A DNA stretch of 64,000 nt from an uncultured bacterium (GTDB lineage: Bacteria; Bacillota_I; Bacilli_A; RFN20; CAG-826). The position numbers were made by a program, and so were the translations under genes. The stretch covers positions 391,928-455,927 of the forward strand of contig CASFKG010000001.1 in assembly GCA_949295325.1 (NCBI GenBank), read 5' to 3'. The notes below the pieces were generated by a model. That model had not been told where the DNA came from and did no database searches. It saw only the letters and a program-made list of their open reading frames with translations. This document shows positions 1 to 64,000 of the stretch, one piece after another (within the stretch, counting starts at the first letter, position 1; every line of letters begins with the position of its first letter).

Positions 1-1
1 C

Positions 2-400
2 CGGGAAAGCTACCGCTACGAGCCGACTTCCCGGATGAACAATACCTACATCCTCCCGGGGAAAAGCACCCCGGAGGAAATAATCGCTTCGACGAAACTC
101 GGCATATACGTCGTGAGTTTCACCGGAGGTTCGGTCAATCCCTCCACCGGCGAATTCAACTTCTCGGCGAGCGTTGCCTACGCCGTCAGGGACGGCAAGA
201 TCGCCGAACCCCTCAAGGGCTGCACCCTGATAGGATCGGGAAAAGAGGTACTCATGAACATCGACATGGTCGGCAACGACCTGGCCCTCGGCCAAGGCAA
301 CTGCGGCTCGGTCTCCGGGTCGGTACCGGTCAACGTCGGACAGCCGACCATAAGGCTTAGTTCCATAACCGTCGGCGGAAGGGGAGGAAACTCACTATGA
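2..400 (+). CDS. TldD/PmbA-family metallopeptidase, C-terminal fragment (5' end outside window)
   Basis: Reading frame is open from the window edge through ORF 35..400. The C-terminal sequence, including the GNCG motif, looks like the TldD/PmbA family. Its stop overlaps the start of the next family member by 4 nt. Confidence 0.7.
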   Translation, partial: RESYRYEPTSRMNNTYILPGKSTPEEIIASTKLGIYVVSFTGGSVNPSTGEFNFSASVAYAVRDGKIAEPLKGCTLIGSGKEVLMNIDMVGNDLALGQGNCGSVSGSVPVNVGQPTIRLSSITVGGRGGNSL

Positions 401-1725
401 AAACCAATTTCGGAAAACTCTTCGAACTGGCAAAACAAGAAGGCTTGGAAGGACTCCAGATCGAAGTAAGCGGCTCGAACAGGATGTCGTTCAGCTACTT
501 CCAAGGCAGTCTCGACTCCTATTCCGTCCAAGAGCAGAAAAACCTGGTCGCCGTCGGCCTTTTCGGCGGCAAGCTCGCGGTGTACCGCACCGAAAAATTC
601 GAGCAGAGGGACTTCCCGGAAATCATCTCCGCCTTGAAGGAAGCCGCCAAGTACAAATCCGAAACGAGCACGGTCGGCCTCTACGGAGGGGCCAAGAAAT
701 ACAAACGCCGGAAAAAGCCGCTTAGCGACGTCGGGGAAATCGGAATCTCCGAAAAGATTGCCCTCGTGAAGTCCATAGCCGAGAAGGCCATGGCCTATGA
801 CCCGCGCATCGACGGTACCGTCCAGTGCTTCTATAGCGAAAGCAGCTCGGAATCCTTCTTCCAAAACGACAAGGGCATCAAGCTCAAGGACAAAGACGAA
901 TACTTCTCCATAGCCTTGGACGTCCCGGCCACCAGCGAGGGGGTTACCAAGGACAACGGAATCTACCGTGTCGGAAGGACCCTCGGGGGATTCGATGCGG
1001 ACGGCTTCGTCAAGGAAGCCGCGGAAGCGACCCTCTCCAAGTTCGGCGGCGAGCCGATCGCCTCGGGGAACTACCCCACCGTCATCAAGAACGAGGTCAT
1101 GGCGTCCCTCATCCCCTCCTTCGTGTCCGCGGCTTCGGCGGAAGAAATCGAAAGGAAGACTTCCTTCCTGCTTGGCAAGCTCGGGCAACCGGTTGCCTCG
1201 AAGAAGGTGACCATTTCCGAGAAGCCGCTCGAACCAACTACCGGCTACTACTTCTACGATTCGGAAGGCGTCCCGGCGATGTCCAAGGACATAGTCAAAA
1301 ACGGGGTGCTTGCCACCTACCTATACAACCGGGAAACCGCGGCCAAGGCCGGTACCGATTCCACCGGCAACGGCTCCCTTGGCTCCGGCAGGTTCGGAAT
1401 CGGCTTCTCCAACATCTTCCTTAAACCCGGAAAGAAAACGTTCGAGGAAATGATTTCGAAGATCAAGAAGGGGGTCTACGTGACCGACGTCGCCGGGCTG
1501 GGGACCGGCCTCAACGAAACCTCGGGCGATTTCTCGCTCCAGGCGGAAGGCTTCCTCATCGAGGACGGCAAGCTGACCAAGCCCTTGGCGCTCATCACCT
1601 TGGGCGGGAACCTTCTTTCGATGCTCGCTTCCGTCAAGGACCTGGACAACAGGGTGTCGAGGGAAGGAAGCGCCTCCTACTGCCCCGACGCCTACATCTC
1701 GTCGATGGCGATCGGCGGGAAATGA
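397..1725 (+). CDS. TldD/PmbA-family protein (PmbA/TldE-like partner)
   Basis: 442-aa ORF with family-typical N-terminus and length, translationally coupled (ATGA overlap) to the upstream TldD-like gene. Confidence 0.8.
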   Translation: MKTNFGKLFELAKQEGLEGLQIEVSGSNRMSFSYFQGSLDSYSVQEQKNLVAVGLFGGKLAVYRTEKFEQRDFPEIISALKEAAKYKSETSTVGLYGGAKKYKRRKKPLSDVGEIGISEKIALVKSIAEKAMAYDPRIDGTVQCFYSESSSESFFQNDKGIKLKDKDEYFSIALDVPATSEGVTKDNGIYRVGRTLGGFDADGFVKEAAEATLSKFGGEPIASGNYPTVIKNEVMASLIPSFVSAASAEEIERKTSFLLGKLGQPVASKKVTISEKPLEPTTGYYFYDSEGVPAMSKDIVKNGVLATYLYNRETAAKAGTDSTGNGSLGSGRFGIGFSNIFLKPGKKTFEEMISKIKKGVYVTDVAGLGTGLNETSGDFSLQAEGFLIEDGKLTKPLALITLGGNLLSMLASVKDLDNRVSREGSASYCPDAYISSMAIGGK

Positions 1726-1832
1726 CCGTATCCCGATCTAGGCCGGGAAACCGGCCTTTTTCTTTTGTCCGGGGAGGGTTTTGCGGGAAAGGCGGATAAA
1801 CCGGTTCGCAAATAACGACGGCAGAGTGGCAC

Positions 1833-1868
1833 AAAAAAAGGGGCCGCCGCGGCTTTTGCGGCAGCCCC
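1833..1868 (-). terminator. Rho-independent terminator for the minus-strand membrane-protein gene
   Basis: GC-rich hairpin GGGGCCGCCGC/GCGGCAGCCCC (one mismatch). The plus-strand A-run on its 5' side reads as a T-run after the hairpin on the minus strand. It lies between convergent genes. Confidence 0.5.
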
Positions 1869-1878
1869 CATAAACAAC

Positions 1879-3099
1879 TCATTGGTCCTCTTTGCTATTT
1901 TCCTCGGCGTCCCTGATGACGTCTTCCCGTTCTGTCCCGGGTTCTTCGACGGCCGCTTCGGGGGCGGGGGAGAAAACGTTCCAATCCGGATGGAGGGCCT
2001 GGGCCTTCTCCAGGCTTCCGACATAGAGGGCTTCCTCGGTCTCCTTGGTCTTTTCGGGGAGCTTCTTGGCAAGGGTGACGTGCCTGGCGATCGCGACTTC
2101 GCTTTCCGATTCGCTTTCCTCTATCAAAGCGGAAATAAGGAGATAGGCCCTGACGGCAGCCATGCTCGGCATCGAGGCGATGTACTTCTTCTCCTCGCTT
2201 TTGAGGGTCTCGAAATACTTCTTTCCCTCGGACAGATCCTTATAAAGAAGGAGGAGGGAAAGCTTCATGGCGACGGCATCGCCGTAGACCGCGGCGGAAA
2301 CGCCTTTCTTGCTCTCTATCGCGATATCGCATATCGAGAGGGCCTTGTCGACGTCTTTTGCCTTCAAGGCGTCGTAGAGAAGCACCGAATTGATGGAAGC
2401 GGTGAAGTCGGTCAGGTCGCGGTAGGGTTCGATTTCCGGCATCGGCTCGCCAAAGAGGGCGCACTTCTCGCTTAGCAGGAGGTCGTTATAGGCGATTTTG
2501 TTCTTGGGGTTGGAAACCAGTACGAGCCTGTAGCCGTCGTTCGTGCTGTCTAGCGCGGCCGGGAAGATATCGTAGAGAAGCACCATTCCGGCGATGGTCA
2601 AAACGATGAGGGAAGAAAGGTAGAGCCACGGGGTTTCCGGGGCTTCCTGGGGCCCCGAGAAGGCCATGCAGAGGCACATGGCGACGATAAGCAGGACCAG
2701 GAACAGCAAAGGCAGGTAGATATAGGCCCGGAGGCTGGATTTCTCGCGGTCCTTCGGGGCGACCGCGGTCCCGCCGGTAAGGCCGTCGAAGCCGCCGACG
2801 TGGAATTTCCATTTGCCGTCCTTGTTCTTCTTGACGCCGAGTCCCAAGACGACGAAGGAGAGTACTTCGTACTTCCCGATTTTCGCCCCGAGCAGGTGTC
2901 CGAGTTCGATGAGACCGGCGGCCAAGATGATGCCCACGACAACGGCAAGGACGATGACCACGACCGGACTTAGCCCGCCGAGGCTTTCCTCCACGGCCGG
3001 ATCGAGGGCCAGAGGCCTGACCATCGTTATGCCGACGGCCAAGGCGATGGCCAGTATGACGACGTAGACGATTAACGATAAGGTGTCGTTTTTCTTCAT
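1879..3099 (-). CDS. hypothetical polytopic membrane protein with acidic C-terminal tail
   Basis: 406-aa ORF with several hydrophobic segments in the N-terminal half, then a charged Glu/Lys-rich helical C-terminal region. No motif recognised. Confidence 0.55.
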   Translation of the reverse strand: MKKNDTLSLIVYVVILAIALAVGITMVRPLALDPAVEESLGGLSPVVVIVLAVVVGIILAAGLIELGHLLGAKIGKYEVLSFVVLGLGVKKNKDGKWKFHVGGFDGLTGGTAVAPKDREKSSLRAYIYLPLLFLVLLIVAMCLCMAFSGPQEAPETPWLYLSSLIVLTIAGMVLLYDIFPAALDSTNDGYRLVLVSNPKNKIAYNDLLLSEKCALFGEPMPEIEPYRDLTDFTASINSVLLYDALKAKDVDKALSICDIAIESKKGVSAAVYGDAVAMKLSLLLLYKDLSEGKKYFETLKSEEKKYIASMPSMAAVRAYLLISALIEESESESEVAIARHVTLAKKLPEKTKETEEALYVGSLEKAQALHPDWNVFSPAPEAAVEEPGTEREDVIRDAEENSKEDQ

Positions 3100-3198
3100 T
3101 TGCTAACTCCTTTTATAGCGGTTTCCCCGCTTCCGGCTTGCCACCAGACGTGTGCATCCCGGGAAGTTACCGCGACATTATAATTCGATAACCCCGGA

Positions 3199-3762
3199 CT
3201 AACTAGTTTTGCCTCTTTCGCGGCCGGCTTCTTCCGCGAGCGCCGGCAAAATGTATTTCAGCGACAGATCGGTGAATTTCCGCATGGCCTTGGTGAAGCC
3301 TTCCGCGTCCAAGGAGGAGTCCTTGAAGGCGTAGGCGTATTCGTCGCCGATGAGCTGGGCGTACCTCCGCGCGGTCAGGCGGTAGCCGTCCAAGGTCAGT
3401 TTGTACTTCTTTTCCTTGAGCAGCACGGGCAATAGCCTCGTGAGGATCTTCGTGTAGAAAAAGTCGTCCACGAGTTCGTGGGCCGCCGAGAAGTAGACCG
3501 ACTTTAGGAAGGTGAAGTTGTGTTTGGCGTAACCGAAAAACGAGTAGAGGATGGCCTGCGGGGTTTCCGCCCCGGCAAGGCCCGGCACTTCCTCGTTTAG
3601 GATTATCGCGGCGAGCAGATCGAATATGTCCTGGTAATGGTAGTAGAACGTCTGCCGGTGGCAGCCGCACTTCTTGCATAGAGCCGTGACGTTGATGTCG
3701 GAAAGGGGCTTTTCCTTCATCATCTCCTTGAGGGCGTATTTGAATTTGGCTTCGGTCGTCAT
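3199..3762 (-). CDS. TetR/AcrR-family transcriptional regulator
   Basis: N-terminal helix-turn-helix with the characteristic ...TALCKKCGCHRQTFYYHYQD... pattern seen in DhaS-like regulators. 4-nt overlap with upstream psuG. Confidence 0.8.
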   Translation of the reverse strand: MTTEAKFKYALKEMMKEKPLSDINVTALCKKCGCHRQTFYYHYQDIFDLLAAIILNEEVPGLAGAETPQAILYSFFGYAKHNFTFLKSVYFSAAHELVDDFFYTKILTRLLPVLLKEKKYKLTLDGYRLTARRYAQLIGDEYAYAFKDSSLDAEGFTKAMRKFTDLSLKYILPALAEEAGRERGKTS

Positions 3763-4658
3763 AATTCGGTGAGGGCTTTGGCGATCCTCGCCCCGAGGAC
3801 GGCGTTGTTTATGACCAGCCTGATGTTCGTATCGAGCGATTTTCCGCCCGTCAGTTCGGTGATCCTCTTCAATAGGTACGGGGTGATGTCCTTCCCCCTT
3901 ATCCCCTGCTCGCCGGCTTCCTTCAAAGCCTCTTTTATGTAGCCTTCGATGTAATCCTTCGGAAGGGCATATTCCTCTTCCGGGGGATTCGATATAAGGA
4001 TTCCGCCCCGTAGTCCGAGGTCCCGCTTGGCCTTGATTATCGCGGCGGCCTCTTCCGGGCTAGCGAAAACGTAGTCCGCGGGATAACCGGAGTCGCGGCT
4101 ATAAAAGGAAGCGAAGTCCCTTTCCCTATACGAAAGGACGCTTACCCCTTCGGTTTCGAGCACTTCCAGGGTCTTGGGGATATCGAGTATGGCCTTTGCC
4201 CCGGCGCAGACGACCGTGACGTTCCTGAGGCCGAGTTCCTTCAAGTCGCGGCTCACGTCGAAGGTGAGTTCCGCCCCGCGGTGGACCCCGCCGATCCCGC
4301 CGGTGACGAACACCTCGATTCCGGCCTTTTCGGCAACGACCATGGTCGCGCTGACGGTGGTCGCGCCCCAGGCCTTCGTGGCCTTCACGATGGGTATGTC
4401 CCTATAGGAAACCTTGTAAATCCCCTTTCTTTTGCCGAATTCCTCTATTTCCTCCTTCGACATGCCGACCACGGCTTCGCCGTCGATGATGCCGATGGTC
4501 GCGGGAACGGCGCCTTCTTTGGAAATGGTTTCCTCCACCTTGAGGGCCGTTTCGACATTGAGGGGATAGGGCATGCCGTGGCTTATGATCGTGGACTCCA
4601 AAGCCACGACCGGACGGCCTTCCTTCAAGGCTTTTTCCACTTTCTTCGATATTCTCAT
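3759..4658 (-). CDS. psuG: pseudouridine-5'-phosphate glycosidase
   Basis: IndA/PsuG-like sequence (GMPYPLNVETA...). Start trimmed to Met31 of the ORF (MRISKK...), giving an ATGA overlap with the upstream ATPase stop. Confidence 0.8.
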   Translation of the reverse strand: MRISKKVEKALKEGRPVVALESTIISHGMPYPLNVETALKVEETISKEGAVPATIGIIDGEAVVGMSKEEIEEFGKRKGIYKVSYRDIPIVKATKAWGATTVSATMVVAEKAGIEVFVTGGIGGVHRGAELTFDVSRDLKELGLRNVTVVCAGAKAILDIPKTLEVLETEGVSVLSYRERDFASFYSRDSGYPADYVFASPEEAAAIIKAKRDLGLRGGILISNPPEEEYALPKDYIEGYIKEALKEAGEQGIRGKDITPYLLKRITELTGGKSLDTNIRLVINNAVLGARIAKALTEL

Positions 4659-7141
4659 TTTTCGGCCTCCCTGCGCCGGCTGCGTCTTACCAAATAGCTT
4701 TCGATTGCCACGAATAGCGCCGCGCCGACCGCGAACGCGGCGATGCATAGGCTAAGCGGTCCGGGTCCGAAGTACGTCGCCGCATAGTCGATGCCGAGCA
4801 GCCCGCCTATGTCCAGCGGGATAATCCCCTTCGCCAAGGCGACGTCGAGGAAAACCACGAGAACGGCCAAGGACAGCATCGACCCGAATACCGCCAGGCG
4901 GTACCTGCTTGGCGGCAGCGATACCCGGAACAAAGTGACGAACGAGAGGGCGCTGAAGGCGAAGACGGACATGGTAACCGCGGTCTCTTCACTCATGAAG
5001 CCCGGGGATATCAGGAATGATAGATAGATGACTAAGACCACTAGGGACTCCATCGTCCCGGCCGGTATGGCTTTGAAAAGTATGTTCTTGAGGAAGGAGC
5101 CGTGGAGCCTCTCCCTGGTGGGCTGCAGCGAAAGGAAGAAGGCCGGTACCCCGATGGACAGCACTTCCCAAAGAAGCATGTTCTGGGTCGTGAAGGGATA
5201 GGAAACCCCGCCGCACCAATCGGATATCAGGAAGACGACCGAAAGGACGCCCGCGAAGATGGTTTTGCTCAGGAACAAGGAAGCGGTCCTTTGGAGGTTG
5301 TTGATGACCCTGCGGCCCTCCCCCACCACTTCGGGCAAATGGGAGAAGTCGTTGTCGAGGGCGACCAAATGGCTGATGTTCCTCGCCGCCGCGGAGCCCG
5401 AGGCCATGGCAATCGAGCAGTCGGCTTTCTTCAAGGCCAGGATGTCGTTTACGCCGTCGCCGGTCATCGCGACCTTGTGGCCCTTCTTCTGCAAGGCTTC
5501 CACGAGGGCGGCCTTCTGTTCCGGCGAAACTCTCCCGAATACCGTGTAGCGGTCGGCCAAGTCGGGAATCCGTTCGAGGGGAACGCCGTTCATGGAGATG
5601 GCTCTTCCGGCGTTCGGCACTCCGACCAGCTCGGCGATCCTTCCGACCGTAAGGGCATCGTCGCCGGAGATGACCTTGATGTCCACCCCGGAATCGACGA
5701 ACCATTTGATGTTGGCGGCCGCGTCTGGTTTTATCGTGTCGACGAAGCTGAAGACGGCCAAGGGTTCGGACATCCCTTCGATGGCCCCGTCTTCGATGCC
5801 TTTCTTGACGCGGTAAAGGACCAAAACCCTATAGCCTTTTTGGCTCAGGCTTTCGATGCGGCTCGATAGTTCGGCGCTGTCCCTAGATTTGACGAAGCCG
5901 AAGGCGCCGACCGCGTAGGTTCCTTTGCCCTTCAGGGTCGCCGCGCTGTACTTGCGGGACGAATCGAAGGGAACGTTCAGCGTCGATCCGTAGGCTTCCG
6001 TTCCCTCGCCCGCGTCAAGCAGGGCCTCCGCGGTGGAGTTCCTGTCCCCGGTGGCCTTCACTATCGAATAGGCCAGCCTTCTGGCTTCCTGTTCGCTTAC
6101 GTCCCCTAGCAAATCGATGCCGTGAAGGGATAGCGTCCCGTCGGTCAAGGTGCCCGTCTTGTCGAAGCAGACCGTGTCGACGCGCGCCAGCATTTCGATG
6201 CAGTAGAGTTCCTGGACGTTCATGCGCTTCCTCGCCATGGCGATGACGCCGACCGCGAGGGTAAGCGAAGTAAGCAGATATAGTCCCGAGGGGATCATCG
6301 CGACCATCTTGCCGGAAAGCTGCAAAACGAATTCCCGGAAACTGTATTCGGCGGCCCGGCCGCACCAAATCGGCACATAGTAGGTCAGAAAGGTCGCCAG
6401 CCCGACGAGGATGGAGGCGATGCCGGTAACGAGGAAGATCGAAAGGGTGGAACGCTTTATCTCGGACCTGGGACGGCCGAAGGTCTGGGCGCTGGTCCTT
6501 AGCGTTTCCGAATAGGAAGCCGCGCCGACCTTGACGGCCCGGCAATAACCGTGGCCCGACTTGACGAAGGAGGCACCAAGAAGCGTGTCTCCCCTTCTTT
6601 TGTTTACGGGTTCGGCTTCCCCGGTAAGCAGGGATTCGTCCGCGGACAAGTTACCGTCGAGCAGCAAACAGTCGCAGGGAACCTGGTCCCCCGTATCGAG
6701 ATAGACGATGTCGCTTAGAACAACGTCCTCGATTGCGATTTCCTCTTTCTTGCCGTCCCGGATTACCTTGGCTTTGGGGTCGGTGAGCAGGCGGAGTCTG
6801 TCGACCAAGACGCGGGCCCTTATGTCCGAGACGAGCCCGATTACGATGTTCGCGGCCAGTATGACGACGAAAAGGTAGCTCGAAAGGCTGTCGATTCCGG
6901 CAACGAACATCAAAGTGGCGATGGCGAAAAGGATGATGTTGAAGAAGCTGAAAAGATTGTCGAAGAAGATGCGGAAATAGCTTTTGGTGACCTGCTTCTT
7001 GATGCGGTTGGTCAAGAAGGCCTTCCGGCGGCTATTGACCTGTTCGCCGGTCAGCCCTTCGCCCACCGAAGCCTCGTAAATCGGGGCTTTGGCGATATTC
7101 TCTTCCATCAACTGGCTTGCGTACCTAATCGGTTTCATCAT
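4655..7141 (-). CDS. P-type cation-transporting ATPase (P2/P3-like, HAD superfamily)
   Basis: DKTGTLT phosphorylation motif (CFDKTGTLT), TGDGVND hinge motif, and about 10 TM segments. 828 aa. Confidence 0.85.
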   Translation of the reverse strand: MMKPIRYASQLMEENIAKAPIYEASVGEGLTGEQVNSRRKAFLTNRIKKQVTKSYFRIFFDNLFSFFNIILFAIATLMFVAGIDSLSSYLFVVILAANIVIGLVSDIRARVLVDRLRLLTDPKAKVIRDGKKEEIAIEDVVLSDIVYLDTGDQVPCDCLLLDGNLSADESLLTGEAEPVNKRRGDTLLGASFVKSGHGYCRAVKVGAASYSETLRTSAQTFGRPRSEIKRSTLSIFLVTGIASILVGLATFLTYYVPIWCGRAAEYSFREFVLQLSGKMVAMIPSGLYLLTSLTLAVGVIAMARKRMNVQELYCIEMLARVDTVCFDKTGTLTDGTLSLHGIDLLGDVSEQEARRLAYSIVKATGDRNSTAEALLDAGEGTEAYGSTLNVPFDSSRKYSAATLKGKGTYAVGAFGFVKSRDSAELSSRIESLSQKGYRVLVLYRVKKGIEDGAIEGMSEPLAVFSFVDTIKPDAAANIKWFVDSGVDIKVISGDDALTVGRIAELVGVPNAGRAISMNGVPLERIPDLADRYTVFGRVSPEQKAALVEALQKKGHKVAMTGDGVNDILALKKADCSIAMASGSAAARNISHLVALDNDFSHLPEVVGEGRRVINNLQRTASLFLSKTIFAGVLSVVFLISDWCGGVSYPFTTQNMLLWEVLSIGVPAFFLSLQPTRERLHGSFLKNILFKAIPAGTMESLVVLVIYLSFLISPGFMSEETAVTMSVFAFSALSFVTLFRVSLPPSRYRLAVFGSMLSLAVLVVFLDVALAKGIIPLDIGGLLGIDYAATYFGPGPLSLCIAAFAVGAALFVAIESYLVRRSRRREAEK

Positions 7142-9981
7142 TCGCTCCTTAACGCTTTCACGGGGTCCTTCCGCGCGGCGAGGCTCGACGGGACAAGGCC
7201 GCTAAGAAGAGCAAGAAGTACGGCAAAGACAATCAGTATGACGGCCGACAGAGGCGACAGGGCGGCGATTGAACCGAGGGCGAATTCCGGGAAGAGGTGG
7301 TTGAGGATGGCATTTATCGGGACGGTGAGCAGCAGCGAAACGAGGATGCCGATGACGCCGGCGACGATGCCAATTAGGGAGCACTCGATTTCGAATAGGC
7401 GCCGTATGTCCTTCTTTCTGGCCCCGAAGGAACGGAGTATTCCGATTTCCTTCGTCCTCTCGAGGACGGAGACGTAGGTGATGATGGCCATCATGACCGA
7501 GGAAACGACGAGCGACACCGAAGCAAAGACGATCAAAACGGCCGGAATCACCGTGGTAAGCACGCCGATGGCATCGGTTATGGTGCCCATTATGTCGCTA
7601 TAGAGGATCTGCTCGTCCGACGGCTTGTCGGCGTTATAGGCATCTAGATAGGCCAGGAGGGCCGGCTTGTCCGCGAGGGAAGAGGGGAATATCGAAATGG
7701 AGGTAATGAGGCTATAGCCATTTACGTAGGCAACCAAATCGAAGAGGTCGTAGCCGTCCCCCGTGCCGTTATAGAAATCGGGGTCGAGGAAATTGACGAG
7801 CAGGGCGACCGGATCCGAGAAGTCGATGTCGAGATCGCTTACGGGGTCTCCCCCGACGCTGCGGCAGAAGCGCATGTAGCCGGCCACGTTCATGTCGTTG
7901 CCCGGAAGGGTGCCTTTGTAGGCCCACGGATAGTAGTAGCTGTAGATGGAGTTCATCGCGTTCTGGATGGCGGCCGTATTCCCGCTGTTCAGCAGCTCGT
8001 CGACGGGAGTGGCCAAGAAGGTCCTCAGATTGGAAATCCCGGTGTTGGAAATGACGAGGCTCTGCCCGGTCAGGTCGCCGACCGCGCGGCCCGGTCCCCC
8101 GGGCGCCACGTCCGCGGCCATGGTGTCGGCGAGGGCCTCCGTGTAGCCGATCGAAGCGGGCATCATGCTCAGTACCGAATTCTCGTTCGGCCTAAGCACA
8201 CCGACGATTTTTAGCTCAATCGGATTGTATTTTGCGTCGTTTTCGAAAATATCCGCCGCGTCTTCGCCGGGATGATACGGCGATTCGTAGTAATAGATGG
8301 TCCTATCGACCTCGTGGTAGGAAACGTCGAAGTGGTCGATGTTGCCGATATCGCCGGGAGCGACTTCGTTCCCGTTTTCGTCGACCGGATAAATCGAATC
8401 TATTTCGTGGTCCGTGCCAGCCGGAAGGCGCCACTGTTTCGGCCCGTTTTCCTCGACTTGGTAGAAGTCGCTGACCCGGTAGGCCTTGTATTGCTTGTAC
8501 TCCGTATCCCCTTCGCGGTCGTAGACCAATTCCGAAAAGGATATCGCCGTTCCGCTTGCAACCTCTTCCCTAGCGGAAACGATTCCCAGGCCTTCGAGGG
8601 TGGATAGCTGGATCCTGTTGTACCTGTCGGTGACGAGCACGATCTCGTTGGCGTTTTCGGGGAACTTCCCGTAAATGAGATCGTAGTTGCTCGACAGCGT
8701 TGTTTCGTCTCCGTAAAGCTCGTGGAAAATCGTGCTCGGCAGGCCGTCGACCAGGGAACCGATGGCGGAAGCGGAGGTGTCTTGGCTGACCATGGTATAG
8801 GTGCCGGTATGGCCGTCTTCGGTGAGGACGTTGAAGGAAAAATTATCGCGGTTGAACATGATCGAGCTGGCAAGGCCCCGTTCCACCGCCCCTTCCAGGT
8901 AATCGAGATATTCCTGTGTGTAGTTGTTCCTGTGGACGACGTAGGAGGTATAGCCAGGATCGTAGACGTAAAGGTCGTCGCTGTCGGGGTAAGAGGTGAA
9001 TTCGATGTCCTCCGAATTGGAAACAGATCCGTAGTAGGTCGGGGTAACGGTGACGGGTACCGAGCCCGCGACCGAGCTTTCGATGTTGCCGACGTAGTTG
9101 GTGAAACCGTTGGCGACCGCGAGGACCAAAGCCACCCCGATGATGCCGACCGAGCAGGCCAACGCGGTCAAAATTGTCCTGCCGGCCTTGGCTTTGAGGC
9201 TATGCATGGAGTTCCCGGCCGCGGTAAGCAGGCCCATGGAGGACTTGCGTTCCTTCTTCCCCAAAGCGGCTCCTTCTTTTTCCACGGGTTTTGTCTCGTT
9301 AACGACGCGGTCGCTAACGATCTTGCCGTCGCTCATTTCGATGAGGCGGTCTCCGTACTTCAGGGCCAGTTCCTTGTTGTGGGTGACCATGATGACCAAG
9401 GTCGTGCGGCTCAGGCCCTTGAGTATCTCCATGACCTGGACCGAGGTCTTCGAATCGAGCGCCCCGGTCGGCTCGTCGGCCAGGATGACGGAAGGACGGC
9501 CGGCGATGGCCCTTGCAATCGCGACCCGCTGCTGCTGGCCGCCGCTAAGTTCGTTGGGTTTTTTCCTTTCCATGCCGACCAGTCCGACGTCGGCCAAAGC
9601 CTGCAGGGCGATGCGCTTCCTGTCCTCTTTCCCCAAACCTCTTAAAGCCAGCGGTTCTTCGACGTTGCCGAGGACGTCCAAATGGGGGATGAGGTAATAG
9701 TTCTGGAAGACGAATCCGACCTTTTTGTTGCGGTAATCGTCCCAATCCGCGTCCTTGAAATCGGAAGTCGGCTGGCTTTCGATCTCAACGACGCCTTCGC
9801 TTGCCCTGTCTAGTCCCCCGAGGATATTCAAAAGGGTGGTCTTGCCGCAGCCGCTTTGGCCTAGGACCATACAGAAGCCGCTGGAAGCGAAGGAAACGCT
9901 CACATCCGACAAGGCATGGAAAGGCCGGTCTTCGATGGAATAGGTCTTCGAAACGCCCTTTAGGGCAATCATGGGATCCAT
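7138..9981 (-). CDS. MacB-like ABC transporter, fused ATP-binding and FtsX permease domains with a large extracytoplasmic domain
   Basis: Walker A GQSGCGKTT, signature LSGGQQQRVAIARA, then a TM, a roughly 500-aa soluble domain, and a C-terminal FtsX-type 3-TM bundle. 4-nt overlap with the downstream ATPase. Confidence 0.85.
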   Translation of the reverse strand: MDPMIALKGVSKTYSIEDRPFHALSDVSVSFASSGFCMVLGQSGCGKTTLLNILGGLDRASEGVVEIESQPTSDFKDADWDDYRNKKVGFVFQNYYLIPHLDVLGNVEEPLALRGLGKEDRKRIALQALADVGLVGMERKKPNELSGGQQQRVAIARAIAGRPSVILADEPTGALDSKTSVQVMEILKGLSRTTLVIMVTHNKELALKYGDRLIEMSDGKIVSDRVVNETKPVEKEGAALGKKERKSSMGLLTAAGNSMHSLKAKAGRTILTALACSVGIIGVALVLAVANGFTNYVGNIESSVAGSVPVTVTPTYYGSVSNSEDIEFTSYPDSDDLYVYDPGYTSYVVHRNNYTQEYLDYLEGAVERGLASSIMFNRDNFSFNVLTEDGHTGTYTMVSQDTSASAIGSLVDGLPSTIFHELYGDETTLSSNYDLIYGKFPENANEIVLVTDRYNRIQLSTLEGLGIVSAREEVASGTAISFSELVYDREGDTEYKQYKAYRVSDFYQVEENGPKQWRLPAGTDHEIDSIYPVDENGNEVAPGDIGNIDHFDVSYHEVDRTIYYYESPYHPGEDAADIFENDAKYNPIELKIVGVLRPNENSVLSMMPASIGYTEALADTMAADVAPGGPGRAVGDLTGQSLVISNTGISNLRTFLATPVDELLNSGNTAAIQNAMNSIYSYYYPWAYKGTLPGNDMNVAGYMRFCRSVGGDPVSDLDIDFSDPVALLVNFLDPDFYNGTGDGYDLFDLVAYVNGYSLITSISIFPSSLADKPALLAYLDAYNADKPSDEQILYSDIMGTITDAIGVLTTVIPAVLIVFASVSLVVSSVMMAIITYVSVLERTKEIGILRSFGARKKDIRRLFEIECSLIGIVAGVIGILVSLLLTVPINAILNHLFPEFALGSIAALSPLSAVILIVFAVLLALLSGLVPSSLAARKDPVKALRSE

Positions 9982-10084
9982 TACATTTTAATATAACATA
10001 TAAGGTCGCGCGTGGACTAAGGAATTCAAAAATTTTTTGACATTGTAAAAACGCCGTGTTCCCGTGGTATTCCTGAGCTTTGTG
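9982..10084 (-). promoter_or_regulatory. AT-rich putative promoter region for the ABC/ATPase/psuG/tetR operon
   Basis: Only sizeable AT-rich gap upstream of the operon. Several -10-like hexamers (TTATAT/TATATT) appear on the minus strand. Exact hexamers not confidently placed. Confidence 0.3.
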
Positions 10085-10534
10085 TTAATGATACACGTTT
10101 CTTTGCTTCTTGAAAAAGGAAGTTAGGAGGTTCTCGCATTCCTCCCTGCGTTCGCCCATGTAGATAAGGGGGTGGTTGGGGTCCCGGTTGTCGTCGTAGA
10201 CCCTGTAGCGGCCGGTGACCGCCCCTTCTTTTGGGTCATAAGCCCCGAAATGGATGGATTTTATCCTGGCGGCCTTCAACGCACCCGCGCACATGAGGCA
10301 GGGTTCGAGGGTTATGTAGATTTCGCAGTCGCTAAGATCAAGCCGGCCGAGGACTCCCGAGGCGTTTTTAAGTGCCTCGATCTCCGCGTGGCCGGAGATG
10401 TCGAGTTTCCGTTCCCTCGTGTTGCGTCCCCTTGCGATTATCTTCCCGTCTTTGACGATAACCGCCCCGACCGGGATCTCTCCTTCCCTTTCGGCCGTTT
10501 TGGCCTCGATGATTGCTTCGAGCATGAAATCCAT
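10085..10534 (-). CDS. tadA: tRNA-specific adenosine deaminase
   Basis: CMP/dCMP deaminase zinc motifs HAE(IEAL) and PCLMCAGAL. Start trimmed to MDFMLEAIIEAK because the longer ORF N-terminus is low-complexity. Confidence 0.8.
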   Translation of the reverse strand: MDFMLEAIIEAKTAEREGEIPVGAVIVKDGKIIARGRNTRERKLDISGHAEIEALKNASGVLGRLDLSDCEIYITLEPCLMCAGALKAARIKSIHFGAYDPKEGAVTGRYRVYDDNRDPNHPLIYMGERREECENLLTSFFKKQRNVYH

Positions 10535-10650
10535 AGGACAAATAAAACAAAAACCACCGCACAGGGGAAGGGGGTTTAGGGCTGCTCGGTTCCCCGCCTG
10601 ACCCGGTTCGCCTCCCGCTCCTCGCGATGGCATAGCGATTATATACGCTT

Positions 10651-11928
10651 TTACTTCTTGGGTGTTAGATACTCCAGGCCGCCCATGTACGGGCGCAGGA
10701 CCTCGGGGATCCTGACCGATCCGTCGGCCTGCTGGAACTGTTCCAAGATGGCCGGGAATACCCGCGAAGTGGCCAGTCCCGAGCCGTTGAGGGTATGGCA
10801 GTAATGGGTTTTCCCGTCTTCTCCCCTATAGCGGATCATGCCGCGCCGGGCCTGGTAGTCCCGGGCGTTGGAAACGGAAGAAACCTCCTTGTAGATGTTC
10901 ATGGAGGGGATATAGACCTCGATATCGTACGTCCTCGCCATGGAGTGGGAGCAGTCGCCGGCGGCCAGCTTGTCGATCTGGTAGGCAAGGCCCAGCCCTT
11001 CGACCAGGGCCTTGGCTTTGTTAACCATTTCCTCGAAGGCGGCGTCGCTTCCGTCCTCGGTGGTGTACTGGACCATCTCGACCTTGTTGAACTGGTAACC
11101 CCTGACCATCCCGCGTTCCTCGGTGCGGTAGCTGCCGGCCTCGCGGCGGTAGCACGGGGTGTAGGCAAAGTACTTCTTCGGCAGCTCCTTTAGCGGAAGT
11201 ATTTCGTTGCGGTGCAGATTGACGAGCGCGGTTTCCGCGGTAGGCAGCAGGAATTTCTCCGGTTCGGTGCCGTCAAGCCAGAAGACCTCGTTTTTGAATT
11301 TCGGGAACTGTCCGGCCGTAAAGCCGCTTTCCTCGTTCAAAAGATGCGGCGGCAAGATGAAGGTGTACCCGTCCCTGAGGTGGGCGGAGACGAAGTAGTT
11401 GAGAAGCGCCCACTCGAGCTGTGCCCCGAGACCGGTATATATCCAGGTCCCGGTGCCGCTTATCTTCGCGGCCCGTTTGTAATCGATTAGGCCGAGCGAT
11501 TCGGCCAGTTCCACGTGGTTTTTGGGGGCAAAGCCGAATTTGGTCGGCTCGCCGAAACGGTAAATCGGATGGTTGTTCTCCTTATAGCCGGCAGCGAGGT
11601 CCGGATCGGGCAGATTCGGCAGTACTTCCACCGATTCCTTGATGGACCGCTCGATTTCTGCGAGGGTTTTCTCGTATTCCTCGTTTTCGCTCGAGAGTTT
11701 CTTCACCTCGGCGAAAATGGCCTGGACATCCCCTCCTTCCTTTTTTACCGAGGGAACGGATTTGGAAAGGCGGTTGCGTTCCGCCTTGTTGCTTTCGACC
11801 TTGGAGAGATAGGTCCTTCTGTCCCCGAAAAGCTTGAGCAAGGGCTCGGGATCGAAGTCCCAGCCCTTCTTGGCGAGGGCTTCCTTTACGTACTCCGGCT
11901 TTTCTTCGATGAGTTTGTAGTCAATCAT
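10651..11928 (-). CDS. serS: seryl-tRNA synthetase
   Basis: 425 aa with an N-terminal coiled-coil arm and class II aaRS core motifs. Typical SerS length. Confidence 0.95.
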   Translation of the reverse strand: MIDYKLIEEKPEYVKEALAKKGWDFDPEPLLKLFGDRRTYLSKVESNKAERNRLSKSVPSVKKEGGDVQAIFAEVKKLSSENEEYEKTLAEIERSIKESVEVLPNLPDPDLAAGYKENNHPIYRFGEPTKFGFAPKNHVELAESLGLIDYKRAAKISGTGTWIYTGLGAQLEWALLNYFVSAHLRDGYTFILPPHLLNEESGFTAGQFPKFKNEVFWLDGTEPEKFLLPTAETALVNLHRNEILPLKELPKKYFAYTPCYRREAGSYRTEERGMVRGYQFNKVEMVQYTTEDGSDAAFEEMVNKAKALVEGLGLAYQIDKLAAGDCSHSMARTYDIEVYIPSMNIYKEVSSVSNARDYQARRGMIRYRGEDGKTHYCHTLNGSGLATSRVFPAILEQFQQADGSVRIPEVLRPYMGGLEYLTPKK

Positions 11929-12937
11929 CTTTGGCTCCTTTCAATACTTCCTTATAGGATTCGACGATTGCTTTCCCGACGTTTGCGGGCGAAGCCTTCC
12001 TAACCTCTTCTTGTTCCGCTGATATAGTAGGCCTTAATTCCCCTTTGCGGTACAAGGACACCTTGAGGGCGAGTTCCTCGGGGGTGAGGCACCCGTAGGC
12101 CAGCCCGTCGCCGTATAGGGGGTCGCCTTCCAGGCTGGGCCCCAGCCTGAACACCTGAACCCCCGAAGCGAAGGCTTCGTAGGTGCCGATGGGGTCGTTA
12201 TGCCGGTAGGACAGGCTCAGATAGAAGGCAGACGAGGTCAGGCCGCTGCGGTAGAGATCGTCCGACCCGGAATCGCAGAAACGGATGTTGTCCGGCGTCT
12301 TGACGTTCAGCCTGTGTTTCTTCGAAGCGGTCTTCCTCGGGCTTTTGGCCAAGCCGAAGAAGTAGAAATCGATGTCCTTCAGGAGCTCCGCCACCCTGAG
12401 CACGGCCTCTAGCCCTTCTTCGTCGTCGTAGTCGCCCTTAAGGAAGGCGTGTTCGTGTCCGCCGCGGACCATGAAGTAACGGTAGAAGGCCCCTTTGGTG
12501 ACTTCGTCGAGGTTTTGGTAACGCTTTGGGTCGCTCGGCGGCGGCACTATGAGCGTATTGACTTCCGGCAGTTCCCTTTTGACCAGTCTTTCGGCATAGG
12601 CGGAAGGAACGTAAACCGCCTTGCTGCGGGTCAATAGGACCTTGGCTTTGGCGCTCAGTTTCGGCTTTCCGTCTACCCCGTATTCGAGGTAACGGGCTTC
12701 CGGGTCGTTCTCGGCATACAGGGCGGAGCAGACGACGTCGTAGCCCATGGCGGTCAGGTCCACGGCTTCCTTCTCGTGTATGGGGGAAAGCACGTGGACC
12801 AGATCGGGAAGGTCGCTCAGGGAGTCGACGGTTTTCACGCCGCACTCTTCGAGGGCGCCCTTCAGGTTCTTGCGCAACCTCGTACCGTCGTAGACGTCGA
12901 TCGCGTCCAACGGGGAATAGAGGACATAGACGCGCAT
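11921..12937 (-). CDS. hypothetical protein (possible Rossmann-like/glycosyltransferase-like fold, function unknown)
   Basis: 338-aa ORF packed between gyrA stop (12939) and serS start (8-nt overlap). No catalytic motif recognised. Confidence 0.55.
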   Translation of the reverse strand: MRVYVLYSPLDAIDVYDGTRLRKNLKGALEECGVKTVDSLSDLPDLVHVLSPIHEKEAVDLTAMGYDVVCSALYAENDPEARYLEYGVDGKPKLSAKAKVLLTRSKAVYVPSAYAERLVKRELPEVNTLIVPPPSDPKRYQNLDEVTKGAFYRYFMVRGGHEHAFLKGDYDDEEGLEAVLRVAELLKDIDFYFFGLAKSPRKTASKKHRLNVKTPDNIRFCDSGSDDLYRSGLTSSAFYLSLSYRHNDPIGTYEAFASGVQVFRLGPSLEGDPLYGDGLAYGCLTPEELALKVSLYRKGELRPTISAEQEEVRKASPANVGKAIVESYKEVLKGAKDD

Positions 12938-12938
12938 T

Positions 12939-15575
12939 TTATTCGACTTCGTCCGGAGTCACGACCTCTTCCGGCGCGGAGCCGCCGTCCTCGGCCGGCA
13001 TTTCTTCGGCTGCCGCCGCCTCTTCCTCGTCGCTATGGGGGACGACGGCAATCGAGGCGACCTTCTGGCGGTCTTCGAGCGCGATTATCTTGACGCCTTG
13101 GGTGTTGCGCCCGGCGATCTTGACCTGGGATAGCGGGGTCCTGATGACGATGCCCTGCTGGGTTATGACCAGCAGGTCTTCGTCGCCGTTCACGGCCCGC
13201 ATGGCTATGAGCTTGCCGTTCTTGTCGGTCGTCTTTAACGAAAGGACGCCTTTGGCTCCGCGCTTGGTCAAGCGGTAGCCGTCGTAGTGCCTTCCGTCTT
13301 CCGTATCGACGTCCTTGGCATAGCTGATCTTGCCGTAGCCCTTCTGCGTCAAGACGAGTATCTTGTCGCCTTCCAGGCTGCTGGTGATTCCGACGATGTG
13401 TTCGTTTTCCTCCAAGTCCATGCCGCGGACGCCGGCGGCGGTCCTGCCCATCGGACGGACGTCGGTTTCGTAGAAGGAACAGACCTTCCCGTTGTCGGCG
13501 CCCAGCGAGACGATCACGTGGCCGTCGGTAAGCTTGACGTCCAAGAGGTTGTCGCCTTCGCGGAGCGAAAGGGCGATCTTGCCGTTGTTGTGGATGGATT
13601 TGAATTCGCTGAGGGCGGTGCGCTTTACCACGCCGTTTGCGGAGCAGAAGAAGAGATAGCGGCCGTCGTCGTAGTTGTCGCACGGCACTATCGAGACGAT
13701 GCGTTCTTCCTTGTCGAGGTTCAACAGGTTGTTGACGGGCATGCCCTTGCCGACCCTCGAGGAGTCGGGGACGCGGTAGCCCCTCATGCGGTAGACCTTC
13801 CCGAAGCTCGAGAAGAAGAGCAGGTCGGTGTGGGTATGGGCATGCAGCATGATCGAAACGATGTCGTTGCTGTAGGTGGAAATGCCCTTCACGCCCTTCC
13901 CTCCCCTGTTCTGGGTACGGAAGGTGTCGTCGTTCATCCTCTTGAGATAGCCGTTCTTGGTGAGGACGATTATGAGGTCTTCCTGCGGAATCAGGTCTTC
14001 GTTATCGATGTCTCCGGCGGCGTCGGTTATTTCGGTCAGGCGCTTGTCGCCGAATTTCCCCTTGATCTCGTTGAGTTCCTCGATCATGAGATCGACGATG
14101 TTGTCGCGGTTAGACAGCAGGCGGTTGTACTCGGCGATGTTCCTCAGCAACTGTTCGTGCTCGTCGCGGAGCTTCGCCTGTTCCAATCCCTGAAGGCGGC
14201 GGAGGGTCATGGCCAAGATGGCGGCGACCTGCGGCTCGTCGAAGCCGAAGCGTTCGTTTAGCCTACGTCCCGACTCCTCGTCGTTCTTGCTGTCGCGGAT
14301 TATGTGGATTACCTCGTCGATGTTGTCGTGGGCCATCATGAGTCCGACGACTATGTGGTCGCGGTCCGAATCCTTCTTGAGGCGGAATTTGGTGCGCCTG
14401 GTCAAAACGCGGACCTGGAATTCGATGTAATTGCGCAGAAGCTCGGTAATCGGGAGGATTTTCGGGGCTCCGTCGACCAAGCAGAGGTTGATGACCCCGA
14501 AGTTGCACTGCAGCTGGGTGTGTTTCAGGAGGTTGTTGGCGACGACCTCCGGAACGGCCTCGCGCTTGACTTCGATGACGATGCGGATGCCTTCCTTGTT
14601 GGATTCGTCGCGGACGTCGGTTATGCCTTCGACCACCTTGTCGCGGACCAGCTGGGCGATGTTGGAAATCATCGCCGATTTATTCACCTGGTAGGGGATT
14701 TCGGTGACTATTATTCGGGATTTGCCGTTGTCCATTTCCTCGATGTGGTAACGCGAACGGATGGTTATGGTGCCGGTGCCGGTCGTATAGGCGTCGAGGA
14801 TTCCTTGGCGGCCGAGTATGACGCCGCCGGTCGGGAAATCGGGTCCCGGTAGGTAATTGGCCATTATTTCGGCCGGGGTGAGATCGGGGTTCTTCGAAAG
14901 CGCGACGACCGCATCGATGGTTTCCGAAAGGTTGTGGGGCGGCATGTTGGTGGCCATGCCGACGGCGATGCCTTCCGCGCCGTTGACGATCAGGTTCGGG
15001 AAGCGGCTCGGGAGTACTTCCGGTTCCTTTTCGGTGCCGTCGTAGTTGTCGACGAAATCGACGGTTCCCTGGTTAATGTCGCGGACCATTTCCACGGCCA
15101 GCTTGCTCATGCGGGCTTCGGTATAACGCATGGCGGCCGGTTCGTCGCCGTCGACGGAGCCGAAGTTGCCATGCCCGTCCACCAGCGTGTAGCGGAGGCT
15201 GAAGGGCTGGGCCAGGCGCACGAGGGTCATGTAGATGGCGCTATCGCCGTGCGGGTGGTATTTGCCCATGACGTCGCCGACGATACGGGCGGATTTCTTG
15301 TAGGGGCTGCCGGGTTGCATGCCGGTTTCGTTCATCGCGTAGACGATGCGGCGCTGGACGGGCTTGAAGCCGTCCCTCACGTCCGGAAGGGCACGCGACA
15401 CGATGACCGACATCGCGTAGTTCAGGAAAGCGGTTTGGACTTCCTTAGTCAAGTCGCGGTCGATCATACCCGGGACGATGCCCTCGACCGCTTCCCCGAA
15501 TTCCTCCTCGGGGGCGGCTTTGGAGTCTTCTGCGTTCTCCCCTTCGGCCGGGGTCTTCTTGTCTTCGTTTTCCAT
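12939..15575 (-). CDS. gyrA: DNA gyrase subunit A
   Basis: Canonical ...[25 protein letters not shown]... active-site region, 878 aa, acidic C-terminal tail. Confidence 0.97.
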
Positions 15576-15585
15576 GTGCTTCTCC

Positions 15586-17622
<2,037 letters not shown>

Positions 17623-18693
17623 TTATTTATCCTCCATGCGGATGGTGTTGGTATCGATACGGTTGATGTCTTCGGCCGGTATGTCCTCGGCGCTCGTGAT
17701 TATGGTCTGTTCGTAACTTCGCAAGAGCCCGAAGAGCCGATCGCGGTGTGCGGCATCCAGTTCGCTCAGGACGTCGTCCAGGAGCACGACCGGTTCGTTT
17801 TCGCTGCCTCTTAGCAGTTCGTAGGGGGCGAGTTTCAGGGCCAGGGCCCCCATGCGGTTTTCGCCTTGGCTTCCGTATAGCCCAATGTCCTTCCCATTGA
17901 GCAGCATGCGGAAGTCCTCGCGGTGGATGCCTCCCTGGGTGGCCCCGTAGCGGAGGTCCGATTCGAGGCTTTGCCGGTAATAGTTCCCGGCGGCCTCCCC
18001 GTAGTCGTGTCCCTCATCGACGAACGGCTTGTAGAGGAGGAGGGCCCTCTTGTCTTCGCCGTATAGCGCCGAAGAAGTCGTTCCGATGGCCTCGGAAAGA
18101 CCGGAGAGATAGGCCGAGCGTTTCCTTTCGACGGGGGCGGAAACCGCTATCAGCCTCTGCGTGACGGCCTCTATCGCGGCCAAGTCGGGTTCTTCTTCCT
18201 TGAGAAGCGCATTGCGGTCCTTCAGGAGCTTCCCGTAGTCGCTTAGGGCCTTCAGGTAGTCTTTGTCTTCCCTACTGATGCAGAGATCCAGGAACGACCT
18301 TCTCGCGCTCGGGGACCCGAGGAAGAGCCCGACGTCTTCCGGATAGAAGAGCAGGGCGTTCAGCCGGCCTATCAGCGAGCTGAGTTTCCTGAGGGGTTTG
18401 CCGTCCACGGTGACCTTCTTGCCTTCCTTGGAGAAGCAAGACGCAACGCGGTAGGAGCCGCTCCCCCTTAGGACCCGCGCCTCGGCATAGGCTTCCTTTT
18501 TGCCATATGCGATTAGCGGCAGGTCGGAGTCGGTCCGGAAGCTGCGGCCGACGCTCAGGGCATAGACGGCCTCGAGTATGTTGGTCTTGCCCGAGCCGTT
18601 GGGTCCGTGGATCAGGTTGACCCCCTTTCCGAACGCGATGTCCAGTCTTGGGTAGTTCCGGAAATCGCGGAGCCTTAGAGAGGCGACCCTCAT
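17623..18693 (-). CDS. recF: DNA replication and repair protein RecF
   Basis: Walker A GPNGSGKTN and conserved RecF N-terminus MRVASLRLRDFRNY. Start set at that Met, 357 aa. The 448-aa ORF extension was rejected. Confidence 0.9.
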   Translation of the reverse strand: MRVASLRLRDFRNYPRLDIAFGKGVNLIHGPNGSGKTNILEAVYALSVGRSFRTDSDLPLIAYGKKEAYAEARVLRGSGSYRVASCFSKEGKKVTVDGKPLRKLSSLIGRLNALLFYPEDVGLFLGSPSARRSFLDLCISREDKDYLKALSDYGKLLKDRNALLKEEEPDLAAIEAVTQRLIAVSAPVERKRSAYLSGLSEAIGTTSSALYGEDKRALLLYKPFVDEGHDYGEAAGNYYRQSLESDLRYGATQGGIHREDFRMLLNGKDIGLYGSQGENRMGALALKLAPYELLRGSENEPVVLLDDVLSELDAAHRDRLFGLLRSYEQTIITSAEDIPAEDINRIDTNTIRMEDK

Positions 18694-18914
18694 GTGGACA
18701 AAATCCTGAACGTCCCTTCCTTGAGCGTCACCGTATCGCCGGGATGGAGCTTTCTCCCCCGGCGGTTGTCGGGTTCGCCGTTGACGTAGACCTCGTTGCT
18801 CGAAAGGTAGGATTTTGCCTCCCCTCCGGTCGAAATCACGTCCGCGAATTTCAGGAATTGCCCCAGGGCAATCGTGTCGCCTTTGATATAGACGTTTTTG
18901 GCACTTTCTTCCAC
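18690..18914 (-). CDS. yaaA: S4-domain RNA-binding protein YaaA
   Basis: 74-aa S4-like protein in the conserved dnaN-yaaA-recF position. 4-nt overlap with recF start. Confidence 0.8.
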   Translation of the reverse strand: MEESAKNVYIKGDTIALGQFLKFADVISTGGEAKSYLSSNEVYVNGEPDNRRGRKLHPGDTVTLKEGTFRILST

Positions 18915-18985
18915 GCGGATAGTTTACTACTACGTAGTAAAAAAGAAAACGCCTTTCGGCGTCTTCCAAGCACTATTCAGAAGGC

Positions 18986-20107
18986 TTAGCGGGACCTCAT
19001 CGGAGTGACGACTTCGATGATCGAATCGTCCTTGGGGTTCTTGACCATGAACGGCTTCATTTCCCCCAGGAAGGAAATGATGACGTCTTGCCCCCGGACG
19101 GCCTTGACGGCATCGGCGACGAAGGTCGAGTTGAAACTGATCTCGAGACGTTCGCCGGTATATTGGAAGTTTTCAAGGCACTCGGTACCGGACCCCGTGG
19201 CGTCCGATCTGGTCGAAACCTCGACCCTGTCCCTGGTCATGGTCAGTTTGACGACCGGGGCGCGGTCGGCGTTTAGAACGCCGATGCGTTCGATGGCGCT
19301 GAGGAGCTCCAGGGCGTTGGTCTCGAGATAGTAGTTGAAGGTGGTCGGAATGATGTGGTCGTTTATCGGATATTCGCCCGAGAGGACGGAGCACGAAACG
19401 AGGGTGCTGCCGAACGCGAAGATGGTCTTGTCGGGGAAGCACGACATGCGGACCTTGTCGTAGCCCTCCAGCATCCTCACGACGGTCGTGAGCGTTTTGG
19501 CGGGTACGTTGGTCGCAAAGGCGATGTTGGCGGGAATATCGACGCATTTGCGGGAAAGCCTCGCCGAGTCGCTCGCAGTGGCGGTCAGCCTGCCGCCGGC
19601 GGCTTTGAGGAATATGCCGGTCAATACCGGCCGGCTGGACTTGATGGGGGCCGCAAAGGAAGTCTGGTCGACCAGTTCGGTAAGGGTCTTCGCGGAGAGT
19701 TCGAAGGAATTTTCGGACTCTTCCAAGACGACGTCGGGGTACTGGGCGGCATCGATGCAGTTGAGTTTGAACTCGCTCTTGCCGTCGCTTAGCTTGGCCA
19801 CGGAGCCGTCAACCACTTCGATGGTGACTTCGGCGGAGTCGATCTTTTTCAGCAGTTCGCTAAGTACGCGGGCGTTGAGGAGGATGGCGCCGCTGGCGGC
19901 GTTCCTTATTATTTCGGTTTCTCCGATCGCCAACGGTACAAGCGTAAAGACCGTTATGTCGTTGTCGCTTCCGGTGATCTCGAGCCCCCTGCTGGTCATT
20001 TCGAGCTTGAAGGTCATGAGAACCGGGTTGGCGGACTTCGCTCCTATGGCGTGCCCGGCCGTTACCAGGCCTTTGAGAAACTCTTCTTTGTTAATGGTTA
20101 AGCGCAT
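18986..20107 (-). CDS. dnaN: DNA polymerase III beta sliding clamp
   Basis: 373 aa with a three-domain clamp pattern, immediately downstream of dnaA. Confidence 0.95.
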   Translation of the reverse strand: MRLTINKEEFLKGLVTAGHAIGAKSANPVLMTFKLEMTSRGLEITGSDNDITVFTLVPLAIGETEIIRNAASGAILLNARVLSELLKKIDSAEVTIEVVDGSVAKLSDGKSEFKLNCIDAAQYPDVVLEESENSFELSAKTLTELVDQTSFAAPIKSSRPVLTGIFLKAAGGRLTATASDSARLSRKCVDIPANIAFATNVPAKTLTTVVRMLEGYDKVRMSCFPDKTIFAFGSTLVSCSVLSGEYPINDHIIPTTFNYYLETNALELLSAIERIGVLNADRAPVVKLTMTRDRVEVSTRSDATGSGTECLENFQYTGERLEISFNSTFVADAVKAVRGQDVIISFLGEMKPFMVKNPKDDSIIEVVTPMRSR

Positions 20108-20258
20108 GACTTGGCCCCCCTTAAGTTTATTTATTCTTTCTTGCTTTTTATTAACTACGACGATGATTATGTCGGTGGAAAATGTGGATAACTCGATTTT
20201 CGACCTCCGACATTATACTTTTCCTATTTCGGTCTGACACGGATTTCTTAGGAAATCA
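20108..20258. promoter_or_regulatory. oriC part 2: dnaA-dnaN intergenic DnaA box plus AT-rich candidate unwinding element
   Basis: Perfect DnaA box TGTGGATAA at 20183-20191 and an AT-rich tract at about 20121-20170 (ttaagtttatttattctttcttgctttttatt). Firmicutes often have a bipartite origin flanking dnaA. Confidence 0.6.
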
Positions 20259-21614
20259 CTAACCTTTTAACTTGGCCTTGAGGGTGCTTACGGTCTTGCG
20301 GAGATCGGCGTCTGTTTTCAACGTTTTTTCCACTTTTTGTACACCGTTCATAACCGTGGCGTGGTCTTTGCCGCCGAAGTACTCCCCTATCTTGGCGAAA
20401 GGAAGATCCAATATATTCCTTATTAGATACATGGCGATGTGACGGGCCAAGGCTATCTGCCCGGTACGGTTCCTTCCGGTAATCTGGGCCGGGGAAAGAT
20501 AGAAGAAATCGGCTACCGTGTTGACGATTTTCTCCTCGCTTATCTTGGTGTCTTCTTCCTTGGCCTCGATGTCGTCCTGGACGGCCCTTTTTGCTTCTTC
20601 GAGGGTAATCGTCTTGGAGGGGTGCCCCGTCATGAAGAAAATCAGGCGGACCAGCCTTCCCTCGAGCTCGCGTACGTTGCTCGAGAACTGCTTCGCGAAG
20701 AAAGGAATGATTTCTGGGTCAAAGGCCGATTCGTCAAGACCGTAGGCTTTAATTTTTGTTCTCAATATCCTTTCCGACGTTTCTTGGTCCGGCGGGTTTA
20801 CCGATAGCGTCAGCCCTTGGGCGAACCTCGTGAGAAGACGTGAGGAGAAGCCCTCCATCTTCGAGGGGTGGGTATCGCTCGTAAGCACGACCTGCCTACC
20901 CAAGCTTATCAACATATTAAAGATCGAAAAGAACGTTTCCTCGGTATTTCTGCGGCCTTTTAGAAATTGCACATCATCGACGAGGAGCATATCGACACGA
21001 TCGCGGAAAAATCCACGCAATTCGTCACCTCTTTTTTCACCAGTGACGAATTTCACGTATTCATCGAAGAATCCGTCCGCCGTGACATAGAGGACTTCTT
21101 TGCCGGGGAAACGCGCCTTGTAAGCATTTCCTATGGCGGTCAAAAGATGTGTTTTCCCGAGTCCCGAGCCTCCATAAATAAAGAGAGGATTGTATATGCC
21201 GGCCGGAGCCTTAGCCGCCATAAGGGCGGCTTGGTAGGCGGCGCGGTTGCTGTCGCCCTCGACGAAGTTCTCGAAGGTGAATTTTGGATCGAGGACGGAG
21301 TCCTTGAAGAATGAAGTCGTTTCTTTATTTTTCTTGTTGTCTTCGGCTTTGTCGCCTTCTTCGACGAATTCGACTGAGTAGTCGGACTGCGTAACGTCGC
21401 GGATTACCCTGTTTACCATCGGAGTATAGGATTTTGTAAGTACCTGAACGGCGACCGGCGAATTGACGGCGACGTAAAGGGTTTTACCGACGGCCCCGTT
21501 TATCTTGGTCGAAGAGAAAAACGAATCATAGACCTGGTTGTCGTCTATCTCGGAGGCGATTCTTTTCTGGGCCTCCTTCCAGATGTCGGCTAGTGCGGTG
21601 ACGGTGGTATCCAT
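20259..21614 (-). CDS. dnaA: chromosomal replication initiator protein DnaA
   Basis: AAA+ Walker A GGSGLGKTHLL, a C-terminal DnaA-box binding domain, 451 aa. Confidence 0.97.
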   Translation of the reverse strand: MDTTVTALADIWKEAQKRIASEIDDNQVYDSFFSSTKINGAVGKTLYVAVNSPVAVQVLTKSYTPMVNRVIRDVTQSDYSVEFVEEGDKAEDNKKNKETTSFFKDSVLDPKFTFENFVEGDSNRAAYQAALMAAKAPAGIYNPLFIYGGSGLGKTHLLTAIGNAYKARFPGKEVLYVTADGFFDEYVKFVTGEKRGDELRGFFRDRVDMLLVDDVQFLKGRRNTEETFFSIFNMLISLGRQVVLTSDTHPSKMEGFSSRLLTRFAQGLTLSVNPPDQETSERILRTKIKAYGLDESAFDPEIIPFFAKQFSSNVRELEGRLVRLIFFMTGHPSKTITLEEAKRAVQDDIEAKEEDTKISEEKIVNTVADFFYLSPAQITGRNRTGQIALARHIAMYLIRNILDLPFAKIGEYFGGKDHATVMNGVQKVEKTLKTDADLRKTVSTLKAKLKG

Positions 21615-21636
21615 TTCGGGGAAAATTTACCACTTT

Positions 21637-21993
21637 TCAACAATTGCTAGTATACGAAAGGTCAAAATCTAAAGTTATCCACAATCGATAATTCGAAAAC
21701 ACAGCGCCGCTGCTAGGAAAAACGTTTTCCACAACTTTGAGAATGTGGATAAAATGTGGATAACTTATTAACAACCGAACGAAATGTGGATAACTAGAAG
21801 GGAATCGCCTGTTTTCCACGGTCGGACATCCTTGAAAAACCAGAAACCGTCTAGCTGAAATGCCTGTTTTCCACAGGAATGTTGATAATTTTTCCACCGG
21901 TGAGTGGATAACTTTTTCGGTCTCGCGTGCGAGAGGGCGCGCAATAGATATTCCTTGTGGGCGGGTGCCCGAGTCCCTATAATCTACCCGCAC
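21637..21993. promoter_or_regulatory. oriC part 1: DnaA-box cluster upstream of dnaA
   Basis: Perfect DnaA boxes TTATCCACA at 21674-21682 and TGTGGATAA at 21744-21752, 21755-21763 and 21785-21793. Near-matches TTTTCCACA at 21725-21733 and 21867-21875, and AGTGGATAA at 21903-21911. Confidence 0.8.
21955..21983 (+). promoter_or_regulatory. sigma-A-type promoter of rpmH
   Basis: -35 TTGTGG (21955-21960), 17-nt spacer, -10 TATAAT (21978-21983), then RBS AGAGGAGAG before the rpmH ATG. Confidence 0.5.
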
Positions 21994-22025
21994 GCACGTT
22001 TTTACCGCGAAGAGGAGAGTAGATC

Positions 22026-22163
22026 ATGAGCAAGAAAACCTATCAGCCCAGCAAGCTAAAGCACCAAAACGTCAACGGCTTCAGGGCCCGCATGAGCACC
22101 CATAACGGCCGCAAGGTCCTAGCCCGCCGCCGCGCCAAGGGCCGCGCCGTCATCAGCGCCTAA
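22026..22163 (+). CDS. rpmH: 50S ribosomal protein L34
   Basis: 45-aa [48 protein letters not shown]. Too short for the ORF track. Classic L34 sequence directly upstream of rnpA. Confidence 0.85.
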
Positions 22164-22165
22164 GG

Positions 22166-22504
22166 ATGAAAAAAACCGACCGGATCCTTTCTTACGAGGA
22201 GTTCGCGGAGATTAGGAAAAACGGGACCCGCGTCAGAAGCGGGTCCTTCCTAATAAGCTACCGGAAAGGCAGCACCGGCCGCGCCCGTGTCGGGATAAGC
22301 GTAAGCAAGAAAAACGGCAATGCCGTCATCCGCAACCTAATCAAAAGGCAAGTCCGTGCCGCCATCGACGACTGTCTCGATTATTCCTCGGGCCTAGATA
22401 TCGTCATTACCGCCCGTTACGGTTACGACACCGCCAAAGGCCGGGAAAACGCAGCCGAGTTGGCCGCGGAACTGAAAGCCATCGGAGCAACTAACATTGA
22501 ATAG
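22166..22504 (+). CDS. rnpA: ribonuclease P protein component
   Basis: 112-aa basic protein in the conserved rpmH-rnpA-yidC position. Confidence 0.9.
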   Translation: MKKTDRILSYEEFAEIRKNGTRVRSGSFLISYRKGSTGRARVGISVSKKNGNAVIRNLIKRQVRAAIDDCLDYSSGLDIVITARYGYDTAKGRENAAELAAELKAIGATNIE

Positions 22505-24110
22505 AAGCAGACTAACCAAGGTACTTGGAATTTCGGCCCTCGGTCTCGGGGGTCTGCTGCTTTTGAGCGGCTGTACCGCCAATTTCTGCAGCGAACTCGA
22601 CCAGGCCAACATGCTCTACCCCTACGAACAGGGGGTGACCGTGTACTGCGACAAGGCAGATTTGCCGGAAGCCTATGCCGAATCTGCCTTCCCCGTTTTC
22701 GCCGGGAACGACACCCTATACGGGTATGTTCCTTACGACGAAGACGGGAATTTTTCCGCACCGGGTGCGGAATTTTTGGTAAATTCGGTCTTTAGCAACG
22801 CCATTAGCAACGGTCAGGAAATTCCAAGCGATACCTATTTCATTTCGATCGACCAGAAAACCGTGACGGTCGCCGCCGAAGCCTTTATCGCCGCCCACCC
22901 CGAAATCACCACGGAATCGGGAGAACCTCTGAGCCTAACCAACATCACCGCGGAATACATCACCGCCTACAACTACGACGAAAACGGCAACCAGACCACC
23001 CTTAAACCAGCCGAAGCCAGCGCTTTAAGGCAATTCGGCTACCTCAAATACTGGGGACCCGAGGACAACGCGGCCCTTTGGGCCTATTGGGATTCCTGGA
23101 CCGACGAGTTCCGCCTATCCGACCAACCGGGCTTGGGCTACCTCAACTGCCCCAGCAGCGCCTTCGAGAACACCTACAAGACGCTTGTACTGAACAACAT
23201 AGCCGCCGCCCGGTCCTGCATTGCCACCCAAGACGGTTATTTCGGCCATTACGGCCCGGATTCCAATTGGGAGGTCGCCATCGAAGGCAAGGACTGGGGT
23301 TATGCCTGGAGCAAGGGCTTCTTCGACGGCCTGATCGTTTACCCCGTCGCTTGGCTTACCGACACCATCGCCTATGCCATAGACCCGGTTATGAGCGGCA
23401 TTCCGCAGATCGTCGCTTTGATAATCGTCACGCTTATCGTCCGTGCCTTCATGGTATTGGTAAGTTTCCGTTCGACCATGAGCCAGCAGAAGATGCAGGC
23501 TTTGCAGCCGCAATTGGCCAAACTCCAGGCCAAATATCCCCACAGCAATGACAACAAGGCCCAGCAGGCCCGTTTGGCCCAGGAGCAGATGGCCTTATAC
23601 AAGCGGAACAAGATCAATCCGTTCTCCTCTTTGCTGGTGCTTGTTGTCCAATTCCCCCTGTTCATCTGCGTCTGGGGCGCCTTCCAAGGAAGTAGTGCCC
23701 TTTCTAGCGGCGCGGTACTAAACCTTAGCCTGAGCGACACGGTTTCCAGCGTCTTCTTCAATTTCACCGGCGGATGGTACGTTAATTCCACCGGCTGGTG
23801 GACGGCCCTGATACTCTTCCTGCTCATGGCTGCCGCCCAGATCGTGTCCATGCTGCTGCCGCAGTGGATCAACAACAAGAAGATGAAGAAGGTCGCGCGG
23901 CTTTCAAAGAACCCGGCCCAGGACCAGAACTCCAAACGTATGAAGTGGATCATGTACGGCATGATGATCTTCACCATCGTCATGGGCTTCTTCCTGCCCA
24001 GCGCCATGGCCGTCTACTGGTTTATCGGCGCTCTCATATCCATGGCCCAGACCGGCATAACCCAGGCCGTATTGGCGAAGCAAGACAAAAAGAAAAAGGA
24101 AAGAAGGTAA
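22497..24110 (+). CDS. yidC: membrane protein insertase YidC/Oxa1 family, lipoprotein-type with extended N-terminal extracytoplasmic domain
   Basis: Lipobox LLLSGC, a roughly 280-aa soluble N-terminal domain, then the conserved 5-TM YidC core and a basic C-terminal tail (KKKKERR). Confidence 0.9.
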   Translation: MNRSRLTKVLGISALGLGGLLLLSGCTANFCSELDQANMLYPYEQGVTVYCDKADLPEAYAESAFPVFAGNDTLYGYVPYDEDGNFSAPGAEFLVNSVFSNAISNGQEIPSDTYFISIDQKTVTVAAEAFIAAHPEITTESGEPLSLTNITAEYITAYNYDENGNQTTLKPAEASALRQFGYLKYWGPEDNAALWAYWDSWTDEFRLSDQPGLGYLNCPSSAFENTYKTLVLNNIAAARSCIATQDGYFGHYGPDSNWEVAIEGKDWGYAWSKGFFDGLIVYPVAWLTDTIAYAIDPVMSGIPQIVALIIVTLIVRAFMVLVSFRSTMSQQKMQALQPQLAKLQAKYPHSNDNKAQQARLAQEQMALYKRNKINPFSSLLVLVVQFPLFICVWGAFQGSSALSSGAVLNLSLSDTVSSVFFNFTGGWYVNSTGWWTALILFLLMAAAQIVSMLLPQWINNKKMKKVARLSKNPAQDQNSKRMKWIMYGMMIFTIVMGFFLPSAMAVYWFIGALISMAQTGITQAVLAKQDKKKKERR

Positions 24111-24114
24111 ACAC

Positions 24115-24714
24115 ATGAAAGAATTTTCCGGGAAAACCCTCGAGGAAGCGCTCGAAACCGCTTCGAACGAAACAGGCACGCCAGTCGGCGGGCTGGTCTA
24201 CCGCGTCACCGAGGAAAAGAAGAGCCTCTTCTCCAAGAAGGTGACCATCGAGGTGAGCGACATCAACGATGCCACCGAATATGCCGAGGACTACCTCCGC
24301 AAGGCCGTCGGCGGCATGGGCGTCGACCTCGAATTCGCCGAGACCATCGAAGACGATGTTATCCGCATCACGCTGAATTCGCCCCGCAACCCGATATTGA
24401 TCGGCAAGAACGGGCGGACCCTCCAGGCCCTCAACGAGCTCACCAAACTCGCCGTTTCCAATCGTTTCCACCACCGCTACAGGGTTTTGCTGGACGTCAA
24501 CGGCTACAAAGAGGACAAATATTCCCGCATCGCCTATATGGCCCGCAAGACGGCACAGGAGGTCCTCAGGACCAGGCTTGATGCCAAACTCGAGCCGATG
24601 ACCCCCGACGAGAGACGCGTGGTCCACAACACCTTGTCCAACGCGGCCAATATCAAGACCGAATCGGTGGGCGAAGGCAAGGACAGGGCCGTCGTAATCA
24701 AGTACGTCGACTAG
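24115..24714 (+). CDS. jag: Jag/KhpB RNA-binding protein (KH and R3H domains)
   Basis: 199 aa with a KH-like central region and a C-terminal R3H-like region, in the conserved position after yidC. Confidence 0.85.
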   Translation: MKEFSGKTLEEALETASNETGTPVGGLVYRVTEEKKSLFSKKVTIEVSDINDATEYAEDYLRKAVGGMGVDLEFAETIEDDVIRITLNSPRNPILIGKNGRTLQALNELTKLAVSNRFHHRYRVLLDVNGYKEDKYSRIAYMARKTAQEVLRTRLDAKLEPMTPDERRVVHNTLSNAANIKTESVGEGKDRAVVIKYVD

Positions 24715-24768
24715 CGCAATTCAAACAAAGGCGGGGCAACCCGCCTTTTCCTTCCTTATACTTCTAGC

Positions 24769-26085
24769 ATGAACAGTTTCATCTACGCCCCGGCCACCCC
24801 GCCCATCGTAAGTGCCCTTTCGATAATCCGCCTGTCCGGAAGCGGCGTTTTCGGCGCGCTGGGAAAGTGTTTTTCCAAACCTTTGGGAGCGGTGGCGAAA
24901 AGAGGTATCTACGTCGGCTACATAAAAGACGGGGATAGGGAAATAGACCAGGTGGTTTTGCTGCTCTACAAGGCCCCGCGCTCCTACACCGGCGAGGACA
25001 TGGCCGAGATCATCTGCCATGGATCTCCTTTGCTCGTTGGCGAAATATGCGGCCTCCTTGAAGTGCTGGGGGGAAGACTTGCCGAACGCGGGGAATTCAC
25101 CTCGCTTGCCTACTATAACGGCAAGATAGACCTCGTGCAGGCCGAAGCCGTCAACGACCTCATAAATGCAAGGACGGAAGGCGCGGCCGAGCTCGCTATA
25201 AAAAGCGTCAAGGGCGAAGCTTCCGCCTTGGCAAAATCGCTCAGGGACAAAACGGCCGAGCTGCTTGCCTCTCTCGAGGTCGGCATAGACTACCCCGAGT
25301 ATGAGGACATCGCCAAGACGGAGACCGAAGACGTGGCTGCCAAATGCGGAGAAATCCTCAAGGAACTAGAAGGCTTGATAGCCGGATCAAAAGGCGCCCA
25401 TTACGTTTCCAACGGCATCAACGTCGCTCTTGTCGGGGCACCGAATGTCGGCAAATCGTCCTTGCTCAACGCGATTTTGGGCAAGGACAAGGCAATCGTG
25501 AGCGATACCCCGGGCACTACGCGCGATATCGTGGAAGGAGAAAGGGCCGTTGCGGGGATTTTGTATCGTTTCTACGATACCGCCGGTCTTCGCAAGGGTG
25601 AAGGCGAAATCGAAGAAAAAGGCATCGGCAAGAGCCTCGAGGCCATAAAAGACGCGGATATCGTGATACACGTAATCGATGCTTCCGGAAAGATAAAAGA
25701 CCCCTATGTGGACCTTTCCGGGAAGGAGCATATCGAGGTATACAACAAGTCGGATTTGCTCGAAGAGGAGGAGCCAGGGAAACTATACATAAGCGCCCTA
25801 AGGGGAAACGTGGAACCTTTGCTCGAAGAGATAGGCAAGCGCCTTGGCCTGAAAGGGGCGGACAAAATCGGGGCGAGCCTTTATAGCGCCCGCCAGATTG
25901 CCCTGCTCGATAAAGCCAGGGAACGCCTTGAACAGGCCCTGGAACTCGCAAAAGGGAACGAACCGGTGGACATAATCTCCTCGGTCGTGTTTTCCGCCTA
26001 CAACGACTTCCGCGAACTGCTCGGGGAAGGGGCAACGGATGATTTGAGCGACGAGATATTCTCGCGCTTCTGCGTAGGTAAATAG
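24769..26085 (+). CDS. mnmE: tRNA modification GTPase MnmE
   Basis: G-domain motifs [12 protein letters not shown] and DTAG, with a C-terminal ...CVGK tail. 438 aa. Confidence 0.92.
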
Positions 26086-26086
26086 G

Positions 26087-26857
26087 ATGATCGACAGCCA
26101 CTGCCATTTAAACGACGAAGCCCTATACGGAGAAAGGGCCGCTATCGTGGGCAAGGCCCTCGATGTCGGGGTCCGTGCCCTTTTGTGCGTTGGCTACGAC
26201 CTCGACAGTTCTTCCAAGGCGGTAAGGATAGCCCATGAATTCCCCAACGTCTATGCGGCGGTCGGCTACCAGCCCGAGAACATAGAAGGGGTGGATATCT
26301 CCGCCCTTTCGGAGATAAAAAGGCTAGCCGCAGACGATAGGGTCGTCGCCATCGGGGAAATAGGTCTCGATTACCATTGGTTCAAAAAGGAAGAAGCCGG
26401 GGAAAGGCAAAAGGAATTTCTCGTCGCCCAGCTGGATATGGCCAATAGGTTGGGGCTTCCGGTAAGCATCCATTGCAGGGATGCCATAGGCGATTTATTC
26501 GAAATCGTTTCCAAATTCTCTATTAAAAATAAAGCCGTGCTCCACTGCTATGGGGGGTCCCCGGAGATGATGATGAGATTCGCCAAGCTCGGTTGTTATT
26601 TCGGCTTCGGTGGAGTCACCACGTTCAAAAACGCCAGGATTCCGAAAGAAAGCGCGGCCGCCTGCCCCGCTGACAGGCTGCTTTTGGAAACGGACGCACC
26701 CTACCTCGCCCCCGCCCCGTTTAGAGGCAAAAGAAACGAACCCGCGTATATCCCCTATATCCTAAAGGAAATCGCAACGCTTCGCGGCGAGGACGAAAAA
26801 GAGCTCGAACGCCAGACCGACCTAAACTTCCAAAACCTATTCCACGTGAAACTATGA
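26087..26857 (+). CDS. tatD: TatD-family metal-dependent DNase/hydrolase
   Basis: MIDSHCHLND start and a TIM-barrel metal-dependent hydrolase pattern. 256 aa. Confidence 0.9.
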   Translation: MIDSHCHLNDEALYGERAAIVGKALDVGVRALLCVGYDLDSSSKAVRIAHEFPNVYAAVGYQPENIEGVDISALSEIKRLAADDRVVAIGEIGLDYHWFKKEEAGERQKEFLVAQLDMANRLGLPVSIHCRDAIGDLFEIVSKFSIKNKAVLHCYGGSPEMMMRFAKLGCYFGFGGVTTFKNARIPKESAAACPADRLLLETDAPYLAPAPFRGKRNEPAYIPYILKEIATLRGEDEKELERQTDLNFQNLFHVKL

Positions 26858-27399
26858 ACAAAAGAAAATTCGATGGCATTCTAGTAGTTGAAGGCAAGAC
26901 AGACCGTGAGTTTTTGTCCTCTTTTTTAGAAGGCGAAATCATAACGACAAACGGGTCAGAAGTTCCACGTGAAACAATAGAATACCTGAAAACTTCTTCT
27001 CGTAGCAAACCCATTATCGTGCTAACCGACCCCGATTTCCCGGGATTGAGGATCCGCAAACTCATCGAAAGCGAAATCCCGGGGGCAATCCACGCCCATA
27101 TGGATAGGAGCAAGTGCATCGGCAGACACAAACTCGGGGTGGCGGAATCATCTCAGGAAGCGGTTTTGGAAGCTTTGGACAAGATGCTTCCCGCTCCTGG
27201 AGGAAAGTCTTTTACCGATGTATGTTATTCCGATTTGCTCGCTTTGGGACTAGCCGGATCGCCATCAAGCAAGGATAAACGTATTAAAATAATGGACAAG
27301 ATGGGGTTGGGCTACGGCAACGCCAAGACGATGTTAAGCCGGCTAGCGCATAACCGCATAATGCTGGATAAACTAAAGGAGGCCGCCGATGAACTCTGA
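26854..27399 (+). CDS. rnmV: ribonuclease M5 (Toprim domain)
   Basis: N-terminal Toprim ...ILVVEGKTDREFL.... 181 aa, in the conserved tatD-rnmV-ksgA order. Confidence 0.85.
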   Translation: MNKRKFDGILVVEGKTDREFLSSFLEGEIITTNGSEVPRETIEYLKTSSRSKPIIVLTDPDFPGLRIRKLIESEIPGAIHAHMDRSKCIGRHKLGVAESSQEAVLEALDKMLPAPGGKSFTDVCYSDLLALGLAGSPSSKDKRIKIMDKMGLGYGNAKTMLSRLAHNRIMLDKLKEAADEL

Positions 27400-28192
27400 A
27401 AACTACTTCGAAGGGATTAGGCAATACAAACTCCTTGCCAAGCGGGAAGTAGGCCAGAACTTCTTGGCCAACCCGGTGCTTGCCTCCAAGGTTGTGGACC
27501 TACTGGGCGGCGATACTTCGGGAAAGGTTTTGGAAATCGGTTCGGGTGCGGGATCTCTCACCTACTTTCTAATCGAAAGGGGCTTCCGCGGCAAGGCCAT
27601 AGACATCGACGAAGGCCTGGTTGCCAAACTCAGCAACGATTTCCCCCACAACGACTCCATCGAGATAGTCCGTTCGAATGCCTTGGAAGAAGACATGTCG
27701 GGCTATGCCTACATCATAGGCAACCTGCCCTACTACATAACATCGGCCATCCTCGAAAGATGCCTATTGGAAACCAAATCGGCTTCCAAGGCGGTTTTCA
27801 TGGTCCAAAAGGAAGCCTACGAAAGGATAACCGCGAAACCCGGCAGCAAGGATTATTCTCCCTTGGGCATCGTTTTCGGGCTCGTCGGCAAGGCCAAGAA
27901 AGAATTTTCCGTGTCGCCGTCGAATTTCGTCCCCGCGCCGCACGTGGACTCCCTCGTTTTCTCCTATTCATATAGCCAAGGCAGGGATTTGGAATTCTAT
28001 TCCGAGTTCTACGATTTCCTGAAGGCCGCCTTCTCGCTCAGGAGGAAGACCATCGCGAATTCCCTGTCGAGGAAATACGGGGGAAAAGCCCTCGGCGATG
28101 CGCTGAAGGACCTCTGTTTGGAAAAGGCCAGGGCGGAATCACTAGACGTCCAAACCCTCCTTCGGCTTTTCCTTAGACTAAGGAAAAACTGA
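27389..28192 (+). CDS. rsmA: 16S rRNA (adenine1518/1519-N6) dimethyltransferase
   Basis: SAM-binding motif VLEIGSGAGSLT and conserved NLPY motif. 267 aa. Confidence 0.9.
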   Translation: MNSENYFEGIRQYKLLAKREVGQNFLANPVLASKVVDLLGGDTSGKVLEIGSGAGSLTYFLIERGFRGKAIDIDEGLVAKLSNDFPHNDSIEIVRSNALEEDMSGYAYIIGNLPYYITSAILERCLLETKSASKAVFMVQKEAYERITAKPGSKDYSPLGIVFGLVGKAKKEFSVSPSNFVPAPHVDSLVFSYSYSQGRDLEFYSEFYDFLKAAFSLRRKTIANSLSRKYGGKALGDALKDLCLEKARAESLDVQTLLRLFLRLRKN

Positions 28193-28241
28193 CAAATCGT
28201 TCTTCTATAACGGAGGCAAACCGCTAATAATAGACTGAGCC

Positions 28242-29093
28242 ATGATAGTCAAATCGTTCGGGAAGATTAATCTAAGCCTCTCCGTCAAGGGAGTTAAGGA
28301 TGATGGCTACCACCTTCTTGAGATGGTGAATCTCCCCATTGAACTCCACGACACAATCGAAATCACCTCCTCCCCCTATCTGCAGGATAGTTTCGTCACC
28401 TGCGACGATGCCCACCTGAATGCCCTGCACCACAACCTTTGCAGCAAAGCCCTCGAGGCCATGCGTGCCAAGTACGGCTTCAAGGAAAACTTCCTCATCC
28501 ACATACACAAGGAAATCCCCTTCGCCGCCGGATTGGGCGGAGGATCGAGCAACGCCGCCGCGGTGATGCTCGCCGTCGCCAAAATGCTCAAGCTCAAGGC
28601 CGACATCAAGGATTTGACGGAAATCGGCGCCTCGATCGGTGCCGACGTCCCCTATTTCCTGGCTTCTTCTCCGGCCTATCTGACCGGAATCGGCGAAAAC
28701 GTCCGTCCGCTTAAGGCCAAGGACTCCTACGAAGTGCTTTTGATAAAGCCCGAAAAAGGACTTAGCACCAAGGAAGTCTATGCCATCTGCGATAAATACG
28801 GCCGCTTGGACATCCATACAGAAAAGGTCATCGAAGGCCTGGAAAAAGGCGACACCGACCTAATCGTCAAAAACGCCGGAAACGACCTGACCTCCGCGGC
28901 CATAGAGCTATTGCCCGAAATCGACACGGTCATCGAGGAACTGAAGTCGGACGGCGCCTTCTTCTACGTCGCCATGACGGGGTCCGGATCGTCCGTCTAC
29001 GGACTTACCAAAGACGCCCGCCGGGCGCGTGAAGCCTTCAGGCGCTTCGACAAGAAGGGCTACAACGTTTATTTGACGAGGACCATGAGATGA
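28242..29093 (+). CDS. ispE: 4-diphosphocytidyl-2-C-methyl-D-erythritol kinase
   Basis: GHMP kinase with start MIVKSFGKINLSL and glycine-rich PFAAGLGGGSSNAAA motif. Confidence 0.9.
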   Translation: MIVKSFGKINLSLSVKGVKDDGYHLLEMVNLPIELHDTIEITSSPYLQDSFVTCDDAHLNALHHNLCSKALEAMRAKYGFKENFLIHIHKEIPFAAGLGGGSSNAAAVMLAVAKMLKLKADIKDLTEIGASIGADVPYFLASSPAYLTGIGENVRPLKAKDSYEVLLIKPEKGLSTKEVYAICDKYGRLDIHTEKVIEGLEKGDTDLIVKNAGNDLTSAAIELLPEIDTVIEELKSDGAFFYVAMTGSGSSVYGLTKDARRAREAFRRFDKKGYNVYLTRTMR

Positions 29094-30487
29094 ACAGATA
29101 CGCAATCGTTTTGGCGGCCGGGAAAGGCAGCCGCATGAAAAGCCTCAGGGACGATATATCGAAGGTCAGCTACCCCATATTGAAGGTGCCCCTTGTCGAT
29201 TATGTCCTCAGGAGTCTCAAACCCCTTGGGCTCAGCCGCGTCATAACCGTCCTCGGCTTCGGCGGGGAAACATCCGAGAAGATTGTCGAAGGCAAGGCGG
29301 AAGTCGTTTGGCAAAGGGAACAGAAAGGCACCGGCCACGCGATAATGCAGGCTTCTCCGCTGCTGGGGGGTTTGGAAGGCTCCACCATAATCTGCTGCGG
29401 AGATACGCCACTATTAACGACGCAAACCCTGGATGATTTATTGAAAAAACACGAGGATTCGCATAACGATTTGACGATTCTCACCGGTATTTTGGATGAT
29501 CCCCGCGGCTATGGGAGAATAATCGAAAACGGCGGAGGGCGGGTCGTTGCCATCCGCGAGCAGAAGGACTGCTCGGAGGAAGAAAACGGAATCCGCAAGA
29601 TAAACGCCGGCGTATACGTCTTCGACAACAGGCTCCTCTTCGAATGCCTGCCGCTTCTGAAGCCGGGAAACAAAGCCAAGGAATACTACCTGACCGACCT
29701 CGTCGGCATCTTCAACGAAAAAGGCTATAGGGTCGGCGCGATGGTATGCGAGGACTTCGACGAAACGTTGGGGGTCAACGACCGCGTCCAGCTCGCCGCC
29801 GCGGCGAAGATTATCCGCGGGCGCATCAACCGTGCCCTCATGCTAAGCGGCGTCTCCATAGAGGATCCGGAGAATACCTATATCGGCCCGGACGTCGAAA
29901 TCGGCCCGGACACCGTTATCGCCCCCGGCACCCATATCTACGGGCATACGAAGATCGGATGCGGGAACCACATCGGACCCTCGACCTATCTCGAAAACAC
30001 GGCAATCGGCAACGACAACGTCATCGAATTTTGCCATATTACCGATAGCGAAGTCTTCAACCACACGACGCTCGGCCCCTATTTCCGGGCCCGCAAGGGC
30101 GTGAAGGTCCGCGACGGCGCCCACATAGGAAACTTCAATGAAATGAAAAACGTCGACTTCGGCGAAGGCAGCAAGTGTGCCCATCTTAGCTATCTCGGCG
30201 ATTCCGACATAGGCAAAAACGTCAATGTCGGCTGCGGAACGATCGTCGCCAACTACGACGGTGTGAACAAATTTCACTCCAAGGTCGACGACAATGCCTT
30301 CATCGGTTCCGGCACCATCCTCATCTCCCCCGTGCACATGGGGAAAGGAAGCCTATCCGCCGCCGGAAGCACTATTACCAAGGACATAGAGGAAGATTCG
30401 ATGGGAATCGCCCGCGGCAGGCAGGAAAACAAGCCCGGTTATGCCATAACCTACCACCGAAAGGCTTTGGACAAAAAAGGCAGATAA
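29090..30487 (+). CDS. glmU: bifunctional UDP-N-acetylglucosamine pyrophosphorylase/glucosamine-1-phosphate N-acetyltransferase
   Basis: N-terminal LAAGKGSRMKS nucleotidyltransferase motif and C-terminal left-handed beta-helix hexapeptide repeats. 465 aa. Confidence 0.93.
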   Translation: MNRYAIVLAAGKGSRMKSLRDDISKVSYPILKVPLVDYVLRSLKPLGLSRVITVLGFGGETSEKIVEGKAEVVWQREQKGTGHAIMQASPLLGGLEGSTIICCGDTPLLTTQTLDDLLKKHEDSHNDLTILTGILDDPRGYGRIIENGGGRVVAIREQKDCSEEENGIRKINAGVYVFDNRLLFECLPLLKPGNKAKEYYLTDLVGIFNEKGYRVGAMVCEDFDETLGVNDRVQLAAAAKIIRGRINRALMLSGVSIEDPENTYIGPDVEIGPDTVIAPGTHIYGHTKIGCGNHIGPSTYLENTAIGNDNVIEFCHITDSEVFNHTTLGPYFRARKGVKVRDGAHIGNFNEMKNVDFGEGSKCAHLSYLGDSDIGKNVNVGCGTIVANYDGVNKFHSKVDDNAFIGSGTILISPVHMGKGSLSAAGSTITKDIEEDSMGIARGRQENKPGYAITYHRKALDKKGR

Positions 30488-30504
30488 ATCATTTTCCACC
30501 GAAG

Positions 30505-30531
30505 AAACGCACGAGCGACGTGCGTTTTTTC
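30505..30531 (+). terminator. Rho-independent terminator of glmU
   Basis: Hairpin ACGCACG-agcga-CGTGCGT followed by TTTTTT. Confidence 0.55.
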
Positions 30532-30541
30532 ATATAAAAAA

Positions 30542-30570
30542 GCCAGCCCGTGGAAGGGCTGGCCCGAAGC
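30542..30570 (-). terminator. Rho-independent terminator of ppdK
   Basis: Hairpin GCCAGCCC-gtggaa-GGGCTGGC with a T-run on the minus strand (plus-strand AAAAAA at 30536-30541). Confidence 0.55.
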
Positions 30571-30576
30571 GTTAAT

Positions 30577-33261
30577 CTACTTCTTGATGATGTAGGTCTT
30601 CTTGACGTCCTTAACGGCCTTTTCCCTCTCGTGGAGGATATTGGCCTGGGCCGCGGCGAGGCGGGCGACAGGGACGCGGAAGGGCGAGCAGGAGACGTAA
30701 TCGAGTCCGACCTTGTCGTAGAACGTGATGGATGCCGGATCGCCGCCGGTTTCGCCACAGACGCCAACGGTGAGGTTGGGATTGGTGGCACGGCCGCGTT
30801 CGAAGGCGATCTTCACCAGTTCGCCGACGCCTTTGACGTCGATGGTCTGGAACGGATCGAATTCGTAGATCTTCTTGTCGTAGTAGTAACCGAGGAACTG
30901 TTGGGCATCGTCACGGCTGAAGCCCATGGTAAGCTGGGTCAGGTCGTTGGTGCCGAAGCTGAAGAATTCGGCTTCCTGGGCGATTTCGCCGGCCATGAGG
31001 GCGCCCCGCGGGACTTCGATCATCGTACCGACGTGGTACTTCATGTGGCTGCCGGCCTTGGCGATTTCGCCGTCGACGGCTTCGGTCACGATGTTCTTGA
31101 CGTAGCGGAACTCCTTGATCTCTTCGGTCAAAGGAATCATGATTTCCGGCTCGACGGGCTGCCCGAGGTCCTTTTCGGCCTTGAGGGCGGCTTGCGCGAT
31201 GGCGGTGGCCTGCATCCGGTAGATTTCCGGATAGGCAACGGCCAGACGGCATCCGCGGAAGCCCATCATCGGGTTCATCTGGATAAGGGAAGTAATCCTG
31301 TCGCGGACTTTCTGCTCGGTGACTCCGAGGTCATGGGCGATTTCCTTGATCTTGTCGGTTTCGGCAAGCGAAGGAAGGAACTCGTGCAAAGGCGGATCCA
31401 GCAAACGGATGCAGACATGGCTGCCCGGATTTGCCATATACATCTTGTAGAAGTCCTCGACCTGGTAAGGACGGAGCTTCTCAAGGGCGGCAACCCTCTG
31501 TTCGGTGGTATCGCTTAGGATCATCGCGCGCATATGGAGTATGCGGTCGGTGCCGAAGAACATGCGTTCGGTACGGCAGAGGCCGATGCCTTCCGCGCCG
31601 AAATTGTTGCCGACGTCGGCATCGGTCGGGGTGTTGGCGTTCACGCGGATCTTGAGGCGGCGGTACTTGTCGGCCCAATCCATCATGCGTCCGAAGTCTC
31701 CGCTCAAGGAGGCATCGATCATCTTGATGGAGCCTTCGTAGATGTTCCCGGTGGAACCGTCGACGGAGACGATGTCGCCGTCATGGAATACCTTGTCGCC
31801 GACGGTGAGAGTCTTCTTCTCTTCGTCGATAAGGGCGTTGGAGCAGCCGACGACGCAGCACTTGCCCATGCTACGGGCAACGACCGCGGCGTGGGAGGTC
31901 ATGCCGCCACGCTGGGTGATGATGGCTTCGGCGTTGACCATGCCGATGATGTCTTCGGGGCTGGTTTCCGCACGGGCCAATACCACGTTGACCTTGCTAT
32001 CCTTCCTGGCTTTCGCCTCTTGGGCGGTGAATACCAAAGCGCCGGTTCCGGCACCCGGTGATGCGGGTAGACCGGTAAGGAACGGGGTGTGCTTCTTTTC
32101 GTCCTCGGCGTCGAAGGTCGGGTGAAGCAGATCGTTTAGCTGCTTGGGTTCGACGCGGAGGCAGGCTTCCTTCTCGTCGATCAGGCCTTCGTCGACCAAA
32201 TCGCAGGCAATCTTGAGGGCCGCCCTGGCGGTACGCTTGCCGTTACGGGTCTGCAGGAAGTAAAGTTTGCCGTCTTCGATGGTGTACTCCATGTCCTGCA
32301 TGTCCTTGTAGTGATGTTCCATCGATTTGATGGTTTCAAGGAACTGTTTGTAGACATCCGGCATGAGCTTGTTCAGCTCGTCGATGTGCATCGGGGTGCG
32401 GACGCCGGCAACGACGTCTTCGCCTTGGGCATTGAGTAGGAATTCGGCATAGACCTTGTTTTCGCCGGTCGAGGGGTTGCGTGAGAAGGCAACGCCGGTG
32501 CCGGAACGTTCATTGAGGTTTCCGAAGACCATGGATTGGACGTTGACGGCGGTGCCCCATTCGTAGGGGATGCCGTTCATCTTGCGGTAGACGTTGGCAC
32601 GTTCGTTGTCCCAGCTGCGGAACACGGCGGCAACGGCTTCGCGGAGCTGAACGTAGGGATCGGTCGGGAATTCCTCGCCGACGGTCTTCAGATAATAGGC
32701 CTTGTACTTTTTGACTAGTTCCTTGAGGTCTTCGGCTGGGACCTCGTAGTCCATCTTGTAGCCCTTCTTTTCCTTGAGTTCATCTAGCATCGCGTCCATT
32801 TCGGTACGGGGGAATCCCTTGGCGATGTTAGTGAACATCAAGATGAAGCGGCGGTAGGAGTCGTAGGCAAACCTGGCATTGTTGGTTTCCGAGGCCAGCA
32901 CTTCGACCGTTTTGTCGTTCAAGCCGAGGTTCAATATGGTATCCATCATGCCCGGCATGGAGATGCGGGCGCCGGAACGGACCGACACCAGCAAGGGACG
33001 GTGGTCCCCGCCGAAGGTCTTTCCGGTTTTCTTCTCAACCTCGTGGATGTGAGCGACAATGTCGTTCCAGACAAAGTCCGGGATGTTCTTGCCGGACTTG
33101 TAGTAGAGCGTGCAGGCAGCGGTGGTGACGGTAAATCCAGGGGGGATGGGCACCCCGATGGAGGTCATCTCGCTGAGTCCAGCGCCTTTGCCCCCGAGAA
33201 GGTCCTTGCCGAGTTTGGCTTCATGGCCTTCTTCGAAGGAGTAGACGTATTTTTCTTCCAT
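30577..33261 (-). CDS. ppdK: pyruvate, phosphate dikinase
   Basis: 894 aa with an N-terminal ATP-grasp GGKGAGL..., a central phosphohistidine domain and a C-terminal PEP-utilising TIM barrel. Confidence 0.95.
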   Translation of the reverse strand: MEEKYVYSFEEGHEAKLGKDLLGGKGAGLSEMTSIGVPIPPGFTVTTAACTLYYKSGKNIPDFVWNDIVAHIHEVEKKTGKTFGGDHRPLLVSVRSGARISMPGMMDTILNLGLNDKTVEVLASETNNARFAYDSYRRFILMFTNIAKGFPRTEMDAMLDELKEKKGYKMDYEVPAEDLKELVKKYKAYYLKTVGEEFPTDPYVQLREAVAAVFRSWDNERANVYRKMNGIPYEWGTAVNVQSMVFGNLNERSGTGVAFSRNPSTGENKVYAEFLLNAQGEDVVAGVRTPMHIDELNKLMPDVYKQFLETIKSMEHHYKDMQDMEYTIEDGKLYFLQTRNGKRTARAALKIACDLVDEGLIDEKEACLRVEPKQLNDLLHPTFDAEDEKKHTPFLTGLPASPGAGTGALVFTAQEAKARKDSKVNVVLARAETSPEDIIGMVNAEAIITQRGGMTSHAAVVARSMGKCCVVGCSNALIDEEKKTLTVGDKVFHDGDIVSVDGSTGNIYEGSIKMIDASLSGDFGRMMDWADKYRRLKIRVNANTPTDADVGNNFGAEGIGLCRTERMFFGTDRILHMRAMILSDTTEQRVAALEKLRPYQVEDFYKMYMANPGSHVCIRLLDPPLHEFLPSLAETDKIKEIAHDLGVTEQKVRDRITSLIQMNPMMGFRGCRLAVAYPEIYRMQATAIAQAALKAEKDLGQPVEPEIMIPLTEEIKEFRYVKNIVTEAVDGEIAKAGSHMKYHVGTMIEVPRGALMAGEIAQEAEFFSFGTNDLTQLTMGFSRDDAQQFLGYYYDKKIYEFDPFQTIDVKGVGELVKIAFERGRATNPNLTVGVCGETGGDPASITFYDKVGLDYVSCSPFRVPVARLAAAQANILHEREKAVKDVKKTYIIKK

Positions 33262-33320
33262 TCTGTCCTCCTAAGACAAATTAGGGGTGGAACCACCCCA
33301 ACGGCGAAACTATAACACGG

Positions 33321-34982
33321 TTGCTTTCTTCAAAGAAGAAGGATAACCGGAACATTTGCCTACAAAGACCTTCCGGGACGTATAAAATGGTCTCTATGGA
33401 AAATAACGGAAACGACTCTCCCTTGGTCCTGACGGTCGACTTCGGCACGCAGAGCGTCAGGGTCACCCTGTTCAACAAGAAGGGGGCAGCGGTTGTGATG
33501 GAGCGGGAAAAGTACGATCCGCCCTATTTTTCGAAGGAGCCCAACTTCGCCGAGCAGGATCCCGAGGTCTACTATGCCTGCCTATGCAGGTGTTGCAGGA
33601 AGATAGCTTCGGAGCATGCCACCTTATTAAATAGGGCGAAGGCGATGACCCTTACCTGTTTCAGGGACTCAGCGGTCACCCTCGACAAGGACTATAAACT
33701 CGTCCGGCCGATGATACTTTGGCTCGACCAAAGGGTCGCGAAATGTTCGAAAAAGCTGCCGGTTATTTCCAGACTGCTTTTCTCCATAGTCGGAATGCTT
33801 CCTACCGCGGAGCTGAACCGCGAGAGATCGATGGCCAATTGGATCAAGGAACACGAACCGGAAAATTATGCAAAAATCGCCCATTACATATCGGTTTCCA
33901 CATATTTCACTTGGAAATTGACGGGGATAATGAAGGACTGTGCCAGCAACTATGCCGGCCACTACCCCATCGATTTCAAGAAAAAGAAGTTCTACCGTTC
34001 CCCCGAACGCCATTTGAAAGGGCAGATATTCGGAGTCAAGAAAGAGTGGCTGCCGGAACTCGTGAAGGAAGGGGCATTCATCGGGAAAATAACTCCGAAG
34101 GCAGCTGAGGAAACCGGTCTCCCGGAAGGGTTGCCTTTCTATGCCGGCGGAAGTGATAAATCCTGTGAGACCCTGGGACTCGGGGTAATCGACGACAGGG
34201 ACGTCGCTATCAGTTGCGGCACCGCATCCACGATCGAGACGACCGTGAAAAAATACATACCATCCGAGCCGTTTTTGCCTGGGTATGCCGCTTGTCTTGA
34301 CGGATATTACAACATGGATATCCAGATTTACCGCGGATATTGGATGATCAACTGGTTCTTAAAGGAATTCGGGGCCCAGCCAATCGAAGACCTCATAATC
34401 TCCCAGACCAACGCAGACGAGTTCAATAAAAAGCTCTCCAATGTACCCCCGGGATGCGACGGCTTGGTGCTTCAGCCCTATTGGGGACCGGGCCTTTCCA
34501 GGCCTCTGGCCAAAGGGGCGATAATCGGGTTCAGCGACGTCGTTACCCAAGAACATCTTTACCGGGCCATAATCGAAGGAATCGGCTATGCCTTGCGGGA
34601 AGGGATGGAGCGCTTTGCCAAGAAGCTCGGCCATTCCTTCGGGAACATCCGTATATCCGGCGGCGGTAGCCAGTCAGACGAAGTCTGCCAAATCACCAGC
34701 GACATTTTCGGTATGCCGGTTAAACGGGTGCAGACGAGCGAAACCTCTTCTTTGGGCGCGGCAATATGCGCCTTTCTCGCCATAGGCGAGTTCAACAGCG
34801 TCGAGGAAGCCGTCTTCAACATGGTGCACGAAAAGGAGACTTTCAGGCCCAATCCCGAAAACAAGAAGATTTACGATTATCTTTTCTACAACGCCTACGA
34901 ACTCATCTACCCCCGCCTCAGGACGATTTACGGGAACATCAAGGAGTTCAACATCGAACACACCCGCAAGCTCAAGGGCTAG
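33321..34982 (+). CDS. FGGY-family carbohydrate kinase (xylulokinase/ribulokinase-like)
   Basis: N-terminal ...LVLTVDFGTQSVRVTLF... actin-fold kinase motif. The start could instead be Met23 at 33387. Confidence 0.85.
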   Translation: MLSSKKKDNRNICLQRPSGTYKMVSMENNGNDSPLVLTVDFGTQSVRVTLFNKKGAAVVMEREKYDPPYFSKEPNFAEQDPEVYYACLCRCCRKIASEHATLLNRAKAMTLTCFRDSAVTLDKDYKLVRPMILWLDQRVAKCSKKLPVISRLLFSIVGMLPTAELNRERSMANWIKEHEPENYAKIAHYISVSTYFTWKLTGIMKDCASNYAGHYPIDFKKKKFYRSPERHLKGQIFGVKKEWLPELVKEGAFIGKITPKAAEETGLPEGLPFYAGGSDKSCETLGLGVIDDRDVAISCGTASTIETTVKKYIPSEPFLPGYAACLDGYYNMDIQIYRGYWMINWFLKEFGAQPIEDLIISQTNADEFNKKLSNVPPGCDGLVLQPYWGPGLSRPLAKGAIIGFSDVVTQEHLYRAIIEGIGYALREGMERFAKKLGHSFGNIRISGGGSQSDEVCQITSDIFGMPVKRVQTSETSSLGAAICAFLAIGEFNSVEEAVFNMVHEKETFRPNPENKKIYDYLFYNAYELIYPRLRTIYGNIKEFNIEHTRKLKG

Positions 34983-35548
34983 TAGGACAACAGTTTCATG
35001 CAGGCCGCTTTGTTGAAGGCGGCCTTTTTGCTTTCCCTCAATCTAAGCAGATATCCTATCAGGTAGTCGAAAACCGCACGGCTTTTTTCCGCATAATCCC
35101 CATAGGGGATAAGTTCTTCCCTGGCCGCCTGTTCGAGCAATTGGGACATGGCCGATAACGGCTCGGGCCCGAATTGCCGGTTGTCTTTGTCCTTCCGCAA
35201 GTCCCGTCTAAGTTCAAACAGGGCGAAGTTTATTTCCCTATCGCTCAAATCGCGGTTTTCGAAAAACGAAGTTACCATCCCGAGACCTTCCAAGGAGCCG
35301 GAACGTTGTGCCCTTGCCCAGGCAATGGTGTGCATCTTTTCCTTGGCCTTTGCCAAAGCGGAGATGAGTTCTTCCCTGTTTCCGAAATAATGGTAGGCCA
35401 GTCCGTGGCTCGCGCCGGCGGTTTTGCCGAGTTCGTTGAAGGTAAGGCCACCCAGGCCTTTTTCGGAAATTATCAGGAAAGCGGCTTCGAGCAGGCTTTC
35501 CTTCCTTGCTTCCTTGATTTTCCTGTTCGCTAGACTCGTCCTTGGCAT
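34979..35548 (-). CDS. TetR/AcrR-family transcriptional regulator
   Basis: N-terminal HTH ...GLTFNELGKTAGASHGLAYHYF.... 189 aa. Confidence 0.8.
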   Translation of the reverse strand: MPRTSLANRKIKEARKESLLEAAFLIISEKGLGGLTFNELGKTAGASHGLAYHYFGNREELISALAKAKEKMHTIAWARAQRSGSLEGLGMVTSFFENRDLSDREINFALFELRRDLRKDKDNRQFGPEPLSAMSQLLEQAAREELIPYGDYAEKSRAVFDYLIGYLLRLRESKKAAFNKAACMKLLSY

Positions 35549-35596
35549 CGCGAATATTCTAAAACACTTCCGGCTTCGTGGTAGAATGGCCCGACC

Positions 35597-36133
35597 ATGA
35601 AAACGGTAGTCCTTTACAAAAGCCGCACCGGCAATACCCAGAGATACGCCGAAGACATCGCTAGGCGCGTGAACGGCGAAGTCTATCCGTTGAAGAAAGG
35701 CTGGCTTAAAAAGATCGAGGATGCCGACTGCATCGTTTTTGGCGGCTACGTACAGGCCGGAATCATCGCCGGCCTAGACGATTTTTTGAGCGAATTCGAG
35801 CGCTTCAGCGACGTACCGATCCTGATATTCGCGGTAGGAATGGCCTACCCCACGAAGGAAGGCAGGCAGGATCTCATCACCGGGAACCTCTTGGACATGT
35901 ATCATGTGCGCTTCTACCAGGTTCAAGGCGGGTTCGATTTAAACAAACTCGGTTTATTCAACCGCCTGATGATGAAAAGGACCCTTTCGGCGATGGCTGG
36001 AAAGGAAGACGCAACCGCGGCGGAAAGGAGCCTCGGCGATTTGCTTAACCGTCCGCTCGCCGTCTACGACCATGAGAAAATCGACAAGATAGTAAGCGTC
36101 ATCAATACCCTTTCGCTGGAGGCCAAGGCGTGA
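35597..36133 (+). CDS. flavodoxin-like protein
   Basis: MKTVVLYKSRTGNTQRYAEDIA... FMN-binding flavodoxin N-terminus. 178 aa. Confidence 0.75.
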   Translation: MKTVVLYKSRTGNTQRYAEDIARRVNGEVYPLKKGWLKKIEDADCIVFGGYVQAGIIAGLDDFLSEFERFSDVPILIFAVGMAYPTKEGRQDLITGNLLDMYHVRFYQVQGGFDLNKLGLFNRLMMKRTLSAMAGKEDATAAERSLGDLLNRPLAVYDHEKIDKIVSVINTLSLEAKA

Positions 36134-36690
36134 TTCTCGTCGCGGGACTGGGAAATCCCGGAAGGGAGTACGAAGGAACCCGGCACAACATGGGGTACAT
36201 GGCGGTCGATGCCCTTGCCGATGATTTGTCGCTCAGCTTCGACAAAAAGGATTTTAAAGGAATATATTGCCGTTATAGGAATCCTGAGTTAGACGATGAT
36301 GTAATTTTGCTGAAACCAGAAACTTTCATGAATCTATCCGGAGAAAGCGTCCAAGCTTGTGCATCTTTCTTTAAAATTCCATTAGATAAGATTGTTGTCG
36401 TCTATGACGACATGGCTATAAACCCCGGGCATATCCGCCTTAGGAAGGATGGTTCCTCGGGTGGCCACAAAGGCATGGGCGACATCATAAACAAGATGGG
36501 TACCGCCAATATAAAAAGGATTAGAATCGGCATCGGGGAACCGGCGTTCAACCCCGTCGACTTCGTCTTGGGCAAGCCGAAGGGGGACGAGCTTGCCTTA
36601 TGCGAACAGGGCATCGATTTGGCCAAGAAAGCCATCAAGGATTACCTGTTACGTGGTTTCGACCACGCAATGAATGCCTATAATCGGTAA
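36130..36690 (+). CDS. pth: peptidyl-tRNA hydrolase
   Basis: ILVAGLGNPGREYEGTRHNMG... canonical Pth N-terminus. 186 aa. Confidence 0.92.
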   Translation: MILVAGLGNPGREYEGTRHNMGYMAVDALADDLSLSFDKKDFKGIYCRYRNPELDDDVILLKPETFMNLSGESVQACASFFKIPLDKIVVVYDDMAINPGHIRLRKDGSSGGHKGMGDIINKMGTANIKRIRIGIGEPAFNPVDFVLGKPKGDELALCEQGIDLAKKAIKDYLLRGFDHAMNAYNR

Positions 36691-36734
36691 GGGGGCTATT
36701 TATAGAACTCCTAAAGATACTTACTGATGCCGGT

Positions 36735-39700
36735 TTGACCTCCCCCCTCCATGGCGGCAGGGGGCGTTTCGTCGTGGACGAGACGGCCGGCCTAGCGCCG
36801 CTTCTTGCCGCGGAGTTTAGCAAATACCGCCGTCCTTTCGCCGTGGTTGCCACCACCCTGTATTCAGCCGAAAAACTTTATACTTCGTTGCTCGATTACC
36901 TGAAGGAAGAGGAGGTCGTCTATTTTCCGGCGGATGAACTTCTCAGGGCCGAGGCGATTACCTCCGGAAAAGAATTCCTTGCCCAAAGGCTATATGCCCT
37001 TTCGAGGCTTTTGGATAAATCCCCTAAGGTACTGGTTACCCATCCGGCGGCGCTTCTCCGTTACCAAAGCGACCCCAAGGTATTCGGCGAGTCGGTCGTA
37101 AGGCTGAAGGTCGGGGACCATTACGATATTTCCAAACTCAAGGCCGAGCTCTCGAGCCTTGGCTATACCAGGGTCGATAAAATCGACCAAAGTCTCCAAT
37201 TCGCTTCGAGGGGCGACATCGTCGACTTCTTTTCCGTAAGCGACGAGGCCCCGACGAGAATCGAGTTTTTCGATGACGAAGTGGAATCGATACGCAGTTT
37301 CGACGTGGCAACCCAGGTATCAAAAAACGAGCTAAAGGAAGCCGTGGCGATGCCTGGCTCCGACATGGTACTAAGCGAAGACGAACTGGCCGACTTCGCA
37401 AGGCGCATAACCGAACTAGGCAAGAGGGATTCAGATACCATGCCGGGCGAGATGGCAAGGGAATTCAATGCCAGGATTTCCGATGCCATAAGCGCCTATA
37501 TTGAGAGACGCTACGACCCAAAACTGTACAAATACTTTGGATTTGCGGTGAATAAACCGTGGTCGGTTTTGGATTATTTCTCGCCTGATTTTGTATTTAT
37601 CGCCAACAAAACCCACTTCGAACAATCGGTTTCATCTTTGATTAGCGAAGCCGATAGATATTACGGCGAACTCAGGGAAAGGCTGCTCATACCGGCGGGA
37701 CTGGAACAATACATGAATCCCGCCAAGGCCCTCAAGGACAAGGAAGTCATCTATAGCGAGCGCTTTGCCAAAAGCAGGGACGAGGAAGTAATAGATCTTA
37801 AGCCAATCGTTTCCAACGGCCACGGCCTTGCCGCGATAGCCAACACCATCAAGGCCTACTCCGATCCGGCCTACCGTACCGTTTTGTGCATCAGCCAGCC
37901 TCATGAACGGGAAGTCGTTGCCGGGCTGCTAAAGGAGAACTCATACGAATATAGGGAAATAAAAGGCCTCGATATACCGGAAGGCCCGGGAATATACGTA
38001 AGTTCCTATCCCATTTCCGCTGGATTCGAGTCCCCCGGGCTCAAGCTCGCGGTAATTTCCTCCTATGAATTATTCGGACGGCAAGGCGGCCGAAGGGTCA
38101 ATTCGAGATTTAGGGAAGCCACGGTTTTGAAATCGTACGAAGACCTCCATCCCGGCGACTACGTCGTCCACGAATATAACGGCATCGGACAGTTCCTCGG
38201 GGTTTCCACCTTGGAGACCAACGGGCGCCATCGCGACTACCTGACCATCATCTACGCGGACAACAACAAACTCTATGTCCCCTTGGAACAATTCAGGCTG
38301 GTAAGGAAATATGCCGGACGCGAAGGTGCGGCGCCAAAGCTAAGCCGCCTATATAGCAAGGATTGGGAAAAGCGTAAGGCCAAAATCCAGGAAAAGGTCA
38401 ACGAACTGGCCGAACGCCTGATGGCCCTTTATAGCGAACGGGCCAAAATCGACGGCTTTGCCTTCAAACCAGATAGTCCCAGGCAAGAAAGATTCGAGGC
38501 GGAATTCCCCCACGAACTAACTCCTGACCAGAAGAGGTCGCTCGAAGAGATAAAACACGATATGGAAGCCCCGGAGGTCATGGACCGTCTCCTCTGCGGT
38601 GACGTGGGATTTGGGAAAACCGAAGTGGCTTTCAGGGCCGCTTTCAAGGCACTCGACAACGGGAAACAGGTAGCCTTGCTCTGCCCGACAACCCTGCTCG
38701 CCAGACAACACTACGAAGTGGCGCTGGAGAGGTTTGCCGGCTATTACGGAAAGGAACAGATCGCCCATCTTTCGAGGCTCGTAAAGCCAAACGACCAAAA
38801 AACTATAATTTCAGGTCTAAAAGATGGGAAAGTACGCTTGGTGATAGGTACGCACAGGCTACTTAGCAAAGAAATAGAATTCCAAGACTTAGGGCTTCTC
38901 ATCATTGATGAGGAACAGAGGTTCGGGGTCGAGCAAAAAGAAAAAATAAAGGAACTAAAGAAGAATGTTGACGTCCTAAGTCTCTCCGCTACGCCGATTC
39001 CTAGGACCCTCCAGATGTCCCTGCTTGGAATAAGACCGCTTAGCGAAATCAATACGGCTCCCAGCGAGCGGACCCCGGTCGAAACCTACGTTGCCCCCTA
39101 TAACGAGGATATAGCCGTGGAACTTCTCTCCCGCGAAATCGCTAGGCACGGCCAAGCCTACTACGTTCACAATGTCATCGATTCGATTTACGGGAAGGCC
39201 GCTTCTTTGAATAGGCGCCTTCCGGCGGCTTCTTTCGGCGTGGTCCACGGAAAGATGGACAAATCGGAAACCGAAGACGTCATGAACGACTTTTACGACG
39301 GGAAGATCGACGTGTTGGTCGCCACTTCCATAATCGAAAACGGAATCGATGTGCCCAACGCCAATTTGCTCATAGTCGAGGATGCCGACCACTTCGGATT
39401 GAGCCAGCTTTATCAGATAAAGGGGCGTGTCGGCCGCAGCAACCGCATGGCCTATGCCTACCTTTTCTACCGCCCCGAGAAGAACATGAACGAAGACGCG
39501 GTCAAGCGGCTTCAGGCCATACAGGAATTCTCGGAATTGGGAAGCGGATACAAAATCGCCCAGCGGGACCTGCTCATCCGCGGGGCCGGGGATATCCTCG
39601 GCCCGGAGCAGGCCGGGTTCATCGATTCCATCGGTCTCGATCTCTATCTGAAGATGCTTAACGAAGCCATCGAGGAAAGGAAATCCGGAGTCAAAAAAGA

Positions 39701-40169
39701 AGAGCCAAAGCCCGTCACCGTCTTCGATATCGATGCCTATATCCCGAAGGATTTTGCCTCCGAGGAAGACCGCATCGCCATATATCAGGAGCTCGGCTCC
39801 ATCGATAGTCTCAAGGAAATCCGGAAGTACGTGGCCAAGCTGAAAGACATACACGGCCGGCTGCCGAAAGAAGTGGAACTTCTGGTGGAAAAAAGAAAGG
39901 TGGATATCTTGGCCACGAAGCCGGCTTTCGAGTCGCTCGAAGAAACGAAGGCCTACGTGGATGTCACATTGAGTTCCGCGTTTACTTCCATTTCCGGGAT
40001 AGGCACCGACCTTTTTTCCGCGATGGTCCCCTACCTATCTAACATCCGCATGACCTATATCGACAAAAAACTGAAACTCAGATATACGAAAAGCAGGGCT
40101 TGGCTTAGGGATCTTCAGAACATTCTTAGCATCATAGAAGAACTTTATGAAAGCAAAAAGAATCCGTAA
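36735..40169 (+). CDS. mfd: transcription-repair coupling factor
   Basis: 1144 aa with a UvrB-homology N-terminal region, an RNAP-interaction domain and an SF2 helicase core (GDVGFGKTEVA, DEEQRFG). Lies downstream of pth. Confidence 0.95.
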   Translation: MTSPLHGGRGRFVVDETAGLAPLLAAEFSKYRRPFAVVATTLYSAEKLYTSLLDYLKEEEVVYFPADELLRAEAITSGKEFLAQRLYALSRLLDKSPKVLVTHPAALLRYQSDPKVFGESVVRLKVGDHYDISKLKAELSSLGYTRVDKIDQSLQFASRGDIVDFFSVSDEAPTRIEFFDDEVESIRSFDVATQVSKNELKEAVAMPGSDMVLSEDELADFARRITELGKRDSDTMPGEMAREFNARISDAISAYIERRYDPKLYKYFGFAVNKPWSVLDYFSPDFVFIANKTHFEQSVSSLISEADRYYGELRERLLIPAGLEQYMNPAKALKDKEVIYSERFAKSRDEEVIDLKPIVSNGHGLAAIANTIKAYSDPAYRTVLCISQPHEREVVAGLLKENSYEYREIKGLDIPEGPGIYVSSYPISAGFESPGLKLAVISSYELFGRQGGRRVNSRFREATVLKSYEDLHPGDYVVHEYNGIGQFLGVSTLETNGRHRDYLTIIYADNNKLYVPLEQFRLVRKYAGREGAAPKLSRLYSKDWEKRKAKIQEKVNELAERLMALYSERAKIDGFAFKPDSPRQERFEAEFPHELTPDQKRSLEEIKHDMEAPEVMDRLLCGDVGFGKTEVAFRAAFKALDNGKQVALLCPTTLLARQHYEVALERFAGYYGKEQIAHLSRLVKPNDQKTIISGLKDGKVRLVIGTHRLLSKEIEFQDLGLLIIDEEQRFGVEQKEKIKELKKNVDVLSLSATPIPRTLQMSLLGIRPLSEINTAPSERTPVETYVAPYNEDIAVELLSREIARHGQAYYVHNVIDSIYGKAASLNRRLPAASFGVVHGKMDKSETEDVMNDFYDGKIDVLVATSIIENGIDVPNANLLIVEDADHFGLSQLYQIKGRVGRSNRMAYAYLFYRPEKNMNEDAVKRLQAIQEFSELGSGYKIAQRDLLIRGAGDILGPEQAGFIDSIGLDLYLKMLNEAIEERKSGVKKEEPKPVTVFDIDAYIPKDFASEEDRIAIYQELGSIDSLKEIRKYVAKLKDIHGRLPKEVELLVEKRKVDILATKPAFESLEETKAYVDVTLSSAFTSISGIGTDLFSAMVPYLSNIRMTYIDKKLKLRYTKSRAWLRDLQNILSIIEELYESKKNP

Positions 40170-40321
40170 GGATATGCTTTTTTGACCCTTTTTAACGGCA
40201 TTTGTCTATTTTTGTATGTGTCCAACCAAGCAAAAAACTCCCGAATCCCCTAACGTTTTTTGCCGGTTTGTCTAGAATTTTTCCTTATGGTGCTCAAATG
40301 CATATCGATAAATTTGAATTG

Positions 40322-40343
40322 CATTTGTAAGCCCTTACAAATG
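40322..40343. promoter_or_regulatory. cre-like 22-bp palindrome (CATTTGTAAG-CC-CTTACAAATG), putative CcpA/LacI-family operator
   Basis: Perfect 10-bp inverted arms. The core TGTAAGCCCTTACA matches the cre consensus TGWAANCGNTNWCA except at the central CG. An extra half-site CAAATGCA lies at 40295-40302. Confidence 0.5.
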
Positions 40344-40376
40344 TTTGAGACTTTTAATGAGATAGAGGAATAGATT

Positions 40377-41810
40377 ATGGATAAGAAGACTCCCCTCCCG
40401 CTTCTATTGGCATTGGGTTCCTTGATTTTGGTGGGCTGCACGAATTCAAACCGCGATGACACCGGCACCGAAACCACGAGCGAATCGAGCATCGACCTCG
40501 ATATAAACGACCTTGACTACATCCTTGATAAATACGACGAGGCCGGATATCAGTACTCCTATTCAGGGGAACCGTGCACCATAACGATGACCCACTGGGA
40601 CTCTTCCGGTGCTTCCGTCGAAAGGGCCGTCATCGAAGCAATGCTGCAGGGCTTCGAGGCCAGATATCCTGACATAAAGGTCATATTGGAAATTTTTCCA
40701 AGTTACGAAGAAACATACGGCAACAACCTCGTTGCCAACAAGGTTACCGACGTCTTCCTGGTTCCGGACGGCGCCTTCACTTCCTGGGCTGGATTCAACA
40801 AGATGGTGAACCTCGACCCTTACATAGCTGCCTCCACCTTGGTCACGCCGGAAGACATGTTCCCGAGCGTCATTTCCCGTTATCAGTACAACTCTGCCGA
40901 GCAGAAAGCCGGCTCGGGTGTCCAACTTGCCCTTCCCAAGGACGTCGGTCCTTACGTCATGTTCTATAACAAGGACCACTTCGACGAGATGGGCGTTGAC
41001 TATCCGCCCGATGACCGGATCATGACCATCGACGAAGCCATCGACATGTGGACCGCCCTTACCAAATACGATTCGGACGGCAACACATCGCGTTACGCGT
41101 TGGGCGGCATCGGTCCCGAAGGACTCGTCTGGAGCGCCGGCGGCGACTTCCTCAACGAAACGCGCGACGCCTTCCCGACTTCCGAAAGCGACCTGAACGG
41201 CCTCCGCCGCGGATACCAGTTCCTCCAGGACGCCTATTTGACGACGAAGATCATGCCTCCCAACGAGTGGACCGCCGGCACCGACGCCGAAACGCTTTTC
41301 TCCATGCAGAGGATTTCCACGCTCGTCGCCGGGCGCTGGAACGTCACCTCCTTCCGTAGCCTTGGCTTCGATTGGGACGTCGCCTACGTTCCGGCTTTCG
41401 AAGTAGATCCTGTCAAAAACATGTATAGCGGTTCCGTCGGCTATGCCGTTTTCAACGGAAGCCAGCACATCGAAGCGGCTTGGAAACTGGTCGAGTACAT
41501 CGCTTCGCCGGAAGGACAGGAAATTCTTTCGGCGACCGGTTTCCAAATCCCCTGCTACTACGAACTGGCCAAGTCCGAAGACGTCAGGGCCCGGGAAGCC
41601 GACCTGTTTGGTTACGAGAACTACGATGTCTTCGTCGAGAGTGCACAGAACCAGTCCTACGGCCTCTGGCAGTACCGTTCAAATATTCGTTGGAAGACCT
41701 TGGGCTACGACACCGTTTCGGAGCGTCTCTTCAGTACCGATCCTTCGACCCGTTATACCGTCGACGAATTCCTGAATGTCGCCAGGACTGAGGTTAACAA
41801 ATACCTATAA
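40377..41810 (+). CDS. ABC sugar transporter substrate-binding lipoprotein (family-1 SBP)
   Basis: Lipobox LILVGCTNS and a 477-aa extracellular solute-binding fold, followed by two MalFG-type permeases. Confidence 0.85.
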   Translation: MDKKTPLPLLLALGSLILVGCTNSNRDDTGTETTSESSIDLDINDLDYILDKYDEAGYQYSYSGEPCTITMTHWDSSGASVERAVIEAMLQGFEARYPDIKVILEIFPSYEETYGNNLVANKVTDVFLVPDGAFTSWAGFNKMVNLDPYIAASTLVTPEDMFPSVISRYQYNSAEQKAGSGVQLALPKDVGPYVMFYNKDHFDEMGVDYPPDDRIMTIDEAIDMWTALTKYDSDGNTSRYALGGIGPEGLVWSAGGDFLNETRDAFPTSESDLNGLRRGYQFLQDAYLTTKIMPPNEWTAGTDAETLFSMQRISTLVAGRWNVTSFRSLGFDWDVAYVPAFEVDPVKNMYSGSVGYAVFNGSQHIEAAWKLVEYIASPEGQEILSATGFQIPCYYELAKSEDVRAREADLFGYENYDVFVESAQNQSYGLWQYRSNIRWKTLGYDTVSERLFSTDPSTRYTVDEFLNVARTEVNKYL

Positions 41811-41829
41811 GCGCTAATGCGGTGAAACC

Positions 41830-42738
41830 ATGGTCAAAGCGAAAATAAGCCGCAAAACTAAGAAGAAAATCGATGCCTTGGAGGGCATGGCCTTTGCCGC
41901 GCCCCTTGTTATAGGTTTGCTTCTGTTTCTGGCATTTCCTTTGGTTTATGCGGTGATAATTTCCTTCACCGACTATACCTTTGCCACCGCGAACTCGTTT
42001 AATTTCATAGGATTCCAGAACTACATCGATGCCTTCAACGACCACTACTTCGTGAGGTCGCTGCTGAATGCCCTGATCAACTGCATAGGCGTTCCCATCG
42101 GAATGGCTCTTGCCTTGGTGCTTTCCGTCTTCCTCACGAAGATAAAGTGCTTCTCCAGCTTCTTCCGCTCGGTCCTTTATATCCCTACCGTCTGCGGCGC
42201 TGTCGCCATTACCTTCATTTGGAGTTGGATGTACCAGCCTCTTTACGGACTTATCGCCCAGCTCGGTAATGTTCTGGGTTGGGGGACCATCAATTTCCTG
42301 GGCGAAGACCTCTTTCTTCCTTCCATGATAGCGATGGGCATCTGGTCGGGGCTTGGAACGTCGATATTGCTGCTTTACGCGGCTCTCAAAAACGTACCCA
42401 AAGCCTTGTACGAAGCCGCCCAGGTCGACGGTGCCAACGCCGTTCAGCAGTTCTTCCACATAACGCTGCCGGCGGTCAGTCCCATCACTTTCTACATACT
42501 ACTCACCGGCATATCCGGTTCCTTCCAGGACTTCACCCGCTTCCAGGTCATGCGGGGCGACCAGATAACCGATTGGTCGATAATGCCGGTCTGGTACATA
42601 TACAAATACACTACCAACGCCTTCAACTACGAAGCCGGTTATGCCTGCGCGATGGGCATAATACTCGGATTGATCCTCCTCGCTTTTTCAGCCGTCCAGT
42701 TCGTGGCCAGCCGCTATTGGGTACATTACGATGAGTAA
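41830..42738 (+). CDS. ABC sugar transporter permease (MalF/UgpA-type)
   Basis: 6-TM protein with an EAA-loop region (...LYEAAQVDGAN...). Confidence 0.85.
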   Translation: MVKAKISRKTKKKIDALEGMAFAAPLVIGLLLFLAFPLVYAVIISFTDYTFATANSFNFIGFQNYIDAFNDHYFVRSLLNALINCIGVPIGMALALVLSVFLTKIKCFSSFFRSVLYIPTVCGAVAITFIWSWMYQPLYGLIAQLGNVLGWGTINFLGEDLFLPSMIAMGIWSGLGTSILLLYAALKNVPKALYEAAQVDGANAVQQFFHITLPAVSPITFYILLTGISGSFQDFTRFQVMRGDQITDWSIMPVWYIYKYTTNAFNYEAGYACAMGIILGLILLAFSAVQFVASRYWVHYDE

Positions 42739-43624
42739 AAAAGAGTTGAACGGGCAGGCGACGGCCATATCGCGGAGCACGGCCAAGAAATTGGCCAAGG
42801 CCCGGCATTTTCTAAGCCAGACCGGGATGTATCTCGTTTTGATAATATTCGCCCTCGTTATACTGATTCCTTTCCTGTTCGCCGTATCGACTTCCTTCAC
42901 GACCCCGGAAAACATTTTCGATTTCAAGTGGATACCTTCGCCTATAGATATCGGGAACTACGACAAACTGTTTACCGAAAACAACGTCTGGCAGGCGTTC
43001 CTCAACACCTTCCTCTACACCGTTCCGACCACTATAGTCGGTACCTTCTGCAGCGCCCTTTGCGCCTATAGCTGCGCCCGCATGAAATGGCCGGGGAGAA
43101 GGGTTGTCTACTACCTTATTCTGGCCACCATGGTCATTCCCGGCGTGATTACCCTCATGCCCAGTTACGTCCTTTTTGTCAATTTCTACGGCTGGTATGG
43201 CACCGCGCTTCCTATCGTCATCCCGGGAATGTTCGGATCGGCTGGGGCCATGTTCTTCCTCCACCAGTACTTCAAGACCCTTCCCAAGGAACTGGAAGAA
43301 GCGGCCGAAATCGACGGCATGGGACGTCTTAGGATCTTCCTGAAAATCATATTGCCGCTTTCGGTTCCGGCCGTTTTGACCCAGTTCATCTTGGCCTTCA
43401 ACGGGGCCTACAACGACTATATGACCCCGTTGCTTTACGTCGGAACCAATCCCGACATGTTTACCATCCAGCTATTGGTAAGCGGCCTTTCGACCGCCCA
43501 TAACCGCCAATACACCCTCCTTATGGCCGGGGCCGTTACCGCCCTGGTCCCGACGCTGATTCTCTATGTGGCCTGCCAACGCTTCTTCGTGGACGGCATC
43601 GCCATGACCGGTTTGAAGGAGTAA
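42731..43624 (+). CDS. ABC sugar transporter permease (MalG/UgpE-type)
   Basis: 6-TM protein with EAA motif (...LEEAAEIDGMGRLRIF...). Overlaps the upstream permease by 8 nt. Confidence 0.85.
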   Translation: MSKKELNGQATAISRSTAKKLAKARHFLSQTGMYLVLIIFALVILIPFLFAVSTSFTTPENIFDFKWIPSPIDIGNYDKLFTENNVWQAFLNTFLYTVPTTIVGTFCSALCAYSCARMKWPGRRVVYYLILATMVIPGVITLMPSYVLFVNFYGWYGTALPIVIPGMFGSAGAMFFLHQYFKTLPKELEEAAEIDGMGRLRIFLKIILPLSVPAVLTQFILAFNGAYNDYMTPLLYVGTNPDMFTIQLLVSGLSTAHNRQYTLLMAGAVTALVPTLILYVACQRFFVDGIAMTGLKE

Positions 43625-43626
43625 CC

Positions 43627-45999
43627 ATGAACAAGAAAGCACTGTATTTCGCCCTCCCCTTGGCCCTCGTTCTTGCTTCCTGCGGCCCTTCCTCGGGCGG
43701 GCCTTCTTCAGACAGCTCTTTGCAAAGCAGCCAAACCGACTACGATTTGCCGGACGCTCCGGCCGGATCGGTAACCGAGGGGAAAATCACCGTCGGCAAC
43801 GCTTCGATTTCTTTTGTTTTGAACAATTCGGGGAGGTATTACGTCGATTTTGGCTATTCCGGCAATACGGTCTATCGGAGTGTTGCCCCGGCGATAATCA
43901 ACACGAGAAGCGAGTCTTCCGGCATACTGGCAACCTACGACGAGAACACCTACGAGAGTACTTACGGGCGTCTCGAGGAAACCTCTTTCGGGATATTGGC
44001 AACCGCGAACATCGAAACCGGCGAAGGAAGCGTCTTCGAGGTAGCGGATGCCTATTACATACCGCTTGGATCTTCTTCTTTCGCCATCGAAAGGACCGTG
44101 ACGGTCAAGCAGAAGAAAGGCGAGGACGAAGGTTTCCAAAGCGAGATGTTGATTACCAATGTCGAAGGGAGCAGCAATTACGAAGACTTTACCTATTTCA
44201 TTCCGGCGATCATATATAAAGACACTGCGGAAATGAGGTCTGGTTCGATTGCCAGCAACCTCAACCTGACAGGGAAGGTCATGGTGAAGGAAACCCGTAC
44301 CGGGCTTCCCCTTTCCTTTATCCGCCATGACGGCGGGCCGTCCATCGGCCTATACCACTACGAACCGGAAATTAGCGTGGGCGACGAGATAGGCGGGGGC
44401 TTCAACGGCGAAGTAAGCGAAATGCTCGAATACGGATCGGTAGGGTTCCAAATCACCCCGCTTGTTGGCGTTGATCTCTGCTACCCCGCCACCGAAGGAC
44501 CCAATACCTATGATTCCGGCCAAGGCTGGGCCAAGCGTTTCCATCCGGTCGAAGAAGGATTCTCCCACAACTACACGATGGGTATCGTTATCCGCAGCGA
44601 CGGGGATTACAACACCGCGATGGCGGAAACGTATAAGGAAGCCTTCAGGGCGCAGAGCCACGAGTATCCGAAGGTAGACATGGAACAGATTTACGAAGAC
44701 AACCTTTATCTTTTCGGGCAGGAGTATCGGACATTCGGTGACAACGACGTCTACGGCGGCCTTCCTTGGTCGCTGACCCTGCCGGATGCCTCGGCCGACC
44801 AGGGTTACGCTTCCCAGTCGGGCTTCGTCGGGCAGCAGGCCCCGGCTGCTTATCAAATGCTTCGTTATGGTAGAAGCAACGGCGATAGCGGCTATATCGA
44901 AATGGGCACCAGGGCCCTCGATTTCTGGACTTCCCGAACCATCATGGGCAACTATTTCCCAATCATCTGGTGGGATCCCGGAAACGGATCTGCAGGCGGG
45001 ACTAGAAGGGACTACCCGACTTTCTTGCGCTGCATGGTCGATGCCGCCGAAGGCATTTTGGACGGGTATCTGATGGAAAAAGGCCTCGGCGTGGAACACG
45101 CCCAATGGCTTGAAGCGGTGACCAAAATCGCCGACAACCTGGTTGCCGTTCAAAACGAAAACGGTTCATTCTACCGGGCTTATAACCTTAACGGCACCGT
45201 CTGCACCGATACTTCCAACGCGACCTATCAGGGCACTAGCGAGCTGAATACTCCGATTGCCGTCCGCTTCTTGGCCAAGATGTTCGAGATGACCAGCGAT
45301 GCCAAGTACAAGGAGGCTGCCCTTTCCGCGGCCGATTACAGCTACGACGAACTTTATCTCGGACGCGGAAAATATGTCGGCGGTACCCCCGATAATCCCA
45401 ATACCGTCGACAAGGAAGCCGCGGTCTATGCGATGTATTGCTTCGAAGCCGCCCATTCCCTGTCCGGCGACGACAAATATCTGGCCGCCGCCGAACATGC
45501 AGCGGTCTGTGCGATGAGCTGGGTATATACCTACGACTTCGCGGTCCCAAGCCAACTGTCAAATCAGGAAATAAACACCTTCGAGGACGGCGGAGTCATC
45601 GGCTTTTCCTTCATTGCCACCGGGCATAGCTCCGCTGACAACTACGCCGCCTATATCTTCTTTGCCCTGTACCGTCTTTACCTCGAATCCGGCGACGACT
45701 TCTATTTCGACGCCGCGCTTCTCATCGAAAACGCCAGCAAATTGAGCAACGACTACGACGGACGCATGGGCTTCAAATACCGGGCCATGGGTCCCGAAGC
45801 CACCACCGTGGCCGACTTCAACTTCGCCTCCGTTGGAACCTGGCTTCCCTGGAGCGGTATCGCCAACATCGAGCCGATCATCCACTTCAAGACCTGCTTT
45901 GGAACCTATTCCATCGAAGATCTCACGATGGATCTGGGCGAACAGAAAGCCGCTCTCGAAGCCTATGGCATGGGCGGCAAACAAATTGGAAACGTTTAG
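43627..45999 (+). CDS. lipoprotein of unknown function, possible (alpha/alpha)6-toroid glycoside-hydrolase-like protein
   Basis: Lipobox LVLASCGPSS, 790 aa, with a Trp/Tyr-rich helical-hairpin C-terminal half. Starts 3 nt after the permease stop. Confidence 0.6.
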   Translation: MNKKALYFALPLALVLASCGPSSGGPSSDSSLQSSQTDYDLPDAPAGSVTEGKITVGNASISFVLNNSGRYYVDFGYSGNTVYRSVAPAIINTRSESSGILATYDENTYESTYGRLEETSFGILATANIETGEGSVFEVADAYYIPLGSSSFAIERTVTVKQKKGEDEGFQSEMLITNVEGSSNYEDFTYFIPAIIYKDTAEMRSGSIASNLNLTGKVMVKETRTGLPLSFIRHDGGPSIGLYHYEPEISVGDEIGGGFNGEVSEMLEYGSVGFQITPLVGVDLCYPATEGPNTYDSGQGWAKRFHPVEEGFSHNYTMGIVIRSDGDYNTAMAETYKEAFRAQSHEYPKVDMEQIYEDNLYLFGQEYRTFGDNDVYGGLPWSLTLPDASADQGYASQSGFVGQQAPAAYQMLRYGRSNGDSGYIEMGTRALDFWTSRTIMGNYFPIIWWDPGNGSAGGTRRDYPTFLRCMVDAAEGILDGYLMEKGLGVEHAQWLEAVTKIADNLVAVQNENGSFYRAYNLNGTVCTDTSNATYQGTSELNTPIAVRFLAKMFEMTSDAKYKEAALSAADYSYDELYLGRGKYVGGTPDNPNTVDKEAAVYAMYCFEAAHSLSGDDKYLAAAEHAAVCAMSWVYTYDFAVPSQLSNQEINTFEDGGVIGFSFIATGHSSADNYAAYIFFALYRLYLESGDDFYFDAALLIENASKLSNDYDGRMGFKYRAMGPEATTVADFNFASVGTWLPWSGIANIEPIIHFKTCFGTYSIEDLTMDLGEQKAALEAYGMGGKQIGNV

Positions 46000-46016
46000 T
46001 AAAGGAGAGGAGAAGT

Positions 46017-48866
46017 ATGAACACTTTACTAGCCATGGTGCTGGCCCTTTCCTCCTTCGGCGGCCTTGCATCGGGAGACAGGCTTGGTGCCTTTGTCCCC
46101 TCTGACTGGTCGCTGTCGGGAGGCGGGGCGGTAAGTGCCTACTACGACATCGGCGACACCATAACCGCCAAGAGCACCCAAACAACGTTAAGGGGCAATT
46201 TCCTCATCAATGAATCCGAAACGCATCTTGGCGATTATACCGTTTCTATAACCGGAAGCGCCGAAGAGTCCTGGCCGGTAAGCAAATCAGTCCAGATCGG
46301 CATAGTCCCATGGTACTTGGATAGTAACAACTACATTCTCGTCTATATGGAATGGAGTCCGACTGAAAGACCAACCGGCATGCGCGTAGTCGAATTCACC
46401 GGGCGCATCGACGGACAGAACCCGGTCGTCTACAAGGACGGCGGATTCGTCCAATCGGAATGGAACGATGCCTGGATGGACGGGGCCAACGAACCATATG
46501 CCATCGATCCGTCGAGCGACTGGACGTTCAGCGTCAAAAAGGAAAGGAGCGCGGCCGGCGATACCGACGAGTTCACGGCCTATATAAACGGCAACAAAGT
46601 CGGATTCTATGGATTCCGTGACGTTCCCAAGTATTCGGCCAAGCCTGCCAAATCAGGTATCTACTGCTATAACGACAACGTCACCATAACCGATTATTCG
46701 GTGACGCCGGTCGCCGATGATAGTTTGTTTCACGATATCGGGGGAGGCTATGTCGGCAAGGCCGCTAGCGGCGACTGGGACGTAAGCGGGAACACCCTTT
46801 CTATCGATGCCTCTTCCAGCGTCGATCCCATATCCTCTACCATTGCCATTACGGAAAATACCTACGAAGGCAATTTCCGCTTAAAGGGAACGTTTGCTTC
46901 TTCCTCCCTCGTCAATAACGGCGGCATCGGCTTGGTGCCTTGGTACCAAGACGAAACCAACTATTTGACTGCTTATGTCGGTATGGTTGGAGGAACCAAA
47001 TCGCTCATGGTCGAAGGAATGGTCACCGCATATTCGGGCGGTGGCATGAGCCAAACCCCTATTAACGACACATTACCGTTGGATTCGGTGGAAAACGTCG
47101 GAGATATTTCGCTTATTGCCGATAAACAAGGCAGCAGAATTTCCCTATATCTCGAAGGTGGCGAAGATAACAAGCTCGAAGTAAGCAATCCCGCTTTCGC
47201 CACCGCTTCTTATATCGGGACTGCGGTCAGTGCCTGTAACGTAAGCATCGACTTCGAAAGCGAAGCCCTCGTCTACAACTCCTTCGACTGGTATGACCTA
47301 ACTCTCGGAGGAAACAAGGTAAGCGTCAAATCCGCGACCGATGCCGAAGGCCTCTTCGCGTACGACGAAGGCACCTACACAGTTTCCGATGAAGCGGTCG
47401 TTTCAGGCGATTTGACCAAACAGGCCGCCTTGTCCCTAGCCACTTCCTATGTCGGCGAAATATCCGTTTCCGCCGATTTCGCTCCTTTGGCGGAAGGCCA
47501 GGAATACGGTCTCTATCCGTTTTTGGTCGACGAAGACAACTACGTGCGCATCGGTCTTAAATCCGATGCATTTACCGTTTACTTGGCAAATAACGGAACC
47601 GAAACCCAGAGAGGTTATGTCCTGCCCGCCAATTTCGATTCCGCGGCTTCTCACAATATTTCCGCCGAACTCGCCAGCGGTACGCTCAATGTTACGGTAG
47701 ATGGCGCTTCGGTAGTCGAGAACCTGCCTGTCGATGGTTACGATTTCTCCGACTCCCTTATGATCGGTTTCTTCTTTGCCGGCAAGGGCGGCAGCGTTTC
47801 CAATCTTAGCTATAGCGGTTTCTATCCTAATTCCGCGAAGAACGTTGGAGCCTGGACCGTCTACGGTCCCCGGCCGGACACCTGGACATTCGACGAAGAA
47901 AACAACACCATCACCGGAAAATACGATGGAGGTACCGTTTGGCAGGCTACCAACGCACTAATGAGCAACGAAAAAGCCGATTTCTGGTGCGCTTCCACCA
48001 TCAATGTGTCCGCGGTGACCGCTTCCGAGCACAAAGTCGGACTCGTCCCCTATTATCTCGATTCCAACAACTACGTCTTCGTCTGGTTCAGCCGCTGGGC
48101 CGGTTCTACCGCCAACACCAATGTCACCGTGCGTATCAACGGCCAGATCCTCCCGCCGGAATGGGGAGAAAGGGAAATCGGAATCCAATTCGAAGGGACC
48201 GACAACAAACTCGAAGCCCATATCGAAGGGGACACCGTTTCCGTTTATGTTTCCGGGGCCTTCGCACCGGTATATACCGGCAATTACCCCGGATTGTCGG
48301 AGAGAACGCTGTCCGGAGCGAAGAGCGGCCTTAACATCTCCAACGTTTCGGCCACCTTCAAGGACACCGTCCTCGGTGCCGACGATAGGCCATATGCCTT
48401 CAACGAGAAGCCGTCCATCAACGAAATTGGCACCCGCGTCACCGCCGGCGTGGTAGGCGAAAGGATTGCCCTGCCGATCTACACCGCGACCAACAGCAAC
48501 AACGATCCGCTGACGGCGGTTGTCAACGTTACGGATCCTTCAGGCGAAGCCGTGGTTCTCGAAAGGAACGGATTTGTCCCCGAAACGGCCGGTATCTACC
48601 ACGTCGAAGTTACCTGCACCGACGACTGGGGCAATTCCGCCGACCCCGTTTCCTACGACATAACGGTAACAGAAGCCCAAACCGGCGGAGACACTTCTTC
48701 AGAGCCGGACACCGGCGGCAACACCGGCGGAGGGACAACCGATCCCGAAGGCAACGGGCTAGGTCTAATGCTCGGCATTGTGTTCGGTTGCCTAGGCGGC
48801 GCAGCCGTTATCGGCCTGGCTATCTTCCTCTTCATACGTTATCGCAACAAAAAGACAACGGAATAA
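46017..48866 (+). CDS. large surface protein with four tandem copies of an uncharacterised beta-rich module, Gly/Thr linker and C-terminal TM anchor
   Basis: Signal peptide and four roughly 200-aa repeats, each with the motif G-[IL]-[VY]-P-[WFY]-[YL]-x-D-x-[DN]-N-Y. A low-complexity GGDTSSEPDTGGNTGGGTTDPEGNG stalk follows. C-terminal hydrophobic helix plus RYRNKKTTE. Confidence 0.7.
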   Translation: MNTLLAMVLALSSFGGLASGDRLGAFVPSDWSLSGGGAVSAYYDIGDTITAKSTQTTLRGNFLINESETHLGDYTVSITGSAEESWPVSKSVQIGIVPWYLDSNNYILVYMEWSPTERPTGMRVVEFTGRIDGQNPVVYKDGGFVQSEWNDAWMDGANEPYAIDPSSDWTFSVKKERSAAGDTDEFTAYINGNKVGFYGFRDVPKYSAKPAKSGIYCYNDNVTITDYSVTPVADDSLFHDIGGGYVGKAASGDWDVSGNTLSIDASSSVDPISSTIAITENTYEGNFRLKGTFASSSLVNNGGIGLVPWYQDETNYLTAYVGMVGGTKSLMVEGMVTAYSGGGMSQTPINDTLPLDSVENVGDISLIADKQGSRISLYLEGGEDNKLEVSNPAFATASYIGTAVSACNVSIDFESEALVYNSFDWYDLTLGGNKVSVKSATDAEGLFAYDEGTYTVSDEAVVSGDLTKQAALSLATSYVGEISVSADFAPLAEGQEYGLYPFLVDEDNYVRIGLKSDAFTVYLANNGTETQRGYVLPANFDSAASHNISAELASGTLNVTVDGASVVENLPVDGYDFSDSLMIGFFFAGKGGSVSNLSYSGFYPNSAKNVGAWTVYGPRPDTWTFDEENNTITGKYDGGTVWQATNALMSNEKADFWCASTINVSAVTASEHKVGLVPYYLDSNNYVFVWFSRWAGSTANTNVTVRINGQILPPEWGEREIGIQFEGTDNKLEAHIEGDTVSVYVSGAFAPVYTGNYPGLSERTLSGAKSGLNISNVSATFKDTVLGADDRPYAFNEKPSINEIGTRVTAGVVGERIALPIYTATNSNNDPLTAVVNVTDPSGEAVVLERNGFVPETAGIYHVEVTCTDDWGNSADPVSYDITVTEAQTGGDTSSEPDTGGNTGGGTTDPEGNGLGLMLGIVFGCLGGAAVIGLAIFLFIRYRNKKTTE

Positions 48867-48881
48867 CTTATAGATAATCGC

Positions 48882-48918
48882 AAAAAAGTCGGTGTGGCCT
48901 TGACCAGCCGACTTTTTC
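48882..48918 (+). terminator. Rho-independent terminator
   Basis: AAAAAGTCGG...CCGACTTTTT hairpin (inner TGG...CCA pairing) followed by a T-run. Confidence 0.5.
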
Positions 48919-49042
48919 GTTTCATGGTGCCAAAATGCATAAAGGGCAAGTCTCGCGATATTAAGCAGCATAGTGCCAATTCATACAATGAAACTGCGAA
49001 GAACATCGTTTTGCTGGAACCAGCAGTTGAATTTTGAATCGA

Positions 49043-49056
49043 TGTAAGCGCTTACA
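49043..49056. promoter_or_regulatory. catabolite responsive element (cre) TGTAAGCGCTTACA
   Basis: Perfect 14-bp palindrome matching cre consensus TGWAANCGNTNWCA. It sits 17 bp upstream of the ATG at 49073 and abuts the RBS AGGAGA. Confidence 0.55.
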
Positions 49057-49072
49057 AGAAAGGAGACCGATC

Positions 49073-50989
49073 ATGAACGGAAAATGGCTCAGAATCGCCG
49101 GTGTCGCATTGCTCGCCGCTGGCGTTGTTACGGCCGGAACCGTCATTGCGACTTTGCCCGACACACTTCTGATGGCCGGAGCCAATGACGGCTACACCAT
49201 CAATCTCGACAGCGAAAACGCCCCGGAGCTCGCCGAAGGGACCGGTAGCATAACCGCTGTTAGCAATACTGGCTACGGCTTAGTTGGAATCGTCTATGAC
49301 GGGGCCACATCCAATGAAGGCAACCACGTTGCTCTAAACGAAGGAGGGAGCATCAGGAACTCCGACCAGATTACCGCCATTACCGATATTCAAATAAATT
49401 ACACCGGAACTCTCACGTTGGGCTTCGGTCGGACTGCTGAGGTTTTTGTTCCCGTCGCCGGTATCCCTAGCGGCGTTCCGACCGAAGTGGTTGGAACCCC
49501 TCTGTATTTTGATATTTCCGCCGGCGCCGGCGGGGCCGTTATCGAAAGCATAACCGTTACGTATTCGTGCGATCCGTCCCCGGTTTACGCGGATTTGGAC
49601 GTAACCGTTCGCCTTCCCGGCTATCTTGAGGGCGGCGAGGCCGTGACATTGAAACAAGGCGATTCCTCCGCGTCCATGAGTGTTACAACCGAAGACATAT
49701 TGACATACGAGGCGAACGTCAAAAATGTCGATCCCTATAGTGAGTTCACGGTCGTCGTCGGCGAAGCCACTAGCAACCCATTCCGTCTCGATTCCCTAAA
49801 TGGCCTGAGGGCCACGAAGGTTCTGTCTTCGGAAATCGACTACGACGGGTTCGTGAAAGGATTCGAGATGACGGACTACAAAGGTTCCGTTACCTATTCG
49901 CAGAGCGCGCCAGACGCCATAAAAGTCACGAGCAACGAATCCAACGGAAACTTCCTAACCAAGGACGCCGAACTTGGCAATAAGTATTCCGTAGAAGCCC
50001 ACATTCAAGGCACCGTTGATGCGTTGCCGGTTGCCAATAACATCAATGCCGGTCTCCTTGCCTATTACCAAGACGCCGACAATTGGCTGGCATTCTATGC
50101 CGAATGGAAGGTTGCTACCGAAACCAACAGGCCAAACGAATTGGCTTCTATCCAACCGGCCGTTTCAACAAACGGAGTTGTCAGTTATCCTTCTCCGATC
50201 TGGTGCGACGGAATTAGTGCCACCCCTCATGACGGGCTTGACCTCAAGATCGATGTCGAGATATCCACTGCCGGCGTCGTTGCCACCGCCACGGCATTGG
50301 TCGGCGGACAGACCAAGACCGGATCCGCGACCATGTCCGGAACCTTCGCGGAAGGCAGCAAAGTCGGTGTCTACTGTTTCGGCGATACCGTAGATTTCAC
50401 TTCCTTCTCCTACGAAAAATTGGAGATAACGACCGATTGGCAGGTCCTTGCCCCTGGCAGCAATCCTACTACATTCAAAGAGGACGGCGGTTCACTGGTC
50501 GTCAACAACGATGGAAACTGGAAAGCCGGTTTTGTCGGCAAGCCCGTTACCGTTGGTGCATCCTACAGCATCTCGTCTCATATTGCGGGAACTACTACCG
50601 GAAATGTCGAAAGCGAGTTGATGCTCGGATTCCTTGCCTACTATACCGATCCGGACAACTTCATCATCGCGTATGTCCAGTACTCACCAACAGACAGGCC
50701 CCACGAAGCACGGGAAGTCCAGATTACCGGCCATATCGGCGGGAACGATATCGGATGGTGCGATATCTGGACCGACGGGAACGGCGTTCATCCGGCAGAC
50801 GGCTTCGACCTGAAAGTCGACGTCGAAATCGGAGGCGGGAACGCCACCGTCTCGGCGACCATGACCACCGGGGCCGGCTATGTGAAAACCGGTAGTCGGA
50901 CGGTCGAAAACGTGGAAAATCTTCCTACCCATCTCGGCGTTTATTGCCAAAACGAGACGGCGACCTATACCGGCCTCGTCATCGAATAA
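49073..50989 (+). CDS. surface protein paralog with N-terminal signal-anchor and two or more copies of the same beta-rich repeat module
   Basis: Start chosen at MNGKWLRIAGVALLAAGVV (RBS AGGAGA 6 nt upstream). Repeats carry GLLAYYQDADNW and GFLAYYTDPDNF motifs like those of the 46017..48866 protein. Confidence 0.7.
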   Translation: MNGKWLRIAGVALLAAGVVTAGTVIATLPDTLLMAGANDGYTINLDSENAPELAEGTGSITAVSNTGYGLVGIVYDGATSNEGNHVALNEGGSIRNSDQITAITDIQINYTGTLTLGFGRTAEVFVPVAGIPSGVPTEVVGTPLYFDISAGAGGAVIESITVTYSCDPSPVYADLDVTVRLPGYLEGGEAVTLKQGDSSASMSVTTEDILTYEANVKNVDPYSEFTVVVGEATSNPFRLDSLNGLRATKVLSSEIDYDGFVKGFEMTDYKGSVTYSQSAPDAIKVTSNESNGNFLTKDAELGNKYSVEAHIQGTVDALPVANNINAGLLAYYQDADNWLAFYAEWKVATETNRPNELASIQPAVSTNGVVSYPSPIWCDGISATPHDGLDLKIDVEISTAGVVATATALVGGQTKTGSATMSGTFAEGSKVGVYCFGDTVDFTSFSYEKLEITTDWQVLAPGSNPTTFKEDGGSLVVNNDGNWKAGFVGKPVTVGASYSISSHIAGTTTGNVESELMLGFLAYYTDPDNFIIAYVQYSPTDRPHEAREVQITGHIGGNDIGWCDIWTDGNGVHPADGFDLKVDVEIGGGNATVSATMTTGAGYVKTGSRTVENVENLPTHLGVYCQNETATYTGLVIE

Positions 50990-51007
50990 GGCCTTAGCCT
51001 CCCTTAA

Positions 51008-51037
51008 AGCGGGTTCCTTCAACGGGACCCGCTTTTT
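51008..51037 (+). terminator. Rho-independent terminator
   Basis: AGCGGGT-tccttcaacggg-ACCCGCT followed by TTTTTG. Overlaps the last codons of the convergent ABC ATPase gene. Confidence 0.5.
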
Positions 51038-51714
51038 GTTGTACGGTCCGCCACCAAGTTAAGCTTCCCGCCTTCCAAACGGTAATGCCTGTCGAAGTGG
51101 CGCGACTCGTTTACGTCGTGTCCGACGTATATCAAGGTCGTGTCGCTGTTTTTTACCAGACGGAACATTTCTTTTAAAAGGGCGTCTTTTGTTCTGACGT
51201 CCACGCCGGAAAATGGCTCGTCGGCCAGGAAGAGCGACGGTTTCCTTACCAGCGCCCGGTAAAGGGCCACGGTTTCCTTTTGGCCGAGGCTCAGCTCTTT
51301 AGGCTTGAAATTGAGCAGTTTTGCCACCGGCGAGCCTTTGATTATTTCCTTGATCAGTTTGTCTTTCTCCATTCTTTTCAGGCCGTAGCCGTCCAAAGCC
51401 GCATAGAGATTCCCGTAGACGGTCAGAAACGGATATAGGAATGCTTCCTGGAAGCAAAAGGCGACGTCGCGGCTCGAAGCCTTGATGTCCAGTATTTCCT
51501 CTCCCCTGAATTTCAGGGAACCTTCATCGGGGTCCAATAACCCGGCAAGGATTTTCAGCAATGTGGTTTTGCCCTCCCCGCTTTGGCCGCTAAGGAAGAT
51601 GGTATCCCCTTGATCGAATTCGAAGCAGAGATTTTCGAACACTTTGGTTACCGGCTCTTTCCTCGTTTTCCCTTTGTAGGAAAAATCCAATCCCCGGAGC
51701 ACGTAATCACTCAT
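51019..51714 (-). CDS. ABC transporter ATP-binding protein with degenerate signature motif
   Basis: Walker A GQSGEGKTT, Walker B LFLADEP, and signature LSLGQKE in place of LSGGQ. 231 aa. Confidence 0.8.
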   Translation of the reverse strand: MSDYVLRGLDFSYKGKTRKEPVTKVFENLCFEFDQGDTIFLSGQSGEGKTTLLKILAGLLDPDEGSLKFRGEEILDIKASSRDVAFCFQEAFLYPFLTVYGNLYAALDGYGLKRMEKDKLIKEIIKGSPVAKLLNFKPKELSLGQKETVALYRALVRKPSLFLADEPFSGVDVRTKDALLKEMFRLVKNSDTTLIYVGHDVNESRHFDRHYRLEGGKLNLVADRTTKSGSR

Positions 51715-52570
51715 TTTGGCCCTCCCTATAAAGCCCTTTCCGGTATTGGGAAGGAAAACCGTTTTTGTTTACGGATTCGTCGGCCATGTAGGCAAACAAA
51801 AGAAAGTTCGAAATTCCGGCAAGGGAGTTGAAGAAGGCATAGAGGAAATCCAGAACGAGCACCGCGATTATGCAGATGCCGGAAGGAATGGCGCCCGCGA
51901 ACAAATAGAAAAGGGCAAACGGCCATATGCCCATCAGGGCGGCCAGAAGGGAATAAGGCAGGTATTTGAATAGAAGCCCGGCCGCGGCCTTGAAATATCC
52001 GGGCACCGTATTTTTGTAGATGTCGCGCAGGAATATCATGTATGTAAGGGAAACGAACAAAAGGCCAAGCAAAACAAAATAGACGATCAGCAGGCCGTAA
52101 TGGAGGAACACCGCTTCCCCGGACGATACCAAGGAAATGAGAAAATAGAGTCCGTAGGCAGCCGTTCCGTAAGCCAGGCCCGTTGCCAGATTGGGCTTCC
52201 AGTTGTCCTTTAGTCCTTCGAGAAAATCGTCTTTCAGGATGTAACCCTCGTTGTAGCTGTAGCGGCGATATACCCTCGCCGCACCGGTTGCGGCAAGCGA
52301 ATAGAGGACGGAAAAGGCAATCAAGGACAAATAGGAAAGGCGCCTGAAGGCTACAAGTTCAAGCCATTGTTTTTCGGCATCTTCGGCGTAGGCGATGATG
52401 ATCGAGCCTTCGGCAATCAGTCCGTAAAGGCCGTAGGCCATAACGGGCAGAAGAAAAAGGAAAACGATTAGGGAGAGTTTGAAAAGTACTAGCTTTTGGT
52501 ATTTCAGGGCATTCAAAAGGAGCCCCCTTCTCGTAAGCGGCAGTTCGAGATCGCGGCTAACTATTTTCAC
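51707..52570 (-). CDS. polytopic membrane protein (putative permease partner of the ABC ATPase)
   Basis: 287 aa with about 6 hydrophobic helices. Overlaps both the downstream ATPase start and the upstream GH2 stop. Confidence 0.6.
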   Translation of the reverse strand: MKIVSRDLELPLTRRGLLLNALKYQKLVLFKLSLIVFLFLLPVMAYGLYGLIAEGSIIIAYAEDAEKQWLELVAFRRLSYLSLIAFSVLYSLAATGAARVYRRYSYNEGYILKDDFLEGLKDNWKPNLATGLAYGTAAYGLYFLISLVSSGEAVFLHYGLLIVYFVLLGLLFVSLTYMIFLRDIYKNTVPGYFKAAAGLLFKYLPYSLLAALMGIWPFALFYLFAGAIPSGICIIAVLVLDFLYAFFNSLAGISNFLLFAYMADESVNKNGFPSQYRKGLYREGQNE

Positions 52571-54344
52571 CGGTGATTATCTTAGTCAGTTTTTCCAAGG
52601 GAATCTTGGGTTTTCTATCGGCGTCCAAGATGCCGTTTTGCTCGCTGTAGGTATCGGTCAGCTGGGTCAAGCAATATCCGGCCACGGATTTGTTCGTCCG
52701 CGCGGCGTCGAGTATGCCCTTTAGCCTTTCGGCGAAGGAGTCTTCGTCATTCACGACGCCATAACCCCAGGCTCCTTCCTTCACCGAGTAGCCGATTCCT
52801 CCTATTTCGTCCAGGAAAATCGGTTGGCCTTGGTAATTGTAGCCATTGGCGAAAGTAAGGCGGGTCTGCGAGTATTTCGGAAGTCCTTTGTTTTGCGTGA
52901 TTATGTCGATATCGCTGTAGAAGTCCGCCAATTCCGCCGGGTTTTGCGCGTAATTGTGAAGCGTTATGGCATCGCTCAGAGTATGTTCCCAACCGTCGTT
53001 GGAAATGACGATTCTCGTCTCGTCCAAGGCTTTGGTCGCGTGGTAGAGGGCAAGGCTTAGCTCTTGCTCGTTTTTCCTCGAATCTATGTCCGGCACGCCC
53101 CATGATTCGTTTATAGGCATGTACATCACGATGGACGGGTGGTTGTAGTGGCCCAAAACCGCTTCCGGCCATTCCCTCAATAGCGACCTAACCGTGTTGT
53201 CGCCAAACGAATACGGCGAGGGCATTTCCAGGCTGCAAAATAGACCGACCACGTCGCAGGCGTAGTAGAAGCGGTCGTCTTCGATTTTCTGGTGCATCCT
53301 CACGCCGTTGAAGCCCAGGGATTTGATGAGGGTGACTTCCCTCATTATTTCCCCCATGTCCTTGTAGGTAGGACCGCTATCCGGAAGGAAACCCTGATCC
53401 ATGACCATGCTCAGGAAAACCGGATTCCTATTTAGGAGAAACGCGTTGTTGCGTGTTTCGAAGAAACGGACGCCGAAATAGGTATCGACGGCGTCTGAAC
53501 CATTCCCGGCCTTGAGAATCGCCCTTACCTCGTAGAGTTCCGGGCTCTGGGGCGACCATAGGCCGCGGTTGAAGTCGCTTCCTTCGTCGGTTTTCGTCGA
53601 TACGGAAATGCGGCCCTTGGATTGGCTCGAGGCCGCGGAAAACGTTCCGATCGGCTTGCCTTTGAAACTGACATCGAGGGAAAGCACCATGTTTTGGACC
53701 GGATTTTCGATCTCGTAGTCCGCAACCGCGGTTTCTCCTCCCTTTGACGGGGTAAAACGCAGGGATTTGATCCTGGTATGGGGAACTTCCTCGATGAAAA
53801 CGCTTTGGTAAATGCCGCTAAAAGGCGTATACCAGCATCCCCAAGGCTTCTCACGCCATGACTGCTTCCCGCGCGGTCGGTCGTTGGCGTTGTCGTCTTC
53901 GACCCTCACGGCAATCAGGTTTTCGCCGTTTTTCACGCTGCCGGTTATGTCGATTTGGAAGGAACTGAAACCGCCTTCGTGGGTGCCGCAAAGCATACCG
54001 TTGACGTAAATCTCGGCCTTGTAGTCGACAGCCATGAAGTTCAGGAGCAGATCATTGCCTTTAGCCGGCCTATGCAGCTCCCTTTTTAGGAAATACCAAA
54101 CGACGGGATGGTAGCCTTCTTCCCCTATCCCAGAACTTTTGGTCTGGTAGGCAAAAGGCACGGTGATACTGCGAATTTCGTTAGGTATTCTCTTATAAAA
54201 ACCCTTAGCTTTCCCCAAATTGCCGTCATCGTATAGGAAACCCCATTCGCCGTTAAGCAGTGTGTAGTTTTCTCTTACGAAGTTAGGACGTGGGTAGGCT
54301 TCCCGGAAGCCTCTTACATGGCGGATATGTTCCATAATTAACAT
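52557..54344 (-). CDS. glycoside hydrolase family 2 (beta-galactosidase/beta-glucuronidase-like)
   Basis: 595 aa with GH2 domain order (sugar-binding jelly roll, Ig-like, TIM barrel) and a ...FNGVRMHQKIED... segment resembling the GH2 catalytic region. Confidence 0.8.
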   Translation of the reverse strand: MLIMEHIRHVRGFREAYPRPNFVRENYTLLNGEWGFLYDDGNLGKAKGFYKRIPNEIRSITVPFAYQTKSSGIGEEGYHPVVWYFLKRELHRPAKGNDLLLNFMAVDYKAEIYVNGMLCGTHEGGFSSFQIDITGSVKNGENLIAVRVEDDNANDRPRGKQSWREKPWGCWYTPFSGIYQSVFIEEVPHTRIKSLRFTPSKGGETAVADYEIENPVQNMVLSLDVSFKGKPIGTFSAASSQSKGRISVSTKTDEGSDFNRGLWSPQSPELYEVRAILKAGNGSDAVDTYFGVRFFETRNNAFLLNRNPVFLSMVMDQGFLPDSGPTYKDMGEIMREVTLIKSLGFNGVRMHQKIEDDRFYYACDVVGLFCSLEMPSPYSFGDNTVRSLLREWPEAVLGHYNHPSIVMYMPINESWGVPDIDSRKNEQELSLALYHATKALDETRIVISNDGWEHTLSDAITLHNYAQNPAELADFYSDIDIITQNKGLPKYSQTRLTFANGYNYQGQPIFLDEIGGIGYSVKEGAWGYGVVNDEDSFAERLKGILDAARTNKSVAGYCLTQLTDTYSEQNGILDADRKPKIPLEKLTKIITGENS

Positions 54345-54373
54345 TATTCTAGACGGACTAAGCGATAGCCATC

Positions 54374-55282
54374 ATGTTCGGCGCGTGGCATTATATGCAA
54401 GTTGACACCATGGGAGTTAAGGCTAAGTTCAACGACGATTTCCTCAAAGGGAGTCTGACCTTATACAACTACAATCCGAGCGTTTCCCGTTCCTTTTTGA
54501 TTTACCCGCAGCTGGTCGGCCACCAGATCGTGGGTCCCGCTTACTACAACGAAGTGGAATTCGGGAACACCTACATGCTCAATTTCACCGTCTCCGGTTC
54601 CGGCGAATTCCGCAGTCCGGGCTTGACCCAAACCGTCGGGCCAGGCGACTTGATATTCATTCATAACTACCTCCATCATTCTCTGAAGCCAAGCAAGGGC
54701 AAGCCGTGGGAGTTCTACTGCATCCATATTTTCGATAACGACATTGTCAGCCGTTTTTACCGTTCGGTCTTGGCCAAGCAGGGATTTTTGATCCGCGGGT
54801 TTCCCAAGCAGAAGGTCGTGCCGGCCATTCTCTCGATTCTAGACAAGCTCGAGGAACAGACGGAGCACGACGACTTCGCCATTTCCAAGGTCCTATACAA
54901 CATGCTTGCCGATATTACCGAGGAAGCCGAATCGCGGGCCTTCAAATCATTCAATCCCGCGGTTGACGACGTCGTGGCCTTCATCAAGGACAATTTCGAC
55001 AAGCCGTTGCCCCTTAAGGCCATATTGGCCAAGACGACATATAGCAAAAACCATCTCGAGCGCCTGTTCAAAGCCCAGATGAACATGACCATCCAGGAAT
55101 ACATTTTTTACCTGAGACTGCTGAGGAGCCAGGAACTTCTGGTTTCGACCGATATGCCGTTAAAGGAAATCGCGGACAAGGTGGGATTAAGCGAGTACCG
55201 TTCCCTTTATCACATGTTCAAGAAAGCAACCGGCTTCTCACCAGACGAATATAGGAGGGTGGCCGGGTCCAAAAAAGCATGA
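54374..55282 (+). CDS. AraC-family transcriptional regulator (cupin sensor plus HTH)
   Basis: N-terminal cupin-like domain and C-terminal tandem HTH (...YSKNHLERLFKAQMNMTIQEYIFYLRL...). Divergent from the GH2 gene. The start could be a downstream Met. Confidence 0.85.
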   Translation: MFGAWHYMQVDTMGVKAKFNDDFLKGSLTLYNYNPSVSRSFLIYPQLVGHQIVGPAYYNEVEFGNTYMLNFTVSGSGEFRSPGLTQTVGPGDLIFIHNYLHHSLKPSKGKPWEFYCIHIFDNDIVSRFYRSVLAKQGFLIRGFPKQKVVPAILSILDKLEEQTEHDDFAISKVLYNMLADITEEAESRAFKSFNPAVDDVVAFIKDNFDKPLPLKAILAKTTYSKNHLERLFKAQMNMTIQEYIFYLRLLRSQELLVSTDMPLKEIADKVGLSEYRSLYHMFKKATGFSPDEYRRVAGSKKA

Positions 55283-55320
55283 GGGCAATAACGCGCGCCC
55301 ATATGTGCTAAACTACGGCC

Positions 55321-55608
55321 GTGCGGATCGACAAGTTCCTGAAGGTAAGCCGGCTTACCAAGCGCCGGGAAACGGCGAGGGCGTTATGCGATGCCGGTCT
55401 GGTAAGCATGAACGGCAAGGTCGCCAAACCTAGCAGCGAAGTCGATGCCGGGTCCCTCTTGGTATTGAGAATGGGCCGGAGGGTCGTTACCGCGAAAGTA
55501 CTCTCCGTTAGGCCCTACGCCAACAAGGACGAAGCGCAGAAGATGTACCAGATAGAAAGCGATGAACCGCTGAAGGAGGACGCTACTGATGGAATACAAG
55601 ATAATTAA
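55321..55608 (+). CDS. S4-domain RNA-binding protein (YabO/Hsp15-like)
   Basis: 95 aa with an S4 fold pattern (MRIDKFLKVSRLTKRRETARAL...). Overlaps tilS start as in Bacillus yabO. Confidence 0.8.
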   Translation: MRIDKFLKVSRLTKRRETARALCDAGLVSMNGKVAKPSSEVDAGSLLVLRMGRRVVTAKVLSVRPYANKDEAQKMYQIESDEPLKEDATDGIQDN

Positions 55609-56842
55609 GGGACGCAATTATTTGCTGGCCTGTTCTTTTTCCGCCGAATCGATGGCATTGCTCGACTGGCTACTGGGCCGCGGCTGCTGCCCGATCGTTC
55701 TGTTCGTCGACTATCAGCAGGCGCCTTCCGCCGACAGCGATTTGGACCGCATGAAGAAGTACTGTGCGGAAAAGGGCCTGGTCATAGAGATCTGCAAAGC
55801 CCTCGATATTCCCGCAAAAGAGGGGGAAAGCTATCAAGAATGGGCAAGAAGGGTACGTTACGACTTCTTCAAGGAGATGTACGTTAAGTACGATGCGGCG
55901 GCTTTGTTCGTCGCCCATATCCAGGACGACGTTTTGGAAACTTATATGCTGCAGAAGCAGTCCGGCGACAAGGTCGAGCACTACGGCCTTAACGAGGTCA
56001 ACACCTATCACGACATGATAGTGGTCAGGCCCCTGCTACCCTATTCCTACGACGACGTCATGGAATACATACAGGAACATTCCGTCCCCTATAGCGAGGC
56101 CATGACCCGTTTCGAGCTCGAGCACACCCATAGCGACCTGCGTCGGAACGTGATCGACAAGATGGACCAGGTCGAACGCGGCCGCATGGCCGACGAAATA
56201 AGGGCCGCCAACAACGAGCGGCTCTCTTATTTCGAGCATTTGGAGAAGGAATCCGAGGAATCCAACGAACTAAACATCCGCGAAATCATCGCCTTGGAGG
56301 AAGACGAATTCGCCCAGACCTTGATTGCCTTCGTGTCGCGGGCCGGGGACGATGTCACACTCACTCCGAAGAAAATAGCCGCCATAAGGGCTATGTGCCT
56401 GAACGGCAAGCTGTTCGACTACATGAAGATCATCGGCGATGTTTTCCTCATCAAGGAATACGACATATTGGCTTTGGGTACCAATCCCAAGGCCCTGCCC
56501 TACAGCTATACCCTGGAAAAGCCCGGCAAGCTCGAAACCGACGAATTCACTTTGGATTTCTCGATGGGAGCCGAGGACAGGGGCATTAAGGAAAGCGACT
56601 ATCCGCTTACCATCCGCACGGTCCTTCCGGCCGACCAATACGTTTCCGGCGACTACCTGCTATTCGTCAGGAGCCTTTTCCACGACTGGAAAATGCCCCC
56701 CGAATTCATCGCTAGATGGCCGGTCTTCGTAAACAAAAACGGAAAGATTGTCTACGTGCCGACATTCCGCCACGACTTCGTCGAGTACCACACTTCGGTG
56801 CTCAAACTCCACCTCGAAAACTTCGGCAAAAATAATAATTGA
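55589..56842 (+). CDS. tilS: tRNA(Ile)-lysidine synthetase homolog with non-canonical PP-loop
   Basis: TilS-like architecture and conserved RxxRYxFF and AHxxDDxxET motifs, but SGGxDS is replaced by SFSAES (nt 55634-55651). 417 aa. Confidence 0.75.
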   Translation: MEYKIIKGRNYLLACSFSAESMALLDWLLGRGCCPIVLFVDYQQAPSADSDLDRMKKYCAEKGLVIEICKALDIPAKEGESYQEWARRVRYDFFKEMYVKYDAAALFVAHIQDDVLETYMLQKQSGDKVEHYGLNEVNTYHDMIVVRPLLPYSYDDVMEYIQEHSVPYSEAMTRFELEHTHSDLRRNVIDKMDQVERGRMADEIRAANNERLSYFEHLEKESEESNELNIREIIALEEDEFAQTLIAFVSRAGDDVTLTPKKIAAIRAMCLNGKLFDYMKIIGDVFLIKEYDILALGTNPKALPYSYTLEKPGKLETDEFTLDFSMGAEDRGIKESDYPLTIRTVLPADQYVSGDYLLFVRSLFHDWKMPPEFIARWPVFVNKNGKIVYVPTFRHDFVEYHTSVLKLHLENFGKNNN

Positions 56843-56923
56843 AGTTATTCACGCCGTGATATACATTTGCGTTCGCCCTTCCTTTAAGGAAGGCACACGA
56901 GCCTTAGAAAGAGAAGAAGAACA

Positions 56924-59116
56924 ATGAACAACTCGCCAAAAAGAAGCACATTCGGTTATATTCTCCCCTATCTCCTGATAGGAGTTGTCGTGATACTGGT
57001 TATTTGGTGGATGGTCGCTGCCTTCGCCGGCGGTGGCGTCGGAATTGCCCTCGATGCGCTTGATTCCACTTTCTTCGCAACGGGAAGCAATACCCCCCAT
57101 ACAGGCCTGCACTACGTCTATCAGGTGAATGCCACGATCGGCGGCGAAATAGTGAACGTTTCCGGCTACTATGCCGATCCGCAGAATGCCAACGACCCGG
57201 AAAACTCGAGTTTCCTTTCCACTTCCTTTACCGTAGACATCCCCACCAACAGGTGGAACGAAGAATGGGCGGTCGGTACGGTTGATAGCGAAAACCCGGA
57301 AAACTACGACCATAACCTTTATTACGCCGATAGCGGGGTTTTGTTCCACTATAGCTACGCGACCCTATTCGAAAACAAAATCACGGAATGGAAGAACAGC
57401 GTTCCGAAACTTTCCAGTTCCGCGCTTTTCACCGTAAATAGCGCCTACGAAACCACCTGGTGGGAAGCCTGGGGCCCAACGATCCTTTGGATAATCATCA
57501 TGGGCGTGATGCTGTTCTTCCTTTTCCGCGCTTTCTCCAGCGTGGGAGGTTCCAACCGCCAGGCCATGGACTTCAACAAGTCCCCGGCAAGGCGCGAGGA
57601 TTCCAGCAAAGTCCGCTTCGACGACGTCGCTGGCTGCGACGAGGAAAAGGCCGAGATGGTCGAGCTCGTCGAATATCTCAAGGATCCCCAGAAATTCTCG
57701 AAATTCGGCGCCAGATTGCCCAAGGGCGTTCTTTTAATCGGCCCTCCGGGAACCGGCAAGACCCTTCTTGCCAAGGCGGTTGCCGGAGAAGCCGGCGTCC
57801 CCTTCTATTCCATTTCAGGCAGCGACTTCGTCGAAATGTTCGTCGGCGTCGGTGCCGGGCGTGTCCGCGACTTGTTCCGCAAGGCCAAGCAGACTGCCCC
57901 CTGCCTTATATTCATCGACGAAATCGATGCGGTAGGCCGCCAGCGCGGCGCCGGCCTAGGCGGGGGCAACGACGAACGCGAGCAGACCCTCAACCAGCTG
58001 CTCGTCGAAATGGACGGATTCGAGTCCAACAAAGGCATCCTCGTCATTGCGGCAACCAACCGCGAGGACGTTCTCGACCCGGCCCTCATGAGGGCAGGAC
58101 GTTTCGACCGCACCATAACGGTCAATCTGCCGGATAGGAAGGGCCGCGAAGCCATCTTCCGCGTCCATGCGCGCAACAAGAAGATCGATCCGAGCGTCGA
58201 CTTCGCCGCGCTTGCCAAGCGTACCGTCGGCTTCTCGGGCGCCGATATCGAAAACATCCTGAACGAAGCCGCGATTCTTGCGGTAAGGGAAAACGAAAAC
58301 GCGATCACCATCAAGGACATAGACGAAGCCATCGACCGCCGCATCGCCGGTCCCGCCAAACCCGGAACCCGCATGATGGCGGAGGAAAGGCGCCAAGTGG
58401 CCTACCACGAAGCCGGACACGCGGTCATCGGACTTACCCTTCCCTATAGCGACAAGGTCCAAAAGATCACCATCATCCCCAGGGGCCGCACCGGAGGCCA
58501 CGTCCTGATGACGCCCGATACCGACAGGTTCCTGCTCACCAAGCGGCAGCTTCTCGCCCGCATTACCGGGTATCTCGGCGGCCGCAGTTCCGAAGAAGTG
58601 TTCTTCGACGACATTTCGACCGGGGCCCAGAACGACATCGAGGAAGCCACCAGGATCGCACGTCTAATGGTTACCGAATACGGCATGTCGGCCCTCGGCC
58701 CGGTCCAATACGAGAAGGACTCCTCCAGCGTCTTCCTCGGCCGCGACTACAATTCGGTCCAGAAGAACTTCTCGACCCAGGTAGCCTATGAAATCGATAC
58801 TGCTGTTCGGCAGATAATCGATACCGCCCATAACGATGCCAAGAGGATCATCCTCGAGCACAAGGAACAGGTTAAGCTCATTGCCGAGACTCTTCTAGAA
58901 AAGGAAACCATCACGAGCGAAGAGATAGAGTCCTTGATCAAGGAGGGAAAGCTGCCGAGCACCGAGACCGGTGTCGTCCACCAAAAGGACGAACCTTCCG
59001 CCGCCGAGGCCAAAGCTGCCGAAGCCAAGGAGGAAACCCCGAAGCCGAAGGGAAGGCCCCGCAAGAAGGCAGAACCCAAGCAGAAGGAAGAAGAAACCAA
59101 GAAGGACGGGGAATAA
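56924..59116 (+). CDS. ftsH: ATP-dependent zinc metalloprotease FtsH
   Basis: AAA+ [13 protein letters not shown], zinc site HEAGHA, two TM helices flanking a roughly 150-aa ectodomain, Lys/Glu-rich C-terminal tail. Confidence 0.95.
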
Positions 59117-59145
59117 TCCCCGTCTTTTTTGCTATACTTCCGCGG

Positions 59146-60117
59146 ATGGATATCGGCGGAATAAATATCCCCTCACCCGTGGTGCTGGGACCGATGGCCG
59201 GAATAACGACCTTGGCCTACCGCGAATTTTGCCGTCCTTTTGGAGTGGGACTGTCCGTCAGCGAAATGATAAGCGACTGCGGACTGGCCTACGGAAACGC
59301 GAGGACATTCGACTATTTGAAAACTTCGAAGGAGGATAGGCCGGTTGCCCTGCAGCTATTCGGAAGCGACATCTCGATCACGAAGAAGGCCATCGTGCTC
59401 ATGGAAGAGAGAGCCGATTACGACATACTCGACCTCAATTTCGGCTGTCCGGTTCACAAGGTCACCAAAACCGGGGCCGGTTCTTCTTGGCTGTCCCGGC
59501 CCGGCGAACTCTACGATTACGTACGAGGGATAGTGGCGGTTTCCCATAAACCCGTGACGGCGAAGATAAGATTGGGGACGGATAGCGGCCATATAAACGT
59601 CGACGAAATTTCCTCCCTGCTCGAAAAAGCCGGCGTGAGCGCCGTCTGCGTACATGCCCGCACGAAGGCCGCGATGTACTCTGGCAAAGCCGATTACGAG
59701 GCCATAAGGGGCCTAGGGAAAAGGCTGTCGGTACCACTGATCGTTTCCGGCGACATATTCGAGGCCGGGGATGTGCAAATGGCCATGGACATTGCGGCCG
59801 CCTCTTTCGTCATGGTGGCCAGGGGCGGGGTCGGCCGGCCCACGCTCATCCGGGACATCAATTGCCTATTGAACGGCGAGGCGATTCCGCCCTCCCCTAC
59901 GATTTTTGAGCAGTGCGGCTATGCCATCGAGTTCGCCAACAGGCTTCATGGACTTCACGGCCCTAGGGCCAGTGCCCTCGAACTAAGGGGAATACTCCCC
60001 CATTTCTTCAAGGGATTCCCAGGCTACAAGAGGATAAGAAACGACATAGCCACCAACACGAGTAGCTTCGAAGACATACTCGCGTTGCTTGAGGGAATCA
60101 AGGCGAGATACGCCTGA
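59146..60117 (+). CDS. dus: tRNA-dihydrouridine synthase
   Basis: FMN TIM-barrel motif ...LNFGCPVHKVTKTGAGSSWL.... 323 aa. Confidence 0.9.
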   Translation: MDIGGINIPSPVVLGPMAGITTLAYREFCRPFGVGLSVSEMISDCGLAYGNARTFDYLKTSKEDRPVALQLFGSDISITKKAIVLMEERADYDILDLNFGCPVHKVTKTGAGSSWLSRPGELYDYVRGIVAVSHKPVTAKIRLGTDSGHINVDEISSLLEKAGVSAVCVHARTKAAMYSGKADYEAIRGLGKRLSVPLIVSGDIFEAGDVQMAMDIAAASFVMVARGGVGRPTLIRDINCLLNGEAIPPSPTIFEQCGYAIEFANRLHGLHGPRASALELRGILPHFFKGFPGYKRIRNDIATNTSSFEDILALLEGIKARYA

Positions 60118-60158
60118 AAAGAGCCCCGGTTCACTAAAGTGAAAGCGTTTTCAGAGTC

Positions 60159-60186
60159 TTGACGAAAAAGATGTTTTCTTTACAAT
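60159..60186 (+). promoter_or_regulatory. sigma-A-type promoter of the marR-ABC exporter operon
   Basis: -35 TTGACG (60159-60164), 16-nt spacer, -10 TACAAT (60181-60186). Palindrome TTCACTaaAGTGAA lies just upstream at 60130-60143. Confidence 0.45.
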
Positions 60187-60215
60187 GTTTGCGCCCGAAC
60201 TGAATAAGGAGACAC

Positions 60216-60680
60216 ATGGAAAACCAAATGCCGAAAGATTCGATCTTGGCCTTCTACGTCGCCAAGACCCATTACGGCGTCAAATCATACCTTGACGCCC
60301 AGCTCAAGAAATCCGGGTCCGACCTGACTCCCCCGGAAAGTTACCTTCTTCGTTTCATTTACGAAAACGACAAGGAAGGAGGAGTCCCTTTCTCGTTTCT
60401 GCAGCAGAAGGCCAAGGCTTCCAAAGGTACCATTTCCGAATGCCTTTCTTCGCTGGGAAGAAAGAAGATGATCGAATGCTTCATCGATCCGAAAGACCGC
60501 CGCAAGAAGAGCTTCGGGATGCTTCCCAAAGGCATCGCGGCCATCGAAGACAACCACAACTGCATCGTTAAGGCCCAACAGGTACTTACCCGCGGAATCG
60601 ATCCGCAGGATTTGGAAACTTACGTCCGCGTAAGCGAGCAACTCAGGAACAATGCATTGAACGGCGAACAGGAATTATGA
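60216..60680 (+). CDS. MarR-family transcriptional regulator
   Basis: 154 aa with a winged-helix region, 4-nt overlap with the downstream ABC exporter gene. Confidence 0.8.
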   Translation: MENQMPKDSILAFYVAKTHYGVKSYLDAQLKKSGSDLTPPESYLLRFIYENDKEGGVPFSFLQQKAKASKGTISECLSSLGRKKMIECFIDPKDRRKKSFGMLPKGIAAIEDNHNCIVKAQQVLTRGIDPQDLETYVRVSEQLRNNALNGEQEL

Positions 60681-62461
60681 GAACGGTCAAGATATTGGCC
60701 CGTTACCTCAAGGGGTTCTGGGGCGTTACCGTCTTGACCTGGATTCTCGTTTTGCTTGAATCCGGTTGCGACGTCGGCATTGCCTTCGTCCTCCAGTATC
60801 TTTCTCAGGCCGTTAACGAAGCCTATAGCGGCGGTCTTGGCGCGGTAACGGAAGCGATGAACGAAATATATCTTTATTCCGGCATCATCATCGCCCTCGC
60901 TTTCGGTGGGGCCTTTACCGGCATCTGGGCCGGTTTCACCGCGGCCAAAGCCGCTACCGGATTCGGTCGCAATCTCCGCAAGGGGATGTATTACCGCATC
61001 CAAACCTTCAGTTTCGACAACATCGACAAGTTCTCGACTTCCTCGATCGTTACCCGCATGACCACCGACGTCACCAACGTCCAAAACGCCTTCATGCAGA
61101 TAATAAGGGCCGTAATGCGTTCGCCCTTTTTGCTCATAATCTCTATCGTCATGGCCTTCATTGTCGCGCCGGAGGTGGCTTGGGTATTCCTCATCATCGT
61201 GCCCTTGGTCCTCGGTATCCTGATCGTCTTGGCCACCATCGTGCACCCCCTGTTCGTAAAGGTATTCGATACCTATGACGAATTGAACGAAGACGTCCAG
61301 GAAAACATCGACGGCGTCAGGGTCGTAAAATCCTTCAACCTTCAGGACAAGGCCAAGGAGAAATTCTCCGGCGTGAGCCTTTTCATCTTCAAGTGCTTCT
61401 CCAAAGCCGAGAAGATGTTGGCCTTCAATGCCCCGACCATGAACCTTGCCGTTTACCTGGCCATGATTGCCCTTGCCGTCCTCGGCGGACAACTTATCGT
61501 TGCCAACGCTTCCGATCCGACCCAAGGCTTCGAGGCCGGGGTCCTTACCACCTTATTCATGTACGTCCAGCTCATCATGCTATCCATGATGCTCATTTCC
61601 ATGGTCTACACGATGATCATCATCGCCCGTAACTCGAGCGAACGTATCGCTGCCGTGTTGACCGAGGAAAGCAACCTCGTTTCGCCGCAAAACGGACTTA
61701 AGAGCATCGATAACGGTTCGGTCGTCTTCGACCACGTCGATTTCGGCTACAGGAGTTCCGGAGGCAAGCTGGTGCTCCACGATATCGACATGAAGATCGA
61801 TTCCGGCGCTTCGATCGGCATCATCGGCGGCATCGGGTCCGGCAAGACCACGCTGATCAGCCTCATCGCCCGTCTTTATGACACCACCAAGGGGAACGTC
61901 CTCGTGGGCGGACATAACGTAAAGGAATACGACCTGGTTTCGCTCCGCGATTCCGTCGCCGTCGTCCTCCAGAAGAACACGTTGTTCACCGGCACCATCC
62001 GCGACAACCTGAAGTGGGGCAACGAAAACGCCACCGACGACGAAATCAAGGAGGTCTGCCGCATCGCCCAGGCCGACTCCTTCGTCGAGTCTTTCCCGGA
62101 CAAGTACGATACGATGCTCGTCGAAGGCGGCACCAACGTCTCCGGCGGACAAAAACAGAGGCTTTGTATCGCAAGGGCCCTCCTGAAGAATCCCAAGATC
62201 CTGATTCTCGACGATTCCACCAACGCGGTCGATACCCATACCGACGCGCTCATCCGGAACGAACTGCAGCACAAGATGCCCGGACTTACCCGCATCATCA
62301 TCGCCCAGCGCATCCTTTCGATCCGCGAGTGCGACGAAATATACGTCATGGATGAAGGACGCATAATCGCGCACGGTAGCAACGACGAGCTTATGGAAAC
62401 ATGTTCCGTCTATCGCGAACTCTACGAGTCGCAGCTAGGAGGAGGTGACTTCGATGAGTAA
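60677..62461 (+). CDS. ABC exporter, fused TMD-NBD half-transporter (subunit 1 of heterodimer)
   Basis: 6-TM N-terminal domain, then NBD with Walker A GGIGSGKTT, signature VSGGQKQRLCIARA and Walker B ILILDDS. Confidence 0.9.
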   Translation: MRTVKILARYLKGFWGVTVLTWILVLLESGCDVGIAFVLQYLSQAVNEAYSGGLGAVTEAMNEIYLYSGIIIALAFGGAFTGIWAGFTAAKAATGFGRNLRKGMYYRIQTFSFDNIDKFSTSSIVTRMTTDVTNVQNAFMQIIRAVMRSPFLLIISIVMAFIVAPEVAWVFLIIVPLVLGILIVLATIVHPLFVKVFDTYDELNEDVQENIDGVRVVKSFNLQDKAKEKFSGVSLFIFKCFSKAEKMLAFNAPTMNLAVYLAMIALAVLGGQLIVANASDPTQGFEAGVLTTLFMYVQLIMLSMMLISMVYTMIIIARNSSERIAAVLTEESNLVSPQNGLKSIDNGSVVFDHVDFGYRSSGGKLVLHDIDMKIDSGASIGIIGGIGSGKTTLISLIARLYDTTKGNVLVGGHNVKEYDLVSLRDSVAVVLQKNTLFTGTIRDNLKWGNENATDDEIKEVCRIAQADSFVESFPDKYDTMLVEGGTNVSGGQKQRLCIARALLKNPKILILDDSTNAVDTHTDALIRNELQHKMPGLTRIIIAQRILSIRECDEIYVMDEGRIIAHGSNDELMETCSVYRELYESQLGGGDFDE

Positions 62462-64000
62462 CAACGTCCATATGGCAGCGGCCAAGAAACTCGAATCCAT
62501 CACCAACAAGCAGAAGCTCGGTTCGGTGAAGAGGCTCCTCGGCTATGTCTTCAAGTATTACAAACTGCAGTTTGCCATCGTCGTGGTCTGCATCGTCCTT
62601 TCCAGCTTCGCCGGCGTTTTCGGCTCCTACTTCCTCGGTGTCGTCACCAACTTGGTGAACCCCCTGACCCCGGTCGACAACGAGTGGTACAACTACGTAA
62701 ACGGCGTTTTCGATTGGGCACGCTTCTACGGCATCATCGGCATAATGGCCGCGGTATACGTGGTCGGCATAGTTTCCTCGTATTTCTACAACCGTCAGAT
62801 GGTTGTCTTGTCCCAAGGCGTGCAGAAACGCATCAGGGACCAGCTGTTTACCCACATGCTTGATTTGCCGGTCAGTTATTTCGATACCAGGACCCACGGC
62901 GACATCATGTCGGTCTACACCAACGACGTCGATGCCCTGAACGAAATGCTCAGCCGCGTTTTGCCGATGATCGTCTCCTCTTTCATCACCATGTTCGCGG
63001 TATTCGTGATGATGGTAGTGACTTCTTGGATGCTGTCGCTCATCGTCATCGCCTTCGCCTTGTTCATATTCTGGTTGACCTTCTTTTTCGCGAAGACCTC
63101 CAGCAAGTACTTCATAAGGCAGCAAGGGGCCTTGGGCGCGACCGACGGATACATCGAAGAGATGACCAACGGCCAGCGCGTCATCAAGGTCTTCAACTAC
63201 GAGGAAAGGGCCAAGAAAGGCTTCGACGAGCTTAACGACGCCCTCTTCCTTTCGGCGAGAAAGGCCTCGAGCTACGCCTCGATTCTCATGCCCGCGGTAA
63301 GCCAGCTAGGCAACCTCCAGTACGCCCTGATCGGGCTAATCGGTGGCATCCTCGTCGTAAACGGCATCGGAGGCTTGGACTTCGGCATAATCGTCTCTTT
63401 CCTTCTATACAGCAAATCGTTCACCCAGCCGATCGGCCAGATCAGCCAGCAGATGAACATCGTCGCCCTCGCCCTCGCCGGATCGGTTAGAATCTTCGAG
63501 ATAATCGACGCGCCGGTGGAAGTCGACGACGGCTATGTCGAACTCGTCAATGCCAAGGAAGGCGAGAACGGGGAAATAATCGAAACCACGGAGAGGACCG
63601 GCCGCTGGGCCTGGAAGCACCCGCACCACGACGGCCATACCGACTACAAGTGGATGCAGGGAAAGATCGACTTCTATAACGTCGATTTCTCCTATATCCC
63701 CGGCAAGACCATCTTGCACGACATAACCCTCTATGCCAAACCCGGCCAGAAGATCGCTTTCGTCGGTCCTACCGGCGCCGGCAAGACGACCATAACGAAC
63801 CTCATCAACCGCTTCTACGACATCGAAGACGGGAAGATCCGCTATGACGACATCAATATCAACAAGATAAAGAAAGCGGACCTGAGGCGTTCCCTCGGCA
63901 TCGTTCTGCAAGACGTCAAGCTATTCACCGGGACCGTCAAAGAAAACATCCGTTACGGAAGGCTCGATGCCACGGACGAGGAAGTCTATGCGGCGGCCAA
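62454..64000 (+). CDS. ABC exporter, fused TMD-NBD half-transporter (subunit 2, 3' end outside window)
   Basis: Open frame from ATG 62454 to the window end. 6-TM domain and Walker A VGPTGAGKTT near 63769. Overlaps the upstream subunit by 8 nt. Confidence 0.85.
   Translation, partial: MSNNVHMAAAKKLESITNKQKLGSVKRLLGYVFKYYKLQFAIVVVCIVLSSFAGVFGSYFLGVVTNLVNPLTPVDNEWYNYVNGVFDWARFYGIIGIMAAVYVVGIVSSYFYNRQMVVLSQGVQKRIRDQLFTHMLDLPVSYFDTRTHGDIMSVYTNDVDALNEMLSRVLPMIVSSFITMFAVFVMMVVTSWMLSLIVIAFALFIFWLTFFFAKTSSKYFIRQQGALGATDGYIEEMTNGQRVIKVFNYEERAKKGFDELNDALFLSARKASSYASILMPAVSQLGNLQYALIGLIGGILVVNGIGGLDFGIIVSFLLYSKSFTQPIGQISQQMNIVALALAGSVRIFEIIDAPVEVDDGYVELVNAKEGENGEIIETTERTGRWAWKHPHHDGHTDYKWMQGKIDFYNVDFSYIPGKTILHDITLYAKPGQKIAFVGPTGAGKTTITNLINRFYDIEDGKIRYDDININKIKKADLRRSLGIVLQDVKLFTGTVKENIRYGRLDATDEEVYAAA

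Follow-up and report, generated by a model that had tools for sequence, protein, structure and literature searches.

Nearly all bacteria depend on TilS, a studied drug target whose SGGxDS loop has been called "highly conserved" (PMC12069591). Type I TilS, represented by the Geobacillus kaustophilus enzyme (3a2k) and E. coli MesJ (1ni5), consists of a PP-loop ATPase domain, a long helical linker that is part of the type I architecture (PMC12514573), and two C-terminal tRNA-binding domains, and its gene lies beside ftsH. A second group, from other uncultured Bacilli and Erysipelotrichales MAGs (P0131, P0129, P0145), has an aromatic residue at loop position 2 (S-[FY]-G-P-D-S, found in 114 of 114 neighbours of P0131). 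Outside TilS, position 2 is likewise not Gly in CysD (sulfate adenylyltransferase subunit 2, 1zun; S-I-G-K-D-S in YSIGKDS), and it is aromatic in the E. coli PAPS reductase CysH (1sur, also 2o8v; S-F-G-I-Q-A in SSSFGIQA). AUA codons can also be read by another route, tRNA-Ile(UAU), in reduced-genome Mollicutes-like bacteria such as Mycoplasma mobile, which has no tilS gene (PMC3575796), whereas the lineage described here has retained and conserved tilS.

The DNA analysed here, referred to as the window, is a stretch of 64,000 nucleotides from an uncultured bacterium and contains a tilS-like ORF of 417 aa at 55589–56842 on the forward strand (coordinates including the stop codon), preceded by a Shine-Dalgarno sequence, AAGGAGG (55572–55578, +), 10 nt 5' of the ATG. 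Its N-terminus can be aligned with those of all homologues. The ORF start is overlapped by 20 nt by an S4-domain gene (YabO/Hsp15-like; 55321–55608, +; PF01479, E 6.9e-10) and the ORF is followed by ftsH (56924–59116, +; TIGR01241, 758.9 bits) and by a dusB-like tRNA dihydrouridine synthase gene (59146–60117, +; PF01207, E 2e-62), the product of which scores 264 bits with TIGR00737, below the cutoff of 293. This order of S4 gene, tilS, ftsH and dusB is not peculiar to the window: among 80 related loci, the S4 gene lies immediately 5' of tilS in 76 and ftsH immediately 3' of it in 71, and at least 80 species-level genomes, one of them a closed chromosome of 1.06 Mb, retain tilS in this syntenic place. 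A neighbourhood of this type, with tilS beside ftsH, is conserved in Bacillota, including Bacillus subtilis.

Profile searches, alignment to solved TilS and fold comparison agree in the assignment. The ORF matches PF01171 with 101.8 bits (cutoff 27), and it passes TIGR02432 (lysidine_TilS_N) barely, at 95.5 bits against a cutoff of 93.6 (+1.9 bits), while relatives with an S[FY]G loop score 159–172 bits and SGG-type relatives 160–167. The TilS_C models PF11734 and TIGR02433 have no match at threshold on the window protein. A profile of the family matches solved TilS across residues 9–401 (E 1.8e-32, best solved relative 3a2k_A), and the AF2 model of the window protein (pLDDT 88.8) retrieves 3a2k_A, a TilS–tRNA complex, as its top Foldseek match (E 1.7e-19, 450 columns), although identity to solved TilS is as low as 15–20%. 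The window ORF is an orthologous TilS gene, with synteny and the predicted fold in support. The initial annotation, which had recognized a TilS homologue in the conserved yabO–tilS–ftsH position, was right in both respects.

We also considered membership in the PAPS reductase/CysD branch. The window protein and family members give weak matches to PF01507, for the window protein 18.0 bits against a gathering score of 22.5 and over residues 100–170 only, and PAPS/APS reductases appear among the Foldseek matches of the model (E 4e-6 to 8e-5). We reject this membership, since the PF01507 match stays below the cutoff and the likeness goes no further than the S-F-x loop and a common fold; moreover, CysD and CysH differ from the window protein in acting on other substrates, in having another domain make-up with no tRNA-binding domains, and in keeping the Gly at position 3.

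The three-part type I layout is kept. The N-terminal catalytic PP-loop ATPase domain comprises residues 1–190 (55589–56158, +; Pfam and NCBIfam matches at 11–189, AF2 secondary structure) and is followed by the long helical linker, residues 191–225 (56159–56263, +), with predicted helices at 194–207 and 209–224. The C-terminal part (56264–56839, +) comprises CTD1 (about residues 226–300) and CTD2 (about 301–417), and it aligns with 3a2k residues 255–445 and with 3hj7, a C-terminal TilS fragment. As in type I TilS, this part keeps the CTD2 W-P motif (W377-P378). Unlike type I TilS, it gives no TIGR02433 or PF11734 match, has no counterparts of the basic residues K358, R362 and R374 in CTD2, and carries an invariant motif specific to the family, DFSMGAEDR, within L-D-F-S-M-G-A-E-D-R-G-I...D-Y-P-L-T-I-R (residues 322–343).

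The PP-loop also departs from that of type I TilS and reads S16-F17-S18-A19-E20-S21 (55634–55651, +; TCT TTT TCC GCC GAA TCG) in place of SGGxDS. Column for column, this hexapeptide aligns with SGGPDS of Geobacillus (3a2k), SGGVDS of Aquifex (1wy5) and SGGLDS of E. coli (1ni5), and the replacements of Gly by Phe, Gly by Ser and Asp by Glu listed in the initial annotation are therefore correct; Ser1 and Ser6 are the only identical positions. The loop is predicted with high confidence (pLDDT 96) between a strand at residues 11–14 and a helix at 19–30. Other motifs are shared with type I TilS, namely RxxRY (R87-R-V-R90-Y91; 55847–55861, +), HxxDDxxE (H110-I-Q-D113-D114-V-L-E117; 55916–55939, +) and R147-P-L-L (together with Y154 at 56027–56050, +). 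The longer stretches cited earlier as TilS hallmarks, A-R-R-V-R-Y-D-F-F (residues 86–94) and A-H-I-Q-D-D-V-L-E-T (residues 109–118), are indeed present.

SFSAES is not confined to one genome. Three assemblies, namely the window, the ENA metagenome assembly ERZ17292901 and the Logan assembly of ERR10610505, carry the same DNA across the loop region, and the same hexapeptide occurs in the species-level orthologues P0002 (76% identity) and P0004 (67%) as well as in 10 of 10 full-length strain variants of P0002. A check for sequencing error had been proposed, with canonical SGGxDS in orthologues as the outcome pointing to one; SGGxDS is present in 0 of the 120 closest homologues, and there is therefore no local sequence error. 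The variant is genuine. Against the 76%-identical sister species, dN/dS is about 0.15 for the whole gene and 0.13 for the N-terminal domain at a dS of about 1.2, and residues 1–29 are identical between the two species despite this divergence, with synonymous changes within the loop itself (TTT/TTC; TCC/AGT for Ser18). The variant loop is under strong purifying selection. No acceleration of the catalytic domain was seen in the SFSAES clade, where N-terminal and C-terminal domain identities stand in the same ratio as in the rest of the family.

The 120 closest homologues stem from uncultured gut and rumen Bacilli (Enteromonas/Alloenteromonas-type MAGs), a lineage that we take to be the GTDB order RFN20, and their consensus loop is T-Y-G-P-D-S. 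Position 2 is aromatic instead of Gly in 119 of the 120, position 3 is nearly always small (G 108, S 8, A 3, D 1), the Asp is replaced by Ala, Ser, Thr, Pro or Gln in other family members, and the last Ser is missing from a few. Losses of Gly3 number at least nine in the family (13 of 123 sequences, compared with none of 128 outside it; Fisher p 7e-5), and those of the acidic residue at least ten (12 of 123, compared with none of 128; Fisher p 1e-4). The second Gly and the Asp have thus been lost repeatedly, and only within this family. Every family sequence comes from an uncultured organism, and protein searches and cluster look-ups found no cultured or characterized organism with an S[FY]G loop.

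Changes in the family extend beyond the loop. Catalytic-core residues S21, R87, R90, Y91, H110, D113, D114, E117, R147, P148 and R185 are kept; R90 and Y91 do not vary within the family or within either group of distant relatives, and H110, D113, D114 and E117 are conserved at 0.97–1.00 in all three groups (family, SGG-type and S[FY]G-type). In contrast, the family has lost DxSN, RN, K/R154, R45 and CTD2 basic residues, all conserved at 0.9–1.0 in relatives and most of them present in all three solved TilS. Residue 154, which follows RPLL, is Lys at 0.94–0.96 in distant relatives and R or K at the equivalent position of 3a2k, 1wy5 and 1ni5, but Lys at only 0.42 in the family and Tyr in the window protein. 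Similarly, D171, N174, R181 and N182 are present in the three solved TilS and conserved at 0.96–1.00 in SGG-type and S[FY]G-type relatives; in the family, the commonest residues at 171 and 174 are K (0.24) and S (0.20), neither Asp nor Asn, R181 stands at 0.73, and Ser occupies position 182 at 0.71. In the window protein, the D-x-S-N ... R-N-x-x-R segment has become A-M-T-R...H-S-D-L-R (residues 171–185; 56099–56143, +), of which only the final Arg, R185, is kept. We take residues 171–182, after RPLL, to be part of a TilS-specific subdomain near the lysine site; a lysine tunnel has reportedly been seen in TilS structures. In turn, the family has gained its own invariants (E67, W85, Q112, M143, R197, R231, R267, D292, D323-F324, G327-A328, R331, Y338) and a specific insert of 6 residues. 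The S-[FY]-G-P-D-S enzymes resemble the window protein in their length of about 400–415 aa and are 24–34% identical to it. Unlike the window protein, they keep a strict G-P-D-S, DxSN, RN, K154, R45, the CTD2 basic residues and a TilS_C match, and have the normal TIGR02432 scores given above.

SFSAES stands at the far end of a remodelling of the active site that runs through the whole lineage. The initial annotation correctly described a TilS homologue with a non-canonical loop, but its reading of a single odd and possibly catalytically impaired enzyme is not supported as worded, and it missed the family-wide residue losses. The family has lost several universal TilS residues, and the question of altered catalysis therefore covers the whole lineage.

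AUA codons are abundant in the window. ATA accounts for 302 of 1222 Ile codons (25%), or 15.4 per 1000 codons, and exceeds ATT, although in each four-fold family codons ending in T are more frequent than those ending in A. At AUA sites, orthologues have Ile in 50% and Met in 6% of cases, the same as at ATT/ATC sites. AUA is read as Ile, heavily used and specifically enriched. RFN20 contains two of the few sense-codon reassignments known in bacteria (PMC8629427); the known AGG-to-Met and CGG-to-Trp changes do not apply here, since the window uses AGG and CGG in their standard meaning. We also looked for a relation between a degenerate loop and low AUA use; no consistent one was found across related genomes, and AUA makes up 25–27% of Ile codons in the genomes with NYGPQS.

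No tRNA genes were detected in the window, in 80 related loci or in 10 kb walks from the window's first and last complete genes. The sole match of the tRNA-gene scans was one tmRNA, in locus L061. An IleRS, in which a Trp versus Arg/Lys residue marks UAU recognition, was sought in the window and the related loci and none was found. A second, canonical tilS was likewise absent: no SGGxD[ST] ORF occurs in the window or in L084 (10 kb upstream), and no SGGxDS ORF in the flanks of the other related loci, within the tilS neighbourhoods that were covered.

In our view, it is established that the gene is orthologous to tilS, that its product has the TilS fold, that the variant is genuine and maintained by purifying selection, and that the organism has to read AUA as Ile. 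That catalysis is retained, and which amine is used, we infer. In our preferred reading, to which we give a probability of about 0.6, the window protein is a working but remodelled TilS of an uncultured, small-genome lineage of gut Bacilli. Most likely, it would still adenylate C34 of tRNA-Ile2(CAU) and transfer an amine, presumably lysine, such that AUA is read as Ile. Three steps may have led to the present loop. Replacement of the first Gly of SGGxDS by Phe or Tyr would have come first, in a broad set of TilS from uncultured Bacilli; this loss is tolerable, because S-[FY]-G-P-D-S TilS score normally and the ATP-cleaving CysD has S-I-G-K-D-S. In the family, constraint on loop positions 3–5 would then have relaxed, while other universal residues were replaced and new invariants arose, and the loop of the window subclade may finally have settled on S-F-S-A-E-S. 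This sequence keeps the first Ser, a small position 3, an acidic position 5 and the last Ser, and the acidic residue could still hold Mg2+, as the loop Asp (Asp36) of Aquifex TilS is reported to do. TilS activity differs more than 1000-fold between species and is unrelated to AUA use (PMC12514573), and a weakened enzyme may therefore suffice. Against this reading, we know of no active PP-loop ATP pyrophosphatase without the second glycine, the Asp and in a few cases even the last Ser are missing elsewhere in the family, the universal residues listed above are gone, and the TIGR02432 cutoff is exceeded by a small margin.

An alternative that we consider unlikely is that TilS has become a dead or near-dead relic with a tRNA-binding or other non-enzymatic role, AUA being read by tRNA-Ile(UAU), a route already raised in the initial annotation, either alone, as in Mycoplasma mobile, or redundantly. 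The loss of both glycines together with DxSN, RN and K154 would fit such a relic. The repeated Gly3 and acidic losses, seen inside the family and in none of the 128 outside sequences, and the AUA use unrelated to loop state point the same way; an efficient UAU tRNA could explain the over-use of AUA, and some bacteria are known to have tRNA-Ile(TAT) alongside tilS (PMC3575796). However, a relic is difficult to reconcile with the dN/dS of 0.13 in the catalytic domain, with a loop region identical between species at a dS of about 1.2, or with S21, H110, D113, D114, E117, R90 and R147, which are invariant or nearly so, and the gene has kept its syntenic place in at least 80 species-level genomes. 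To our knowledge, TilS has no non-catalytic role. An aromatic loop position 2 throughout the family and in relatives that score as normal TilS, purifying selection, a catalytic domain that is not accelerated and abundant AUA (15 per 1000) also argue against catalytic impairment as initially proposed.

Rather improbable, too, is an active enzyme with changed chemistry, using another C34 amine, another nucleotide or metal geometry, or recognizing a changed tRNA. The residues lost are those universal in other TilS, including 171–182 and the CTD2 basic residues, and the family's own invariants and 6-residue insert look like re-optimization rather than decay. Variation in C34 chemistry is known, archaea having agmatidine and some bacteria ava2C (PMC11938285), and RFN20 already has its two reassignments (PMC8629427). 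Against this, AUA sites behave as ordinary Ile codons, AGG and CGG are standard in the window, and lineage-wide fast evolution could explain much of the divergence, as TadA and DusB, too, score below the cutoffs of their equivalog models. We are similarly doubtful of the broader proposal that TilS of the whole order has been re-engineered without the canonical geometry of PP-loop, Mg2+ and lysine site, with either a different C34 modification or AUA decoding by a UAU tRNA and another role for the protein. Finally, a sequencing or assembly error or a recent pseudogene, for which nothing was found beyond the prior expectation of an invariant SGGxDS, is refuted by the identical DNA in three assemblies, the intact ORF with its good Shine-Dalgarno sequence, the same hexapeptide in two further species and 10 strain variants, and purifying selection on the gene.

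The family is large and subject to purifying selection, yet it has dispensed with one or both glycines, sometimes the Mg2+-binding Asp, and several universal residues while AUA is still heavily used. It may follow that the accepted catalytic signature of PP-loop ATP pyrophosphatases tolerates much more variation than has been supposed, or else that the lineage has found a new solution to AUA decoding. At least one family member is annotated merely as "ATP-binding protein"; with this and with the family at the edge of the annotation cutoff, genome surveys of tilS loss could therefore miscount these organisms.

The open reading frame at 55589-56842 (+) is intact, encodes 417 aa and is preceded by an AAGGAGG ribosome-binding site. 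The initial annotation described its product as a TilS homologue that carries S-F-S-A-E-S at the PP-loop (residues 16-21, nt 55634-55651). The protein scores 101.8 bits against PF01171 (Pfam) and 95.5 bits against TIGR02432, the TilS-specific NCBIfam model, a narrow pass over its cutoff of 93.6. A profile built from the family, i.e., this protein and its closest uncultured gut and rumen Bacilli homologues, covers residues 9-401 in alignment with solved Geobacillus TilS 3a2k (E 1.8e-32) and places the SFSAES hexapeptide exactly on SGGPDS, SGGVDS and SGGLDS of three solved TilS. The AlphaFold2 model (pLDDT 88.8, pTM 0.78; loop pLDDT 96) finds as its top solved-structure matches TilS-tRNA 3a2k (E 1.7e-19, 450 columns), E. 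coli MesJ and Aquifex TilS. Scores, alignment and structural matches therefore confirm the earlier observation in every detail.

The first 20 nt of tilS overlap the 3' end of an S4-domain gene (55321-55608), and ftsH (56924-59116) and a dusB-like gene (59146-60117, +) follow downstream. Since the S4 gene lies immediately 5' of tilS in 76 of 80 related loci and ftsH immediately 3' in 71, the family occupies the tilS position. Profile score, fold and synteny all mark the gene as TilS, yet it fails the signature motif and part of the conserved core.

A sequence error across the loop, which the initial annotation had considered, is ruled out. The same protein occurs on a 654-kb NCBI contig, a 322-kb ENA metagenome contig and a 26-kb Logan contig with identical loop DNA, and SFSAES recurs both in the closest other species (locus L003, 76% identity; 10/10 full-length strain variants) and in a third (P0004, 67%). 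Selection argues the same way: dN/dS between the window protein and that of L003 is 0.15 overall, 0.13 in the catalytic domain and 0.15 in the C-terminal domains (dS ~1.2), and residues 1-29 are identical despite synonymous codon differences, two of them within the loop (Phe17 TTT/TTC, Ser18 TCC/AGT). Measured against the C-terminal half, the catalytic domain of the SFSAES subclade has kept its sequence at least as well as that of other family members. The SFSAES loop is under strong purifying selection.

Orthologues with canonical SGGxDS, which were proposed as a sign of local error, are absent from the 120 best homologues (42-76% identity, 408-425 aa), whose consensus reads T-Y-G-P-D-S-M-A-L-L-D. 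Loop position 2 is Tyr in 88, Phe in 31 and Gly in none; position 3 is Gly in 108, Ser in 8, Ala in 3 and Asp in 1; position 5 is Asp in 100, Glu in 9 and another residue in 11; position 6 is Ser in 120/120. The 80 related loci, obtained by scanning one genome for each species, are all from uncultured gut or rumen MAGs (one a closed 1.06 Mb chromosome) titled Bacilli bacterium, Candidatus Enteromonas, Candidatus Alloenteromonas or uncultured Mollicutes/Erysipelotrichaceae. We take these names to correspond to the GTDB order RFN20, to which the genomes studied here presumably belong. No ORF with SGGxDS lies within 10 kb of tilS in any of the 80. The loop variation is the property of a lineage and not of a single gene. 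The last loop Ser is absent in L062, L068, L077 and L082 (NTGADA) and in L073 (NFSPDG), at about position 10040 of each locus.

A wider search of 1.84 billion representative proteins reveals a gradient of loop types with distance from the family. The next relatives (24-34% identity, ~400-413 aa, uncultured Bacilli/Erysipelotrichales) mostly carry S-[FY]-G-P-D-S, as do 114/114 other matches listed when one of them, P0131, serves as query; SGGxDS is borne by still more distant relatives (67 sequences), and odd intermediate loops (SSG, SNG, SHG, SCG, SAG) also occur. S[FY]G proteins score 159-172 bits against TIGR02432 and SGG-type proteins an equal 160-167; thus, the first glycine is often replaced, apparently with no effect on the rest of the active site. 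The first glycine is likewise absent from the solved, ATP-cleaving CysD (Y-S-I-G-K-D-S), and E. coli PAPS reductase (S-S-S-F-G-I-Q-A) displays the same tolerance in the wider superfamily.

Loop positions 3 and 5 give a different picture. There, the second glycine and an acidic residue (the loop Asp, whose role we take to involve Mg2+) are invariant in 128/128 outside relatives, whereas 13/123 and 12/123 family sequences, respectively, have replaced them (Fisher p = 7e-5 and 1e-4), through at least 9 and at least 10 independent events on a neighbour-joining tree. TYGPDS members score 117-121 bits against TIGR02432 and the SFSAES subclade 94-102. The family lies at the edge of the annotation cutoff, so automated surveys could count such genomes as tilS-less. 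One member, P0032 (locus L017, loop TYGSPS), is named only "ATP-binding protein" by the NCBI pipeline. Recent papers describe SGGxDS as highly conserved, and the literature searched held no description of a TilS without it; the variant is real, lineage-wide and directly testable.

Column-by-column comparison of the family with the S[FY]G and SGG relatives reveals changes beyond the loop at residues conserved 0.9-1.0 in both other groups. Lost residues that all three solved TilS possess are D-x-S-N (D171, N174), R-N (R181 partly, N182) and K/R154 after RPLL; also lost are H39 and R45 of the HVNYxxR segment and, in C-terminal domain 2 (CTD2), K358, R362, D366, K368 and R374. Among these positions, the window protein carries A171, R174, H181, S182, Y154, F39, A45, L358, S362 and I374. 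Residues 171-185 presumably lie near the lysine site. Kept invariant or nearly so are S21, R87, R90, Y91, H110, D113, D114, E117, R147, P148, R185, W377 and P378, and the family has gained a six-residue insert (74-79) and the invariants E67, W85, Q112, M143, R197, R231, R267, D292, D323-F324, G327-A328, R331 and Y338. Together, these losses and gains look like those of a re-optimised enzyme, not a decaying one. A motif at residues 322-343 (nt 56552-56617), L-D-F-S-M-G-A-E-D-R-G-I...D-Y-P-L-T-I-R, is (near-)invariant in the family and absent from SGG-type relatives; the canonical CTD2 basic residues are lost alongside it, and tRNA may be recognised in a different way here.

How AUA is decoded had been raised as a question, and the codon is heavily used: ATA makes up 302 of 1222 Ile codons (24.7%; 15.4 per 1000 codons, GC 54.8%) in 43 long ORFs of the window (e.g., 397-62461), about three times the E. 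coli frequency quoted in PMC12514573. ATA (288) outnumbers ATT (200), though T-ending exceed A-ending codons in 6/6 four-fold families examined; the excess is specific to AUA. At the AUA codons of tilS, ftsH and dusB (8, 9 and 13), aligned orthologue residues are 50% Ile and 6% Met, indistinguishable from ATT/ATC sites. AUA decoding is therefore needed, and the organism depends on AUA as Ile. Because RFN20 includes clades with AGG reassigned to Met and CGG to Trp (PMC8629427), these codons were relevant too; both are used as Arg in the window, and reassignment is rejected.

The AUA share of Ile codons varies from 0.3% to 36% among related loci, and the AUA excess index bears no relation to loop state: in L003, which shares SFSAES, AUA makes up just 2% of Ile codons, and in NYGPQS genomes 25-27%. 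The over-use seen in the window recurs in L011, L014 and L019. Gain of a tRNA-Ile gene or a UAU anticodon are possibilities behind the excess. No tRNA gene was found in the window, in the 10 kb past its 5' end or in the 80 related loci, and no IleRS gene in the window or related loci.

We consider a working but remodelled TilS the best-supported reading (probability roughly 0.6). In SFSAES both serines remain, position 3 still holds a small side chain and position 5 is still acidic; the remaining catalytic-core residues are intact, the loop is strongly selected and the organism needs AUA read as Ile. Measured TilS activities span three orders of magnitude, unrelated to AUA use (PMC12514573), so an enzyme that modifies one tRNA species may get by with a weaker ATP site; most probably, lysidine is still made. 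Gly3 and Asp5, lost repeatedly, and the missing DxSN/RN lend weight to a non-catalytic relic with AUA read by tRNA-Ile(UAU), and such systems, as well as bacteria with both tilS and tRNA-Ile(TAT), are documented (PMC3575796); the strong conservation makes this unlikely. An active enzyme with altered chemistry or substrate draws on the same losses, is weakened by the same conservation and is quite improbable.

Part of the TilS divergence may be general to the lineage, since TadA and DusB of the window also fall under their equivalog cutoffs. Clear passes over NCBIfam cutoffs are FtsH and members of a replication-origin block with translation genes at 10085-21614 (-) and 24769-40169 (+): on the minus strand dnaA (20259-21614), dnaN (18986-20107), gyrB (15586-17622), gyrA (12939-15575) and serS (10651-11928), and on the plus strand mnmE (24769-26085), rsmA (27389-28192), pth (36130-36690) and mfd (36735-40169). 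In L084, which extends the window upstream, a 536-aa MetRS gene (5179-6789, -) lies ~3.2-4.8 kb before the window start; genes for ribosomal protein L31 and a TrmA-like tRNA U5-methyltransferase also lie just outside, with no tRNA genes beside the three. The TadA-like deaminase (10085-10633, -; 110.7 bits, cutoff 150) and the DusB-like protein (264 bits, cutoff 293), which are two further tRNA-modification enzymes, are unusually divergent.
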